Origin: Chara braunii
Lineage: Eukaryota; Plantae; Charophyceae
Direction: 5' to 3'
Assembly: GCA_003427395.1 (NCBI GenBank)
Contig: BFEA01000026.1
Coordinates: 4,080,404-4,144,403 of the forward strand
Length of the DNA stretch: 64,000 nt
The position numbers and the translations under genes were made by a program. Below are positions 1 to 64,000 of the stretch, piece after piece (positions within the stretch are counted from its first letter, which is position 1; every line of letters starts with the position of its first letter). The notes below the pieces were generated by a model. The model was not told the DNA's origin, ran no database searches, and worked only from the letters and a program-made list of their open reading frames with translations.

Positions 1-619
1 TTTCTCTTGTCTGCTCTACCCCCTGGGAGTTTTGTACATATAAGGTATAAGCAATAATTGATTGGTAGTGATCAAGAGCAGTGCAATCCTTCTCAGCCTT
101 CCAATGTAATCTTCCATCAACTCTCTCTAATCATCCCTACTCAATCTTCTGTCATACCTCTTTATAGTACCCCAAATCATAAAATATCGAGTCAGGTCTA
201 TAATCTCATAATCAAATTGCATCATTTACAGCCCACTGTTAATCCTTCTTGCAAGAGAGACCCGTTCCTGAAAAGTGTGGTATGATACTCTCTCAATAGT
301 TCTCATTTTCACCAACCTTAATAGATAGCTTATCTCAGTCTGATCAGTGATAATTCTCAAAGCAGAATCTCTTATGCGATCTAAGAGAGGCTTTAAAAAC
401 TCAAACTCATCCAGGGTAGAAAGATTTCTGTCAGAGATCCGAAGACTCCCCTTCTACCTTGACTACTCTACCTTCCAACACAACTCCTACTGTCAACTGT
501 TCAGTCAAGCTGGGTTTATCATAAACAACATCTGAAAGGTAGATCTCATGTTAGACATAATCAGAGATCTCGAATCTGTGTTCAAAGGTACTAAGGAGTA
601 GGGATTTTATCATCACAGT

Positions 620-1040
620 GGAGTCTTTTTCTCTCGCTCTACCGATCTCAGCAATGACTTCCAACAAAGACATTCAATCTCTTCTGTCTTCAAATCTTTT
701 AGTAATTGAAAACTCAGGAAGCCTCTCAAATTGTCTTACTTTTTTTCCAGGTTACTTTTCTCTTTAACTTTCCAAGCCACTCCTTGGTTCTTATGAGACT
801 AATATAAGCACCTTTCTGACACTTAAAGTAGTCATCTTCCTCTTCTAGGCCCGCTGGTACATAAATCCATACGTCCAGGCTGCTTGTACTCAGGAATTTG
901 ACCACTTGAATGTGAAATATTATGTGCCCTCTCTCACAAGTCTCATATCTCAGGATCACAAAANGATTATCACACCCTATCACCTCATAGAGTTTACCCC
1001 TCACAGTAGTTATCTTGGCTACTGAGAGTATTCTTCTTGG
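620..1040 (-). pseudogene. Family A copy 4 (most diverged)
   Basis: ORF 726..1082 has RYE...KF....LDVWIYVP; downstream frames give LPEFSI / DLKTED*MSLLEV, where the conserved Trp codon appears as TGA. Confidence 0.4.
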
Positions 1041-1513
1041 ACTCTCTTCACTTTCCATGCAAACTTTATCATGGCACACCAATTGTTTTTAGATAGATTG
1101 ATATCAGGTAAGGGAGGGACTGAGAATCCATCTAAGACAGTAAATCGGGTCGACCCAGTGCAGCATTTGTTCTCTCTCTCAAGGCTCTCTTTCTCTCTCA
1201 GTACTACCTCTTCAGCAAATCCTCAGTATCTCTCATACACTGCATCAACACTTCTTTCCTTTGGGACATAGATTCTTACGTCATACACATCCAGGTATGT
1301 GAAATAGAATGTCAGTACATATAATCGTTCATGCTCCCATCCGCTCTCGACCATCTCATACCTGACAACTTCATATGAAAATGCCTCCCTCTTGCTTAGA
1401 GTATTCAGCGACCTCAGGAGACATTCGACCTTCTCTTGATTTGGACCCGAACCTCTGGCAAAATTTGACCTTCTTTGTCTAATTACTTCTGCTGAAATCT
1501 CTTTAACTCTCAT
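1019..1513 (-). pseudogene. Family A copy 3 (premature stop at 1223)
   Basis: LNTLSKREAFSY...DVYDVRIYVPK; the in-frame continuation after TGA gives REKESLERE...SVPPLPDINLSKNNWCAMIKFA, matching the copy 1 C-terminal block, and ends at TAG 1019. Confidence 0.6.
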
Positions 1514-1529
1514 GTCCACCGTTTCTTTT

Positions 1530-1918
1530 CTCTCTGGTTAATACCATGTTGATTATATCGGCAGCCAGCTAGTCCTATCACAATAGTTGTCAGGTATAGG
1601 AGGGATTGTAACAGTCTTGTACGTTACTGACATTATAACTCATTCCACTTTCTTCTTTTGCTTGATCAAGTCTGTCTTATCATCGTAAATAAATTGGATC
1701 ACGATCTCCCATAACGAATTAAAATCCTCACCATCATTGCTGCCCCCTTTCTTGACATATGAGCGAATATCATACATATCTCCCTCCAAGAACTGAGTAA
1801 GTACTATGCAGATGGTTGAGCCACAAGAATGATAACCCCAACAAGCCTCATACCTGTAACGAAATATTCCTCTCGTGGTAAATTTAGACAATTCTTTCAG
1901 AGCATCGTCGACCAGCAT
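1530..1918 (-). pseudogene. Family A copy 2 (premature stop at 1640)
   Basis: ORF 1640..1918 has GIFRYRY...FLEGDMYDIRSYVKKG; read past the TGA it continues VIMSVTYKTVTIPPIPDNYCDRTSWL, matching PKPQVPSLLTDDTSWL of copy 1. Confidence 0.65.
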
Positions 1919-2735
1919 TTGTCTCGGTCCGTTTCACTCTCTTCCTTTCAATTCCCTTCAGTGTGCTGGGAGATAATTGGGCATACCTGGTGTCAAGCTC
2001 GATTCTCTCCAGTCAATAATATCAATCTCCTTTCCCGATCCAGTGTGGTACCTCACACAAGGAAAAAAAATAAATCACAGTTAGCCGTTGTGATTCTCAA
2101 GAAAATCGAGACTTAAATGAGAATAATAAAATTGACAAGAAGCTCACAAAAATGTCAACAGTTCTCACGTCTTAATCAAAGCTCAAAGATGATGATGACC
2201 CAGGCTCGTTCCGGACAAAAAAATCCTTTCATGTCCACGGCAACGACGCCATTTTTGTCGCACTTCTTAGTCGGACCTACTTCGGGTGACCGGAAAGCCA
2301 ACAGGCTGTCACGCAGGATTTTTTGTAAGTCATTGCAATAAATAAAATAAATTAAATAATGCAAATCCCTTCCTGTTGTGTGCGTCCGGCTTCGAGCGAG
2401 ACCCTTCGATTGCGGTCTTCGCCGGTCCCCGGTCTTAGGAATCTTTTATTTTGATTCGGAACAGCAAAGAATTATGCAAGTAATAATCATAAAATTATGG
2501 GGTGCTGTACATGCATCAATTATGTCAATCTGATTTTGAGAACTGTGACAAAACATCCACGAAGGCAATCATCAAGCAAGAATAATGCAGAAAATAAGAC
2601 TGAATGACTCGAGCAAAGACAGGGGCAATTGAATGAGGGAAGAATAAGAGCTCATAATAATCTCAGAAAGTACACATAAACAAGCGTGGTCAGCACCTCT
2701 CAAGAGTCCTCACTCATCCCTCTGGTCAGTCTCTC

Positions 2736-3398
2736 TCAATCTCTTTTAACCGATCTTTTCTGGTGCCGAGTCCCACGCCCACGTACAATCTGAGACTGAG
2801 GCTTCGTGACAAAATGCCACCTGTAGCCAGCAAGCTCTGAGCACGACCAGCCAAGGTACATAATGCGGTAGTTAACCATGGAGCAAAACTCCTCCCACAA
2901 AGTAGGCAGTCCGTCCACTGAGAAAACCCCTCGTTTGAAGTAGGGAAACTCGGTGGGCTCGGTCAACGCCTCGATGTCGATCACCGCCGGAGAGATGTAT
3001 CTCTTTGCCAAACCAATCACATCCAGCCAACTAGTGTCATCTGTGAGAAGAGAAGGGACTTGAGGCTTAGGATAGTCTGTATAAAGCATTGGCCCGAAGC
3101 TGCGGATCAACGTAGTGCCACTCTCATCGAGCTCCCTCTCTCTCTGCTCAAGGTATTCGGTGGTTGAGATACAGACTGGATCGAAGTGCTCATGAGTCTC
3201 CTTGCCCTTCTTCAAGTAAGGCCTCAGATCGTGGATAGTGCCATCAACAAAACTGGTCTCGACAACGAAGATTGACAGATCTCCCTGTCCGAAACCAGTG
3301 GCACTGACATACTGATAATGAAAAGCCTCTTTGCATGAAATCCGATTGAGGTTGGCCAACACTGACTCACTGACCGACGTAGACTGAACTGTGCTCAT
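2736..3398 (-). CDS. Orphan protein, family A copy 1 (about 220 aa, intact; first ATG at MSTVQ)
   Basis: Open frame; shares LxxL..F.Y.Y, F..G...D[LIV]R.Y[LV]KKG and P.P...D.TSWL motifs with the downstream ORFs. Confidence 0.7.
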   Translation of the reverse strand: MSTVQSTSVSESVLANLNRISCKEAFHYQYVSATGFGQGDLSIFVVETSFVDGTIHDLRPYLKKGKETHEHFDPVCISTTEYLEQRERELDESGTTLIRSFGPMLYTDYPKPQVPSLLTDDTSWLDVIGLAKRYISPAVIDIEALTEPTEFPYFKRGVFSVDGLPTLWEEFCSMVNYRIMYLGWSCSELAGYRWHFVTKPQSQIVRGRGTRHQKRSVKRD

Positions 3399-3579
3399 GA
3401 GTACTCTTGCCAATACAAGTTGACCAGATAGTCTTGGAGAACTGGCTACCCAACTGAATGCTGAAACTGATAGCTAGAAACTGATCACTAGTAACTGACT
3501 GCTGATGATTAACTGCTGATTAGTTGATTGGTGAATGTCCGGATAAGTGAGCTGCTCCTATTCGGAGGCTAATCACTCA

Positions 3580-3831
3580 CTAATGGCTGCCAATAGTCCT
3601 CCTTGCTTCCTCAACAGTACCCACAGAAGTTATAGTGACAGATAGTCTGCCATTCCTATCGTGCAGGTAGTATATGTACTTGATTTTTGTGTGATTCCCC
3701 ACGAGTCCCAGTGCATATTCCATCATCATAATAGTCTGCAGATTGTATTCCTCAACTGCATTCTCCCTCCAGGTCTCCACAGTGCTCTGATACAGCGAGC
3801 AGGAGACCCTAACTGTGTTGCCGCTCTCCAT
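3580..3831 (-). CDS. Small orphan protein, family B copy 1 (83 aa)
   Basis: Intact ATG-to-stop ORF; ungapped paralog of 4688..4942. Confidence 0.7.
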   Translation of the reverse strand: MESGNTVRVSCSLYQSTVETWRENAVEEYNLQTIMMMEYALGLVGNHTKIKYIYYLHDRNGRLSVTITSVGTVEEARRTIGSH

Positions 3832-4687
3832 ATCCTCACTTCGCTACATCAATTCACCCAACTTGAGACAGGTGACTCTCGGATGATTCAGGTACAAAAA
3901 GGCTATTGGGTTGATTGCCGAACTGCTGAAAGCTGGTTGCTGATAACTAACTGTTGTTTTCTGAGTGCCGCACCTTGATGCCGATTAGGAAACTGAACGA
4001 TTGCTGATCTGACTGCGTTTTCTGATTACTTGTTGATCTAATTGTTGATCTGAATACCTCCTCTGAATGCCGGTTAGGATGCTGATTGGATGTAGGATGA
4101 TTGCTGTTTGATTGTCTGCCTTGAATATTTGCTCTGAAGTGTTGTTCTGATAAGCTGTTCTAAGGTACTGTTCTGAAGCACCGTTCTAATATACTTTTAT
4201 GAAATGTTGTTATGAAGTTAATTAACCCCTGATCGAGGAACAGGATATCACTGAATAAGTGATGACTTGGGGAGCTGAGTATTGCTAACTAGTATTTCGG
4301 CATCTGAGACTTTGGTTGAACGCTGATGAAGTTTTGATCACACACTTGCACAATTTCAGGCCACTCGCTAGCAACGTGGTGTGTCGATTGATAGATGAAA
4401 GATCACTTTCTAAGAAATGACTGTGTGCCGCTGGGTCTCGCCAACTGCACTGAGTACTGGTCACCGCCAACAGCGCTGAATACTACACGAAATGTGTATT
4501 GGCAGTGCACCAATCAAACGTTGATTGATACCGAATTGCACGCTGATTAGCCGATGCCTGGTCAGATTAGTTGACAGCTGCTCACGTACAAGTTTGAACA
4601 TTAACTGATTATTGGTCAAACAAGCAGACTTTAGGCACCACTGTGCTACGTCAACACACATCAAACACCCTTCACTCTTCTTAACCT

Positions 4688-4942
4688 TTACTGGCTGGCA
4701 TTGATGATCTCCCGGGCTCGCTCAATTGTCTCAGCGGAGGAATAAGTGCTGTGTATTTTCCCATCGGTTCCGCGGAAATAGGTGACGTACTCAATAAATC
4801 TTTTTTCCCCTGCTATTCTGACTGCATGTTCCCTTTGAAGTTGCTTATTAGAGCTCCCATCACGGCATGCGTCACCTTCCCATCCTTCCCCTTTGTCTCT
4901 GTTCACCCAACACTTTATCACCAGCACTTCTTCACTCGCCAT
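4688..4942 (-). CDS. Small orphan protein, family B copy 2 (84 aa)
   Basis: Intact ATG-to-stop ORF; aligns without gaps to 3580..3831 with 20/83 identities by manual count (including C11, W21, E38-x-A40, G45, I50-x-Y52-xx-Y55, G61, T72-x-E74-x-AR). Confidence 0.7.
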   Translation of the reverse strand: MASEEVLVIKCWVNRDKGEGWEGDACRDGSSNKQLQREHAVRIAGEKRFIEYVTYFRGTDGKIHSTYSSAETIERAREIINASQ

Positions 4943-6232
4943 GGTTTTCTCACACTTTCAACCTCGATCATGAATGGACTGACTGTGCCTTATATTGGTG
5001 GGGTCAAGCACACAACAGACTACCGCTACGAGCTTAGGAGGCTTCCCAAGGGTCTCTACCTGAATGTATAGAGTTGATAAGAGAGAGTTGGACTCACTCT
5101 TTTACGTGTCTGAACCCGAATATGCAGAACTTACGGATAATGTATAACTGACTTTGCCCGATATCATTCAAATTCTAGGCTAGCCCTTCAGATTTCCGCA
5201 TGAGTCCACGAGAGGGCCATTAAGGTTCAACCTGAGTTTTACTTGTCTGAAACCGAGTCAAAATTACTCGAGGTTGGTTGTCCAAGTCTGATTTGCCTGA
5301 CAATCAATGCACAGCTGGCATCAACTTCATCTGATATTTACGCATTGGCTGGCTCCATCTCCATCCAACTTTCAACATATAAGATAACACTCGCTGCTTA
5401 TCCTTGGCCTCTACTGTCGGCTAGATCACGCAAGGACAAATTTGTTGAGAAGCGGCGTACTTCCCTAATGTTATGACCTCGTAGGGCTTCAAACATGACC
5501 CAACCAGGTTTTGCTCAATTTTCAGTTCTAAATACTGGGGGAAATTTCAGGGCATACGTCGTGCGGAGAGGCCATACGAAATGGGCCCTATTCAGACATG
5601 GCTCCGAGGCGCACAACGATTCAACCCGCCCGTTGTCGGTTACCCAACAAGCCTGCAACTTAAGCCTGTGAGTAACTCAACAGTTAGTCACTATCCATAA
5701 GGGACTTGGCCAATAAATACACGATTTCCCTTAGGACGCGCTGCCTTTTGCCCATCCAAAACTTACTTTAATCACGAACTTCAGTACTCACCAAGACTCG
5801 CCCGAGACAAAACAGACCAGTGTAAACAGACAGGTCCCACCCTTCGAGTTTGTCCACTCAGTACGCACTTTGGTTCCCCGAAAGATCAAACTCACGGTTG
5901 AGACTCTCGTCTGAACGGTGATATGAACCCAGAGACGATAGAAGAGTTAAATGAATAAGCAAGTAAAAGGGATTTTCCTTTTTCGAATCACTGCCAGCCA
6001 ACCACTTTATTTACCAGGCAACTTTTAGTATGTTTGCTCAAGCTTTCATGGTGACTGCAATTTCCAGCATCGTCAGCCTTATTTCACGGTAGTTTTCAGT
6101 TGACTACTGAAGTAGCCTAGAGAAACATTCACATGCTCAGCTATTTTCTGATCAAGAATGAACTTGCACAACCACAAATAGGTATACGATTAGACGCACA
6201 CGTGTAAACCTTGACGGCCATACACTCATGTA

Positions 6233-6495
6233 GTCAACAGTATAATCGTGCAGCGCAGTTGCACTATGTGATCGCATGACAATAGTCACACCGTGTAATC
6301 ACGCAGCAGTGTAATTACACAGTATAGCCATGTCGTGCGGTCACGCTATGTGATCGCATGGCATCAGTCACACAGTGTAATCACGCAGAAGTGTAGCCAC
6401 ACAGTATAGCCATGCCGTGCGGTCACACTATGTGATCGCGCGACATTAGTCACACAGTGTAATAACGCAGCAGTGCAACNACATCGTATGATCAA
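6233..6495. repeat. Minisatellite, about 82-bp unit, about 3 copies
   Basis: gtcacacagtgtaatcacgcag...ctatgtgatcgc recurs at about 6285, 6367 and 6449, with a partial unit at 6233. Confidence 0.85.
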
Positions 6496-9468
6496 CACTG
6501 TGTTGTCACACACAAATGATAGAAAACGAAAAAGGGGTTGAATTCTTATTGCATTCTTGACTTCCACTTTGTGGGGCCTAAGCTCTTGAATACAAGGAAG
6601 TACTTCTCTTTAACCTTGCCAAGAAGTCACGTAGCCCACTCATTATAAGCAGCACACCAAAACAGACAAAACCCGCTAAAAATTAAATTTACTCAACCCC
6701 AACCTCGCTAAAAACTTGAACCAACCTACCATACACTGAATTACTTCAGTGATAGGTACGATTGAATCGATGTTACGAACTGAGGCTACCCCTTCGTTCA
6801 TACACCTACACGGTCTATTGAGAGCTTATTTCTTCTTTATTGTGCAGTATGATCAATAAATGACGATCAATCGCACTGGTTACCTGAACTAAGAGGGAGA
6901 CTAAAATTTAGTGAAAACGGAAAGAGAATTGTATCTTGCGTGACTCAGCATCTTATCTGAAATCTTGGTTGAGACNGTTATAGAGAAAACACATTAACGA
7001 CTCTTAATTGCNATCCCCTTATCAGGTTGAAAGTCACACTATAGTGACAGGGTGGTAGTCGTNAGTGCCTGCCGCCGGGTGAGTGAAGCCCTCTTCCTCG
7101 CAGATCTAGCTCATCTCAAACTCTATCTGCTCGTAGATAANTGACGCCCACCCTGAAGTTCTCTCCAGTCGGATCTTGAAATTCCTTTGGAGCCGCTGTC
7201 GTCAGCAAAAGAAGACGCTTCCTCCCCTTACCCTCCGTATACTCACATCTCCCTTTATTACTTCCCTTTTTGTGGCGCTCTGGATAAGGACCGATACACT
7301 AGGATCGACGTCAACCCTGGAACTCAACCATACCTCGCGTGAACCATTCCTCCGTTGCCACCCGACACCCTTTTCTCGCATTCCCCCGCCGAATGTCATA
7401 AGCTGGCATGACACGCGCGTCGTCGCTCCACTGTTTGACTTCAACCACCCCGCTTTCTCTCACGCGAGCCGATCTTTTCTCGCTTTCCTGGGCGGCCGCG
7501 CGTAACCTGTGTACTGCGCGCTTTCCTGATCACTCACTTCGTTCATGCACCTTCACCGAGTGAGCGAGGAGCACTCTAACAATATGCCGCTCTGGNGAAA
7601 TACGCAAGAGGTTCCCATGACCGAACGCCCGCTGAGTGACAAAGGAGAAGACCTCTTGGCAGGTCACTCTGGCACAATATTCCAACTCACCACAGCTCTA
7701 CAGTCGCTAGACGCCTTGAACGAGACGGGCAGCGGTTAACGTCAACCATACCTAGCAAGATCGTGTACTGCTCACCAGTGCTGCTCCTCTCTCTCGTTGG
7801 CTTCTCCTTGCTCTCTGATCTAAACGTGTCGTTCTCCCCTCTATTCCATGGGGTCTAAGTACGAAGTCATGCGAGCTTGCACGGGTCGGTTGACGTCAGT
7901 CGCTCTCCATAACCTTATCCCGTTCTCGCTCACGCCCACACTTGTTGACTGCCCTCTTCTTTCAGGCCTAGCCACCTGTCGCGCTTGTCGCTCTCTCTCC
8001 CTCTCTCTCCGGACACCACTCACTCTATTCAGACAGGTACGTCATTATCTCTCCATCATTGTTGTAGATGCTAAGCAATCACGAGAGCTTGCGAACAGTG
8101 GTTGACTTCAACCGCACTCTGCGAGTTCCCGTTCCTCTCTTCGTTGACATCTGTTCGCCCCCCCAACATATCGCATGTCCAATCTCATACCCGTTTCTTA
8201 CCTTTACTCGTTTTTTCTCCGGTCCCGCGGCCCCCGGTCCCGCGGCCTCTGGGAGTCGGTTGTCGCGAGCTGGCCTCAGGTCCCTTTTCCACCGGCTCCG
8301 CAGCTCGGTGGTGCTTTTGGATCTCCTCGGGTCTGTTCCAGGACCTGAGATCCGTCTCTCGGTCCGCCTCGCTCATTTCACTTTCCCCACCTGAGTCTCT
8401 CTCATTATGTTGTTCCTCCCTTGTCTCGGTCCCAGTTGATCACTCGGTCTCGTGATAGATGTCCGTCACCCTCNAGCCCACAGTCACCCCATCTCGTCTA
8501 CACCTCCGTTCCNCCCTGTCGCGCGCTTCGGAAATGGCAGCCTGCAGCCTCTGATCACCTCGCATCTCCTCCTCTCTCCCCCCTTCTATGCAGACCTTCA
8601 GTCGGACTACCTTTCCCCCATCATAGTTCAGAGCCGTCGTAATCAGAGGACCTTCACCCGACACTGGAACCCAGCGCACCGTGTGCCGCCAACTGCCAGG
8701 CCTATAGCCATGTAGCGCCATGACTGGTCTCAAAATCAGACAAAACCTTGGTCCTAGGCACAGACAATGGGCATCCGCTAAACGTCCGCTATTCTGTACC
8801 CTTTACCTCGGTCGATTGGCGCTCGCACAGCAAAGTGGCTGGTGCACTAACGTCACGAAGCAGTCCGCTAGCGNCCTCCTGATCAGCCNCTAGATAGCCA
8901 AGTCTCAGTCCGCTTTTTCCCTTTTTATACGATCGGTCGTATGCTGTGACCCCAACGTTCTAATCGAGGCACCCTCTGAAACTCTGCTCATCAGTAACCT
9001 GGGGCCATATAATTAATTAAATGAAACAAACAATANAATAAAAGCGGATCAAAATAAAAATAGCGAAGTCTTAGTGGCCACCGGCGACTGCAGACTTTCT
9101 GCTATCGACCCCCGTCGTTTTGCCTCGCCGAGAAGCGACTGCGACCCTGAAGCGGTGGTCCCATAACGAGATCCCGACCGTCCGAGTTCTCACCTTNAAA
9201 GAAAGCGCTGTGCTATTTTTGTTGGGTGCCCGTGTCCGATGGAAAGGAGGGGGCTTATGAATCTCCACAGGGGGGAGTGATAGGCCTCCTACCGATGCGG
9301 CCGCGGGTTGCCCTCCTTTTGGGGTCTTATCGCGCAGCACCAGATCAGCCCTCCCGACCACCGATATGGAAATGACCAGTCAGATCCGTTCGAGCCACAG
9401 ACTACAGCCGCACTTAAAAATTGGACCGTTGGCCTTCCCGCGGCATGACTGATCGAAAAAACAGTGTC

Positions 9469-9512
9469 AATAATAATAATAATAATAATAACAATAATAA
9501 TAATAATAATAT
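9469..9512. repeat. (ATA)n microsatellite
   Basis: Direct sequence. Confidence 0.9.
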
Positions 9513-10163
9513 TAATCGCTGAAAAGGAAGGGGTGGCGTCCCAGAATTTCTCCGCGCAGCACCTTNGCCTAAACAGCGATCCACGTTCACTCACAAATCT
9601 AGCACCCGACTTTCAACCTTTCGCGTTNTTTTTCTCTCTTTTACTATTTTCTTTTTCTTTTTTTCCTCTTAGTCCTTACTGTATCTGCCTCTTAACCTGG
9701 CCATCGGGGTCCTACCGCGAGGTTCGGACGAATGGGTCTGATACAGGCGATATACAAGGTAGAGCCCCGTAGGTAGAGCCCCAGACCATAAGACCGCAGT
9801 TGCAGTTCGAAAACCCAAATCGGCGGCCTTCCCTGCGAAGTGACAGATCGACAGGCGGNAAACTGAAAAATAGGAAAATTAAGTAGTAACATTAATAATA
9901 ATAATAATAATGACAATCAGTAAGCAAAAATGGAAAGGGAATTGTAACATCACAGTGGCCTGAAGCCACTGGATTTTCCCCGAGCTAAAGTGAGTTCAAA
10001 TTCGGCGCTTTGTTTCCTCTTTTCTCTTTTCCCTTTTTATCAGCGACCTCTATTTCGTACACCTAACNCATAACCCTNTAGAGGGAATCTCAGCGTGCGA
10101 CAGAAAAGACCGCGCCAGTCCTTTCACTTCCGCGTCCCAGGGCGAACCCGGCGGCTACCACGG

Positions 10164-11378
10164 TCAGAGGCCGGTTGTGCTCTGCTGTACAGCAGGGCGC
10201 CGAGCCTGCGTGGACCAATGGAAGTCTTGTGGCGCACCCCTTTTGCTGAAGGCAACGCCACCGGGACTGGTCCACATCATACTGTAGCCCAGGTACCAGG
10301 TAGGGACTTGGCACACGGAGGAGGGCCGGGACACCGCGCCCTCCGACATAATACCAACCCCCCACCCAGCGTCCCCGCTGGGTCAAAGTTTTGCGACACG
10401 ATCCAGTATATAAAACAGCTACAATCGTCGACGTTTTCTTNCACTTCCGATGTAGCTTNCGTTGACGTCCGCGCCGCACTCTTGTGCAATTCTTTAGCGC
10501 TCTCTCTCTCTCTGCGCTCGTCCGGTGTCTTAGCGCTCACCCCTTTTCTCTTTGCACTAACCATCTCTCTGCGCTAGGCTTCTCTCATAGCGCTTGTTTT
10601 CTTTTTTTGCTTTCGTCTTTCCTTTTACAGTTGCACTCTCCTCCAGCGTTCGTTCTCACTTTGTAATCCAGCCTTCTCTCTTTGCGCCTCGGCGCTAGTT
10701 TTCTCTCTTTGCGCCTCGGCGCTAGTTTTCTCTCTTTCTTGTGCCCGCTTTCTCTCTCTGCGCTAACCTCTCTTTCTCAGAGTTTTCTTCCTCGCTCAAC
10801 AACTATCTTCTCACTTAATACCTACCTTCCCTCTTAACGCTCTTCTTGTCTCTTATGCAGTGTACCATAATCCTTCATAGCCGGTGCGTTTATAGTCTTG
10901 TCTTTATAAATCTCACTCATACAGTATTCTCGGCCATAGTCCTTGGAGATAGATCCACTGTCTTTTATCCTTTGCTTAACAGCTGCTTCGCTTTACATCA
11001 TGCCTGAGGCACGCCGCAGACAGGGTAGAGGAAGAGGAGGAAGGGACGGAAAAGCAAAGGAAGAACCGCCAGCTAGGGCTCGATGGGATTATAGCTCAGA
11101 GGAGGAGGAAGAGGAGGAGCCACGAGGCTATGGCAGTTTAAGGCCATACCCTTGCTACTCGTTAGGAGGGTGGTACCAACCCCCCACCCAGCATCACAGG
11201 CCGGTTGTACTCTGCTGTACAGCAGGGCGTGAAGCCTGCGTGGACCAATGGAAGTCTTGTGGCGCACCCCTTTTGCTGAAGGCAATGCCACCGGGACTGG
11301 TCCACATCATACTATAGCCCAGGTACCAGGTAGGGACTTGGCACACGGAGGAGGGTCGGGACACCGCGCCCTCCGACA
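10164..11378. mobile_element. TRIM-like / LTR remnant: two direct repeats of about 185 bp (10164-10348, 11194-11378)
   Basis: Near-identical direct repeats 1030 bp apart, both ending in GACA; purine run AGGAGGG then TGGTACCA before the second copy; mostly non-coding interior. Confidence 0.45.
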
Positions 11379-11414
11379 GCGCGCGCTGCCCCCGCTGCCC
11401 CCGCTGCGCCAGCT

Positions 11415-11452
<38 letters not shown>

Positions 11453-11817
11453 CGCCTGTGGTTGTGGGGGTGGGGCGAGCTCTCCCCCACCAACCAATCA
11501 ATCAATCANNNNNNNNNNNNNNNNNNNNNNNNNNNNNNNNNNNNNNNNNNNNNNNNNNNNNNNNNNNNNNNNNNNNNNNNNNNNNNNNNNNNNNNNNNNN
11601 NNNNNNNNNNNNNNNNNNNNNNNNNNNNNNNNNNNNNNNNNNNNNNNNNNNNNNNNNNNNNNNNNNNNNNNNNNNNNNNNNNNNNNNNNNNNNNNNNNNN
11701 NNNNNNNNNNNNNNNNNNNNNNNNNNNNNNNNNNNNNNNNNNNNNNNNNNNNNNNNNNNNNNNNNNNNNNNNNNNNNNNNNNNNNNNNNNNNNNNNNNNN
11801 NNNNNNNNNNNNNNNNN

Positions 11818-11873
<56 letters not shown>
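11415..11873. repeat. (GT)n and (ATCA)n microsatellites flanking an assembly gap
   Basis: Direct sequence. Confidence 0.9.
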
Positions 11874-11875
<2 letters not shown>

Positions 11876-11999
11876 GGTGGGGCGGGGCGACCCCGCCCCC
11901 ACCAATCAATCAATCAATGAATCAATCAACGAAAAAAAAGAAAAAGAAGAAAAAAAACGCGTTTTAATTTTTTTTTCAAATTTCGTTGTATTTCGCCCA

Positions 12000-14025
12000 T
12001 ACCCCCCCCACCAAAAATTCATCTTTTTCGTTGTTTTTTTGTGTGGGGGGGTGGGACAGGGGATGCACCGCCACGTGGCGCTGTCAGAATGGCGAAACCC
12101 CCTCCCCTGCGGTCGCCACGTGTCCGCCAATCCGCGCGTCCGCGGAGACACGTCCGCGGGCTTTGCGGACTGGCCATGGCCGCGGACTTGGCCGCGCCTG
12201 TCCGCCGCCGGGGGGGATACATAGGTAGGTGGCATCCATATGTGTGACGGTGGAAACAGGCATTTGCAGCGGCGCAGTGGAGTCCTCGTACGTCGTCACG
12301 AATTTGTGAGCGCCCCCGCGAAGGTCCATCGCCATCGCCTTTGCATGGCGCCACGCCTATGTGTTGAGTCCAACACACGCGGGGAACGTCGTGGGGGACT
12401 TGGTGTTGAGGTTACCGTGGTCGTGCCGAGTTGGTAGGCTGTCGTATTTTCATGGTTCATGAGCATTGCAACGCACGTGCCGATGGAGGGCGGCAGCAAC
12501 GACGGACGTGCGAAGTTGACGACGATCAAGAAGACGGTCGTGGCGGCGGTCATGACAGCCGTGCTTTTTCGCTGTCAGCAGGAGAGGGCATTAGGCAGAA
12601 TGAGAGCACAGATCCGCGCACGGAGGAGGAAGACGCTTCATCACGTCCTGGTCAAAGGGCTGGATACCGTGGCCATCACCGAAGCTGCGGTTCAGGTTTG
12701 CTGCACCATGGGTTGAAGTGTTCTTCCACGAGTGACGCCGAGGTGGTGGATGAAAAGGAGGATGGGAGGGGCATGGGAAGATCTCAGGCAATGCGATGAT
12801 GCGACGGAGGAGTACTTCTGGGAGAAGCTGCGTATATCGCCACGTGTCTTTCGGGCGATGGCGATTGCATCCAGTGTGGACGAGCGCCCGCGGGATGTGT
12901 TGTCGATGTCGATGTCGACTGCAGTCGGTGTCGATCCCTTGTCTTCTCTGCTGGAGGCTTTCGATAGAGGCCGGCCATCAACGATAGAGGAAGTACACGT
13001 GGAACAGGAAAACCACAAGAAGGAAAATTGTGACTAGGAGCAGCAATGGCAACCTTTAATGGAGGTCAACCATCAACAACACGTACGACAAGGCCGTAAT
13101 TCTACGACGACGGTGAAGGTCCACCGAACAGCGACGATGAAAGGAGCAGACGGACAACAAACGACACACACACTCTAATGGGTCGTACGCCCTTGCGCAG
13201 CGAGTCGGGCCATGGCCTGCCCGGTGGCTTCTGGATTGGTCCACTGAAGACCTGCTCTTCGCCTGCCGTCCGTCCATGCCAACGTACTTCTTCGTAGACC
13301 GCCTCTTACATGTACGCCGAGGCACCCTGCCGAGGATGCAGACGTGGAAGAAGACGACAAGGACAAGCAAAAGGATGACCAGGAGCAGCAGCGGCAGCCT
13401 TCGAAAGACGTCGGTCATGAAAGGCAAGTGGGGAAGGGCAGTGGCTAGACGAGGACGGTACACCTCCAGCAAACGGCGACGAAGAGGGATGCAAAAGGCA
13501 GACCGCATTAAGGGACAAACGCCTTGTAATGTTTTTCGCCGCGGAATACAGTGGGCAATTGGAGCAAGGGGGGTCAGCTGAAGTATTCAAATTTGCCGAC
13601 CGTTCGACCCCTTTCCGTTTGGCGGCACACACTGCGAGGGAGAACACTCGCCGACGACGTCCGCGGGTGCCGGCCGATCACCAACAGTTACCGTTGGCAT
13701 AAAGTTCCTGGAAGCCGAATGTTGAAGACCCAAGATGTCCGTGCGCTGCCCGGTAGGAACTCCAATGGACCAGCCGACAGAAAAGTATTGCCGACGATGG
13801 GTGCCCTCGCTGCTCCGATTATCGTGGATCCTTGACCTCCAAGGGACCTCGGGAGGTCCCTTTGGGACTGCCACCAAATGGCTGTAGCCCGAGGATGCCC
13901 CAAGGATTCCCCAAGGAAATATTCTCACTTTTTTTTTTTCGTTTTCATCCCCGAGGATAGGTGGAACGAAATTTTCCTTGGGGGATTTATGGGCCTGAGG
14001 AGTCACAGGATTGTCTAACGAGCCC
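12000..14025 (+). mobile_element. Internally deleted PIF/Harbinger element (left end not resolved)
   Basis: 12483-12860 encodes MEGGSNDGRAKL...TPRWWMKRRMGGAWEDLRQCDD, homologous to the transposase N-terminus at 29984; the minus strand at about 13190-13420 matches the 5' part of the Myb ORF (YDP motif); TIR-like TGTCTAACGAGCCC at 14012-14025. Confidence 0.8.
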
Positions 14026-14773
14026 CCAAATCAGAGGCCCGCTCGGAGAGCGTTCTTTGAGTGATTAATATCCCCAGCCCCGGGAAACATCAAACATCAA
14101 TCTCAGTGCCACATGATGTATTAATGGGACGCTGGACCCGGTTTCCAGCAGGTGCCGCTCCCAACCAATAGATGGAGCAGCCCAATAGGTATGTCCTCAA
14201 TTCTGGCGGTTCTCTTACCACTGCCAGGATAGAGGGATGGGCCCGGTTCCCAGCACGTGCTGCTCCCCACGAATGGACTGGAGCATTGCCTTTGATTTAA
14301 AAAAAAAAAAAAAAAAAAAAAAGACATGGGGTCTCAAGATAAGACCCTGTCCATACTTAACAAAAGCAGTCAGCATTTGCAGTCGGCAGGCTGGGGCTGG
14401 AGCAAGCAGCCGGTCAGTATCAGTCCCTATTTTTCCTATCTGGCGCCCTCCCTCTGAGGGTGAAGAGATACAAAGGCAACAGCAGTTCTCCAAGGTCTAC
14501 ACAGGTCTGGCAGGCAACAGCGGTTCCGGCGCCCTCTCTCTGAGGGTGAAAAGATACAAAGGCAACAACAGCTCTCCAAGGTCTACACAGGTCTGCTCAG
14601 TTAATCCCCTGCTCTGCAGGGCAATCTATGCTGGCAGGTAGCAGCGGTGCTCTAACATGCACTTTTGGCTTTCACATAAGCCTGCTCAGTTAATCCCCTG
14701 ATTCTGCAGGGCAGTCAATGCTGGCAGGTCCCACAGCTACTCACAGTCATTGGTTCCAGTTTTGCTGTAACAC

Positions 14774-14919
14774 GGGACGCTGGACCCGATTTCCAGCAGG
14801 TGACGCTCCCCACCAATAGATGGAGCCTCTCCTCCGGTGATAGTGCTGTCTGCTCTTATCAGCAGCACTAGCACTGGAAGGGGTGCTTGTCCCAAAAAAA
14901 AAAAAAAAAAAAAAAAAAA
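14774..14919 (+). mobile_element. Structured SINE-like / LINE 3'-end repeat with poly(A)
   Basis: gggacgctggacccg...ctgctcttatcagcag followed by an A tail; further partial copies at about 14126, 14239, 15266, 54523, 54581, 55320, 55505-55560 (minus) and 57430. Confidence 0.75.
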
Positions 14920-16447
14920 GATAAGGATGCTCAAGTCATCAGCACAAGGGATCGTTTTGGAGCCTTGGCTGATGGGCCCAAGGCCTCCACGAGGCCCCAA
15001 AGTCTCCATGAGACCCCAAGGTCTCTGAGAGATGCCAATACGATTCTCTTATGGCATCTAATTCGAGGTCCCCTGTTAAGGTTCTCAGAGTTCTTCAAAC
15101 ATAGAAAGTACTGTGAATTGGTTGAATCTTGTAGTCTCCCAGTCTTTTATGAGACTTTTAGGACTGGTTATGTCACCTTTTTTTCCGGCGCCATATTGGT
15201 GAAGAGGTCCTTTTGAGTCCGTCAGTGGAAGATTGAAACAAGTAAAGACATTTTGGTGATAGCAAGGGACGTCTGACCTGGTTTCCAACAGGTGTTGCCC
15301 CCCACCAATAGAATGGAGTCATCGAAAATCGCAGCCCCCAACTGTACAGGCGCTCATACAGCCAGCGCAGTAGTGGCCTGTTCCTGATGTTCAACTATAA
15401 TAATAAAAAAAAAATGTTGGATTAACATGTAGAACAGTAGAACACTATTATGAAAAAGAGGAGAATCACGAATAACAATAAAAAAGATCCAGCGCGCGGG
15501 CGATAGGGGATCGCGAAAGCGCTACCGCAGAGAAGGTAGCGCCATGCCAGAACTGGTCGTCGGAGCGACGGGGACGAGTGAGGCGGCGCTGAGGGGGCGC
15601 CACATGGGATCGTTCCAGAAGGGCATTACTGTGCTCTTGTCGTGACCTGGTCTTGGTCGACGTTACGTCGGCAATCCTGTTGAGCCATGAGAGGATAGAG
15701 GACATAGTGGGGGCGGTGGACGGGCAGGATCTGCGCGCCGGTACATATCAGAATTGTCAACATGTCAGGGGCGTGAGCCCTTGGCTTCAGATACGGAAAC
15801 TGAAGACATGGAAGGAAACTCGTCGAGGACTGGTAATGGTCGAACCATGCTCGGGTGTAATGATGGATGAGAAGGATGGATGGAGACGGATGGAGAGTAT
15901 GTCCCTCGTGAATAGCACTTCATTGTTCTTCTTCTATTTGATTGAATGACGTGATGAGAAGATGAACTGTGCGGGGATTTGGGGAATTTGTGAAGTTGAC
16001 GCTATGAACTGTGTGTCTATTTTGTGAAAACGGGTTTGAGAGCTTGTAAATAGCATATCATAGTTCTCCTTCTATTGGGTGAAGAAATGTGGATTATTAC
16101 TTTGGGCTTATTGTATTACCTTGGAATTGTCGATTGATGTTCTAGGATTATTGAATAAGGAGAACAGCAGTAGGTTGTAATCTGGAGAATTCGTAGGTTG
16201 TGACCTGGAGAATTCGGCCCCCTGGTTTTCCTTTCGGCGGTTTGCGTGGAATGGTATCATTATTCTCCCCGCGTGGTGCCGGACTAACTGGGGTAGGGAT
16301 TGGAATTGGGACAGCAGATATAATCGATTTGAAACTCGATAAGCTGGACTAACTGGGGTGTGGATTGGAAGTGGGATTGTAGATATAAACGATTGAAATC
16401 CGATAGACTTGGGGCGAATAAGAGTGATATACAATATACAGGGAAGA

Positions 16448-18381
16448 ATGGATCAGCAACGCAAACAATTGTGTGAAATGGTGCGAGAATGTTTCATAAT
16501 CGGAAAAGAGAATCCGAATGTGGCAGAACGGTATATAGCAACCACCAGAGATGCATCGAATGATACGGTCGTAGTAGACATAGACCCTAGAGCGGCAGAA
16601 GTCACGGTGGAGTATTTGCGTAGGCATGGGGTGTTGGTGATCTTCCAAGGACTTGATGCTGCAGTGCCATTTGCCAAAAAAGAGGAATGGTTGAGATCTA
16701 TTGAAGCGGGTTGGGATCCCACCATGCTGCAAGGTCAGAAAGGCCGGGTTCGGCCGGAGGGAGCTAATGTGATTACATACCTCACTGTCAATCATGTCTT
16801 GCGAGACTGGTTAATTAATACTTTGCAGAAAGAAGACAACGCGGTGGTGGGTGGGAAATCGTGCAAAGTGCTCTACAAACAGTGGGCAACCCCAGCAGAG
16901 CAGGCCAAGGCAAGGGAAGACCTACAGGCCCAGAGATTCGGGATTAGGGTTTTGAGGGTCCCCTTCCTGGCCATGCCTTTCTTGGAAGCAGCAATAAAAA
17001 GAGAATTCGGTCAGGTACAAAAAGCATATTCACCGGAACGAAATCAGGCGGCGCCTCGATTGGTTAACCGCAGATTCGACCTCCACCCCAGGGCAAAGTC
17101 GAAGATAACCAAATATCTCAAATTTCGTTCCCGTCAGGGGTGGCATAATGTGGAGGTGGTCACCCAAGACTCGCCATGGTGTCACGATTGTCGCTGGTAC
17201 GACCACAAATCTGGTGATGCCACCTGCCCGAAAAAAGGAATGGGGACGGTGACTGGCGGACCAGCAGTGGCAGTAATAACATCCGCAGGACCGTCAGTTA
17301 CAGCAGGACCAACGGTTACAGCAGGGACTCCGTCATCATCGGGTCAATCTCCTACTCGACCTTCTCATTCAACTTCGTCCACGCCAATGGGAGATCCGGT
17401 GACCTCGGTGTTTATGAACCCAGTGTCAGTTGTTGTTAGTTCAGTACCGGGCTCTTTGGGATATAGTCCTATGAAGAGCCTGATGTCTGCAGAGCCCGCT
17501 ACTGCCACAGTGGTTGCAACGACAACTGCAACGACAACTGCAACGACAGTGGCTGCACAAGGGACACCCCAGGTAGAACCTTCGTTGACATAGATGCAGC
17601 AGCAGGCTTCACCAGGACCGGCAGTGCGAATGCAACCCCAGAAAGAACCGGTATTGACTCATCGGAAAATTCTCACCGGAGGACCGAAACAGGCAGGATA
17701 TACACCGTACCAACGTTCAGGATAGGCTCGGAAAAAGGATGACAGATTGGTTACTTGGGCAGACATGGTGGAAGACGAAGAAGATTATGAGGATGGAAAC
17801 CACCCGCCTAGAGTAGACGAACAAAATCAGCAGCATTTTCGGCGAGCGGAAGTGTTTCCTGGCTCTATCAGAGAAGCTGTAGCGGCGGGACAGCCTTGGG
17901 TGGTGATTTCGTTAGTGTTTTTGGCAGTGGAAGGGGATTTGCAACTGATGACTGCCCTCTCGCCATAAGGGACTCTTTCAATACCCCACTTTGTCATGTA
18001 CACAGAGCCGACTGTGGAATCGGTTTTGACAGAGACCCAAAAGTGACTGGCATCCGCTTACAGAGTTAGACCTTTCCCATCAATGGAATGGGTTCGGTTA
18101 ACACCTACAAATGCCCAGGGCCGAACTGACATTCTATGCTTTCCGATTATTGATGCGATTGTTAATCCAGCGGCAAAAGGAGCTGCTCTCCTGACTGGTT
18201 GAGATGGGTTTCGCTGCAGTTGTTTAAGAACCTGGGAGGACAGACTGCAACAGATACCAGAGTATACGATTGTTGGAATGCAGCGCTGCTTACCCAAGTG
18301 GATTCGCATATACCATGGCACAAAAGTATTTTTTCGAATCAGTTCCTCATGCTGAAATGTGCAGATTGGCCCGCAATGTAA
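16448..18381 (+). pseudogene. LINE ORF1 (zinc-knuckle-like WCHDCRWYDHKSGDATC, S/T/P-rich linker, C-terminal globular domain)
   Basis: The same frame continues through several stops to about 18200, then frameshifts; ends immediately before the ORF2 ATG at 18385; homologous to 34534..35230. Confidence 0.8.
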
Positions 18382-18384
18382 ACT

Positions 18385-21300
18385 ATGGACAAGATTAGAC
18401 TAGTATCATGGAATATTAGAGGATTGGGATCAAGAAGAGTAGCAATAAAGCGATCTTTGATCAAGTCTTTGGTAAGAAACAAAAGAATCCAGATTGTGTT
18501 GCTGCAAGAAACTAAGTTAAATGACACGGCGATTGTTGAACAAATGGGTTGGTGGCTGGGTGAACATTTTTGGGCCCCGGCACAAGGGACTCGGGGCGGT
18601 GTTGCCATATTGTTAACTAGGACGACGCCATTTGAAGTAACAGATCACTCCGTTGATCCTTTCGGACGCTGGGTGTGGGTAAGGATTACAGGAGGACAGG
18701 AACAGTGGGCAATCTTTAATATCTATGCCCCTATTTCGCAATCAGAGAGAGTGGATCTGTTCACATCGCTCCCGTGGATCATACCTGGAGTGGACAACCT
18801 CATCCTGGGCGGGGACTGGAATACAACCCTCGTCCTCGGGGTGGATTCCATGCGGCCGGGACCGGCCGGAAATGATGTTGCTCGGCTGACCAACTTCATC
18901 TACTCCAACGGATTCACTGACCTATTTCGAGTCTTGCACCCGTTTGAACAAGCCTTTACCTTTTTTTCGGCGGGAGCCCCGCAACAACAATACCTACCTA
19001 GAAGTCGTATAAACTTGTTTTTTGCGTCAGACACCTTGATGTCAAGACTTTCGAGATGTTTCGTTGTACCATATGTAGGATCAAATCACTTACCTTTATT
19101 TTTAGAATTCTTTCTTCACATCACTGTCAGGGTGGGAAGGGACAGGATCATGTTGCCGGAATGGGTAGTGCAGACACAAACCTTTTCCCAATTTATTTAT
19201 GAGTTTTGGCCTAAGTGGAAGACTGCCAAAGCTTTGTTCCCCTCATTGGCAGAATGGTTTCAGGGAGGACAGCGAATAGTGTTATAGAGAAACCTGCTAA
19301 TCAAGAAATTTATCCTTCTTGCTAATCGGACAGAGTTACAGAAAATAAACGAAGAATTGGCAGGAGTTATGCGTCAAGCCTCGGCGGTGACCCGGCCACA
19401 AGAGGAACACGCCTTGATGACTCGGATGGAGGATCTCAAACAACGATGGACAATGCAGGCTCAGCCAGCAATGAGGAATGTAATCCACAACAAGAGGATA
19501 GGCTGGCTGGTGAAAGGTGATCGAATGACTTCCTCCTTTTTCGCAGCTCACCGCCCGCCCATACAAAAGCAGATGATATCAGCTATTAAGCATCCGTTTG
19601 ACGATTCGGCACCGACGACAGTAGAAACAAGAACAATTGTCATTAACGTCTCATTATTCTATGAAAACCTGCTGACTTCGCAAGCGCAATGTACGGAGCA
19701 ACAGTTACTCCAGCAGTATCATGAACAGGTCTGGACTAAAGTGAATAAGAAATTGTCTAACTACCAACGTCAACGGCTGGAGGCTGATATAGACATGCAA
19801 GGAGTGGTAGATGCAATCTCATCCTTGTCATAGCATAAAGCACCGGGGTTGGATGGCCTACCGGCCCGTTTTTTTAAAGGTCTCTCGTTGCACTTGCTAC
19901 CAAAGTTGTTGCCAATCTTTCAGGCAGTCTGGAACGAAGTATCATTGTCGGCTTCGACATTGCAAGGAATTATTACTTTTGCTTACAAGAAAGGTGATCG
20001 ATCTGACATAGCAAATTATAGACCGATAACGCTAATGCCGGTGATTTACAAAATTCTGTCCAAAATAATGGCAGCCAGACTACAGAGAGTCCTTCCTTCT
20101 CTGATTCACCACACTCAGACAGGCTTTCTTGTAGGAAGACAGATTCTCCACAATGTGATGATTGTAGAACAGTTAGCTGAACTGGTAGCTGGAGGTGAGG
20201 ACAGTCTTGCCATTGTGTTGTTGGACTTGGCAAAGGCATACGACAGAGTCGGTTGGGAATTCCTGCAGGCAACACTTACCGCATTTGGATTTCGACCAAA
20301 GTATAAGCACGCAGTGGAAAGCCGTTTGCACGACGCCACTTCCACAGTCTGCGTTAACGGGATTTTATCACAGCCAATTCGACTAAGCAGGTCGGTTAGA
20401 CAGGGTTGTCCAGTGACACCGTATTTGTATTTGCTGTATGTAGAAATAATGCATATTCTAATCAGATCTAACCCGTAAATTCCGGGATTCTTACTGCCCT
20501 CAGGAGAAAGACTGAAGACGGAAGCTTTCGCTGATCACTCGGTAGCCTTTACTCCTGTCGACGACCAAGCCTTCTTCGCACTCAGAGAAACCGTAGATCT
20601 GTTTTGTCAACTATCACAAGCAAAGGTCAACTGGTCTAAATCCTTAGTTCTGATACCTCCGGGCGAACAACCTCCGCTCAACTGGGGACTCAGGATAGTG
20701 GTCCCGGGGGGACAGGAAAGGCTGCTGGGACACCAAATCTCCTTTGACACATTGTTGATATAAGATTCCTTCACATCAACAGCAGGTCTGCATTTGGCAC
20801 TGCAGCCGTGGGTCAAGTATAAAGGCGTCAGCTTGTTTGGTCGAGCAGCGATAATCAACAATGCAGTGCTGTCCACCTTGTGGTACCGTCAGGCCATTCA
20901 TCAATTGGATAGAGCGTCGTTGCAGATGATACGCCACATGCTAACCCATTATTTGTGGAAAGAAGAGATTGATGATGATAACTTTTTGCCTAAAGTGGCA
21001 TGGGAAACAGTAACTCAACCGAAACGGAATGGAGGATTAGCAATACTTGACCCGGAACGACAGATGGATGCACTCCTAGCAAGATGGGTCCCATGGGCAA
21101 TCCTGCAAAGCCCGTGCATGCCGTGGAGGCAATTGGCAGAGTTTTACATTTGTTCTTGGTTGGAATGGACCGACATCCGCTGTATTTGGCTGGCTGTACT
21201 CAATCCGGAGTATCAGCGGAAGAGATTGCCACCTGGAGTATGGGCAGGAATATTGAAAGCTTGGAGGGGTGTTTGCCCGGAATTGCAAACCCCCCCGCTA

Positions 21301-22617
21301 GTTTTTGAAAGATTAATGACCCAACCGTTGTTCAACAACCCCTGTCTACTCAATCTGGAAGGCCGTCCGTTTCGATGTTTTGGGCCGCGAGAGTTTGGCA
21401 ACGCATGGATGTCAAGAGGAGTTGGAACAGTGGCTGACATCTGGGATGTCACACAGTCTGACTGGAAAACGATTGGCAACCTGGCCCCAAGGCTACAAGG
21501 ACTGTGGCGCAAGGAAGAACACATGCAACAACTGAGGAATGCTGTTCCGCAACAATGGGTGGACATTTTGAGAATGGGACCGCAATTGGTGAAAGGGATG
21601 TGGTATAAGGATTCACAGCAAGAGACACCGGACTGCATCTGAAAGATTGAAGATTATTCAGAGGCGGTGGAGATTCCAACAACTTGCTGGAGGGTGCGGG
21701 GAGGCGTTGACTTGTTAGGAGAGCCTCTGCAGCTCTCTGAAGAGCAGCTCCCCCTCCCTCCGCTTGACCAACTCCTGCCGGTCTGCGTACTGAAGAACAA
21801 ACAAAGCTACAGACCTTATCGGTTGAAAGAGCCACTTTACAGACTGACAGTAGATCCCAGAGATTGGGCATGGGAACACCCGCTACATAATGCAGAATAG
21901 GTGGAGATAGCAGATTATACAACGAAGTTGGGATACTTGATAATGACACCACGTATGGACATTAACTGGTCGGTGGCTAGAAGATGGATGGCAACAGGAT
22001 GGGTAAGGGACATGTTAACCCGATTGGTGGCTTCCCTCCCGATGTTCTGGAAGCAACTAATGGAGTTGGTTGTAAGTAAGCACGCCAGCTTGCTTCGGCT
22101 GCTGATGCACATGGCACTACCGATTAACGCTTGGTGTGCCCGTAGAACAACAAAGGCTCTACCGGAATGCGGTTTATGTCCGGGGACCCGAATTGAGGAC
22201 ATCCACCATTTTGTTCTGCAGTGTGAACTTTCAAGACCCTTTTGGGAATGGTGGAGACAATCAGGAGTTCCGATCCTAGGTGCGGACTCCCGGTGGGATG
22301 ATGAGTTCATCCTCCTAGGAACAGTTGCAAGGAGAGTAAAGACACAAACTCGATTTACTCAGGCGGAGGAAACCATTAGAGGAGCCATACAGTGGACCCT
22401 CTGGAACCTTCGAAATGCCAGACTGAGAAAGAATGAGCAGCTGACACCACCGATGGTCAGAGTTGAAATCAAATATGCAATTAAGCAAGCCATATCGGCA
22501 GATTGGGAATACCGCGTCCAAAAAAAAGGCTTTTCGTCTGAGGCTGTTAAGTGGTTTGGAAGCAGATGGGGAAATTTTCCGGGATTGGTTTCAGCGGATG
22601 TAGCTCAGGAAGGTTAA
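18385..22617 (+). pseudogene. LINE ORF2: AP endonuclease, reverse transcriptase, zf-RVT-like C-terminus
   Basis: SWNIRG, LQETK, NIYAP, GGDWN and SNH (SDH) motifs; NYRPITL, DLAKAYDRV, VRQGCP and FADH (FADD); CGLC...HHFVLQC; multiple in-frame stops. Confidence 0.95.
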
Positions 22618-23324
22618 TTTCTACTGCAATTTTCCAATTTTTTTGTTTAGTCTTTTTTGGCATGGTTCAACTTTTGGTTTAAGGGCGTCGTTAGACACTC
22701 CTCGAGGACGCGATTCCAAGGATTCCGTCATCGTTCCACCTGTCCTCGGAGATGAAATCGGAAATGAAAATGTGAAAACACTCCGAGGACAGATCCTCGG
22801 GCTCCAAGGATTTCACAGCCAAATCGTCCTCGAACTCGAAGGACCTCGCGAGGTCCTTCGGAGCCCGAGGATCCGAAGGTGGTCCAGTGGTGGTCCAGCG
22901 GCCAAAAGACGGACATCCCCGACCGTCGTAGTCGAAAACCTCTAGCAACGGCCTCCTCGTTTTACCGTTGGCGCTAAATCGCGGGACGGCCCTGTAGGTC
23001 CTTCAGGCGGCCCCACGGAGGGGCCATGGCGATCGTCGGACGTCTTCGGCCGGCGCCCGGAGGCTTTGTGGCGTTCCCGCGGGCTTCCCAACGGTCGGAA
23101 TTACAGATTTTGTAAGCGTCCTCCCCCTGTTGCTGCTTGCATGAATTTCGTTCGTTGGCGTCTTCCCTTGCGACAACGGTTCTGTGTCGGCTGACCTGAC
23201 GTTGATTGTAGACCTGTACCGCAGGCTGCCTTTGCTGCTGCTCGTCGCTCTGCTGCTGCTCATCGTTGTCGTCTTCCACATTTGTTTCCTCGGCCGCGTT
23301 CCTGGAAGGAAACAGACGCGTCGA

Positions 23325-25139
23325 ATGGCGAAGAGGGCGACGAAGATGGATAAGCTTCAGACGAAGATGACGTTGTCGGTGGGAGGCGGGGGGTCCTCGC
23401 GTCAGCGTTGCAACAGTGCGGAAGGCGGTAGGCAGCCGTATGACCCGACGCTGTACAGCCACCTGCCGTTCCACGAGATTCCATTGCCTCCGAGTGACGA
23501 CGATGTCGGCGACCCCAGATCCTCAACGGTTCCTCTGGGCAGCGGCTCGACGCAGGATTGGATGGGGAGCCAGGTGTACAGACACGCATCGACGCCAACG
23601 TACACTGATTTGCTGGAGGGCCGGACCCCCGCTGGTTACGACGCTGGACTCGTCGATCTGAGCTTCGGTCTGAGGTCTGGGAGTGGCGAGGGCCTGACGC
23701 ACACTGTTCTCGTTAACCCGGCTTCTGCCTCGAAACACACATCGCCTTCCGTGAGGGCGGCTGGCCCTGCGGATAGCCGTGGATTCGTTTCGCCGAGGCG
23801 GGTGGCTTTGAGAACAGCAAGTGTGGCAGCGTCAAAGACGAAGACAGTCGGATTGGCAGGCTGCTGAACGACGATGCCAGGCGGTGCAATCGACGGAGAA
23901 GGGGACGACGACGAGCGCGACGCCACGGAGGTCGTCGGTCGTCAGTTTTGGGATGATGAACGACAACGATTGCGTTCCACGAACACGGCCAGCATAACGA
24001 GAGGGGTGGCGAGAATCAGTGTGGGGGCCGAAGAAGAATTTCAGGACTGCGCTGGTGGAGGGGGTGAGGAGATCGCTGCAGACGACGGCGGTGATGACAA
24101 CGACGAAGACGACGATGGCGAGATGGAGATTCGTCCAGTAGGGAGGAAGCGCGGAGGGTCTACGGCGAGAACCAAGGTTAGAGAATCGCACACGGGGCGG
24201 AAAGGCAAGAAGTGCGGTGAAGAATCGTCGGCAGGCGACGAAACAAAAAGCAGGGATTTTTGGACAGTGGAGCATATGATCGCTCTTATCAGAGCCAAAA
24301 GAGACCAAGATTCGCATCTGGCCGGCCTGGGGCACAACTATGGACGGATGAAGACAAAGACATGGAAGTGGGAGGACGTGGAGAAGAGGCTGGTGCAGAT
24401 GGGGGTGACGAGTAGGAAGGCCGTCGACTGCAGAAAGAAATGGGACAACCTGTACCAGCAGTTCAAATCCGTGCACAAGTTCATGGGAGAGTCTGGCAAG
24501 CCTAACTTCTTCACACTAACGCCGGGGGAGAGGAGGGAGCGGGGGTTCAACTTTAGGATGGATGAGCGCGCGTATTCGGAGATGAAGGCGATGTCCGGGG
24601 GCGATCACACTATACACCCCACGAATCTCGCGGACACGGGTGCTCCGGGAGGTGTTCAATTGCCTGGCACGGTTGGTGGGCGAAACGATTCCAGCGGTAG
24701 TGACGTAGGGGGGGGCGGTCAAGACGACAATCGCGGATCGACGAGGGATTCGTCGTTCTCCGGCGGTGGCGGTGGCGGGGCTGGCAAACGAAAGAATGTC
24801 AGACAGCAGACCTTCGAGGCGATGGCGGACGTCATGAAGGAGCACGGGGCGCTGATGTCCACGACGGTGGACAGCGTGAGCAAGAGGCAGTGCTCGATTC
24901 TGACGAGGCAATGCGACATTCTGGAGAGAGAGATACAAGTGCAGAAGGATCACTACGAGAAGGTTGACGAGGCGAACTTCTTGATGTGCAACGCCCTCAT
25001 GGAGATTGCTAAAGCGATCCGCGAACGAGCTCGACGTGGGCTGACCAGGCATGTAGAACGTCCGGAGGCATGGCCCGTATGCGCTTCCAGCACGTCGCCT
25101 TTTTCGTCGTCCTTCGTGATGCAGCACGGTGATGCGTAG
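23325..25139 (+). pseudogene. Harbinger Myb/SANT-like (trihelix-type) DNA-binding protein, one premature stop at 23865
   Basis: FWTVEHMIALIRAK...WKWEDVEKRL...DCRKKWDNLYQQFK trihelix signature and a C-terminal coiled coil; ORFs 23184..23867 and 23874..25139 are in frame. Confidence 0.88.
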
Positions 25140-25972
25140 GTTGTGTAAAGTCGATGAGTCGTCGTTGCTCACGCGTAGTAATAATCGCGGGTTTTAAAAT
25201 TGACTGTGAAGGGCGTTGTTTGCTTTCATGCCCCACACCGCGTCCTGAGGTTGTACAGCAGGTCCTCCTTTTTTTTAGATAGTGTTTAAAGAACGCTGTT
25301 GTGAGTTGTTGTCCGCAGGCATGGATGGCGATCTTCCAGGGTCTTCTTTGGGAGTGTCCGCGTATGTGTAGGCGGCAGGGTTGGTTTTTTGGGACGCGAG
25401 GGAAAAATGGCGGATTGGAGTGCCTAGCCTTTTTGGGGGCGGGAGAGGACGGATGGGGGGGGGGGGGGGGGAATGGCGGGGTCTTTGTACCTCCTGCGGG
25501 AGACGACCTCCACGTCGCGAGAAAATTCGTCCGTTGTGAATCGACGAAGGGGCGGGCTGAAGTGGACGGCCTGGCCTGTCCATGGTGTGCTGCGAGACCG
25601 CGCACCGTACAAAAGGGCATTCCGGGAGGCATTCCGTACCGCTGGCATTCTATCGCGACGGCTACAAAGGCATCGTCTGTGCATGGTATCATCGTCGCAG
25701 GCGTAGTCATCCGTTTGTCACGCTACGATCGCCGGGTTTGGGCTCCGCGGGCATCCACGTCCTCCTGCATCCACGTCAGCTAAGCGGCGTGCCATCGGAC
25801 TGGTCCTTCTTCCACAGCAGCCAAGCGCCGCATCGTCAACGTCGTCCGACGGCAAGGTGCCCGTCATCAACCTCCCGCCGCTCCTTCATCGTCGTCGTCC
25901 ACGTGGTCCGTCGTCCACGTCAGCCAAGCGCCGCAGCTTTCTGCATTCGGCACGCACTTCTTTGTGGACGAC

Positions 25973-27560
25973 ATGGCACCGCGCGACGCTTCAGGGAAGG
26001 CGAAAAGAAACAGCGGATCGGGCGACGGTGGGGAGACCCAAAAAGGCAGAGGGCACATACCGAAGTCGAAAAGGCCGCGCTTCGATGACGACAGCTCCGA
26101 ACATAGTGGGGATTTGCACGGCGAGGAAGAGTCGATGGTGAATGCACAAGGGCTGGACGTCGTGAAGCGATTGGGGTTTGGGCGGGATGGGGTGTCGAGG
26201 GAGCAGCTGGCCGCTGTGAAGCAAGGCTTGCTCGGTGGTGTCGCCGTCTCGTTGGCACGAACCCCGAGGTCGGCAGGGATTGTCATGACGGACGCGCGCG
26301 CGGCGAGACAAGTTTCGCCAAAGGTCGTGCACGTGGCGCCACGTCTGCCAATCCCAGCGCAACAGGCGGGGACTTCAGGGGTGGAAAAAACACCGTCCGC
26401 GCAAAAGGTCGACACGATGACGGGCGGTGGTCGGACGGCGGCGGCGGAAAACACCACTGCGAGCGGAGTCGCGGAGGGTGCGGGAGAATGACGTCCGCCG
26501 CGATGATGGGAGGAAGGATGCCAGGAGGGGGGGCGATGATGATGACGACCGTCCGGTTTCGGCGATGGTGAAGAAAGGGGTTAAAGAGGATGATCTCGAA
26601 GAGAGGTCGAAGTTGTGGATCGACTGCGACGCATTCTGGGGTCAGGGACCGGGGAAGCCATTGAGGGAGGCGGTAGGCGATTGCACGGACTACTTCGTCG
26701 CCATCGCCAACGGGGATGCAGGAGCGGAACCGCCTTCAATGCTGGTAATGCCTCCGAATGATGTGCCGCGCTTCAAGATCGACGACCCTGCGCAGCGTGA
26801 TCCGGCTCTGCGCAGAGCGCACAACGTGGAGAAAGTGGTGCTGCGTGCCATCCACGGCTGGATCTTCAAATCGTCGTCGAGGTCGACAGGCTTCGCTCGT
26901 GCAGAATCGTACGTGACAGTGGACTTCGCAACAGACGTTGCGGGAGCAATCTGGCAGGCTTTAGAATGGTCGAGAGTCGTTTCCCCTGCCCTTGTCTACC
27001 ACACGCTGGCGATGAAGATGGACGTGCCTCTGTGGTTCGCTGGAGTGAAAATTGTGGATAGGCCCGAAGACGACGACATGGCGGCGCGGCAGGAGGCGAC
27101 AATTCTGCGCCTGGCAGACTACTGGACAGATGCATTTTGGTGCGGACAATGGGCCGACGGTAGCCGCGTGAAACAGGATAGGTTGACGCGCCTTGCGGAT
27201 TGTCTTCGAGTTCTGTTGAGCGCGTGCATGTGGATCATGCGGATGGGCGGTGATGACGACCGCTCACACTACGAGGCATCATTCTACGCATCCATGCTTG
27301 CCAAACTGGCACTCATAGCGGCGGGTTCCTACATCTTCAACTGGCGGCGGCACATCGTTGACAGCGCCAACCTCGTCTTGGATCGTTTGGGGAAGGCCCA
27401 CCTCACGCTGGGAGATTACCCGCATTGCATCCCCGAATGGGCCGATTGCGGGTTGGTTTTCGGTCACAATGCGGCCCTCAAGAATGCAGCGGAAGCAGCA
27501 AAACACGGGTGGATCGGCAGCGGCCCACTGGCGGATGACGATGGCGATGACAAGAATTGA
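25973..27560 (+). pseudogene. Harbinger accessory ORF3 of unknown function (one frameshift near 26490)
   Basis: Low-complexity N-terminus with KSKRPR basic motif (25964..26491) joins a Trp-rich globular region of about 320 aa (26427..27560), inside the TIRs. Confidence 0.65.
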
Positions 27561-28639
27561 CACGTGGTTCATCCGCAAGGCCACGGAGGGATGGGGGTGA
27601 CGATGGGGGGGAATGATGGTGGGGATGGGGGGTGTTGTATGGAAGGTGAGATGGCCGGTCGCCGTTCCTGCGCAGCACTCCATGGCGATGGATGGGTACA
27701 ACCCCTCCATCGCGCTACACGTGTTGTCGTTGATGGTCGTGGTTGGAGCGCGCACGACACGTCAGGAATGAAGTAGAAGGCAGGTGGAGTACGTCGTTGC
27801 TGTGGTGCGCTTCGAGGGTGTACAGTTGGACTCGTGTTTTCAAATTCCACGTCAATATTCGTTTGTGGAAGGAATGCATGTAATTGAAGTCTCATTTCGT
27901 GTGTGAGAATTGTGTACTTGCATGTCCATGATTCGTTGCTGAAAGTTGGTTTTGTTGTCTTTCGTGTGAATGTATCATGTATGGAATGCGTTAATAGCGA
28001 TTGTTGTGTCCTTCAAATCTTTTGCTTCTGCAAGTGGCCCTTCGTCGGATGTGTGTCAAGTCTGCGTCCTTATCATCGCCTGCACCTGCGAAAACGGGAA
28101 CGACAAAAAAAACAAACCAGGACGAGAGAAACGAACCTGGCCATGCACTGTCGCAACGCATTTACTAAAGGTTGAGAAAGAAGTCGGTCGCCGAACGAAA
28201 GGAAGAAGCGGAATGCACGAAGAAGTCATCACATAGCAATCAAAACAAGCGCAGGAGTCGACGACATCGTTCAATTTGAAATAAAGCAGCGTTGTAAACC
28301 ACATACTCATAAGCTCGCCGAGGAGCTGTCAACCACCCCACCCACATCCCCACCACCACCGACATCGTTCAATTCCAAACAAAGTGCACAACCGAACCAC
28401 TGCCGACATGACGTCGAACGACCGCAGAGCCACGTCACTGGGAACCATAGACGAATTGGACAACCACACTACCGTCGACCATAAGAACGAACTCCGAAGA
28501 ATACCGCCCGCGACCGAAAACCATCTGCTTCGTCGCGCGCAAAAGCGAATGAGGGCGAACCCTCCTAACTAATCGAAGACGGAAGAACACGACTCGAAGC
28601 AAGTGTTATGCGTGTGAAAGACGAAGGCAGTGCACAGGA

Positions 28640-29984
28640 TCACAGGTGTTTCATTCGCTCCGCCAGCGCGTCGTGGAGCGCGAGGGCGGGACCGGTGGAC
28701 ATCAACATCGACACTGGCTGCAGGGGACGATGAATCCCCAGATCCACTCGGCGCCTCACCCCGTTCTCGTCGACCTCCCACAACAAATTCTCGTCGAACT
28801 TGACACCGGCATCGAGGAGGACATTGTGGAGAATGCAGACTGCCGTGAATTGTTGCGGTAGTGTTTCCAGGTTTGTCTTGTGTGTCCGCAGGAAGAGCCT
28901 CCACATCCCCTTCAACCTCCCGAACGCCCTCTCCACAGCCCCTCTTGCGACCTTCTGCTTCGTGTCGAACCTTTCCTCGTCGGGTGCTGATTGATTCCTC
29001 CGTACGACACAACTACCCATTCAGAGGGAGGATACCCGTTGTCTCCCAAGATGTAACCGTTCGTCCTCACCCCCCCGGCAGCGTCACAGGCGGCCCACGA
29101 AAAAGCACTCCCTGTTCCGCGCGCCTCGACAGACTCGACAGTTGGATCACCCTGATGTCGTGGCAGCTCCCCGGATATCCGACGAACACGTCTAGCACGC
29201 GCAGATCCAGGTCCACCACCACCTGCGCAATGACGGAGAAACGGTGCTTGCGGTCGAAGTAGTTCTCGCCGGGCGCGTTCGTCGGTTTGTCCACGTAGAT
29301 GTGTGTGCAGTCAACTGCGCCATGGTAGTTTGGAAAGCCCTTGTCCAGAAACGCCCGCGGCACGACTTGTTTTCGCACCCCCGTCGGCCACGATATCCTG
29401 TCACCATACACCCTCAACAAAGTGTTTGTCACATCGCGCACGGCCAGAATTCCGGAAGCCCTGCCTATGCCGAAAGATGAGGTGCTGTTGTCGTATGACT
29501 CTCCTGTAGCCCACCTGTACAGCGCATAGGCGACGATCTGCTCCGACGGAAGTGGCTCCCTGTAGAACGTCACCTGTCGTCGCAAGAGAGGTGCACAGGC
29601 TTCGCTGATCTCAATGAAGACTCTCCTCGACATGCGGAGCTTCTCCCGGAAGTAGCCGTCCGTCGGGTCATCGCAGAGCCGCAAATCCTCCCAAGTCCCG
29701 CCGGTTCTCCGCCTCATCCACCAACGTGGCGTCGTTCGAGGAACCACACCGCACCCTATTGCAAAGCATAGCTGAAGCACTGCCTCAGAAGTGGTAACGC
29801 AGTCAGGGGCGTCCAACACCCTCTGCAGCAGAATCCTCTGCCGCCGCCTGGAAAGCGTCACTTTCATGCGCCCAGCCGCCCTCTCAACCTGGAATCGACG
29901 GACAACTGCGACAGCAGCCGCCGCGACAGCTGTCTTCTCCGCACTGGACAGCACAGCGCGACCATCGTGATCGCAGCCCTCCAT
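28640..29984 (-). pseudogene. Harbinger DDE transposase (HARBI1 / DDE_Tnp_4-like), two frameshifts near 29070 and 28980
   Basis: GAVDCTHI, YFDRKHRFS, PGSCHD, ILGDNGYP and VERAFGRLKGMWR...CILHN; start MEGCDH is supported by the paralog at 12483. Confidence 0.93.
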
Positions 29985-31190
29985 TCCGCCCTTCGAACAG
30001 GAAAAGAAACCTTCCTCGCCACCCACCTGTGCGCACCTCTCCCACCGCGATTGAAGGCGCCTGCAATCAGGTCAGCAATGCAGCCGTGCTCAACGATGTT
30101 CCACACCGATTGGAGCGTCCGCCCACTGCCGCTGAAGTACGGAACCGCCGCGCCCCTCTGCGTCACGAGCGCAACTACGGGCAGCATACGAAGCGCGGTG
30201 CGGCGTCGAACACCCTGGAGACGTGGCGGTGCGGCGGCACCAAAGTGCGCAATGCCATGGCAGCCGAAACCCTTCGCGACGTGCACTGCCCCCCCTCCTC
30301 GCCGACCCGCGTGTGCGCCGCCACACCATCGCTCCGCATGGCGCAAATTCGAATTTCAAAATTCGAACGGGGCCGTTCCCGTGTTGGCGATTTTTTTTCT
30401 TCGCGCCCCGTGACGCAGTACCGCCGTCCGCCTGCTGGACCTCCACGCCTCCAACACGGACATCCCGAATCGAAAGTCGGACAACACCCTCGCGGCCGTG
30501 TATAATGTCATGAAACTGGCCGCGGGAGGGCCCCGAGGATTCGTCCTCGGGGCGATTCTCCGAGGACAGGTGGAACGACACCTCAAAAATACGTAAAAAA
30601 TTTCGAGGATTCGTCCTCGGAGTTCGAGGACGGCTCGAGGAGTGTCTAACGACGCCCTAACTTTTGGTTGAGGATTTAGTCTTGCAGATGGTTGAACTTC
30701 TGGTTTAACTTTTGGTTGAGGATTTGGTCTTGCAGACGGTTGAAAGTTGAGCAGTGTTGTGAAGATAGGAAGATAGGGAGACACATTCGCTAGAAGTAGA
30801 TAGTACAGCAATTAGGACTAGATAGAGCGACCTTTTGGATAGAGCCCTGACTGTGGTCGGGATGGGATTGGCCGGAAGTGCCTCTCCCAGCCTGTATGGC
30901 TGCAGTGTTTATGTGAAGGACGCCGGACCCTCTTTCCGGCAATATGAATAAATGACCTTTTCTTTAAAATAAAAAATAAAATAAATGAATAACAATAATA
31001 AAAAAATCGAAAAAAAGAAAAGGACAAGTGCTGCTCGTCCAATTCTTTTTTTTTTTCCATTTAAAAGCTATATTCTTCTCTCAATTTCACCTCACACTAC
31101 CTACCTACCACTACTCCTAATTGTAGGCATACGGGGAACCCCGTAGCAGCCAGAACCGTGTTCACGAGAGAACATGTGGGGGCTGCTCCC

Positions 31191-31385
31191 GACCTGCGGG
31201 TGGGCGATACCGGCTAGGGGACAGCCGGTAGCATCAGGGACCATGCCAACAGGACCAATCCCTGTGCCTCCCCTCAGGTCCCCTCCCCACCTGCAGGTGG
31301 GCGATACCGGCTAGGGGACAGCCGGTAGCATCAGGGACCATGCCAACAGGACCAATCCCTGTGCCTCCCCTCAGGTCCCCTCCCC
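31191..31385. repeat. Tandem duplication of about 100 bp
   Basis: gtgggcgataccggctaggggacagcc...ggtcccctcccc occurs twice. Confidence 0.85.
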
Positions 31386-31581
31386 TATGAACATCAGCAG
31401 ACTCTGCTAAATGCCAATTGGGGGATCCAGTGGTCTATCTCTAGGTGGCGGGCGCCAAGCATGCCCATGAAGGTACAATTCTGCTGGGGGTGAGGTCCCC
31501 CTGGCAAAGAGAATTGGATTTTTTTTTTTTAAACCTGGATGAATTCAAGTTTTGGGTAGAGATGCAGAAAAAATGGGGGGG

Positions 31582-31622
<41 letters not shown>

Positions 31623-31628
31623 ATAGCC

Positions 31629-31787
31629 GGGGGGCAAGGTTCCCCTGCCAAAGAGGAGTGGATGAAGTGCCCGAATCTGGATGTGTTTTATGTAGAGATG
31701 CAGAAAAGGACTTTCTGCACCGCTCCACATACACGTCCAGATTCAGTCATCAAATCCATTCCTCTTCGCTAGTGGGACCTCCCCCCA
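31629..31787. mobile_element. MITE family (GGTCCCACTAGC / GCTAGTGGGACC termini), degenerate copy
   Basis: Foldback structure; related copies at about 36510-36640 and 57880-58043. Confidence 0.6.
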
Positions 31788-32993
31788 GATTTACTCAAAC
31801 AACCTGTTCGTCCTGTACTCAGGATGATACTCATAAGAACCGAGAAATGGTCCAACCCCTCCTACCCACCCCCTCCCTCCCAAAAAAAAAAGAAAAAAAA
31901 AACACATCGAGAAACACCCTGCTCATTCCAATTATAACAGCAAACTGGTTTGCATGGCTAGTTTTGTCCTCTTTTTTTTTTTTTTTGCAAAAGCAATCAT
32001 CCAATTTATCAAAACCACACGCAATTGAGGCTGGGGACCTCACAAGTCAACCCGGAGTTATCCTGGCAGCCTTAGCCAGTTTCGCTTGTCTGTCAGCCCA
32101 ACCTGACGCAAAGACTGTGAAATCAACCGAAAACCACGGGGGTGTGTTTAAAAAAAAAAAAAAAAAAAACAATTACCTAGCCTATCAACTCTCAGCAGAC
32201 GACCACTCCGACAGCCACGGTGGCCCACATTGGTTCTAAACCGAACCTTCGGCCTCCAGTTCCAACCAAAGCTGTTGTGGGCCCACTGAGTGACCAACTG
32301 AAACCCTGCGCCAAAGCCACCCAACCAACCCACTGGTTAACCATACCTACTGATACTAGCATTTATTCTACAGTCAATAGACAAAAATAACCAAATGTGA
32401 GCCAACAAACAAAAATCCCACCCTGAGTGCATTATTCGCATTCGCAGCGGAGCCACTTGGAGAGGACCAACTTCCCTTCCAGCGTAACTGCAGCAACTCT
32501 GTTCCTTTTCCCCCACGAGCGGAGGAACCACAGCTGAGCCCGGTCTCTGGCCTGTCCTGTTCTGCAAAGAACTTTCTTCCTCCAATCCACTGTTATCATG
32601 TGACGAACAGTGGCTTTCATGCCCCCTTTCAGCATGTTCCGAGAAGTACTTGCAGTTAAACCACCAGTACCTCGCCCAGCTATCGAGTCCGAGCCTCGGC
32701 CGACCGGTACGCCGATCCGTGCCGACGCTTGGACTACCGGGCGCAGGCACCTCGAACGTGCAGAACGTGAACAACGGAAAAGACGGTGAAAAAAAACGAA
32801 AAAAAACAAAGAAATAAGAAAAAAGATCCGAACGTGCAGAAGGTACACAGCAAAGAAAACGGGAAAAAAAAGACAAAAAAAAACGAAGAAATAGGAAAAA
32901 CTACCGTTCTCTTCTTGCTATCTTTTCGAAAAACAAAACGGGAATGCATCTTCCCGCTTTCGCAGGAACATGCATTCCCGACATGTTTCTTTT

Positions 32994-33032
<39 letters not shown>

Positions 33033-33079
33033 GGCGGCCACCTGAACGGGAGGTCGCGCCGAACTCGCCGCCCCCCCTC

Positions 33080-33141
<62 letters not shown>
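32994..33141. repeat. (GT)n(GA)n and (TC)n(CA)n microsatellites in inverted arrangement
   Basis: Direct sequence. Confidence 0.85.
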
Positions 33142-33145
<4 letters not shown>

Positions 33146-34272
33146 AGTGTGACAGTGTATATTCTGACATAACAGGCCAGATTCATTCGATTTTGCTCAT
33201 CCTATAGTCGGAAGTACCAGGAGGCCAGCCGCGATGTTGGAGGCGGCGGGAATGAAGACTGTGGCAGTGTATATTGCCACGATTTAGCGCCANNNNNNNN
33301 NNNNNNNNNNNNNNNNNNNNNNNNNNNNNNNNNNNNNNNNNNNNNNNNNNNNNNNNNNNNNNNNNNNNNNNNNNNNNNNNNNNNNNNNNNNNNNNNNNNN
33401 NNNNNNNNNNNNNNNNNNNNNNNNNNNNNNNNNNNNNNNNNNNNNNNNNNNNNNNNNNNNNNNNNNNNNNNNNNNNNNNNNNNNNNNNNNNNNNNNNNNN
33501 NNNNNNNNNNNNNNNNNNNNNNNNNNNNNNNNNNNNNNNNNNNNNNNNNNNNNNNNNNNNNNNNNNNNNNNNNNNNNNNNNNNNNNNNNNNNNNNNNNNN
33601 NNNNNNNNNNNNNNNNNNNNNNNNNNNNNNNNNNNNNNNNNNNNNNNNNNNNNNNNNNNNNNNNNNNNNNNNNNNNNNNNNNNNNNNNNNNNNNNNNNNN
33701 NNNNNNNNNNNNNNNNNNNNNNNNNNNNNNNNNNNNNNNNNNNNNNNNNNNNNNNNNNNNNNNNNNNNNNNNNNNNNNNNNNNNNNNNNNNNNNNNNNNN
33801 NNNNNNNNNNNNNNNNNNNNNNNNNNNNNNNNNNNNNNNNNNNNNNNNNNNNNNNNNNNNNNNNNNNNNNNNNNNNNNNNNNNNNNNNNNNNNNNNNNNN
33901 NNNNNNNNNNNNNNNNNNNNNNNNNNNNNNNNNNNNNNNNNNNNNNNNNNNNNNNNNNNNNNNNNNNNNNNNNNNNNNNNNNNNNNNNNNNNNNNNNNNN
34001 NNNNNNNNNNNNNNNNNNNNNNNNNNNNNNNNNNNNNNNNNNNNNNNNNNNNNNNNNNNNNNNNNNNNNNNNNNNNNNNNNNNNNNNNNNNNNNNNNNNN
34101 NNNNNNNNNNNNNNNNNNNNNNNNNNNNNNNNNNNNNNNNNNNNNNNNNNNNNNNNNNNNNNNNNNNNNNNNNNNNNNNNNNNNNNNNNNNNNNNNNNNN
34201 NNNNNNNNNNNNNNNNNNNNNNNNNNNNNNNNNNNNNNNNNNNNNNNNNNNNNNNNNNNNNNNNNNNNNNNN

Positions 34273-34304
<32 letters not shown>

Positions 34305-34327
34305 AAAAAAAAGATGCCTGTTACAGT

Positions 34328-36200
34328 CTATTCGACATCCCAAACCACTTCCGCGGGTCCCCCCATCTCCTTCCAGTGGTAGGCCCACCACTTACAAATT
34401 CGAAACGAGAGAGGGCAAGTACCCCATAAGTGAATAGAGTCTTCCAGCCTCCAGTGGCACCTCACACACTGTACTTCCACATTCATACCTCGCAGAAAAA
34501 GTGTTTCTGAATCCAATGGAGCTCTGTGTGTGATCAGCCACAGAACAGACTAAATCCACTTTGACATTCATCAAACGAGGAAAGTGGAAAGTGGTTATCT
34601 CTCTGTGTCGAGTATACCTTCAGGATTTTTGCCATGGAATTCTCAATGGCCCAATGTAAATGAAAAAGTGCACGCAGTGAGACCCTAATCGCCATGACCC
34701 AGAATTTTCCTGCAGCCTCTTGAGCCTTCATGTCGTCGAGCTCCTTCTTCGTAGCCCATCGCCGAAACGTAACAGTATACCGCGCATTAGGGTCTATGGA
34801 ATGGTTGTTTGGATCTTGAATCACAATTCTATCCGATCCTTTGTCGGTCAGGAAATCAGCGATTTCTTTAGTAGTAGCGAGGCACGAATATAGATTCGCC
34901 CTTTCGTACTTGACGCGCCCCCTCTTCAAAGAGGTATTTACAGCTGGGTTGGAACACCAACCATCCTCATAGATCCTAATAAGCATTTCTTTTAACCTGT
35001 TCGGCAGAGCTTTGGCCTCATCCTGGAATATGACGACTACGGTTCGCTCCTTAAGCCATCGGACTACCACGTCATCCACCTTCGGGTTAAGAGTGATGGT
35101 CGCAGTACGGCCATCTACCGTGCATGTCCCGTGGTCTAGACTCTAGACCTTCCGGGAAAATACCGTACTCCAAACATTTTGCCACTAATGATTTGATACG
35201 TTCCGCCTCCGTTTTTTCGGAGGAGGCCATCTCTGATGGGAACAATACCCAGCACAACAAATAACTTAAAAGTATCCCTAGGACTAAAGATATGACTGCT
35301 AGCACTCCGATCATAGCGAGGACCAAGAGCTTTGGGGTCAAAAAGGTTATCAATCCATGCTATACTAACTTGCATGGGGTGCAGGGGTTCGAGGACCGCT
35401 GACCGCACCTCCCGAAGGAGGTGTCTGTGCTAAGGCTTTCGAATAAGACGCCCTTCTCCGTTCCAGATCACTCTCTCCCTCCTCTCACCACCGATCAAAT
35501 CTGAAGGAGCACTGCATGTCCGTACTTTCTTGTGATATCCGCTGAACATTCCGTTGAAGTGAGAGCAGAGGTCGCGTGATTCCTCACCCCTAGCCTGTCC
35601 CGCGACACTTCTCCTGGCAATGCTCCACCTCTTCCCTCCTAGTAAATGAAACTGGAAGTTCGACCACTGAAACTTTCCAACTTCATCCCGCTGGGGTTCA
35701 TTCCTCGTCCTGGCCGTAAGACAAGTGAGACTGCTGCATGTCTATACTTGGAGGGGTGGGCGACATGATGATATCCGCTCCTTAGGAGGGGCTCCCACTA
35801 ACCGCTACGCACTCCATATTGACTGGCTAAACCGCCAAGTCCATGCTCCACCAACCAACTTAACTCGTAGGCGCTTTGACTCCGCCTCCGTCTACGTACA
35901 TACTCCGTTGTCGAACGTTTTCTTCCGTCATTCTTCATCTGAGACGGGCGTCTATGCGACGCTCGTCATTACACATACTTCACATAGCTGTTCGTCACTT
36001 TCCAGGGACTCTTCATCAACCCCTACACCTCCCACGCCTCACTGAGATGGTTGGCATCGCCAAAGCGACGCGAGGTGGTGGTTGCTTCACATTTCCGCTC
36101 TGAGCGCGGAATAGTGACGGAAGAGCCCCGACCAGCTGCGCCGGCGGTGTGATGCGGCGCCGGCGGTGCGACGCAGAGCGTTACCGGACGCCCGTCACCC
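34328..36200 (-). mobile_element. 5' fragment of a second LINE (5' UTR plus degenerate ORF1 from 35230)
   Basis: VVRWLKERTVVVIFQ...EDGW...GRVKYERAN...RRWAT...KFWVMAIRV aligns with ORF1 of the first LINE; frameshifted and truncated near the gap. Confidence 0.8.
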
Positions 36201-37223
36201 TTTTGTCCTCTTTTCTAATCCAACTAGGTAGCTTCAAAAAGTTGTGTTTCCTTTTTTCCTTTTTTTTTCCTTTTTTTCAAAATCTTTTATCGAGTTTTCC
36301 GTGCTTTCCGACTTGTTGAGGGTTCAGATTAATTATCGCTATCCCCTCTTTTTGTAAACCACCCGTACTTGGCCCATCTATCGGCCGTGGGGGAAAAAAA
36401 TGGAGTAGAAACGTTTCTAGTCGGATGAATTTTGGCATTCGTGTAGTGACCCGTACATTTCCTAAAATCATCGCTTGTTAACGGGCACGGCTTTTAGGAA
36501 GTACTGGGCCGAGGCCCCACTAGCAAAGAGGATAGGATCAAGCTCCTGAATCTGCAGTTCAATCTGGATTTCCTGCACCTCTCCACAAACACGTCCACAT
36601 TCAGGCATTCGGTCCGATCCTCTTTGCTAGTGGGACCACGCCGCTGGTCGCTTGCTCAAGTTTTTTTTTCTTTTTGTTTATGGGGTGATCACAACTGTCT
36701 ATATTCTTCTCTCAACTTCTGTTTTTGTTTGCCTTCTACTACCTACTCCTAAGACTATCTAGAGGGGACCCCTTTGTTGTTTTTTTTTTTGCTTTTTGAA
36801 AGCCGTTTCTTCCTTCCCGTCTTTCACTTTTGTAAATTTGCTCACAAAATGCACATTAATCTTTGCAATGGGGATTTGGAAGGGTTTTTTTTTTTTTTTT
36901 TTTGCAACTGACATGTGGCTACGCCAGGGGCCTCAGCAGACAAAATGAATGTTCGAACCCACATCGAAATAGAACCCTTATTAGTGAAAATGTGAAATTG
37001 CAACAAAATCTACGCATTGATGAGGGGAGGGGCCGGCGTCTGCGGGAACACGGCACACACGTAGGCAGCACGCACATCAGAGGGCGGTCGTTGGCATTCT
37101 GCCATTTCACAATGCTGGCCAGCAGATTCTCCGATCATTCTCCAGAGAGACGCTCACGCTTTCTTTTCATTAAATTCATAATCCAGACCGTTCATACTTT
37201 ACCACTTTTCTTCTCTTCTTCAT

Positions 37224-37267
<44 letters not shown>

Positions 37268-37290
37268 AGGACGCCCTCGTTCTTGCCCTG

Positions 37291-37831
37291 GGGCCTGGAC
37301 CCACTAGCATAGATTTACGCTTCAGCAGTTTGGTTTTCAACGACGTGCGGCGAGAGGTGACATCCGGCGACCGTTGATCCTTTTGTGTATCTTTGGCGCA
37401 GGGCGATAAGGACCGATTTCGTGCAGGTATCTGTCCGCTGGCCAATGGAAGAGTTTCGTTTTCATTTTTTAGTCCATTTAGCTAGCCACTTTGCATTGGC
37501 GCAGAGCTGCAATATTGGAGTTTCTCAAGGGGGGGTGCGTTTTTGCAGCTTCGCGCCTTGCTTTTTTTTTTTGCAGAAATTGAGATTATTGAGATTTCCG
37601 TGGAAGACTGCGAACAGGCCGGCGGGCAGGTCGCATGCAGATGTACCGGGTTGGTGGAAGTGTGGATGCACTGAAGTTCTGTCATGATGTCGATGTCAGG
37701 GCCCGTAATTTTTCGTTTTTTGGGTCCTTTTCTGTGCATTCGTGTAAATGATAAAAAGCATTGTTTATGCGTTTTTAAATGAGAAAAGAACGCCACACAC
37801 CGATTTACTCGATGCTAGTGGGTCCAAGCCC
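37291..37831. mobile_element. Tourist-like (PIF/Harbinger) MITE, 541 bp
   Basis: TIR GGGCCTGGACCCACTAGCAT / ATGCTAGTGGGTCCAAGCCC; 3-bp TSD CTG on both sides. Confidence 0.8.
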
Positions 37832-38288
37832 CTGCGGCGGAAGAAAGCAGTTGCGCTAAGCACTGTTCCAATTTCCAACACCGCTTTCGGCCGTGTTAGG
37901 AATTTCACAGAACGTTCTATCTGGTGACTATATATATGGGGGCCTGTAGTTCATTGTCTGGGCCTGGCGTCCGAAGTTCCTGTTCGACAAGGTTCGTCCA
38001 ATTCCGCTTCCACCAGGGCTGGGTAACCCGTCAGCCCTGGTGCCTATCACTGCTGTTCGGTCCAAGTTGCCTGCTCGTGGGTAGGGCAATAGTCCTGAGT
38101 GCTGGTCACACTGAGGTAGGATAGTGGGATAGGGGGTGCGCTAGGAGTATTGACGTGAGGATGGGTTGGGATGGGGTCTTAGAAGGACACCCGCGGCTCA
38201 CAGTTCGAGGCGATCACTGTGCAATCACTGACTGACCTCTACAATACCCTGGACTTAAAAAAAAAAAAAAAAAAAAAAAACGCATGTA

Positions 38289-38319
<31 letters not shown>

Positions 38320-38678
38320 GTGGTTCTCAAAGTGGTTGGTAGGTTATTCTCCTCTGTAGGAGGGCAGCAGCTGGAAAGTTGTGGGGTATGGAGGGAGTAC
38401 CGCCAGGCCACCGGGAGCTCATGCTCCACCACTCCGTCTTAGGGGAGGGTTCAGTTCTCAGGCATCTGTGTTAGTCTGACTCAGAAGGTTTTCACTACGT
38501 AAGTAAGTGGCACAGGCCATTGGGGATTAGGTCCCCGCCCGCGGGGCTGGTCTTCGCTTCGGCCCCGTAAGCGAAACGGGGTAATGCTCCCAAAGGTTAC
38601 TTTCCAGGTAGACTGTGAGGACCCTGGCCGCCAGACTCTATTTTGAAATATCAGCATTGGGCACTGCGTCCGCGAGTG

Positions 38679-38711
<33 letters not shown>

Positions 38712-39689
38712 AAGAAGAAGGTGAATTTGAGACAAAAATATAGCCTTACTAAGTTTTTTTTTTTTTTTGACTTTTTAGTATATCTCATCAAACAGATATA
38801 AATATACATATATATATGGATATATGTATGTATATGTATGTATATGCCTGTATGTATAAGGGCAAGTGGGTGAAGGGGGGGAAAGGTAAGGACTTCGATG
38901 AGAATCAACCTTGGCTTGGTTTTCGAGGTAAAAAAAAAAAAAAAAAAAACTGAGAAGACACTCGCGCGCGCTCGACGATTGCGCGCGATTGGGCGCGCAC
39001 CCTGAGCTGAAAATTGGCCCGCCGATGGGCTATGTCGAGGAGCTGAGGTGGTCCAAATCTTAGAGCAAATGGTCCAGTGGATGATGAGATATCGAAGATC
39101 TAGGGCGCGCCATGAAATTCGCCATGAAATTCGAGTGTGTCGGGTGCTGAGAACGACGGGGGCATGAGGTGGTGGTTGTATGACTTCGGGCTTTATTTGG
39201 TACGATGCAGCTGTTCATGAGATGACGTAGTGATTCCGAATCTGCCTTGTTCTTCAACTATATGTAAGTGTGTGGTAACTTTACGGCTATGGTGGTTCGA
39301 ACCTCCTGTGGTGACTTGTCAACGGGCTTGGCGAGGGGTGCCACACTGTTTTCGACTCCCTACAGGGATCGAAGATGGCCGCTTATACCTTTGGAGTCAG
39401 TGTTGCCTTGGGCCTTGAACTAGCAGCGGGAGGAAGTGAACTCTTCTTCCCCCAGAGGTGCAGAGGTAGGGTTTGAAGGGTGAGACGTAAGTGGAAGGAA
39501 GGGTTGAAGAAGAAGGGAGAAGGTTTTTTTCTTAGCTTTCACTTCGTCCAGGATCTGCGCCGTCACAGTTGGGCCCTGTTTTAAAGATTGAGTGTCTGGC
39601 ATGGTTTCGTGTCCTTAGTCGTTTGATGATCAACATGGTTTTGATGCTTTCATTGATTACTCTTCGTGGATTTCTTTGATTTTGCTCAA

Positions 39690-40085
39690 AGGGATACGAT
39701 TAGGTTATCTTCAAAACTATTCTTCTAATATTCTCGAAATAATTTCCTATTAAAGACTCCAAAAAAACTTTGGGATACGACTAGGTTATCTTCAAAACTA
39801 TTCTTCCAATATTCTTCCAATATTCTCGAAATATTTTCCTAGTAAAGTCTCCAAAAAAAAAAAAACTTCTGATTCTCGAAATATTCTTCTATAAAAGCTT
39901 TTACAAATATTCTTGAAATATTCTTCTATAATAAGCATCTAAAAAACTTCTGATTCTACAAATCGAAATATTTTCCTATAGAAGCTTCCCAAATCTAACT
40001 GCTGATTCTCAAAATATTTTCCTATAAAAGCTTCTAAAAATATTCTCGAAATACTTTCCTATAAAAGCTTCTAAAAAACTTCTCA
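39690..40085. repeat. Degenerate AT-rich tandem repeat (aatattctcgaaatattttcctataaaagcttc)
   Basis: Motif recurs about 7 times with variable spacing. Confidence 0.8.
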
Positions 40086-40224
40086 CTCTACACAATCGTT
40101 AGTCTGGTTTTTTACTGGTACTGGTAATAAGTCTTAGTGATTTCAATGGTCGAAGGTCCTAATGGCATGTGGTCTCAAAAATCGACTAAAATTCGCTTCT
40201 GAAATTTCGTGAATTCATATGGGG

Positions 40225-40801
40225 CGGTTCTGTTGAGCTTGGGGATCNGTCCAAGATGGAGGGCAAAGGGCACGAGATGACTCTTTGTGAGGACGGAGAG
40301 AGGGTGCATCGGGGCTGTCTGAGGGGTACCGGCTAGGGGAACTTTCATTGGATGCGATTGGCGTCGGGCAGCTTTGGTTGTCGGATGGGTACCGGCTGAT
40401 GAGGGTTCACTCTGGTGCGATTGGCCTCAGGCGGTGCTGGCTCACCCCCTTGATGACGGAAACTGGAATCTCCGAGGGGGCAGGAGATTGCAGGGTGAGG
40501 ATTGTGTCTGGCTCTTGCTGAGGACATGGTCTGTCGAACTCTTTACTAGAACGGAGTTGGGGAAGAGAAGGAGGTGAGTGGAGGTTCTGTTGGGTTTTGG
40601 GGGTTCTGTTCAAGGTGAGGGGTAAAGGGCACGAGATGATTCTTTGTGAGGACGGAGAGAGGGTGGAATTAGGTTGTCCGAGGGGTGTCGGCTGGGGGAT
40701 CTTTCATTAGATGCGATTGGCATCGGGCAGCCTTAGTTGTCGGATGGGTACCAGCTGATGAGGGTTCATGCTGGTGCGATTGGCCTCGGGCAGCGCTGGC
40801 T
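40225..40801. repeat. Tandem duplication of about 360 bp; the second unit is split by the Gypsy element and resumes at 53810
   Basis: aaagggcacgagatga at about 40264 and 40624; 40451-40565 matches 53821-53935. Confidence 0.85.
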
Positions 40802-43090
40802 TGTGATACGCAACCTCACGCCCCCTCGCAGCTTCCCGTACGGGGTCGCCGATCAGAGTTCTAGGAGGGGCGTGACCGAGGATTTTTGGCCGTAAGGGTT
40901 GAGTCNNNNNNNNNNNNNNNNNNNNNNNNNNNNNNNNNNNNNNNNNNNNNNNNNNNNNNNNNNNNNNNNNNNNNNNNNNNNNNNNNNNNNNNNNNNNNNN
41001 NNNNNNNNNNNNNNNNNNNNNNNNNNNNNNNNNNNNNNNNNNNNNNNNNNNNNNNNNNNNNNNNNNNNNNNNNNNNNNNNNNNNNNNNNNNNNNNNNNNN
41101 NNNNNNNNNNNNNNNNNNNNNNNNNNNNNNNNNNNNNNNNNNNNNNNNNNNNNNNNNNNNNNNNNNNNNNNNNNNNNNNNNNNNNNNNNNNNNNNNNNNN
41201 NNNNNNNNNNNNNNNGGCCTCGTCATCGGCCTCACGAAGTGGCCGAACCCTCGGGTCTTTTGCTGTAGAGGTGGTTGGTTCGAGGCCTTCAAGCCTCAGC
41301 GTCGGACTCATAGAGCCCGCGCGAAAGTTTCCGGGAGGGTAAAGCGGAGGGAGGACTCGCCGGCATCTGAATTCGAAATTGCGCGGGCAGCGCCCCCGCA
41401 CTACGGGAAAGCTCGGGGAAACGTGTCGCTCCCTCGTAACCCAGGACCAGTCGTCGCCACGAACACGAGTCCCCCTGATGACACCAGCGACAATCAAACT
41501 GCGGTCGCCACGGGGCGTGAGCGGCCGACCAGGCAACACCGTTAAACCTGTATAAGGCAATATTAGAGTCGGGGAATCAAAGCGATCAATCAACACAAAC
41601 CCGTTCCCCCTTATCTCACGAGCCCGAGGCGGGTCTTGCCAACACACTTGCTCTGTCCGCCTCAGCGCGCGCCGTACGTCCGCATCGCAGTAGATGCTGT
41701 CGTCATCTGTGATGGGGAACACCGAATCCATACAACAATCGTCGCAACTCTTCTCTCTCAAAAGTGGGTGTGTAGGGGGAGGATGACGAAATCTAAGTTT
41801 TCTCCCCTTGGCGGGGGCGTTGACCGTCCGCGCGGACGCAGGCGGTTGACGTCACCGGTACGGGACGAGAGGCTCTAAAAGGTGATGACTGTTAGTTTAA
41901 AAGGAAGGCGATCGAAAAGGGAGAGAGAGAGTTACGCCAAGACCGCGCGAGAGCGTAGGAAAGGCCGCGGAGGGGAGGGGAACAACCGGATCAACACACT
42001 CATACTCCTAACCAGACGGTCCCCCAGTTCAGTTTCCCCATCCCCGCCCGGACGAGTACATACACACATACATGCATGCAATCGACAACCCTTGACAGGA
42101 CATCTAGTCATCCATGGACCTTCGACGTTACCCATGCGCATAACCAGCTCCCATCACTCGGGGCTTCACACACACGATATGCATAGACAAAGCAGCGATG
42201 GAGATAAAAGCGAGTCCTTCTTGTACACAAAAANTTCAATTAACTGNTNCNCCCAGGCNCAGCCTTCAAAACTTCCCAAGACCACCGACCACCATAGCCA
42301 CAAGGCCCTGCCGCGGCCGGCGTCCAATCCCCACCACTGCTCAGTCCCTCCGACTGCTTCGCCCCGAGACTACCGCGGAGTCCACCCCACGTCGTCACTC
42401 CGCCCGACCTTGGGCTCATCGAGCCTATTCGGCGCCGCGGACTCTCGCGCATAGCTCGCGCAACATTGCAGCCGAGATCAAAAGGAGGGAGAGGAGAGGG
42501 TTGCGCAAATTTATAGCGCGGGAGGCGGCGGGTTAACAGCGCGAGGTGTAGATGAGCAGGACAGGAGAGAGAGGTGGGGAGTTAGAGGGTTCGATCCGCG
42601 GGATTGCCTGGCTACGTGATTGGGATGTTCGTCCAAGTGGTGCGCGATTTCCTGCTTTCCACATTGATCCGAGCATCCCAACTATGCAGCCAATTACTTC
42701 GCGGAGGAAGACGGGGTAAGGATCAAGCTGGGCGTAGGGGAAGACGAAGAGTCCTGCATGGGGAAAACGCGCGCAGCAAGAAGGAAAGATGGCGCGAGGA
42801 TGCAAAGCAAGAAACGGGGATGCGAGACGCGCGAAGAAACCGGAGCTTGGGTCCGCGCGAAAAAATTCAAAAAGTCCCAACCGCACCCGTTTCTTGGTTT
42901 TCATACCGTGGCCGCTATTCGCCCGCGGGAGTTATTAACCAAACAAAATGAAAAAGCCGTTTCAAAAAGAAAACAAAAGCAANNNNNNNNNNNNNNNNNN
43001 NNNNNNNNNNNNNNNNNNNNNNNNNNNNNNNNNNNNNNNNNNNNNNNNNNNNNNNNNNNNNNNNNNNNNNNNNNNNNNNNNNNNNNNNNN
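40802..43090 (-). repeat. 3' LTR (inner boundary estimated, falls in an N gap)
   Basis: Matches the 5' LTR up to the gap at 42983. Confidence 0.88.
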
Positions 43091-43542
43091 NNNNNNNNNN
43101 NNNNNNNNNNNNNNNNNNNNNNNNNNNNNNNNNNNNNNNNNNNNNNNNNNNNNNNNNNNNNNNNNNNNNNNNNNNNNNNNNNNNNNNNNNNNNNNNNNNN
43201 NNNNNNNNNNNNNNNNNNNNNNNNNNNNNNNNNNNNNNNNNNNNNNNNNNNNNNNNNNNNNNNNNNNNNNNNNNNNNNNNNNNNNNNNNNNNNNNNNNNN
43301 NNNNNNNNNNNNNNNNNNNNNNNNNNNNNNNNNNNNNNNNNNNNNNNNNNNNNNNNNNNNNNNNNNNNNNNNNNNNNNNNNNNNNNNNNNNNNNNNNNNN
43401 NNNNNNNNNNNNNNNNNNNNNNTTTTTTTTTTTATATATATATATACAGCGCGTATCGTCGCGCGAGCTTTTAGATCCGGAAAAGAAGAAGAAAAAGAGG
43501 AGAAGGAGAAGGAGAGGACAGGGGAGAGGTAGACGAGGGTGA

Positions 43543-44176
43543 TCAGAGGAAGTGATCTATGTCGGGATTGAGAGGGGGCGGAATAGGTGGAAGAAAAGCG
43601 GCCATTGCCGCAGGAATCATCGGCGCATCTTCCTCATGGAAGTGATGCTGGATGAATGAGGGGTAAAGGAAAGCCCCCGGCACATGTGAGAGGACACGTG
43701 GCGCCAGATCCGCTACCGCTCGCACCACCCGCTTGCGCACCGATCAGGGCCCTCGACCCGTCATCACCACATGAGTCTCGGTGTAAGGCCGCCGCTCCCG
43801 CTTCTGCACCGCGAAGACAAGGAAGTGGTACATTGCGTTTGGACGCTGCCCGGCCTTGTAGATGAGCGTCCCAGCCAATCGCGCCGCAATACACCCTTGG
43901 AAAGGGGGTGTCAGATATGGCTCCCACGCCGGATCAGGGCGCAGCGCCCCCGCGATGGCCTCGAGCCTGATGGTGGTGGGCTCCAACATGAAGTCCACCT
44001 TGGTCGGATGGACCGTCCAGCTCGGATGAACTACTAATGTCAATGACCGGGGCACCCCGGGGTGGCTGGCGGGAACGGAGAGGTCCCACGAGGACGGGGG
44101 GGTCTGGATATGGGATCCGGAAATCCCATTCGGCTTCCTCCTCCGGCTGCTGCTGCTGATGATGGCCTGGCTCCAT
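43543..44176 (-). pseudogene. Gypsy accessory ORF X3 (frameshift near 44000, stop at 43744)
   Basis: MEPGHHQQQQPEEEAEW... joined to in-frame ORFs 43744..44055 and 43543..43740. Confidence 0.5.
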
Positions 44177-44290
44177 CAAGATTGAGATCGGGCATACGCG
44201 GAATGGGCGGCGATGGCACGATAGTCTCCTTAAGGAGCGTCGCCGCGCTCCCAGACACAGGGTCATGAATCCGCGTACGTGAGGGCTGAA

Positions 44291-44900
44291 TCACCTCCAC
44301 AGACCGCCGATCCTGCTGCCTTGCGCTCCTGGCGATGGGTGGCGTCTCTTCCTCTTCGGCGTCTTCTTGGGGGCCTTCGGTGGCACTGGTCGAGGATACG
44401 ACGAGGGAGGACGCAACGGCCTTTCCTCCGGGAAGTCCTCCAATCTCTCCGCGCGCTGCGCAATGTAATCCGGGATGACGACCGCGTTGTACGTTCTCCG
44501 CGGGGCCGTCGTCGTCCGCAATCGTGGTTGGATCTCCTCCTCCTCGCTCGCGATCACTTGTGCAATGGAGAGGAGCTCAAGATGTATGAGCTCCAACAAT
44601 CCCGGATCGATTGTCTGGAGCAGGGCAAAGGGGTACAGCGCCACCGTCCCTTCCTTCTCCGCTGGCTTGGGCCGCGCGATGACGTAGTAAACGACGAAGT
44701 GCTCCCCGATAGCGTAACCGGAACATCCCCTGCGCCACCGACTTGTACAGCGCACGGTGCAACTCCCACGCGTCTTCATCGGCGAAGGCCAGCGGCTCCA
44801 CGTCAGTTAGCTCCACCAAATACTCCGAGAACTCGCGCATGGGGTAAGGGTCCTCCGTGAGCTGGTAGGGGAGGGTGGTGTAGGAGAAGAAAGGAGGCAT
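44291..44900 (-). pseudogene. Gypsy accessory ORF X2 (frameshift near 44720; basic Pro-rich tail KKTPKRKRR)
   Basis: Protein-like halves in ORFs 44577..44900 and 44291..44779. Confidence 0.55.
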
Positions 44901-45449
44901 TTAGTACGGGACAGGGGGAATAGCTTGGAGGTTGAGAGGAGCAGCGGGAGGGAGAAGCGCAGGGAGCTGCGGCACCAACGCAATCGGTCTGTCCTCTGCC
45001 CTACGCAGTAGCACTTCGTGGGCTGTGAATCGGTGCCCCCCCCGTCCTTGCACTCTGGCCACTGATCTGGCCGCTTCCACCACGTATTCGGGCACAAAGC
45101 TGCGCGCCGGTTCCTGATTCCGCTGCGGTAGGACCGTCAAGTCTCCGATGAAGGTGGCGACGCTGTGCACGAAGTTGGGTGCCACCTGGAGCGCACGGAA
45201 CTCAATGAATACTAGGGTCGTCTCCCGGCCAGGCATCTGTGTCACGTCCACGTACACTCCCGCATATGTCAGCCGATCGCAAAGCAACGAGTACGCTGCC
45301 AAATCATCAACCCCGGGCGCTGGCACGTTCACCTGTTGGATGTCGTACCGCAACTGCCTCTCCTCATTAAACCGATGCCGCAACAAGCGATCTGCAAGCG
45401 GCGTCTGGAAGTGCTCGAGGGGCTCATGCTCCGGCTGGCGATGGTTCAT
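44901..45449 (-). CDS. Gypsy accessory ORF X1 (about 182 aa, unknown function)
   Basis: Open frame between the integrase and the 3' LTR; its TAA directly abuts the ATG of X2. Confidence 0.6.
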   Translation of the reverse strand: MNHRQPEHEPLEHFQTPLADRLLRHRFNEERQLRYDIQQVNVPAPGVDDLAAYSLLCDRLTYAGVYVDVTQMPGRETTLVFIEFRALQVAPNFVHSVATFIGDLTVLPQRNQEPARSFVPEYVVEAARSVARVQGRGGHRFTAHEVLLRRAEDRPIALVPQLPALLPPAAPLNLQAIPPVPY

Positions 45450-45834
45450 CCTGCTCCCTGAAACTCTCAGCACCAATGGACGAGGCAGATCGGGAAGAGG
45501 AGGAGGATGAAGAAGGAGAGGGTGATCTCGCAGGAGCGGGGGTCCGTAGGGGACCTAGCGATGGCTGGAAGGGCCGGAGCGCAGCAGCGTGCCGTGTCAG
45601 CAGTCGGGCCTGGGAGTTGTGACGGGGAATCAGCTTCACGGAGTGCTGTCCCTATGTGCCAACTTCCGTGACCTCGTAAATGCCTGTGTAGCGCGGGTGG
45701 ATCTTGGAGGAACGCGCAGATTTCCATACCTTCACCAAGTCCCCAACTTTATAGCGGGACAGTGGTCCCGCCGACGCGTGTCGATTCTCGTAGTCACGGA
45801 TCTACCGTTGATGTGTTCGATCTACGGCCTGGTG

Positions 45835-47181
45835 TCAACGGCGAGCTAACGGGGGATAGGCCCTAGCCATTAAGTCCATGTAGTGGCGGGCCTTGTCTCG
45901 ATTCTGGGCCCGTGTTGCTCTAACTTTCGTACCTACTAAGGGGGACAATTGCACACGAGGGACACTATTGGTTCTCAGTTGAAAGGGGGACACCCCACTA
46001 CTACCGTGTGGGGTAGCCCGATAAACGACCAAAATGTGATCGACAATGACCGGCCATCGTCGGGTGTCTCCCGCAGTGATATTTCGTCTAAGGGCCGTCT
46101 TAATCAGTCGGTTGGCATTCTCTACCAGGCCATTGGCTTGAGGCCAATGCCCCGGTGAGTAGATAATCTTAACGTCCGCCCTGACTAGGTGACGTTCTAC
46201 TTCGCCTTGAAATTCCGACCCATTGTCCATGTGTACCTCTTCTACGTCTAGATGCATGCACAAAAATCGATTTACATACCAAGCTACTTCCTGCGGATTC
46301 CGGCTGGTCATAGGGTACGCCTCGATCCATTTTGAAAAATGATCGACGGCCACTAAAAGAACATCGAGCTCTCCCTAATCGACGGGCCCTCTCGGAATGT
46401 TGATATCCGTCGTATCGATGCTAACCCTCTGAAAGGGGCGCTCTACACGAGTGGGAACCATCGTCCGAGGCATCTGTACCGGCGCCTTATCCGCCGTGCA
46501 GGCCGGGCAATTCTGAACGATGTATTTCACATCTTTCCGAATTCCCAACCAGTACCATCCGTTCTTTTCGATGGCTTTTTCCGTGTACTTGACCGCGAAA
46601 TGGACCGCATCCTCCTCATGAGCAGCTCGTGTCCAATCGAACCTAGCAAGAGGGTTTGGAACCGTCAACCGGCTAGACTCTCCGTCGTCATCAACCTTCC
46701 GTTTTTGTAACGTCGAGCCCTGCCAGCGATAGTCCTTCGCCCGCTCCGTGACTCTCCGCCGTTCGGCTTTGGTAAGTTCTGACAACGAGTCGCCTGACAG
46801 TCTCCACAGCAACAGAAGGTCCATCCAGGTTTCTGCCCGGCGGGCACTTGGCGCAAATCCGTCGGTTGTTCTAGCGTCCAGATACCGCTTCTCGGTAAGG
46901 ACTTGGTCCGTTCTACAGTTGGGACGGACCCACGTCTTTTCACTTCGGTACCTAACGCACTGTCCGTGAGATTTGACCGTATAACACTGACTACACTGTA
47001 CCCATAAAAGAAAACTGGGCCCTCCCAGATGTGACCCTTCTTGGTCCGGGATCATAGGCAAGGTACAGAAGAAACAGGGACTTAGGTGTGTTTCAGGGGA
47101 CAAGTTGGGGCTAGACGAGAGAGCGAGGGAGTGGGATGAGGGCAGAGAGATAGCGTCGGCCATCTCCGATGAAACCTCCAT
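45835..47181 (-). pseudogene. Pol: PHD-like finger, HHCC zinc domain and integrase core
   Basis: AHEEDAVHF...CPAC; PFQRVSID, VDHFSKW, MDNGSEF, QANGLVE. Confidence 0.92.
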
Positions 47182-47188
47182 TCCGTAC

Positions 47189-49479
47189 TCAGGCGTCGTC
47201 CTTACGCAGCATGTGTAGCTCCCCGTAGTGCGGTTTCGTCGCCGCGACTTCTGGCCTCCACGGAATGAGTCGCTCGTTGGCGGGACACTTGTTGGGCAGC
47301 AGAAGGTGCGTTAATCCATCGGCGTTACCATGCTGCCGCGTGGCACGGTGGCAGATGTCGAAGTCATAGTCTTGCAGACGCACCGCCCACCTGCCCAGCG
47401 TCCCCGTGTAGTCTGTGTTGTTGCGTAGGGACAGTAGCGGCTGATGATCCGTTACCAGCACGAATTTCTGGTCGTACAGATACAGTCGGAAATGCTGAAT
47501 CCCCCACACCACCGCCAGGCATTCACCTTTGCACGCTTCGTAATTAGCCTGCACCTGGCTCAATGTCTTGGACGCATACTCAATGACGTGCTCCCTTCCG
47601 TCCTTGCCGTGCCGAGTCAGCACCGCCGATATCGCCTGAGGCTGCCAGTCTGTGTACAGTGCGAACGGTCTTGTCGGGTCGGGGCGTGCCAACACAAGAG
47701 CAAATGTCAGAGCCTCCTTCAATGCCTGAAACGCTGCTTCGCATTCCGGCGTCCAGATCAGCTGTTCCTCTTTCTTCAGCAGGTTCGTGAGGGGCTTCGC
47801 TATGCCGGCGAACCCCTTGATAAAGCGTCGGTAATAGGATGCCAGCCCTAGAAAAGCCCGAACCTGGGTGAGTGTGACACGCGCTGGGGCGTCTTGAACT
47901 GCTGCCACCTTCCTCGGATCCGGTTTTAGTCCGTCGACTATGACGATATACCCCAAGAATGAGATCTCCGACAAGAAGAACTCGCTTTTCTCCAAGGCCA
48001 CTTTGAACCCTGCATCTTTCAGTGCATGCAAAACCCACTCAATGTGTTCCACAGGGTACTCGTGTGTTTTTGAAAAGACCAAAATATCATCCATGTACAC
48101 AATCACGCAGAAATTGATCAGGGGCTGGGTTAGTCGGGTTTTGTTAACGAACTCGGCGAAGGCCATATTCATGGCCCGCTGAAACGTTGCAGGGGCGTTA
48201 CAAATTCCCATGGGACACCAGACCCATTGCCACGTGCCCTCAAACAGGACAAAGGCAGTTTTGGGTCGGTCCTCCGGTCGGACTGCGACGTGGTGAAAAC
48301 CGTGAACTTGGAAAAGACTTGAGCGGTCCCGATAGCATCTAACAAATCATCGATTCGCGGCAAGGGATACACATCTTTGGTAGTGATGGCGTTCAATTTC
48401 CGGTAGTCGATACATACCCGAACCGAGCCATTTCGTTTTGGCACGAGGACCACGGGAAAAGACCATGGTCCCAGCGATGGTTCGACCCACCCCAACCGCT
48501 CGAATTCCCGTACCCTTTCCAACGCCAGCTGCCTTTCTTTAAGGGAATATTGGTACGGTCGGCAATGTATCGGGGCGTGATCACCGGTGTCAATCGCGTG
48601 TTGTATCAAAGGGGTTAGCGCTATTTCGTGGTCCTGAATGCTGACGGCCTCAGGATAGGCCCGTATAACCGTCAAGAGGAGGCGTTTGTATTCGTCCGGA
48701 ACACGGGCTGGTAACTGAACTTCTACGGTTCCCCCAGGAAAGGAGACCGTCGTCGTAACCGTGGGGACCGCCGCGTTGGCATCGAGTGAGGCCCCAAACA
48801 AAGAGTTGTCGGTTTTCGCCGAAAGGACCGTCGCAATAAGTTGGCTGTCCGCCTGACTCATCGGCTCGCTTTCCATGTCACTGTCACTATCTAGTTCGGG
48901 TTCGGCCAAAGGTTCGACCGAAAAGGCCTGCGCCAGTTCCCTCGGTCCCCACCGATACTTCCTCGTTCGGGGTTGAAACGACACCCCCTCTTTCAGGAGT
49001 ATCGCGGCTTTTTCATTTGTGAGTAGGGGGCGTGGAGGTCGAAAAGATAAATCGCACAGCCCCCTTAGCTCGGTAAATCTTTCAGGTAGGGGGTCCGTCC
49101 GGAGATACAAGAACGCAGGGGGTTCCGAAAGGTCAGCTATTCGGGACACCCTCAGCAGGGGTTCCCCCTGCACCACGGAGGAGAACGCGTGCAACCAATT
49201 GGACTCGCTCCGAACTATTTCCAGTGGTTCTCGCCGCCAAGAATGGCGCCACCGATCCTGTACTCGGATCAGATATCGGTCGGGTGCATCAGTCTTGTCA
49301 GCTTCCGTCGAGGGTTCCTTTTCGTCTGGTGACAGGCGTCGGATCATGTTGATTTGATGGGCTTTAGTGGTGAGGCGAGGCGCCGGCTGGGTGCGCATGC
49401 GCACCGCCAGTCTCATTGGTTTCGTTTGGGGTTTGGGGTGGGCCGATGTGAGCACCACCTTACAGCTGTCAAAGTGCAT
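47189..49479 (-). pseudogene. pol: Pol: reverse transcriptase and RNase H
   Basis: RVCIDYRKLN, YPLPRIDDLL, GICNAPATFQR, VYMDD, FLGLASYYRRFI, LYTD, LVTDH, NADGL; frameshifted. Confidence 0.95.
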
Positions 49480-49499
49480 TCACGCTCCGACCGCCGCCT

Positions 49500-51321
49500 G
49501 CCACGGAATGCCTAGCAGAACATCATACGCCTATACATCCAGCACGATCACGTCACACAAACAATGCACCCGCCCCACCCGTATGGGCACGTTCGTTATC
49601 CGCCCTTTACAATGAATACTATCTTCCGTAGCGGATATATACAGTTCATCCGGCCGAAGGGGCTGAACCTGTCCTTTCCTTCCCAACTGTTTCGTCAATC
49701 TCCAAGAAATGGCGACCGCCGATGATCGCGAGTCTAGGATGGCGGCCGAGGGGTTTCCCCAGACCTGACAGTCACACTCTACGCTTTTCCAGGTTATAGG
49801 ATAGGCCCGGAGGAATACCTCGGGTTTTTCCGAGGCAGAATCTACGGTCTGTATCATTCCTATCCGGTTGGCTTCGTGCACCTCTGAGGTCGAGGGCTGT
49901 GACTCCTCGTTAGTGGGTGGGTCCCGTAGGACCGGCTGTTTGCCCTTTCGACTTTCCTCGAATCGGTGCCTGTTTTTGAGGCACCGTTCGATCAACTTTT
50001 CGTTAGCCGCTTCAAAAATGGTTAGCAGATATGGAATAGGGACGGGGATCCGAAGATCCAGAGCCTTCAAGGCATCCAATACGTCGGGACCAGGTACCGC
50101 AAGATCCTCGAATCCTGGTCGCCACGACCCGAGGTCGCTTTCCTCGGTAATTCGTTGGACGTGACGTATCACTCCGATGGTCCCGTGTTCGAACATTGTT
50201 GCCGCCATGTACTCATCGGGTCCTATCTCAGTGGCCGCCGGGGTCACCATCTTCGTCGTTCCTGTGTCCATTACCGTGGCTACCCTCCCCTGTCCTGCAA
50301 CGGTGGGAGCAGCCATCGGGATTTGGGAAGGTCTGGTGGGCCCGCCCTGAGTTCGGGGTTTCGGACAATCTTTCGCAAGGTGGCCTGGCTGATTACAGTT
50401 ATAACAGCGTAGGGGTGGGACAGCCCCGGCCACGGCCAGTCTTATCATAGGGGCTCCGGCAGCCATAGCCGCCTGTTGTCGTTGTGCGGTGGCTATGCGT
50501 TGCCGTTTCAAACCTTGAACAAACTATGTCAACGGGGCTACTACCGTAACTAGTTGGGTCGCGACTTCTTTCATGGATGCTTCTTCCTCGCCCCGGCTTC
50601 CTTGCGTTTGACTAGAGCGACGGGAGTTCGAAGCAGAGGAAGAAGCTTTCCGATCCAAGCCTTTTTTTGTCGGTCCCACCCTGAAGCGATCTTCGAACAT
50701 TCGTGTCGTAGCGGAGTAGTTATTGCGTCGAACACTCGAAGGGTCATCTTCGTCGGATTCTGAGTCCAGGCCCACATCGTAATTTTCTTTCCCGTACTTA
50801 ATTGCGTACTGAATTAGCTCCATCAGGGTATGTTCTATAGGGTTGCATTTCTTGCGGATTTTTTTCCGCAGACGAGAGTTTGACAGTCCTCTGACAAAAT
50901 CAGTCCGTACCATTTTCTCATCCACCCCGGAGCGTTCGGCTAGGTACGTAAAACGTTCAGCATATCTAGCCAAGGTCTCCCGAGGCTGGTGTGTGTATTC
51001 CTTTATTAAACGGAGGCATTGACCAGGTGCGATGTGATCAAATCTATCGAGAAATTTCCTCTGGAAGGCTGCCCAATTAGTGAAGGGGTTTTGTCCGTAC
51101 CACTCAAAAGCGGTTCCGGCTAACCTTCCGGGAATTCGTTCTCGGAGCAACTGGTCCGACCAGCCTTGGGCTTTCAAGGCAGCTAGCCAGGTGAGAGGAT
51201 CGGTGTCATCTTCAGAAAAAATGGGAACTTCGGAGGGAGGAGGTACAAAGTACAGGGGATGATTGGTCATCCCCGTGTGGTTGTCGCCGTCGTTTTCACC
51301 CCCGATTCCGGGTTCCACCAT
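49500..51321 (-). pseudogene. gag: Gag (retrotransposon gag domain, CCHC knuckle) and aspartic protease
   Basis: LAGTAFEWY...W..FQRKFLDRF...Q..RETL..Y..RF; CYNCNQPGHLAKDC; AILDSRS (DSG-like); in-frame stops. Confidence 0.9.
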
Positions 51322-51505
51322 CGCAGGAGGCGGGTTTCGAGCCCGGCCCCTCGCTCGGTTCTGATTGTCATTCGCGGGCCTCCGTCGACGGGGAGCCAGC
51401 CTACTCGAAAATGCAAAAAATCTTATGAAAAGATAAAAAAGAAAAAGGGGGAAACTTTAAAACAGGGTAATCGTCCTAGGAAAACCTCGGAGCCGAAACG
51501 AATCA

Positions 51506-51517
51506 GCTCTGATATCA
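51506..51517 (-). promoter_or_regulatory. Primer-binding site, tRNA-iMet type (TGATATCAGAGC vs canonical TGGTATCAGAGC)
   Basis: 11/12 match, directly inside the 5' LTR. Confidence 0.8.
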
Positions 51518-53809
51518 ACCTCACGCCCCCTCGCAGCTTCCCATACGGGGTCGCCGATCAGAGTTCTAGGAGGGGCGTGGCCGAGGATTTTTTGCCGTAA
51601 GGGTTGAGTCTCCCGGACGGAACGGGAGGCTCTCGTTTCTTGGCCGAGTTTTTTCTCAGAGTCGAACTGTCATCGCGAAGTCCTGCGGGAGTCGGATTAC
51701 TCCGAAACGATAAAATCAGAAGGGTTTCTGTGAAAATGAATTGCCGTCGTGCATCGGGACGGGAAAAGGCATCAAGGGGAGGAGGCCATGGCGGCAGACG
51801 GCAAAAAATCCGGACGTCATGGGTTCCGGGGATAGATGGTGGGTTCGAAGCCTTCAGGCCTCTTCATCGGCCTCACGAAGTGGCCGAACCCTCGGGTCTT
51901 TTGCTGTAGAGGTGATTGGTTCGAGGCCTTCAAGCCTCGGTGTCGGACTCATAGAGCCCGCGCGAAAGTTTTCGGGAGGGTAAAGCGGCGGGAGGACTCG
52001 GCGGCATCTGAATTCGAAATTGCGCAGGCAGCGCCCCCGCACTATGGGAAAGCTCGGGGAAACGTGTCGCTCCCTCGTAACCCAAGACCAGTCGTCGCCA
52101 CGAACGCGAGTCCCCCTGGTGACACCAGCGACAATCAAACTGCGGTCGCCACGCGGCGTGAGCGGCCGACCAGGGCAACACCGTTAAACCCGTATAAGGC
52201 AATATTAGAGTCGGGGAATCAAAGCGATCAATCAACACAAACCCGTTCCCCCTTATCTCACAAGCCCGAGGCGGGTCTTGCCAACACACTTGCTCCGTCC
52301 GCCTCAGCACGCGTCTTACGTCCGCATCGCAGTAGATGCTGTCGTCATCTGTGATGGGGAAGGTCGGTAGCGAAATGAGACGATCGGAGGTACGTGATGA
52401 ACACGAGCAAGATCCCACGTTCCCGGTCATCCGAACCAACACCGAATCCATACGACAATCGTTGCAACTCTTCTCTCTCAAAAGTGGGTGCGTAGGGGGA
52501 GGATGACGAAATCTAAGCTTTCTCCCCTTGGCGGGGGCGTCGACTGTCCGTGCGGACGCAGGCGGTTGACGTCACCGGTACGGGGACGAGAGGCTCTAAA
52601 AGGCGATGATTGTTAGTTCAAAAGGAAGGCAATCGAAGAGGGAGAGAGAGAGTTACGCCAAGACCGCGCGAGAGCGCAGGAAAGGCCGCGGAGGGGAGGG
52701 GAACAACCGGATCAACACACTCATACTCCTAACTAGACGGTCCCCTAGTTCAGTTTCCCCATCCCCGCCCGGACGAGTACATACACACATACATGCATGC
52801 AATCAACAACCCTTGACAGGACATCTAATCATCCATGGACCTTCGACGTTACCCATGCGCATAACCAGCTCCCATCACTCGGGGCTTCACACACACGACA
52901 TGCATAGACAAAGCAGCGATGGAGATAAAAGCGAGTCCTTCTTGTACACAAAAATTTCAATTAACTGCTGCCCCCAGGCACAGCCTTCAAAACTTCCCAA
53001 GACCACCGACCACCATAGCCACAAGGCCCTGCCGCGGCCGGCGTCCAATCCCCACCACTGCTCAGTCCCTCCGACTGCTTCGCCCCGAGACTACCGCGAA
53101 GTCCACCCCACGTCGTCACTCCGCCCGGCCTTGGGCTCGTCGAGCCTATTCGGCGCCGCGGACTCTCGCGCATAGCTCGCGCAACATTGCAGCCGAGATC
53201 AAAGAGAGGGAGAGGAGAGGGTTGCGCAAATTTATAGCGCGGGAGGCGGCGGGTTAACAGCGCGAGGTGTAGATGAGCAGGACAGGAGAGAGAGGTGGGG
53301 AGTTAGAGGGTTCGATCCTCGGGATTGCCTGGCTACGTGATTGGGGTGTTCGTCCACGTGGTGCGCGATTTCCCGCTTTCCACATTGATCCGAGCATCCC
53401 AACTACGCAGCCAATCACTTCGCGGAGGAAGACGGGGTAAGGATCAAGCTGGGCGTAGGGGAAGACGAAGAGTCCTGCATGGGGAAAACGCGCGCAGCAA
53501 GAAGGGAAGATGGCGCGAGGATGCAAAGCAAGAAACGGGGATGCGAGACGCGCGAAGAAACCGGAGCTTGGGCGCGCGCGAAAAAATTCAAAAAGTTCCA
53601 ACCGCACCCGTTTCTTGGTTTTCATACCTCGGCCGCTATTCGCCCGCGGGAGTTATTAACCAAACAAAATGAAAAAGCCGTTTCAAAAAGACAACAAAAG
53701 CATGAAGAAAGAAAAACCCCTTTCTATCCGCGTCCGTACGTCGGGGCTTCCGCGGGATTTTTCCTCAGGGATACGGCAAGCCGCACGGTACGGATCTGAG
53801 CTTATCACA
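51516..53809 (-). repeat. 5' LTR
   Basis: Near-identical to 40811-42982. Confidence 0.92.
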
Positions 53810-55885
53810 TGCTTGCCCTCTCGATGACGGAGACTGGAATCTCCGAGGGGGCAGGAGATTGCAGGCTGAGGATTGTGCCTGGCTCGTGCCGAGGATATGG
53901 TCCTTCGAACCCTTTACTAGAATGGAGTTGGGGGAGTACCCGGGACCTCCCCTTCGATGACAGAGACAGAACTGTTGCACTTGTCGGTCTTCCGGGACCT
54001 CCCTTTCGATGACGAAGACAGAACTGTGGCACCTGCAGGTGGGGTATCACGCGTCCTACTAGTGAGTGGGCTAGCTGGTAGGATGGTAATAGAGCACAGC
54101 AGCAGCAGAGATGGTGGCTCTGCTGCAGTAAGTCTTGCTGGAGTGGGGACCTGGGGATTGGTTGGAGGGTTGTAGACATGTCTGAAGCGGTTCCAATATT
54201 TCTGATTCATAGTAGCTTTCTAGCCTTTAAAAAAGGAGGAATGAGGTGAGAGAGAGAAAGATGTCACGCGTCCCACTAGTGAAGGGGCTAGCTGGTAGGA
54301 CAGAAACAGGGCATAGCAGCAGTAGAGATGGTGGCTTTGCTGCAGTAAGTCTTGCCGGAGTGAGGTAAGGAGGACTGATGGTGGATTCTTGAGTAGTTTT
54401 TTGAATTTTGTCTAACTCTGAAGTTCCTTGAAACAAAGTCTGAAGTAGCTCCAAAATTCTTAGTAGGCTTCTAGTTTCATCTTCATGGAATTTTCTGATG
54501 ACTTGTCTGAATGTGCTCGTTATGGGACGCTAGGCCCGGTTCCCAGTTTGTGCCAATTTGTGAGGATATGGTTGTATTTATGGGACGCTGGACCCGGTTT
54601 CCAGCAGGTGTTGCTCCCCNNNNNNNNNNNNNNNNNNNNNNNNNNNNNNNNNNNNNNNNNNNNNNNNNNNNNNNNNNNNNNNNNNNNNNNNNNNNNNNNN
54701 NNNNNNNNNNNNNNNNNNNNNNNNNNNNNNNNNNNNNNNNNNNNNNNNNNNNNNNNNNNNNNNNNNNNNNNNNNNNNNNNNNNNNNNNNNNNNNNNNNNN
54801 NNNNNNNNNNNNNNNNNNNNNNNNNNNNNNNNNNNNNNNNNNNNNNNNNNNNNNNNNNNNNNNNNNNNNNNNNNNNNNNNNNNNNNNNNNNNNNNNNNNN
54901 NNNNNNNNNNNNNNNNNNNNNNNNNNNNNNNNNNNNNNNNNNNNGAGGGGAGGGGAGGGGAGGGGAGGAGAGGGGAGGAGAGGGGATTGGAGAAAAAAAT
55001 AGCTGGAGATACCTAGAGTGCTACCATTCTATGTTTACTGACGGACAACAAGCTCGAGGAGTGGGCTAGTGGGGAACACAATCATGAGAATGCCGTGAGA
55101 CAATCCGGCTCCTACCTACGATTGCTCGTTTGTACAGAAAGGAGAGAAAGGCATCCCCCCGTAAGAGAGGACTGGCGATAGATCAGACGCAAAGTGTCTG
55201 CCACGTCATGCTTGTCGTATAATTGGTCCTTTCGGTTCGAATTGAGGTAATTTTTTTGTGCCATTGCTGCAACGTAGCCCCTCTGTTTTTCCGATATGCT
55301 CTGAATTTTGTCCATGAATGGGACGCTGGAGCCGTTTTCCAGCAGGTGATGCTCCCCACCAATAGATGGAGCCTCTCCCCAGGTGCTAGCGGTGTCTGTT
55401 TTTTTTTTTTTTTTTTTTTTTTGAAAGAAACACCATTGGCCCGAAAGTACCTGCTAGCAGGAGTTGGTAAGAGCATCCTCCTCTAGCAGGCTTCGCAGCG
55501 TAGATGCCTCCAATCTATTGGTGGGGAGCTGCACCTGCTGGAAACCGGGTCCAGCGTCCCTTTAATGACATGCACCAGGAGCCAAGTTTAGAAGAATCAA
55601 TCAAATGGATACACAGCAGGAGGCAGCATTGATTATCCTCTCCAGGAGGGGATTGACTGACCTCTCTTTAACAAAGCTATACAAACAACCCTAATTACTT
55701 GCCCTGTCCATCCTCCCCTTGAACAGCCGTGATCGTCCTTCGCCCCAGTTTACGAGAGGCAGTCAGCGTTTCTTCTTTCTGTGGGGAAGCTCAACCCTAA
55801 TCCTACTTATGAAAGGACCATCGTGCCAAGCCATGCCTAAAAAAGTCTCGCCTACATAGGTATTGTGGTAGGACACGGGCACAAG

Positions 55886-57220
55886 CTACAGAGATTTCGA
55901 CCAACAACAGAGGCGGTTATGCAATTCGGGCCAAGAGGGAGAGAGGCCGTCTACCGCAGAGAAAGAAGATCTGCGACTTTTGCGAAATCGTCGTGCAGAA
56001 CCTCCCTGACGAAGGGATGAAGTCCAATCCCAAGGCGGTCGCCAGGAGCGGTAACCCTGGTCGCCCTCCTTCTCTCGTTTCTCTCCTCGCATCCTTCCCC
56101 CCCCATCTGCGTCTCCTCCCATGGTCATTTTCACCCGGCAGATTTGATAGATCGTGTAATTTGTCACCCCTACGTGATGCGGTGTCGCCCGGGAAATTTC
56201 TTCCAGCTGTTTGCGGGGCAACAGCATTTCACTACGAATTATTGGAGTGCCCTTGCGTCGGCAGGTTTCCATTTCAACAAGGCACTCTCGCTTGTCTTCG
56301 TCCGGAGAACTTATATGGTGCTGTTGACAGCTGGCTTCGCCCCCGCCCTTGGCCGATCCGTGATCGTGGGAGAGGGGGATCGTCACCCTCCCGTCGTATT
56401 GATGCTTGCTGGGCACTCGGGCTCCATTCTCCATCGCGCCGTCTTGAGCTTCAGCAGCAATGATGGTGTTTTCATTCTCCATCGCGCCGTCTTGAGCTTC
56501 AGTGACGATGATGGTGTTTCCTTCAAAGACCTGGTATTTGGTCAACAGCAGATCTTCAATCTGATCTTGCAGACCTGTCAGTGCGTGAAGGCAGTCAGAT
56601 GTAAGGTCGCTCTGCCAAACCCGATCTGCAGGGCCGGCTCCCGGCGATTGAAGAGCAGTCTTCATCTCCTCCTCTACCAAATCCAACCTGCAGACGCAAT
56701 GATTGATGTCAAGTCTGCAGTGTCACCCACTTCTTCGACCGTTTTCCTGATTGCCTCCAGTATATGTTCATGGCTCAGCCTGTGGTTCCTCAGCCAGGAT
56801 ATTCCAAATCATTATTTTCATGTGTAATGGGACGCTGGACCCGATTTCCAGCAGGTGATGCTCCCCACCAATAGATGGAGCCTCTCCTCTGGTGGTAGTG
56901 CTGTCTGCTCTTATCAGCAGCACTAACATTGAAAGGGATGTTTTTCGAAAAAAAAAACGTTCATGGCTCAGCCCGTCGGCGACCTCCATTGGCAGGTTGG
57001 TCCATGGCCCCAATTCTCGATGACGGCTTCCTTGTTTTGACTTGAGCAGTGTTTTAGCGCCACTTAGGAATTTCAAGTGTACTGGTCAGCCTTCTGCCTC
57101 TCGGTCAACCTGCTCCGGAACTCTTACCTCCTTCGCAGGCACGGTCAGCATATCACGCTCGCTGCACTGTGTCTCTCCTCTCGTGCTCAAATTTAGTGAG
57201 CTAAACTCCTCACCCGTTGG
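55886..57220 (-). pseudogene. Possible decayed coding sequence of unknown origin, interrupted by a SINE-like insertion
   Basis: Removing 56781-56973 restores ...EVADGLSHEHILEAIRKTVEEVG...; 266-aa ORF downstream with an internal 15-aa duplication; no recognised domain. Confidence 0.3.
56781..56958 (+). mobile_element. SINE-like retroposon copy with 15-bp TSD
   Basis: GTTCATGGCTCAGCC at 56766-56780 and 56959-56973; A tail. Confidence 0.88.
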
Positions 57221-57879
57221 TGGGGAAGAAGAGGATGGAGAACATCCTAAGACTCCACCTCATTTCAGGGTTTCGCCATGGCAGTCACCTTCGACGACGC
57301 GATGTGGTTGCCCGTACGGCTTCCGGTCGAGCCTCGTCGGCCGGCGGTAACGGAGCGCAGCCACAGTCTATCATCATCATTAGTTGATCCAGAACAACCA
57401 GCGACGCACGCCGACTGCTGATGGGACCATCAGCGGTGTCTGCTCTTATCAGCACCACTAGCACTGACGGGGGCGTGTTTAAATTAACAAAAAAAAAAAG
57501 AAGTGTAACGTCACATATTAGTAGAGGTGCTTGCAAGAACGGGAGAGTCCTTGTGAACAAACAGGTGTAAGCAGAGAGCCGATTGACGTGGGAGGTGACC
57601 TTGAACAGGCGAAGTGAAGAGCAGGTGGTGGGCCCCACATGCACGACGGCTGCACGTCATATATACTGGTCTTTGACTTGTTGCTCAACACTTCATCAAT
57701 TCAGTGCTAGTTTCAATAACGTTAGAATAACTTTGAGAGGGGCCTTTTTTTAGTTCTTCTTCTTCTTTTTGAAAAAACTACGGTATATTTATTCTTCTCA
57801 CAAATCTTTCATCATCTTTCAAATTCTTTCAATTCACCTTTTCACTACCTCCCTCCCTACCTGCCACTACTCCTAGGCC

Positions 57880-58043
57880 AAGGTCCCACTAGCAAAGAGG
57901 ATTGGATTAACTCCTGAATCTGGACGTGTTTCAACCAGAGATTCATAAAAGCAGTTCAAGCTCGATACTCTGCACCTTTGCACAAACGCGTCCAGATTCA
58001 GGCGTTCAATCCAATCCTCAGCGCTAGTGGGACCTCCCCCCCA
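57880..58043. mobile_element. MITE (AGGTCCCACTAGC / GCTAGTGGGACCT)
   Basis: Long imperfect inverted repeat; family members at 31.6 and 36.5 kb. Confidence 0.7.
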
Positions 58044-58869
58044 AGGCTTAGACAGGGGACCCCTGCGAACATACCTTTGTTGTTGTCTCCCTCCAGCCAT
58101 CCGAGGGGATGGATGCATGTTTTGCACCCCCCTCTCCCCACCCCCCCCAAGAAAACCATGGTGGTCAAAGATGGGGTGGGGCTGCTGGTGGGGTTGGGCT
58201 GGCTAACACAAAAAAAGACCGATCATTTTGCCAGTAGCTGCGCCTCCCTTTTCATTTCAAATGTCTTTTCTAAATTTTTTCTAGAGAAAAATTTGAAAAC
58301 AAAAAGGGGAAAAAGAGGGCACTTGATTTCTTGTCGATAAATAATACATGCGGCCGTCGCACAGACACACTGTAATGATGAAGAATCGGATGTCCAGAGG
58401 TTTTTCAAACGTACGACACTGGATTCTAGAAGGGATCATGGGGCAAAAAAAAAAAAGAAAAAAAAAAAGGGATCATGGGGCGATCGCACACACACTATAA
58501 TCATGTGTAAGGATGAGGAATTGGATGTCCATGCGCATGCGCAAACTTTAAGGTTTTTCAAAAGTATGGCACTGATCTAAAGCCATCATGCATGCGGAGG
58601 TCGCACGCACATCATCTCCGTCTGCACATAATCGGAATCCGGTACGTCCTGTGAAGAACATCTCCATTTTCATGAATGAATGAAATGGAATGTCAAGATG
58701 AAGTTTCAAGACAATATTGAACAGTGCGCCGAGGCGAAGGATCTCCATTCACAGACTTCCCATCTGCTGCAGGCCCGCATTTATATCTTTGTACTCTGAT
58801 GTGTACAGCCTGTAGCTTTTCTGCTTTCATTGTCACTTCCAGTATTAGCAGTTTCGGAGTGCGAGCGCT

Positions 58870-58914
<45 letters not shown>

Positions 58915-59203
58915 AAAGCCCTCTTTTTCTTTGGCTTTCTTTGTGCTCCAGTCTGACTTAGTCTATTTATTTTTCTCTCTCTTTTTATTTTTTTTTCCCT
59001 CTTGTTTTTCTTTGGTTCCTAAGGCAGGTTCGTGTACGGAGGAAACAGGTAGTTACTACTTCTCCTTCCTCTAAATGACAAGGTTCCAAAAAAAAAAAAA
59101 AAAACGGTTCAATGAACTTCTCACAGCACCTCCAGGACCGGTTCATTATCATTCCCCGGCCCTCTCCGATTTGCGGACCATTTCTCGATTTGTGTGCGTC
59201 AAT

Positions 59204-59326
59204 GGGCCTCGCTCCACTACTCTCGAAATGTGCAAAACAAGAGTGAATCTTCCGCTAGAACATGGAAAGATACACCTCCATGAGTTTTGTCTTCTTGTGC
59301 ATGTCGAGAGTAGTGGAGCGAGGCCC
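59204..59326. mobile_element. Tourist-like MITE, 123 bp
   Basis: TIR GGGCCTCGCTCCACTACT / AGTAGTGGAGCGAGGCCC. Confidence 0.85.
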
Positions 59327-59360
59327 ACTACGCTAGACACATGAAAAATTTCAAGTGTAA

Positions 59361-59482
59361 GGGCCTCGCTGCACTACTCTCCAGATGCACAAAAGACAAA
59401 AAAAATGGCAATGTATCTTTCCATGTTCTAGCGTTGAATTCAGTCTCATTTTGCACATTTTGAGAACAGTGCAGCGAGGCCC
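59361..59482. mobile_element. Tourist-like MITE, same family, opposite orientation
   Basis: TIR GGGCCTCGCTGCACT / AGTGCAGCGAGGCCC; TAA TSD on both sides; a truncated third copy lies at 59810-59859. Confidence 0.88.
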
Positions 59483-59883
59483 TAAGTCTAGCGCTGCCAG
59501 ACTCCTGCATTGGCATCAAGAGCTGTCGCCGCTGCACTTACTCTGGACCTCGACTCTGGTGAGCATTCTTGAATGTAGGACAAAATTGAAAAAGACACTA
59601 CACGACAGGGCAGTGACGATTTGTCCACCGAGACTGGAGGCCAACTCTTGAATAAGCAAATGGAAATTATAGCAAACCGCACCAAGGGTCTGGTCGGCCT
59701 CGTTCGAAGCTTCAAGAGCTCGTCCGATGGGCCATTGGCCCATTACTAACACCTCTTGAAGGGACGGACCAAGAGCACTTTTTTCAACAGTCAGAGCAGC
59801 GATGACTCAGGGCCTGGCTGCACTATTCTCGAAATGTGCAAGACGAGAGTGAATCTTCCAATCAAATCTGGGTATGTATATTG

Positions 59884-59894
59884 GAAAGGAGTCA

Positions 59895-59937
<43 letters not shown>

Positions 59938-59954
59938 CCTCAGTCACTGATTCT
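59884..59954 (-). rRNA. 3'-end fragment of 16S-type SSU rRNA, probably mitochondrial rrn18 insertion (NUMT), cut by a gap
   Basis: Contains TACGGCTACCTTGTTACGACTT (1492R site) and CCGCAGGTTCCCC; terminus reads GGATTGACTCC rather than the bacterial/plastid GGATCACCTCC. Confidence 0.85.
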
Positions 59955-60774
59955 NNNNNNNNNNNNNNNNNNNNNNNNNNNNNNNNNNNNNNNNNNNNNN
60001 NNNNNNNNNNNNNNNNNNNNNNNNNNNNNNNNNNNNNNNNNNNNNNNNNNNNNNNNNNNNNNNNNNNNNNNNNNNNNNNNNNNNNNNNNNNNNNNNNNNN
60101 NNNNNNNNNNNNNNNNNNNNNNNNNNNNNNNNNNNNNNNNNNNNNNNNNNNNNNNNNNNNNNNNNNNNNNNNNNNNNNNNNNNNNNNNNNNNNNNNNNNN
60201 NNNNNNNNNNNNNNNNNNNNNNNNNNNNNNNNNNNNNNNNNNNNNNNNNNNNNNNNNNNNNNNNNNNNNNNNNNNNNNNNNNNNNNNNNNNNNNNNNNNN
60301 NNNNNNNNNNNNNNNNNNNNNNNNNNNNNNNNNNNNNNNNNNNNNNNNNNNNNNNNNNNNNNNNNNNNNNNNNNNNNNNNNNNNNNNNNNNNNNNNNNNN
60401 NNNNNNNNNNNNNNNNNNNNNNNNNNNNNNNNNNNNNNNNNNNNNNNNNNNNNNNNNNNNNNNNNNNNNNNNNNNNNNNNNNNNNNNNNNNNNNNNNNNN
60501 NNNNNNNNNNNNNNNNNNNNNNNNNNNNNNNNNNNNNNNNNNNNNNNNNNNNNNNNNNNNNNNNNNNNNNNNNNNNNNNNNNNNNNNNNNNNNNNNNNNN
60601 NNNNNNNNNNNNNNNNNNNNNNNNNNNNNNNNNNNNNNNNNNNNNNNNNNNNNNNNNNNNNNNNNNNNNNNNNNNNNNNNNNNNNNNNNNNNNNGATGAA
60701 TTTGGGCGCTCCTGTAGTGGCCCGCACGTTTCCCAAAATTGCGTAGCGTTAACACTACGCGACTTGGTGGTTTA

Positions 60775-61893
60775 AGGCATACTCACACTAGGCGTCTGAT
60801 TCTCAAATTCGCGAAATCTGATGATGTTTTGCAGTCACACTTTCCCCCCACCCCCAGCAAAAACACAAACAGTGTAGTATTTGTCGGCGGCCTGGTGGGC
60901 CGCGGGGTTCAGCAATTTGCAACGACCTCTTCCCATTTGATTTCCGTAAATAAAATTATAAAAAAAAAAAAAACTCCACAGGCCAGAAAACCCAACTTCG
61001 TGCCGACTACAGTCCAAAATTGCTATGTTCGGTTTCGAGATGACAAGCTTTTGAGAGGCCCAACAGATAACAGAAGACATCCGACAAATCAATGCACCGA
61101 AGCGTAGCAAGAAGACGAATGTGTGCTCCGTGTGTTCTGCCGTCTCCTGTTCAGCTTTAGGCCTGGACCCCACGGGAAAATCGTGGAAAAAACGGCGTGG
61201 AAAAACTTTTCTCGGACTCCACTGGACAAATCAGCCCCTCCGGAAAGCCGATTTTAGGGCATACTCACACTAGCACGTACTTCTGCAAATTTTGAGTCTG
61301 TGAATTTGCATTTATACGGCACCTGCGGGTCACACTGCTCACCCGTTTGTTGCCCAAAGCAGAAAGGACAGGGTCGCAACCTGGCCTTGAGATGTGAAAA
61401 TACGTTGTGTGCAGTCAGACAGCACAATGCACTCAAACTATTTTCTTTTGTTTCCAGAACGCAGTAGAGGAAAAAGAAATACGATTCTGTGGGGACCTCT
61501 CGAGGTCCCCGCAATGCAAAATATGTAAGCCCGCGGCTGTCCAGGCCGCTGACATTTACGTGCCCTTTTGTGTGAACACGCAAAAAAAATATGTGCCTCT
61601 TGCGACCCCCAAAACTTCATGAAATTTGCGATTTTCTTTGCGGAAATACCTCCAGGTAGTGTGAGTGTGCCCTTCGGAGGGCAGGGAGCCTTTCCAGGAC
61701 CCCGCCGCCTGGAAAACCGTAGCTCAAAATCCAAGATTTTGTGTTTTCACATTCAATTTGGTTTCCCTTTGGAAAAGTGCGGCGGAAGGAGTTGCACCCT
61801 GATTCTGAATGTATACAAGCCATCTTTCCGGTTGGATGCAGTAACAATGAGCGTGCATTGTGTTCAGGGATAGACGGCAGGGTGAGCATGCCC
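60775..61893. mobile_element. Non-autonomous PIF/Harbinger-type element (outer)
   Basis: AGGCATACTCAC... / ...GTGAGCATGCCC termini; TTA TSD on both sides. Confidence 0.7.
61257..61672. mobile_element. Related MITE nested in the outer element
   Basis: GGGCATACTCACACTA / TAGTGTGAGTGTGCCC; flanks TTA/TTC. Confidence 0.75.
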
Positions 61894-62199
61894 TTAGAAT
61901 GATGCCAATACCAAAACGAAAAAAAAAAAAAAACGCAGAGACCAAGGCACACACATATACTTGAGCACACTGACCGTAAGGAGTGAAAAAAAAAAAAAAA
62001 AAGCACTAGCACAAGCGCTTCTTCCTACCATTAAAAAAATAAAAAATAAAAAATAAAAAAAAAAACGACTGCAGTTATGGACGGAAAGAGCGCAACAGAA
62101 CAAAACACTCTTTTGTAATTAGGAAAAAAAAAAAAAAAAAAAAAAAAAAAACACTCGACACACTCTCTGCTTCTATTTGTTCCGAGTGTGTCGTGCTGT

Positions 62200-63700
62200 T
62201 AAATAAATATACTTCAACATCCTAGAATGCCTTGAATAGAAACCCAAACCACATTCGGACCTTTCCTACGCTGCAAAGAAGGCATTACTTTTCTCAATGG
62301 AAATGTGGCAACGACTCTTCCGTATTGTCCATAGGGTATACTGCCTCATTACCTGGAAGATATGGTCTTCTCATATGGCCGCCAGTAGTTCCTTGGCAAG
62401 TCACGACCTAGCAGTATGCCTGCTGCTTTGCTCTCAGACTCTCCGGGAATGCTGACGACGTGATTTGTCCCCAAAGGGACTTGGCTTTCTCCCATGCCGC
62501 AGCTGCCTCGGGCCATGTTAGAAGACAGTGTAGCATTGTTTCTGGGTCCCTCTCTTGACAGACGACACACTGTGCGTTAGCTCGATCCTTCCGTGCTCCG
62601 CTCCTGCGATTGTTTAACCAGTCGTTTACCAGCAGTGCCACGAGGGCAATTAGCGACTGCAAGCGTCTGACCCTTCCGATGCGTATCGCGTTCATCTCTA
62701 TCCACAGTATTTTGGGTAGCTGCTCCGGTGGAGCTCCGACTTTGTGTTTCCCATCGCTTGGACAGCGCAGGCGCTAGTTGGTGCGACCTTCTTCTCAGTC
62801 TGCGCTAGTGGGTGCGATCTTCTTCTCAGTCTGTAGCCAATTCTCGTCGTATAGTTTCGAATGTTGATTCGACTGGCCCACCCCAGTTCTTCCTCCTCTA
62901 AGATTGCATGCCCATTCTGCGTGGTGGGACTGTAGATTGGCTACGTTCTTCTGGCCACCCCAGTTTAGGATTTCGAGGGGTCCACGTCGAAATCCACCAA
63001 AGGCGTGGTGGGACTGTAGATTGTGAAATCGTCAGATTCCACCACCCTTGCTTTGCGCAGGTGTTGCAGTTGGATAGCGATTGGAGTTCTAGTTGCAGTT
63101 GGATAGCGAGTGGAGTTCTAGTTGCAACTAGAACTCCCATCGCTACCCAAATGCAACACCTGCGCAAAGTAAGGGTGGTCGTTGGCCAACTGCCAGCTCG
63201 TGGTACTCCCCGGGCACTTGATCTCGTACACATATCTGCAACCGCCCATTCCCATTCCTTTCAGGTTCCTGGTTCCAGATTCTGAATGCAGCCTGTGGTC
63301 CCTCATCCTGCTTCCGTGTGGCCCAGTCCCCTACAGTCTTCCCCCGAATACGACGTAGGGTCATTATAGCTGAATTTAGACTGAAAGATACACCAAATTC
63401 AGCTATAATGACCACACGTTGTATTTGGGGGAAGACTGTAGTCCCCACTGGGACTCCCGACTCCTTTCGGAGCAGTCTTGTCCACCCATTCCTGCGGTAG
63501 GGCCTGAACCAAGCACCACAGTCCCCTAGTCCCCACTGGGACTCCGACTCCTTTCGGAGCAGTCTTGTCCATCCATTCCTGCGGTATGGCCTGAACCAAG
63601 CAAGTCCTTAAGACATCTTCTTCTAGTTTGTAGCTGCCTGTCAGCTGACAGGGATCTCTGATATGGTCTTTTTCTGAGATACACTGTTGTCAATCTGTCC
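62200..63700 (-). mobile_element. Rearranged 3' fragment of a LINE ORF2
   Basis: VQAIPQEWMD resembles RNAVPQQWVD of the first LINE; ALLVNDW...CVVCQERDPETMLHCLL zf-RVT-like motif. Confidence 0.75.
63334..63438. mobile_element. Tc1/mariner-type MITE, 105 bp, TA TSD
   Basis: TIRs of about 44 bp starting CAGTCTTCCCCC; the empty site (gtcccCTAGtcccc) is present in the neighbouring tandem duplicate at about 63521-63534. Confidence 0.88.
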
Positions 63701-63703
63701 TTC

Positions 63704-63821
63704 GGACGCTGGACCCGTTTTCCAGCAGGTGATCCGCCCCACCAATAGATGGAGCCTCTCCCAGGGTGGTAGCGGTGTCTGCTCTTATCAGCACCGCTAT
63801 CACCAGTGGGGGTGTTTAAAA
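63704..63821 (+). mobile_element. SINE-like structured repeat copy
   Basis: Same family as 14774 and 56781. Confidence 0.75.
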
Positions 63822-64000
63822 NNNNNNNNNNNNNNNNNNNNNNNNNNNNNNNNNNNNNNNNNNNNNNCAAGCTCCTTTCAGCCCTGTCTTCCTGAGCTCT
63901 CTGCTCGTCTTCCATCGCCGGTTACTATCCTCCCAGAGGTGCTTAATTTGCCACACCCCATGTTCCACCCATTTGCCCCATTTGGTGTCCCCTTATTGTG

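What the first reader, a model, noticed from the sequence alone, without database searches (positions are those of the whole stretch)
620..4942. Cassette of six small, intronless, co-oriented orphan genes in two paralog families
Seen: six minus-strand frames packed into 4.3 kb, ordered B2, B1, A1, A2, A3, A4. Paralogs keep protein motifs although DNA similarity is not obvious by eye, which implies long selection at the protein level after duplication. The spacers around B1 are low-complexity TCAG/ATCAG-rich, and a TATA-like AATATAAG lies about 50 bp upstream of B2. Inference: compact intronless arrays like this are typical of viral or transposon accessory cassettes rather than host genes. It could be a cargo module (anti-silencing, movement or host-interaction proteins) of a large mobile element whose core genes lie left of the window. 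I recognise no known domain.
Basis: partly seen in the sequence, partly recalled or inferred. Interest (0 to 1): 0.8.

Follow-up and report, generated by a model that had tools for sequence, protein, structure and literature searches.

The report
Accessory genes straddling a retrotransposon LTR
The six small genes are real relatives in two families of unknown fold, carried by a repeated jumping gene of the alga Chara; the end of its terminal repeat falls in the middle of the row, so three genes sit behind it (all three broken in this copy) and one to three likely sit inside the repeat itself, a place that normally codes for nothing.

Summary
The six minus-strand frames exist, and both families are real (B2~B1 z 15; A1~A2~A3 z 7-15; A4 weaker, confirmed through homologues). 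They are not six intact genes in one cassette. A2 and A3 stop early and A4 breaks near 746, while intact 131-164 aa homologues run on. An LTR end (GTGCGACA, 2256) and a tRNA-Asp/Asn primer-binding site (2239-2251) lie between A1 and A2. So A2-A4 are leader genes of an LTR retrotransposon whose gag-pol would lie left of the window, and A1 likely lies inside the LTR. B1, B2 and a seventh frame (8185-8721) may too: the matching inverted terminus is at 10102, which would make a 7.8-kb LTR (about even odds). Relatives were found only in Chara braunii gene models and unnamed short contigs. No known domain or fold; a dsRNA-binding-domain idea failed its test; expression is not shown. Likely role: small soluble binding proteins that blunt host silencing (about 0.3, untested). 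The scan earlier noted accessory arrays before gag on other DNA of this genome, and genes inside LTRs in other genomes. New variant of a known kind.

The parts
10095..10102 (-). Candidate 5' end of the LTR (TGTCGCAC), perfect inverted partner of the 3' end
   Evidence: The 8-mer occurs only twice in 64 kb, here and at 2256; 114 of 1000 shuffles of 2264-12000 hold it by chance, so support is moderate
8185..8721 (-).
   Evidence: 66% identical to residues 1-174 of Chara gene model P0001, which continues into A1 at 86%; no Pfam or PHROG family
6237..6489 (.). 82-base tandem repeat, about 3 copies, inside the candidate LTR
4989..4996 (-). TATA-like AATATAAG before B2
   Evidence: sequence; function not tested
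4688..4942 (-). B2, 84 aa, open; family B; rare among copies at 80% likeness
   Evidence: summed contig depth 0.02-0.03 of the internal part; model pLDDT 69, order beta-alpha-beta-beta-alpha
3580..3831 (-). B1, 83 aa, open; family B
   Evidence: depth 0.30-0.44 of the internal part; one contig of another study bridges B1 and A1 (table 8)
2736..3398 (-). A1, 220 aa, open; A domain (about 130 aa) plus a C-terminal extension; ends 480 bases before the LTR end, likely inside the LTR
   Evidence: own orthologues P0001, P0002; depth 1.8-3.1 times the internal part
2256..2263 (-). 3' end of the LTR (GTGCGACA)
   Evidence: contigs and reads with this terminus run on into unlike sequence (loose ends at 2279 in 54-66 contigs a run); depth of 2377-2592 is 6-17 times the internal part
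2239..2251 (-). Primer-binding site, 12 of 13 letters match the tRNA-Asp/Asn site, 4 A after the LTR end
   Evidence: only match in the window, 0.08 expected, 6 of 100 shuffles; motif from the passage
1538..1918 (-). A2, first leader gene; broken: early stop at 1640-1642 and a further stop, similarity runs to about 1556
   Evidence: 39% to intact P0005 over 113 residues across the stop; tree groups it with P0005 at 91/86
1019..1513 (-). A3; broken: early stop at 1223-1225, similarity runs to about 1043
   Evidence: 51% to intact P0004 over 152 residues across the stop; 65% to P0006
726..1058 (-). A4, most diverged; broken near 746
   Evidence: 29% to P0003 over 72 residues, ending at 747; 8-12 contigs a run differ by a small indel at 746 (table 4)
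1..555 (-). Further decayed coding-like stretch (D), many stops; a 17-residue piece at 372-322 faintly resembles family B
   Evidence: B profile score 5.3 bits, E 0.81 window-wide; 2 of 1000 shuffles reach it, but it was picked after the fact and pairwise tests are weak; as repeated as A2-A4

Best explanation
The six frames are accessory genes of a repeated element in the alga Chara, and an LTR end with a primer-binding site lies between A1 and A2, which makes the element most likely an LTR retrotransposon whose gag-pol would lie left of the window and whose small proteins would likely blunt host silencing (untested). Shown: the frames, the two families, the breaks in A2-A4, the terminus plus primer site, the repetition, the Chara-only named relatives. 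Inferred: A2-A4 lie in the leader of the genomic RNA and would be read from it or from a spliced form. A1 (about 0.75), and B1, B2 and ORF C (about 0.5), lie in the U3 part of a long LTR; they would sit at the 3' end of the RNA, be copied into both repeats at reverse transcription, stay behind in solo LTRs, and be expressed from promoters of their own (TATA-like boxes before B2 and C). The A family arose by old duplications, one of which crossed the LTR end: LTR-side A1 is sister to A2, the first leader gene. Each paralogue then kept its own orthologues. The proteins are soluble alpha/beta modules with conserved hydrophobic, proline and tryptophan positions, read as binding proteins and not enzymes; countering host silencing is my single best guess for their job (about 0.3). 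This copy is a decayed one. The confidence figure is for the architecture (accessory array of an LTR element, split by the LTR end, A1 inside the LTR), not for the function.
For: Terminus + 4 A + primer site (motif and the 3-6 base AT-rich gap as in the Athila passage). The depth step and loose ends fall at that place. A1 is 1.8-3.1 times and the LTR end 6-17 times as deep as the internal genes in 4 of 4 runs, as expected for paired and solo LTRs. No gag, pol or other Pfam family in six frames of 1-10200 (0 of 6), so the DNA right of the terminus is not the coding body of an upstream element. Perfect inverted terminus at 10102. P0001 holds ORF C and A1 in the same order at another locus. Of 7 hits among 1.84 billion proteins, 3 are Chara braunii models with RVT_1 after the A piece and 4 are stand-alone 121-161 aa proteins on short unnamed contigs; add two more (131 and 164 aa). 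Tree: A1 clade 100/99, A3 clade 100/99, A1+A2 97/95. Highest 19-residue hydropathy 1.15 or less in 7 of 7 proteins.
Against: The second LTR, target-site duplication, polypurine tract and gag-pol are not in the window and no genome is held. The three gene models are automatic predictions in a genome full of Gypsy pieces, so their reverse transcriptase need not belong to this element. The terminus at 10102 could be chance (114 of 1000 shuffles). 4100-6470 is about 30-100 times shallower than the internal genes, which a uniform LTR would not be; faster change in U3 (ORF C 66% against A1 86% in one locus) or a rare insertion must be assumed. No consensus TATA box lies between A1 and the LTR end, so the U3/R border is not placed. 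Summed contig depth is no copy number, and X1-X4 are one sample that may be the source of the assembly. The tree tool warns of long-branch joins at the A1+A2 fork. Expression is not shown. Nothing here tests the function.
Confidence: 0.7

Rival explanations
1. The LTR is short or of middling length (ending at 2256, starting left of about 3900); B2, ORF C and the rest of 3900-10102 are a rare insertion, a rearranged piece, or the 3' tail of a neighbouring copy of the family. The genes are then ordinary 5' and 3' extra ORFs.
For: Depth falls about tenfold at 3450 and again at 3900; single contigs skip 2767-3464, 3402-3922 or 3403-3592 (table 5); the far terminus has an 11% chance background.
Against: No purine tract followed by a matching TG start was found between 2256 and 3900: the look-alikes at 2550, 2811 and 3640 have none; no pol remnant; P0001 links ORF C to A1 elsewhere; B2 is a paralogue of B1, so it belongs to the family.
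Confidence: 0.25
2. The proteins serve the element's own RNA or particle (RNA binding, export, packaging), for example as a far-diverged double-stranded-RNA-binding fold, and do not act on the host.
For: The predicted order in A1 is helix, three strands, helix, which is the dsRBD order (recalled); a weak DRBM likeness was reported for Tekay 5' extra ORFs (PMC11728184, passages).
Against: No dsrm hit in Pfam for 8 of 8 A proteins at E up to 10; profile against 28 bacterial RNase III dsRBDs: probability 0.15%, 27 of 60 column shuffles as good; A proteins are not basic (pI 5.9-7.7); the A1 model is poor (pLDDT 47).
Confidence: 0.15
3. A remnant of an endogenous virus, or captured host genes, carried as passengers.
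For: Small, packed, intron-free frames look viral; no relatives among named proteins of other organisms.
Against: No true hit in IMG/VR (the one locus is a shadow frame opposite a long phage gene), PHROGs (0 of 7) or BFVD (best E 0.013 and 0.069); each paralogue has its own conserved orthologues, which passengers would not keep; a tRNA primer site beside a CA end is a retroelement mark.
Confidence: 0.07

Closest known systems
5' sense extra ORFs of plant Ty3/Gypsy elements: ORF0 of rice Retrosat2/RIRE3/RIRE8 (PMC3485330, passages), Ogre and Tekay extra ORFs (PMC6317226, passages and section 13; PMC11728184, passages)
   Same: Extra genes of unknown function between the primer site and gag, long LTRs with short inverted termini, fast divergence, tandem repeats in non-coding parts.
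   Different: There one or two larger ORFs (the survey counted only 250 codons or more); here a row of paralogues of 83-220 aa, with the same family on both sides of the LTR end. No sequence likeness found.
sag of mouse mammary tumour virus (PMC4667437, passages)
   Same: A protein gene mostly inside U3, kept in solo LTRs, with several promoters.
   Different: One gene of a retrovirus; here likely one to four genes in an algal retrotransposon, with paralogues in the leader. Layout likeness only.
[quoted passage not shown]
   Same: Accessory genes both ahead of gag (orf c, presumed read from the genomic RNA) and elsewhere; a gene duplication is named in a cited title.
   Different: A fish retrovirus with host-derived, characterised proteins; no homology tested or expected.
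Athila lineage (bioRxiv 10.64898/2026.03.20.713144, passages)
   Same: tRNA-Asp/Asn primer site and a short AT-rich gap after the LTR end.
   Different: Athila LTRs there are 1-2 kb; the reverse transcriptase that defines the lineage is not in the window; no Athila ORF1 family hit.

Membership tests
LTR retrotransposon | LTR 3' end in CA with a tRNA primer-binding site a few bases behind | tested here: met
   2256 and 2239-2251, 12 of 13 letters; loose ends and depth step there
LTR retrotransposon | LTR 5' end in TG, inverted to the 3' end | tested here: inconclusive
LTR retrotransposon | Dispersed repeat in the genome | tested here: met
   12,499-15,203 contigs laid a run, most 80-95% alike
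LTR retrotransposon | Paired LTRs, target-site duplication, polypurine tract | not testable with these tools
   element runs off the left end; no genome held
Ty3/Gypsy | gag and pol in the order RT-RH-INT in the same element | not testable with these tools
   none in 1-10200; only automatic gene models join A pieces to RVT_1
Athila lineage | tRNA-Asp/Asn primer site | tested here: met
   other non-chromoviruses use tRNA-Asp too
Athila lineage | RT/RH/INT phylogeny | not testable with these tools
   no pol of this element in hand
LTR-encoded accessory gene (sag-like layout) | Whole ORF between the two ends of the LTR, in both LTR copies and in solo LTRs | tested here: inconclusive
   A1 ends 480 bases before the LTR end, depth 1.8-3.1 times internal; far end uncertain; second LTR unseen
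dsRBD/DRBM fold | Sequence profile match | tested here: not met
   (bacterial dsRBD profile only, thin A profile)
dsRBD/DRBM fold | Structural match | tested here: inconclusive
   low-confidence whole-protein model; domain not folded alone; best Z 5.2 to unrelated chains

The most novel reading that the evidence does not exclude
A Chara retrotransposon lineage uses a 7.8-kb LTR, longer than the 6.5 kb given for Ogre, as a modular gene cassette of at least four genes, whose content differs between subfamilies and which trades paralogues with the leader across the LTR end; each solo LTR would then remain a small operon of counter-defence proteins of two undescribed families.
Probability: 0.3. 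Interest if true: 0.75.

Novelty: new variant of a known kind. Interest (0 to 1): 0.52.

Why it matters
Extra ORFs of plant LTR retrotransposons are common, but their function is an open question (PMC6317226 section 13; PMC11728184 passages), and surveys set a floor of 250 codons that would miss all six here. A family duplicated at least four times, kept as separate orthologous lines and placed both inside and behind the LTR would be a sign of an arms race in the algal sisters of land plants, and gives small soluble proteins that can be tested directly. If solo LTRs keep these genes, they would outlive the element's core. The caveat is that this copy is decayed and that the scan has seen related layouts before.

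Tried and rejected
Homologue search by shared words: A1 none of 145 candidates, B alignment none of 3; family B was not run against the 50% representatives (one job only, spent on A), so its rarity is less well tested. ESM Atlas blank for A1 and B2 (no evidence either way). Pfam: no hit near a cut-off for the six frames. PDB sequences: only designed helical proteins, E 0.02 or worse. Folds: B2 best Z 6.8 (kinesin piece, rmsd 2.7, 70 aligned), among Rubisco small-subunit and fibronectin rows, within background; no Foldseek hit at E 0.001; A1 best Z 5.2; no dsRBD listed, which does not exclude it. JGI metagenomes: 0 of 31 and 0 of 57 candidates. IMG/VR: none, L001 rejected. Rfam: only sub-threshold miRNA-like hits, one on the tandem repeat. 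No tRNA gene in the window. No listed RNA holder. RNA reads: 29 of 8.9 million (X5), 19 of 16.2 million (X7), 1302 of 16.7 million (X6); X6 covers both strands equally (215 against 221, r 0.87) and follows the DNA profile, so DNA carry-over or two-way transcription cannot be told apart; no splice joint seen; 6-13% of each run was read. Idea that A2+A3 form one polyprotein (same frame): dropped, as homologues are separate 139-164 aa proteins. A fifth A unit in 1-620: not found by two profiles. Differences to other copies: 9 of 21 synonymous (A1 5 of 8, A2-A4 4 of 13), from cut tables (40 rows shown of 1154 and of 544; rows outside the A frames dropped), too few for a selection test. Earlier findings by sequence: none. 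Literature searches for a description of these genes or of genes inside plant LTRs: searches listed none; the Chara genome paper and Steinbauerova et al. 2011 (both recalled) were not in the listings and, with their supplements, may bear on novelty.
Full report
Observation. B2 and B1 align without gaps over 82 residues at 24% (E 3e-10; z 14.9). A1, A2 and A3 are mutually related (z 7.0-15.3, 0 of 2000 shuffles), A4 only weakly (4, 15 and 1104 of 2000), and A and B are unrelated (8 of 8 pairs at chance; profile probability 0.2%). The likeness sits in the coding frame and is not seen at DNA level, which by established reasoning means long selection on the proteins. The TCAG-rich spacers and the TATA-like 8-mer are there.

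Three frames are fragments. A1 matches the frame of A2 beyond its stop. A profile search of 1.84 billion proteins gave 7 hits; a cluster look-up and a second search added two. Six are stand-alone proteins of 121-164 aa on unnamed contigs of 513-737 bases. They align across the stops of A2 (39% over 113) and A3 (51% over 152) and with A4 up to 747, where other copies differ by a small indel. So the unit is about 130-165 aa and this copy is decayed. The other three hits are Chara braunii gene models with a reverse-transcriptase piece after the A piece. These name the host genus; the rest of the window is a field of Gypsy, LINE and Harbinger-type pieces. In a 13-row tree A1 and A3 each have their own well-supported orthologues, A2 groups with P0005, and A1+A2 form a fork at 97/95, with a long-branch warning.

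The row is cut by an LTR end. On the minus strand GTGCGACA ends at 2256, four A follow, then a 12-of-13 match to the tRNA-Asp/Asn primer site given for Athila, where a 3-6 base AT-rich gap is also described (bioRxiv 10.64898/2026.03.20.713144, passages). It is the only match in the window (0.08 expected). Genomic contigs of four runs (one sample) cover 1-3900 thousands deep; 54-66 contigs a run carry this terminus and then run on into unlike sequence. Relative to A2-A4, summed depth is 6-17 times at the LTR end, 1.8-3.1 at A1, 0.3-0.4 at B1, 0.02-0.03 at B2; the tool warns that such sums are no copy numbers. Thus A2-A4 and a further decayed stretch lie in the leader, and gag-pol would follow left of the window (inferred).

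How far does the LTR reach? The inverted 8-mer occurs once more in 64 kb, at 10095-10102, which would give 7,847 bases; chance gives one in 114 of 1000 shuffles. No Pfam family lies in six frames of 1-10200, and I found no purine tract with a matching start nearer in. A seventh frame, C (8185-8721), is 66% identical to the start of model P0001, which goes on into A1 at 86%: the two are linked at another locus too. Against this, 4100-6470 is shallow, so most copies lack it or differ by more than 20%, and single contigs skip A1- or B1-sized pieces. I put A1 inside the LTR at about 0.75 and the full 7.8 kb at about 0.5. Published ranges seen: up to about 5 kb (PMC6317226, section 13) and 1.9-6.5 kb for Ogre (PMC6431247, passages).

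Expression. Two RNA runs are nearly empty; a third has 1302 reads on both strands in a DNA-like profile, 7 of them 99% alike or more. Expression is not shown and not excluded.

Proteins. No family, fold or atlas match. B2 is modelled as a small alpha/beta domain (pLDDT 69, two-row alignment); A1 is poor (47), with helix, three strands, long helix, then a proline stretch and a tryptophan helix. That order recalled the dsRNA-binding domain, and a weak DRBM likeness is reported for Tekay extra ORFs (PMC11728184, passages), but the profile test was negative. No membrane segment in 7 of 7. Invariant columns in nine rows are M, F, D, Y, L, which reads as structure more than catalysis (inference).

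Mechanism. Established: U3 lies at the 3' end of the RNA, is copied into both LTRs and survives in solo LTRs; MMTV sag shows that a gene can live there with its own promoters (PMC4667437, passages), and WDSV orf c that a gene ahead of gag is presumed read from the genomic RNA (PMC3185748, passages). Inferred: the same two routes serve A1/B/C and A2-A4. Repeated duplication, divergence to 20-40% identity and module turnover fit conflict with the host; I favour interference with silencing (about 0.3), by analogy with VANC as summarised, over service to the element's own RNA (0.15). Nothing tests it.

Novelty. Extra 5' ORFs are well known. My searches listed no description of these families or of a paralogue family on both sides of an LTR end; the library lacks many subscription papers. 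Earlier notes of this scan describe arrays before gag on another piece of this genome, which led me to look for a primer site, and single genes inside LTRs in other genomes; whether their families equal A or B I could not test. Verdict: real, a new variant of a known kind, interest 0.52.

Noticed in passing
window 41216-53700: A separate minus-strand Gypsy element with gag, RT, RNase H and integrase pieces between two repeats 96-97% alike over about 1.8 kb.
   Followed up: partly
window 16397-22614: Plus-strand LINE-like element with endonuclease-like and RT frames broken by stops.
   Followed up: no
window 23868-30071: Myb/SANT gene and DDE_Tnp_4 transposase facing each other, the Harbinger layout (recalled), with further frames between.
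   Followed up: no
window 14122-15318, 54578-56957, 63689-63831: Dispersed 57-143 base repeat in at least 8 copies, with an inverted copy at 55513-55567 that forms a 55-base inverted pair 145 bases apart; MITE-like.
   Followed up: no
window 6480-10459: 19 single N positions cluster here, mostly within the candidate LTR, as if two similar copies or alleles were merged in assembly.
   Followed up: no
window 2052-2085 (minus): Branch-point-like GCTAAC, pyrimidine tract and AG in the leader before A2; a possible splice acceptor; no joint seen in RNA.
   Followed up: partly
window 10164-10348 and 11194-11378: 185-base direct repeat, 96% alike, just outside the candidate LTR start.
   Followed up: no
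window 9932-9970: Purine run followed by TGTAAC and a short hairpin on the plus strand, like the start of another LTR in the opposite direction.
   Followed up: no
window 63041-63441: Two long near-perfect hairpins (57 and 47 base arms) side by side.
   Followed up: no
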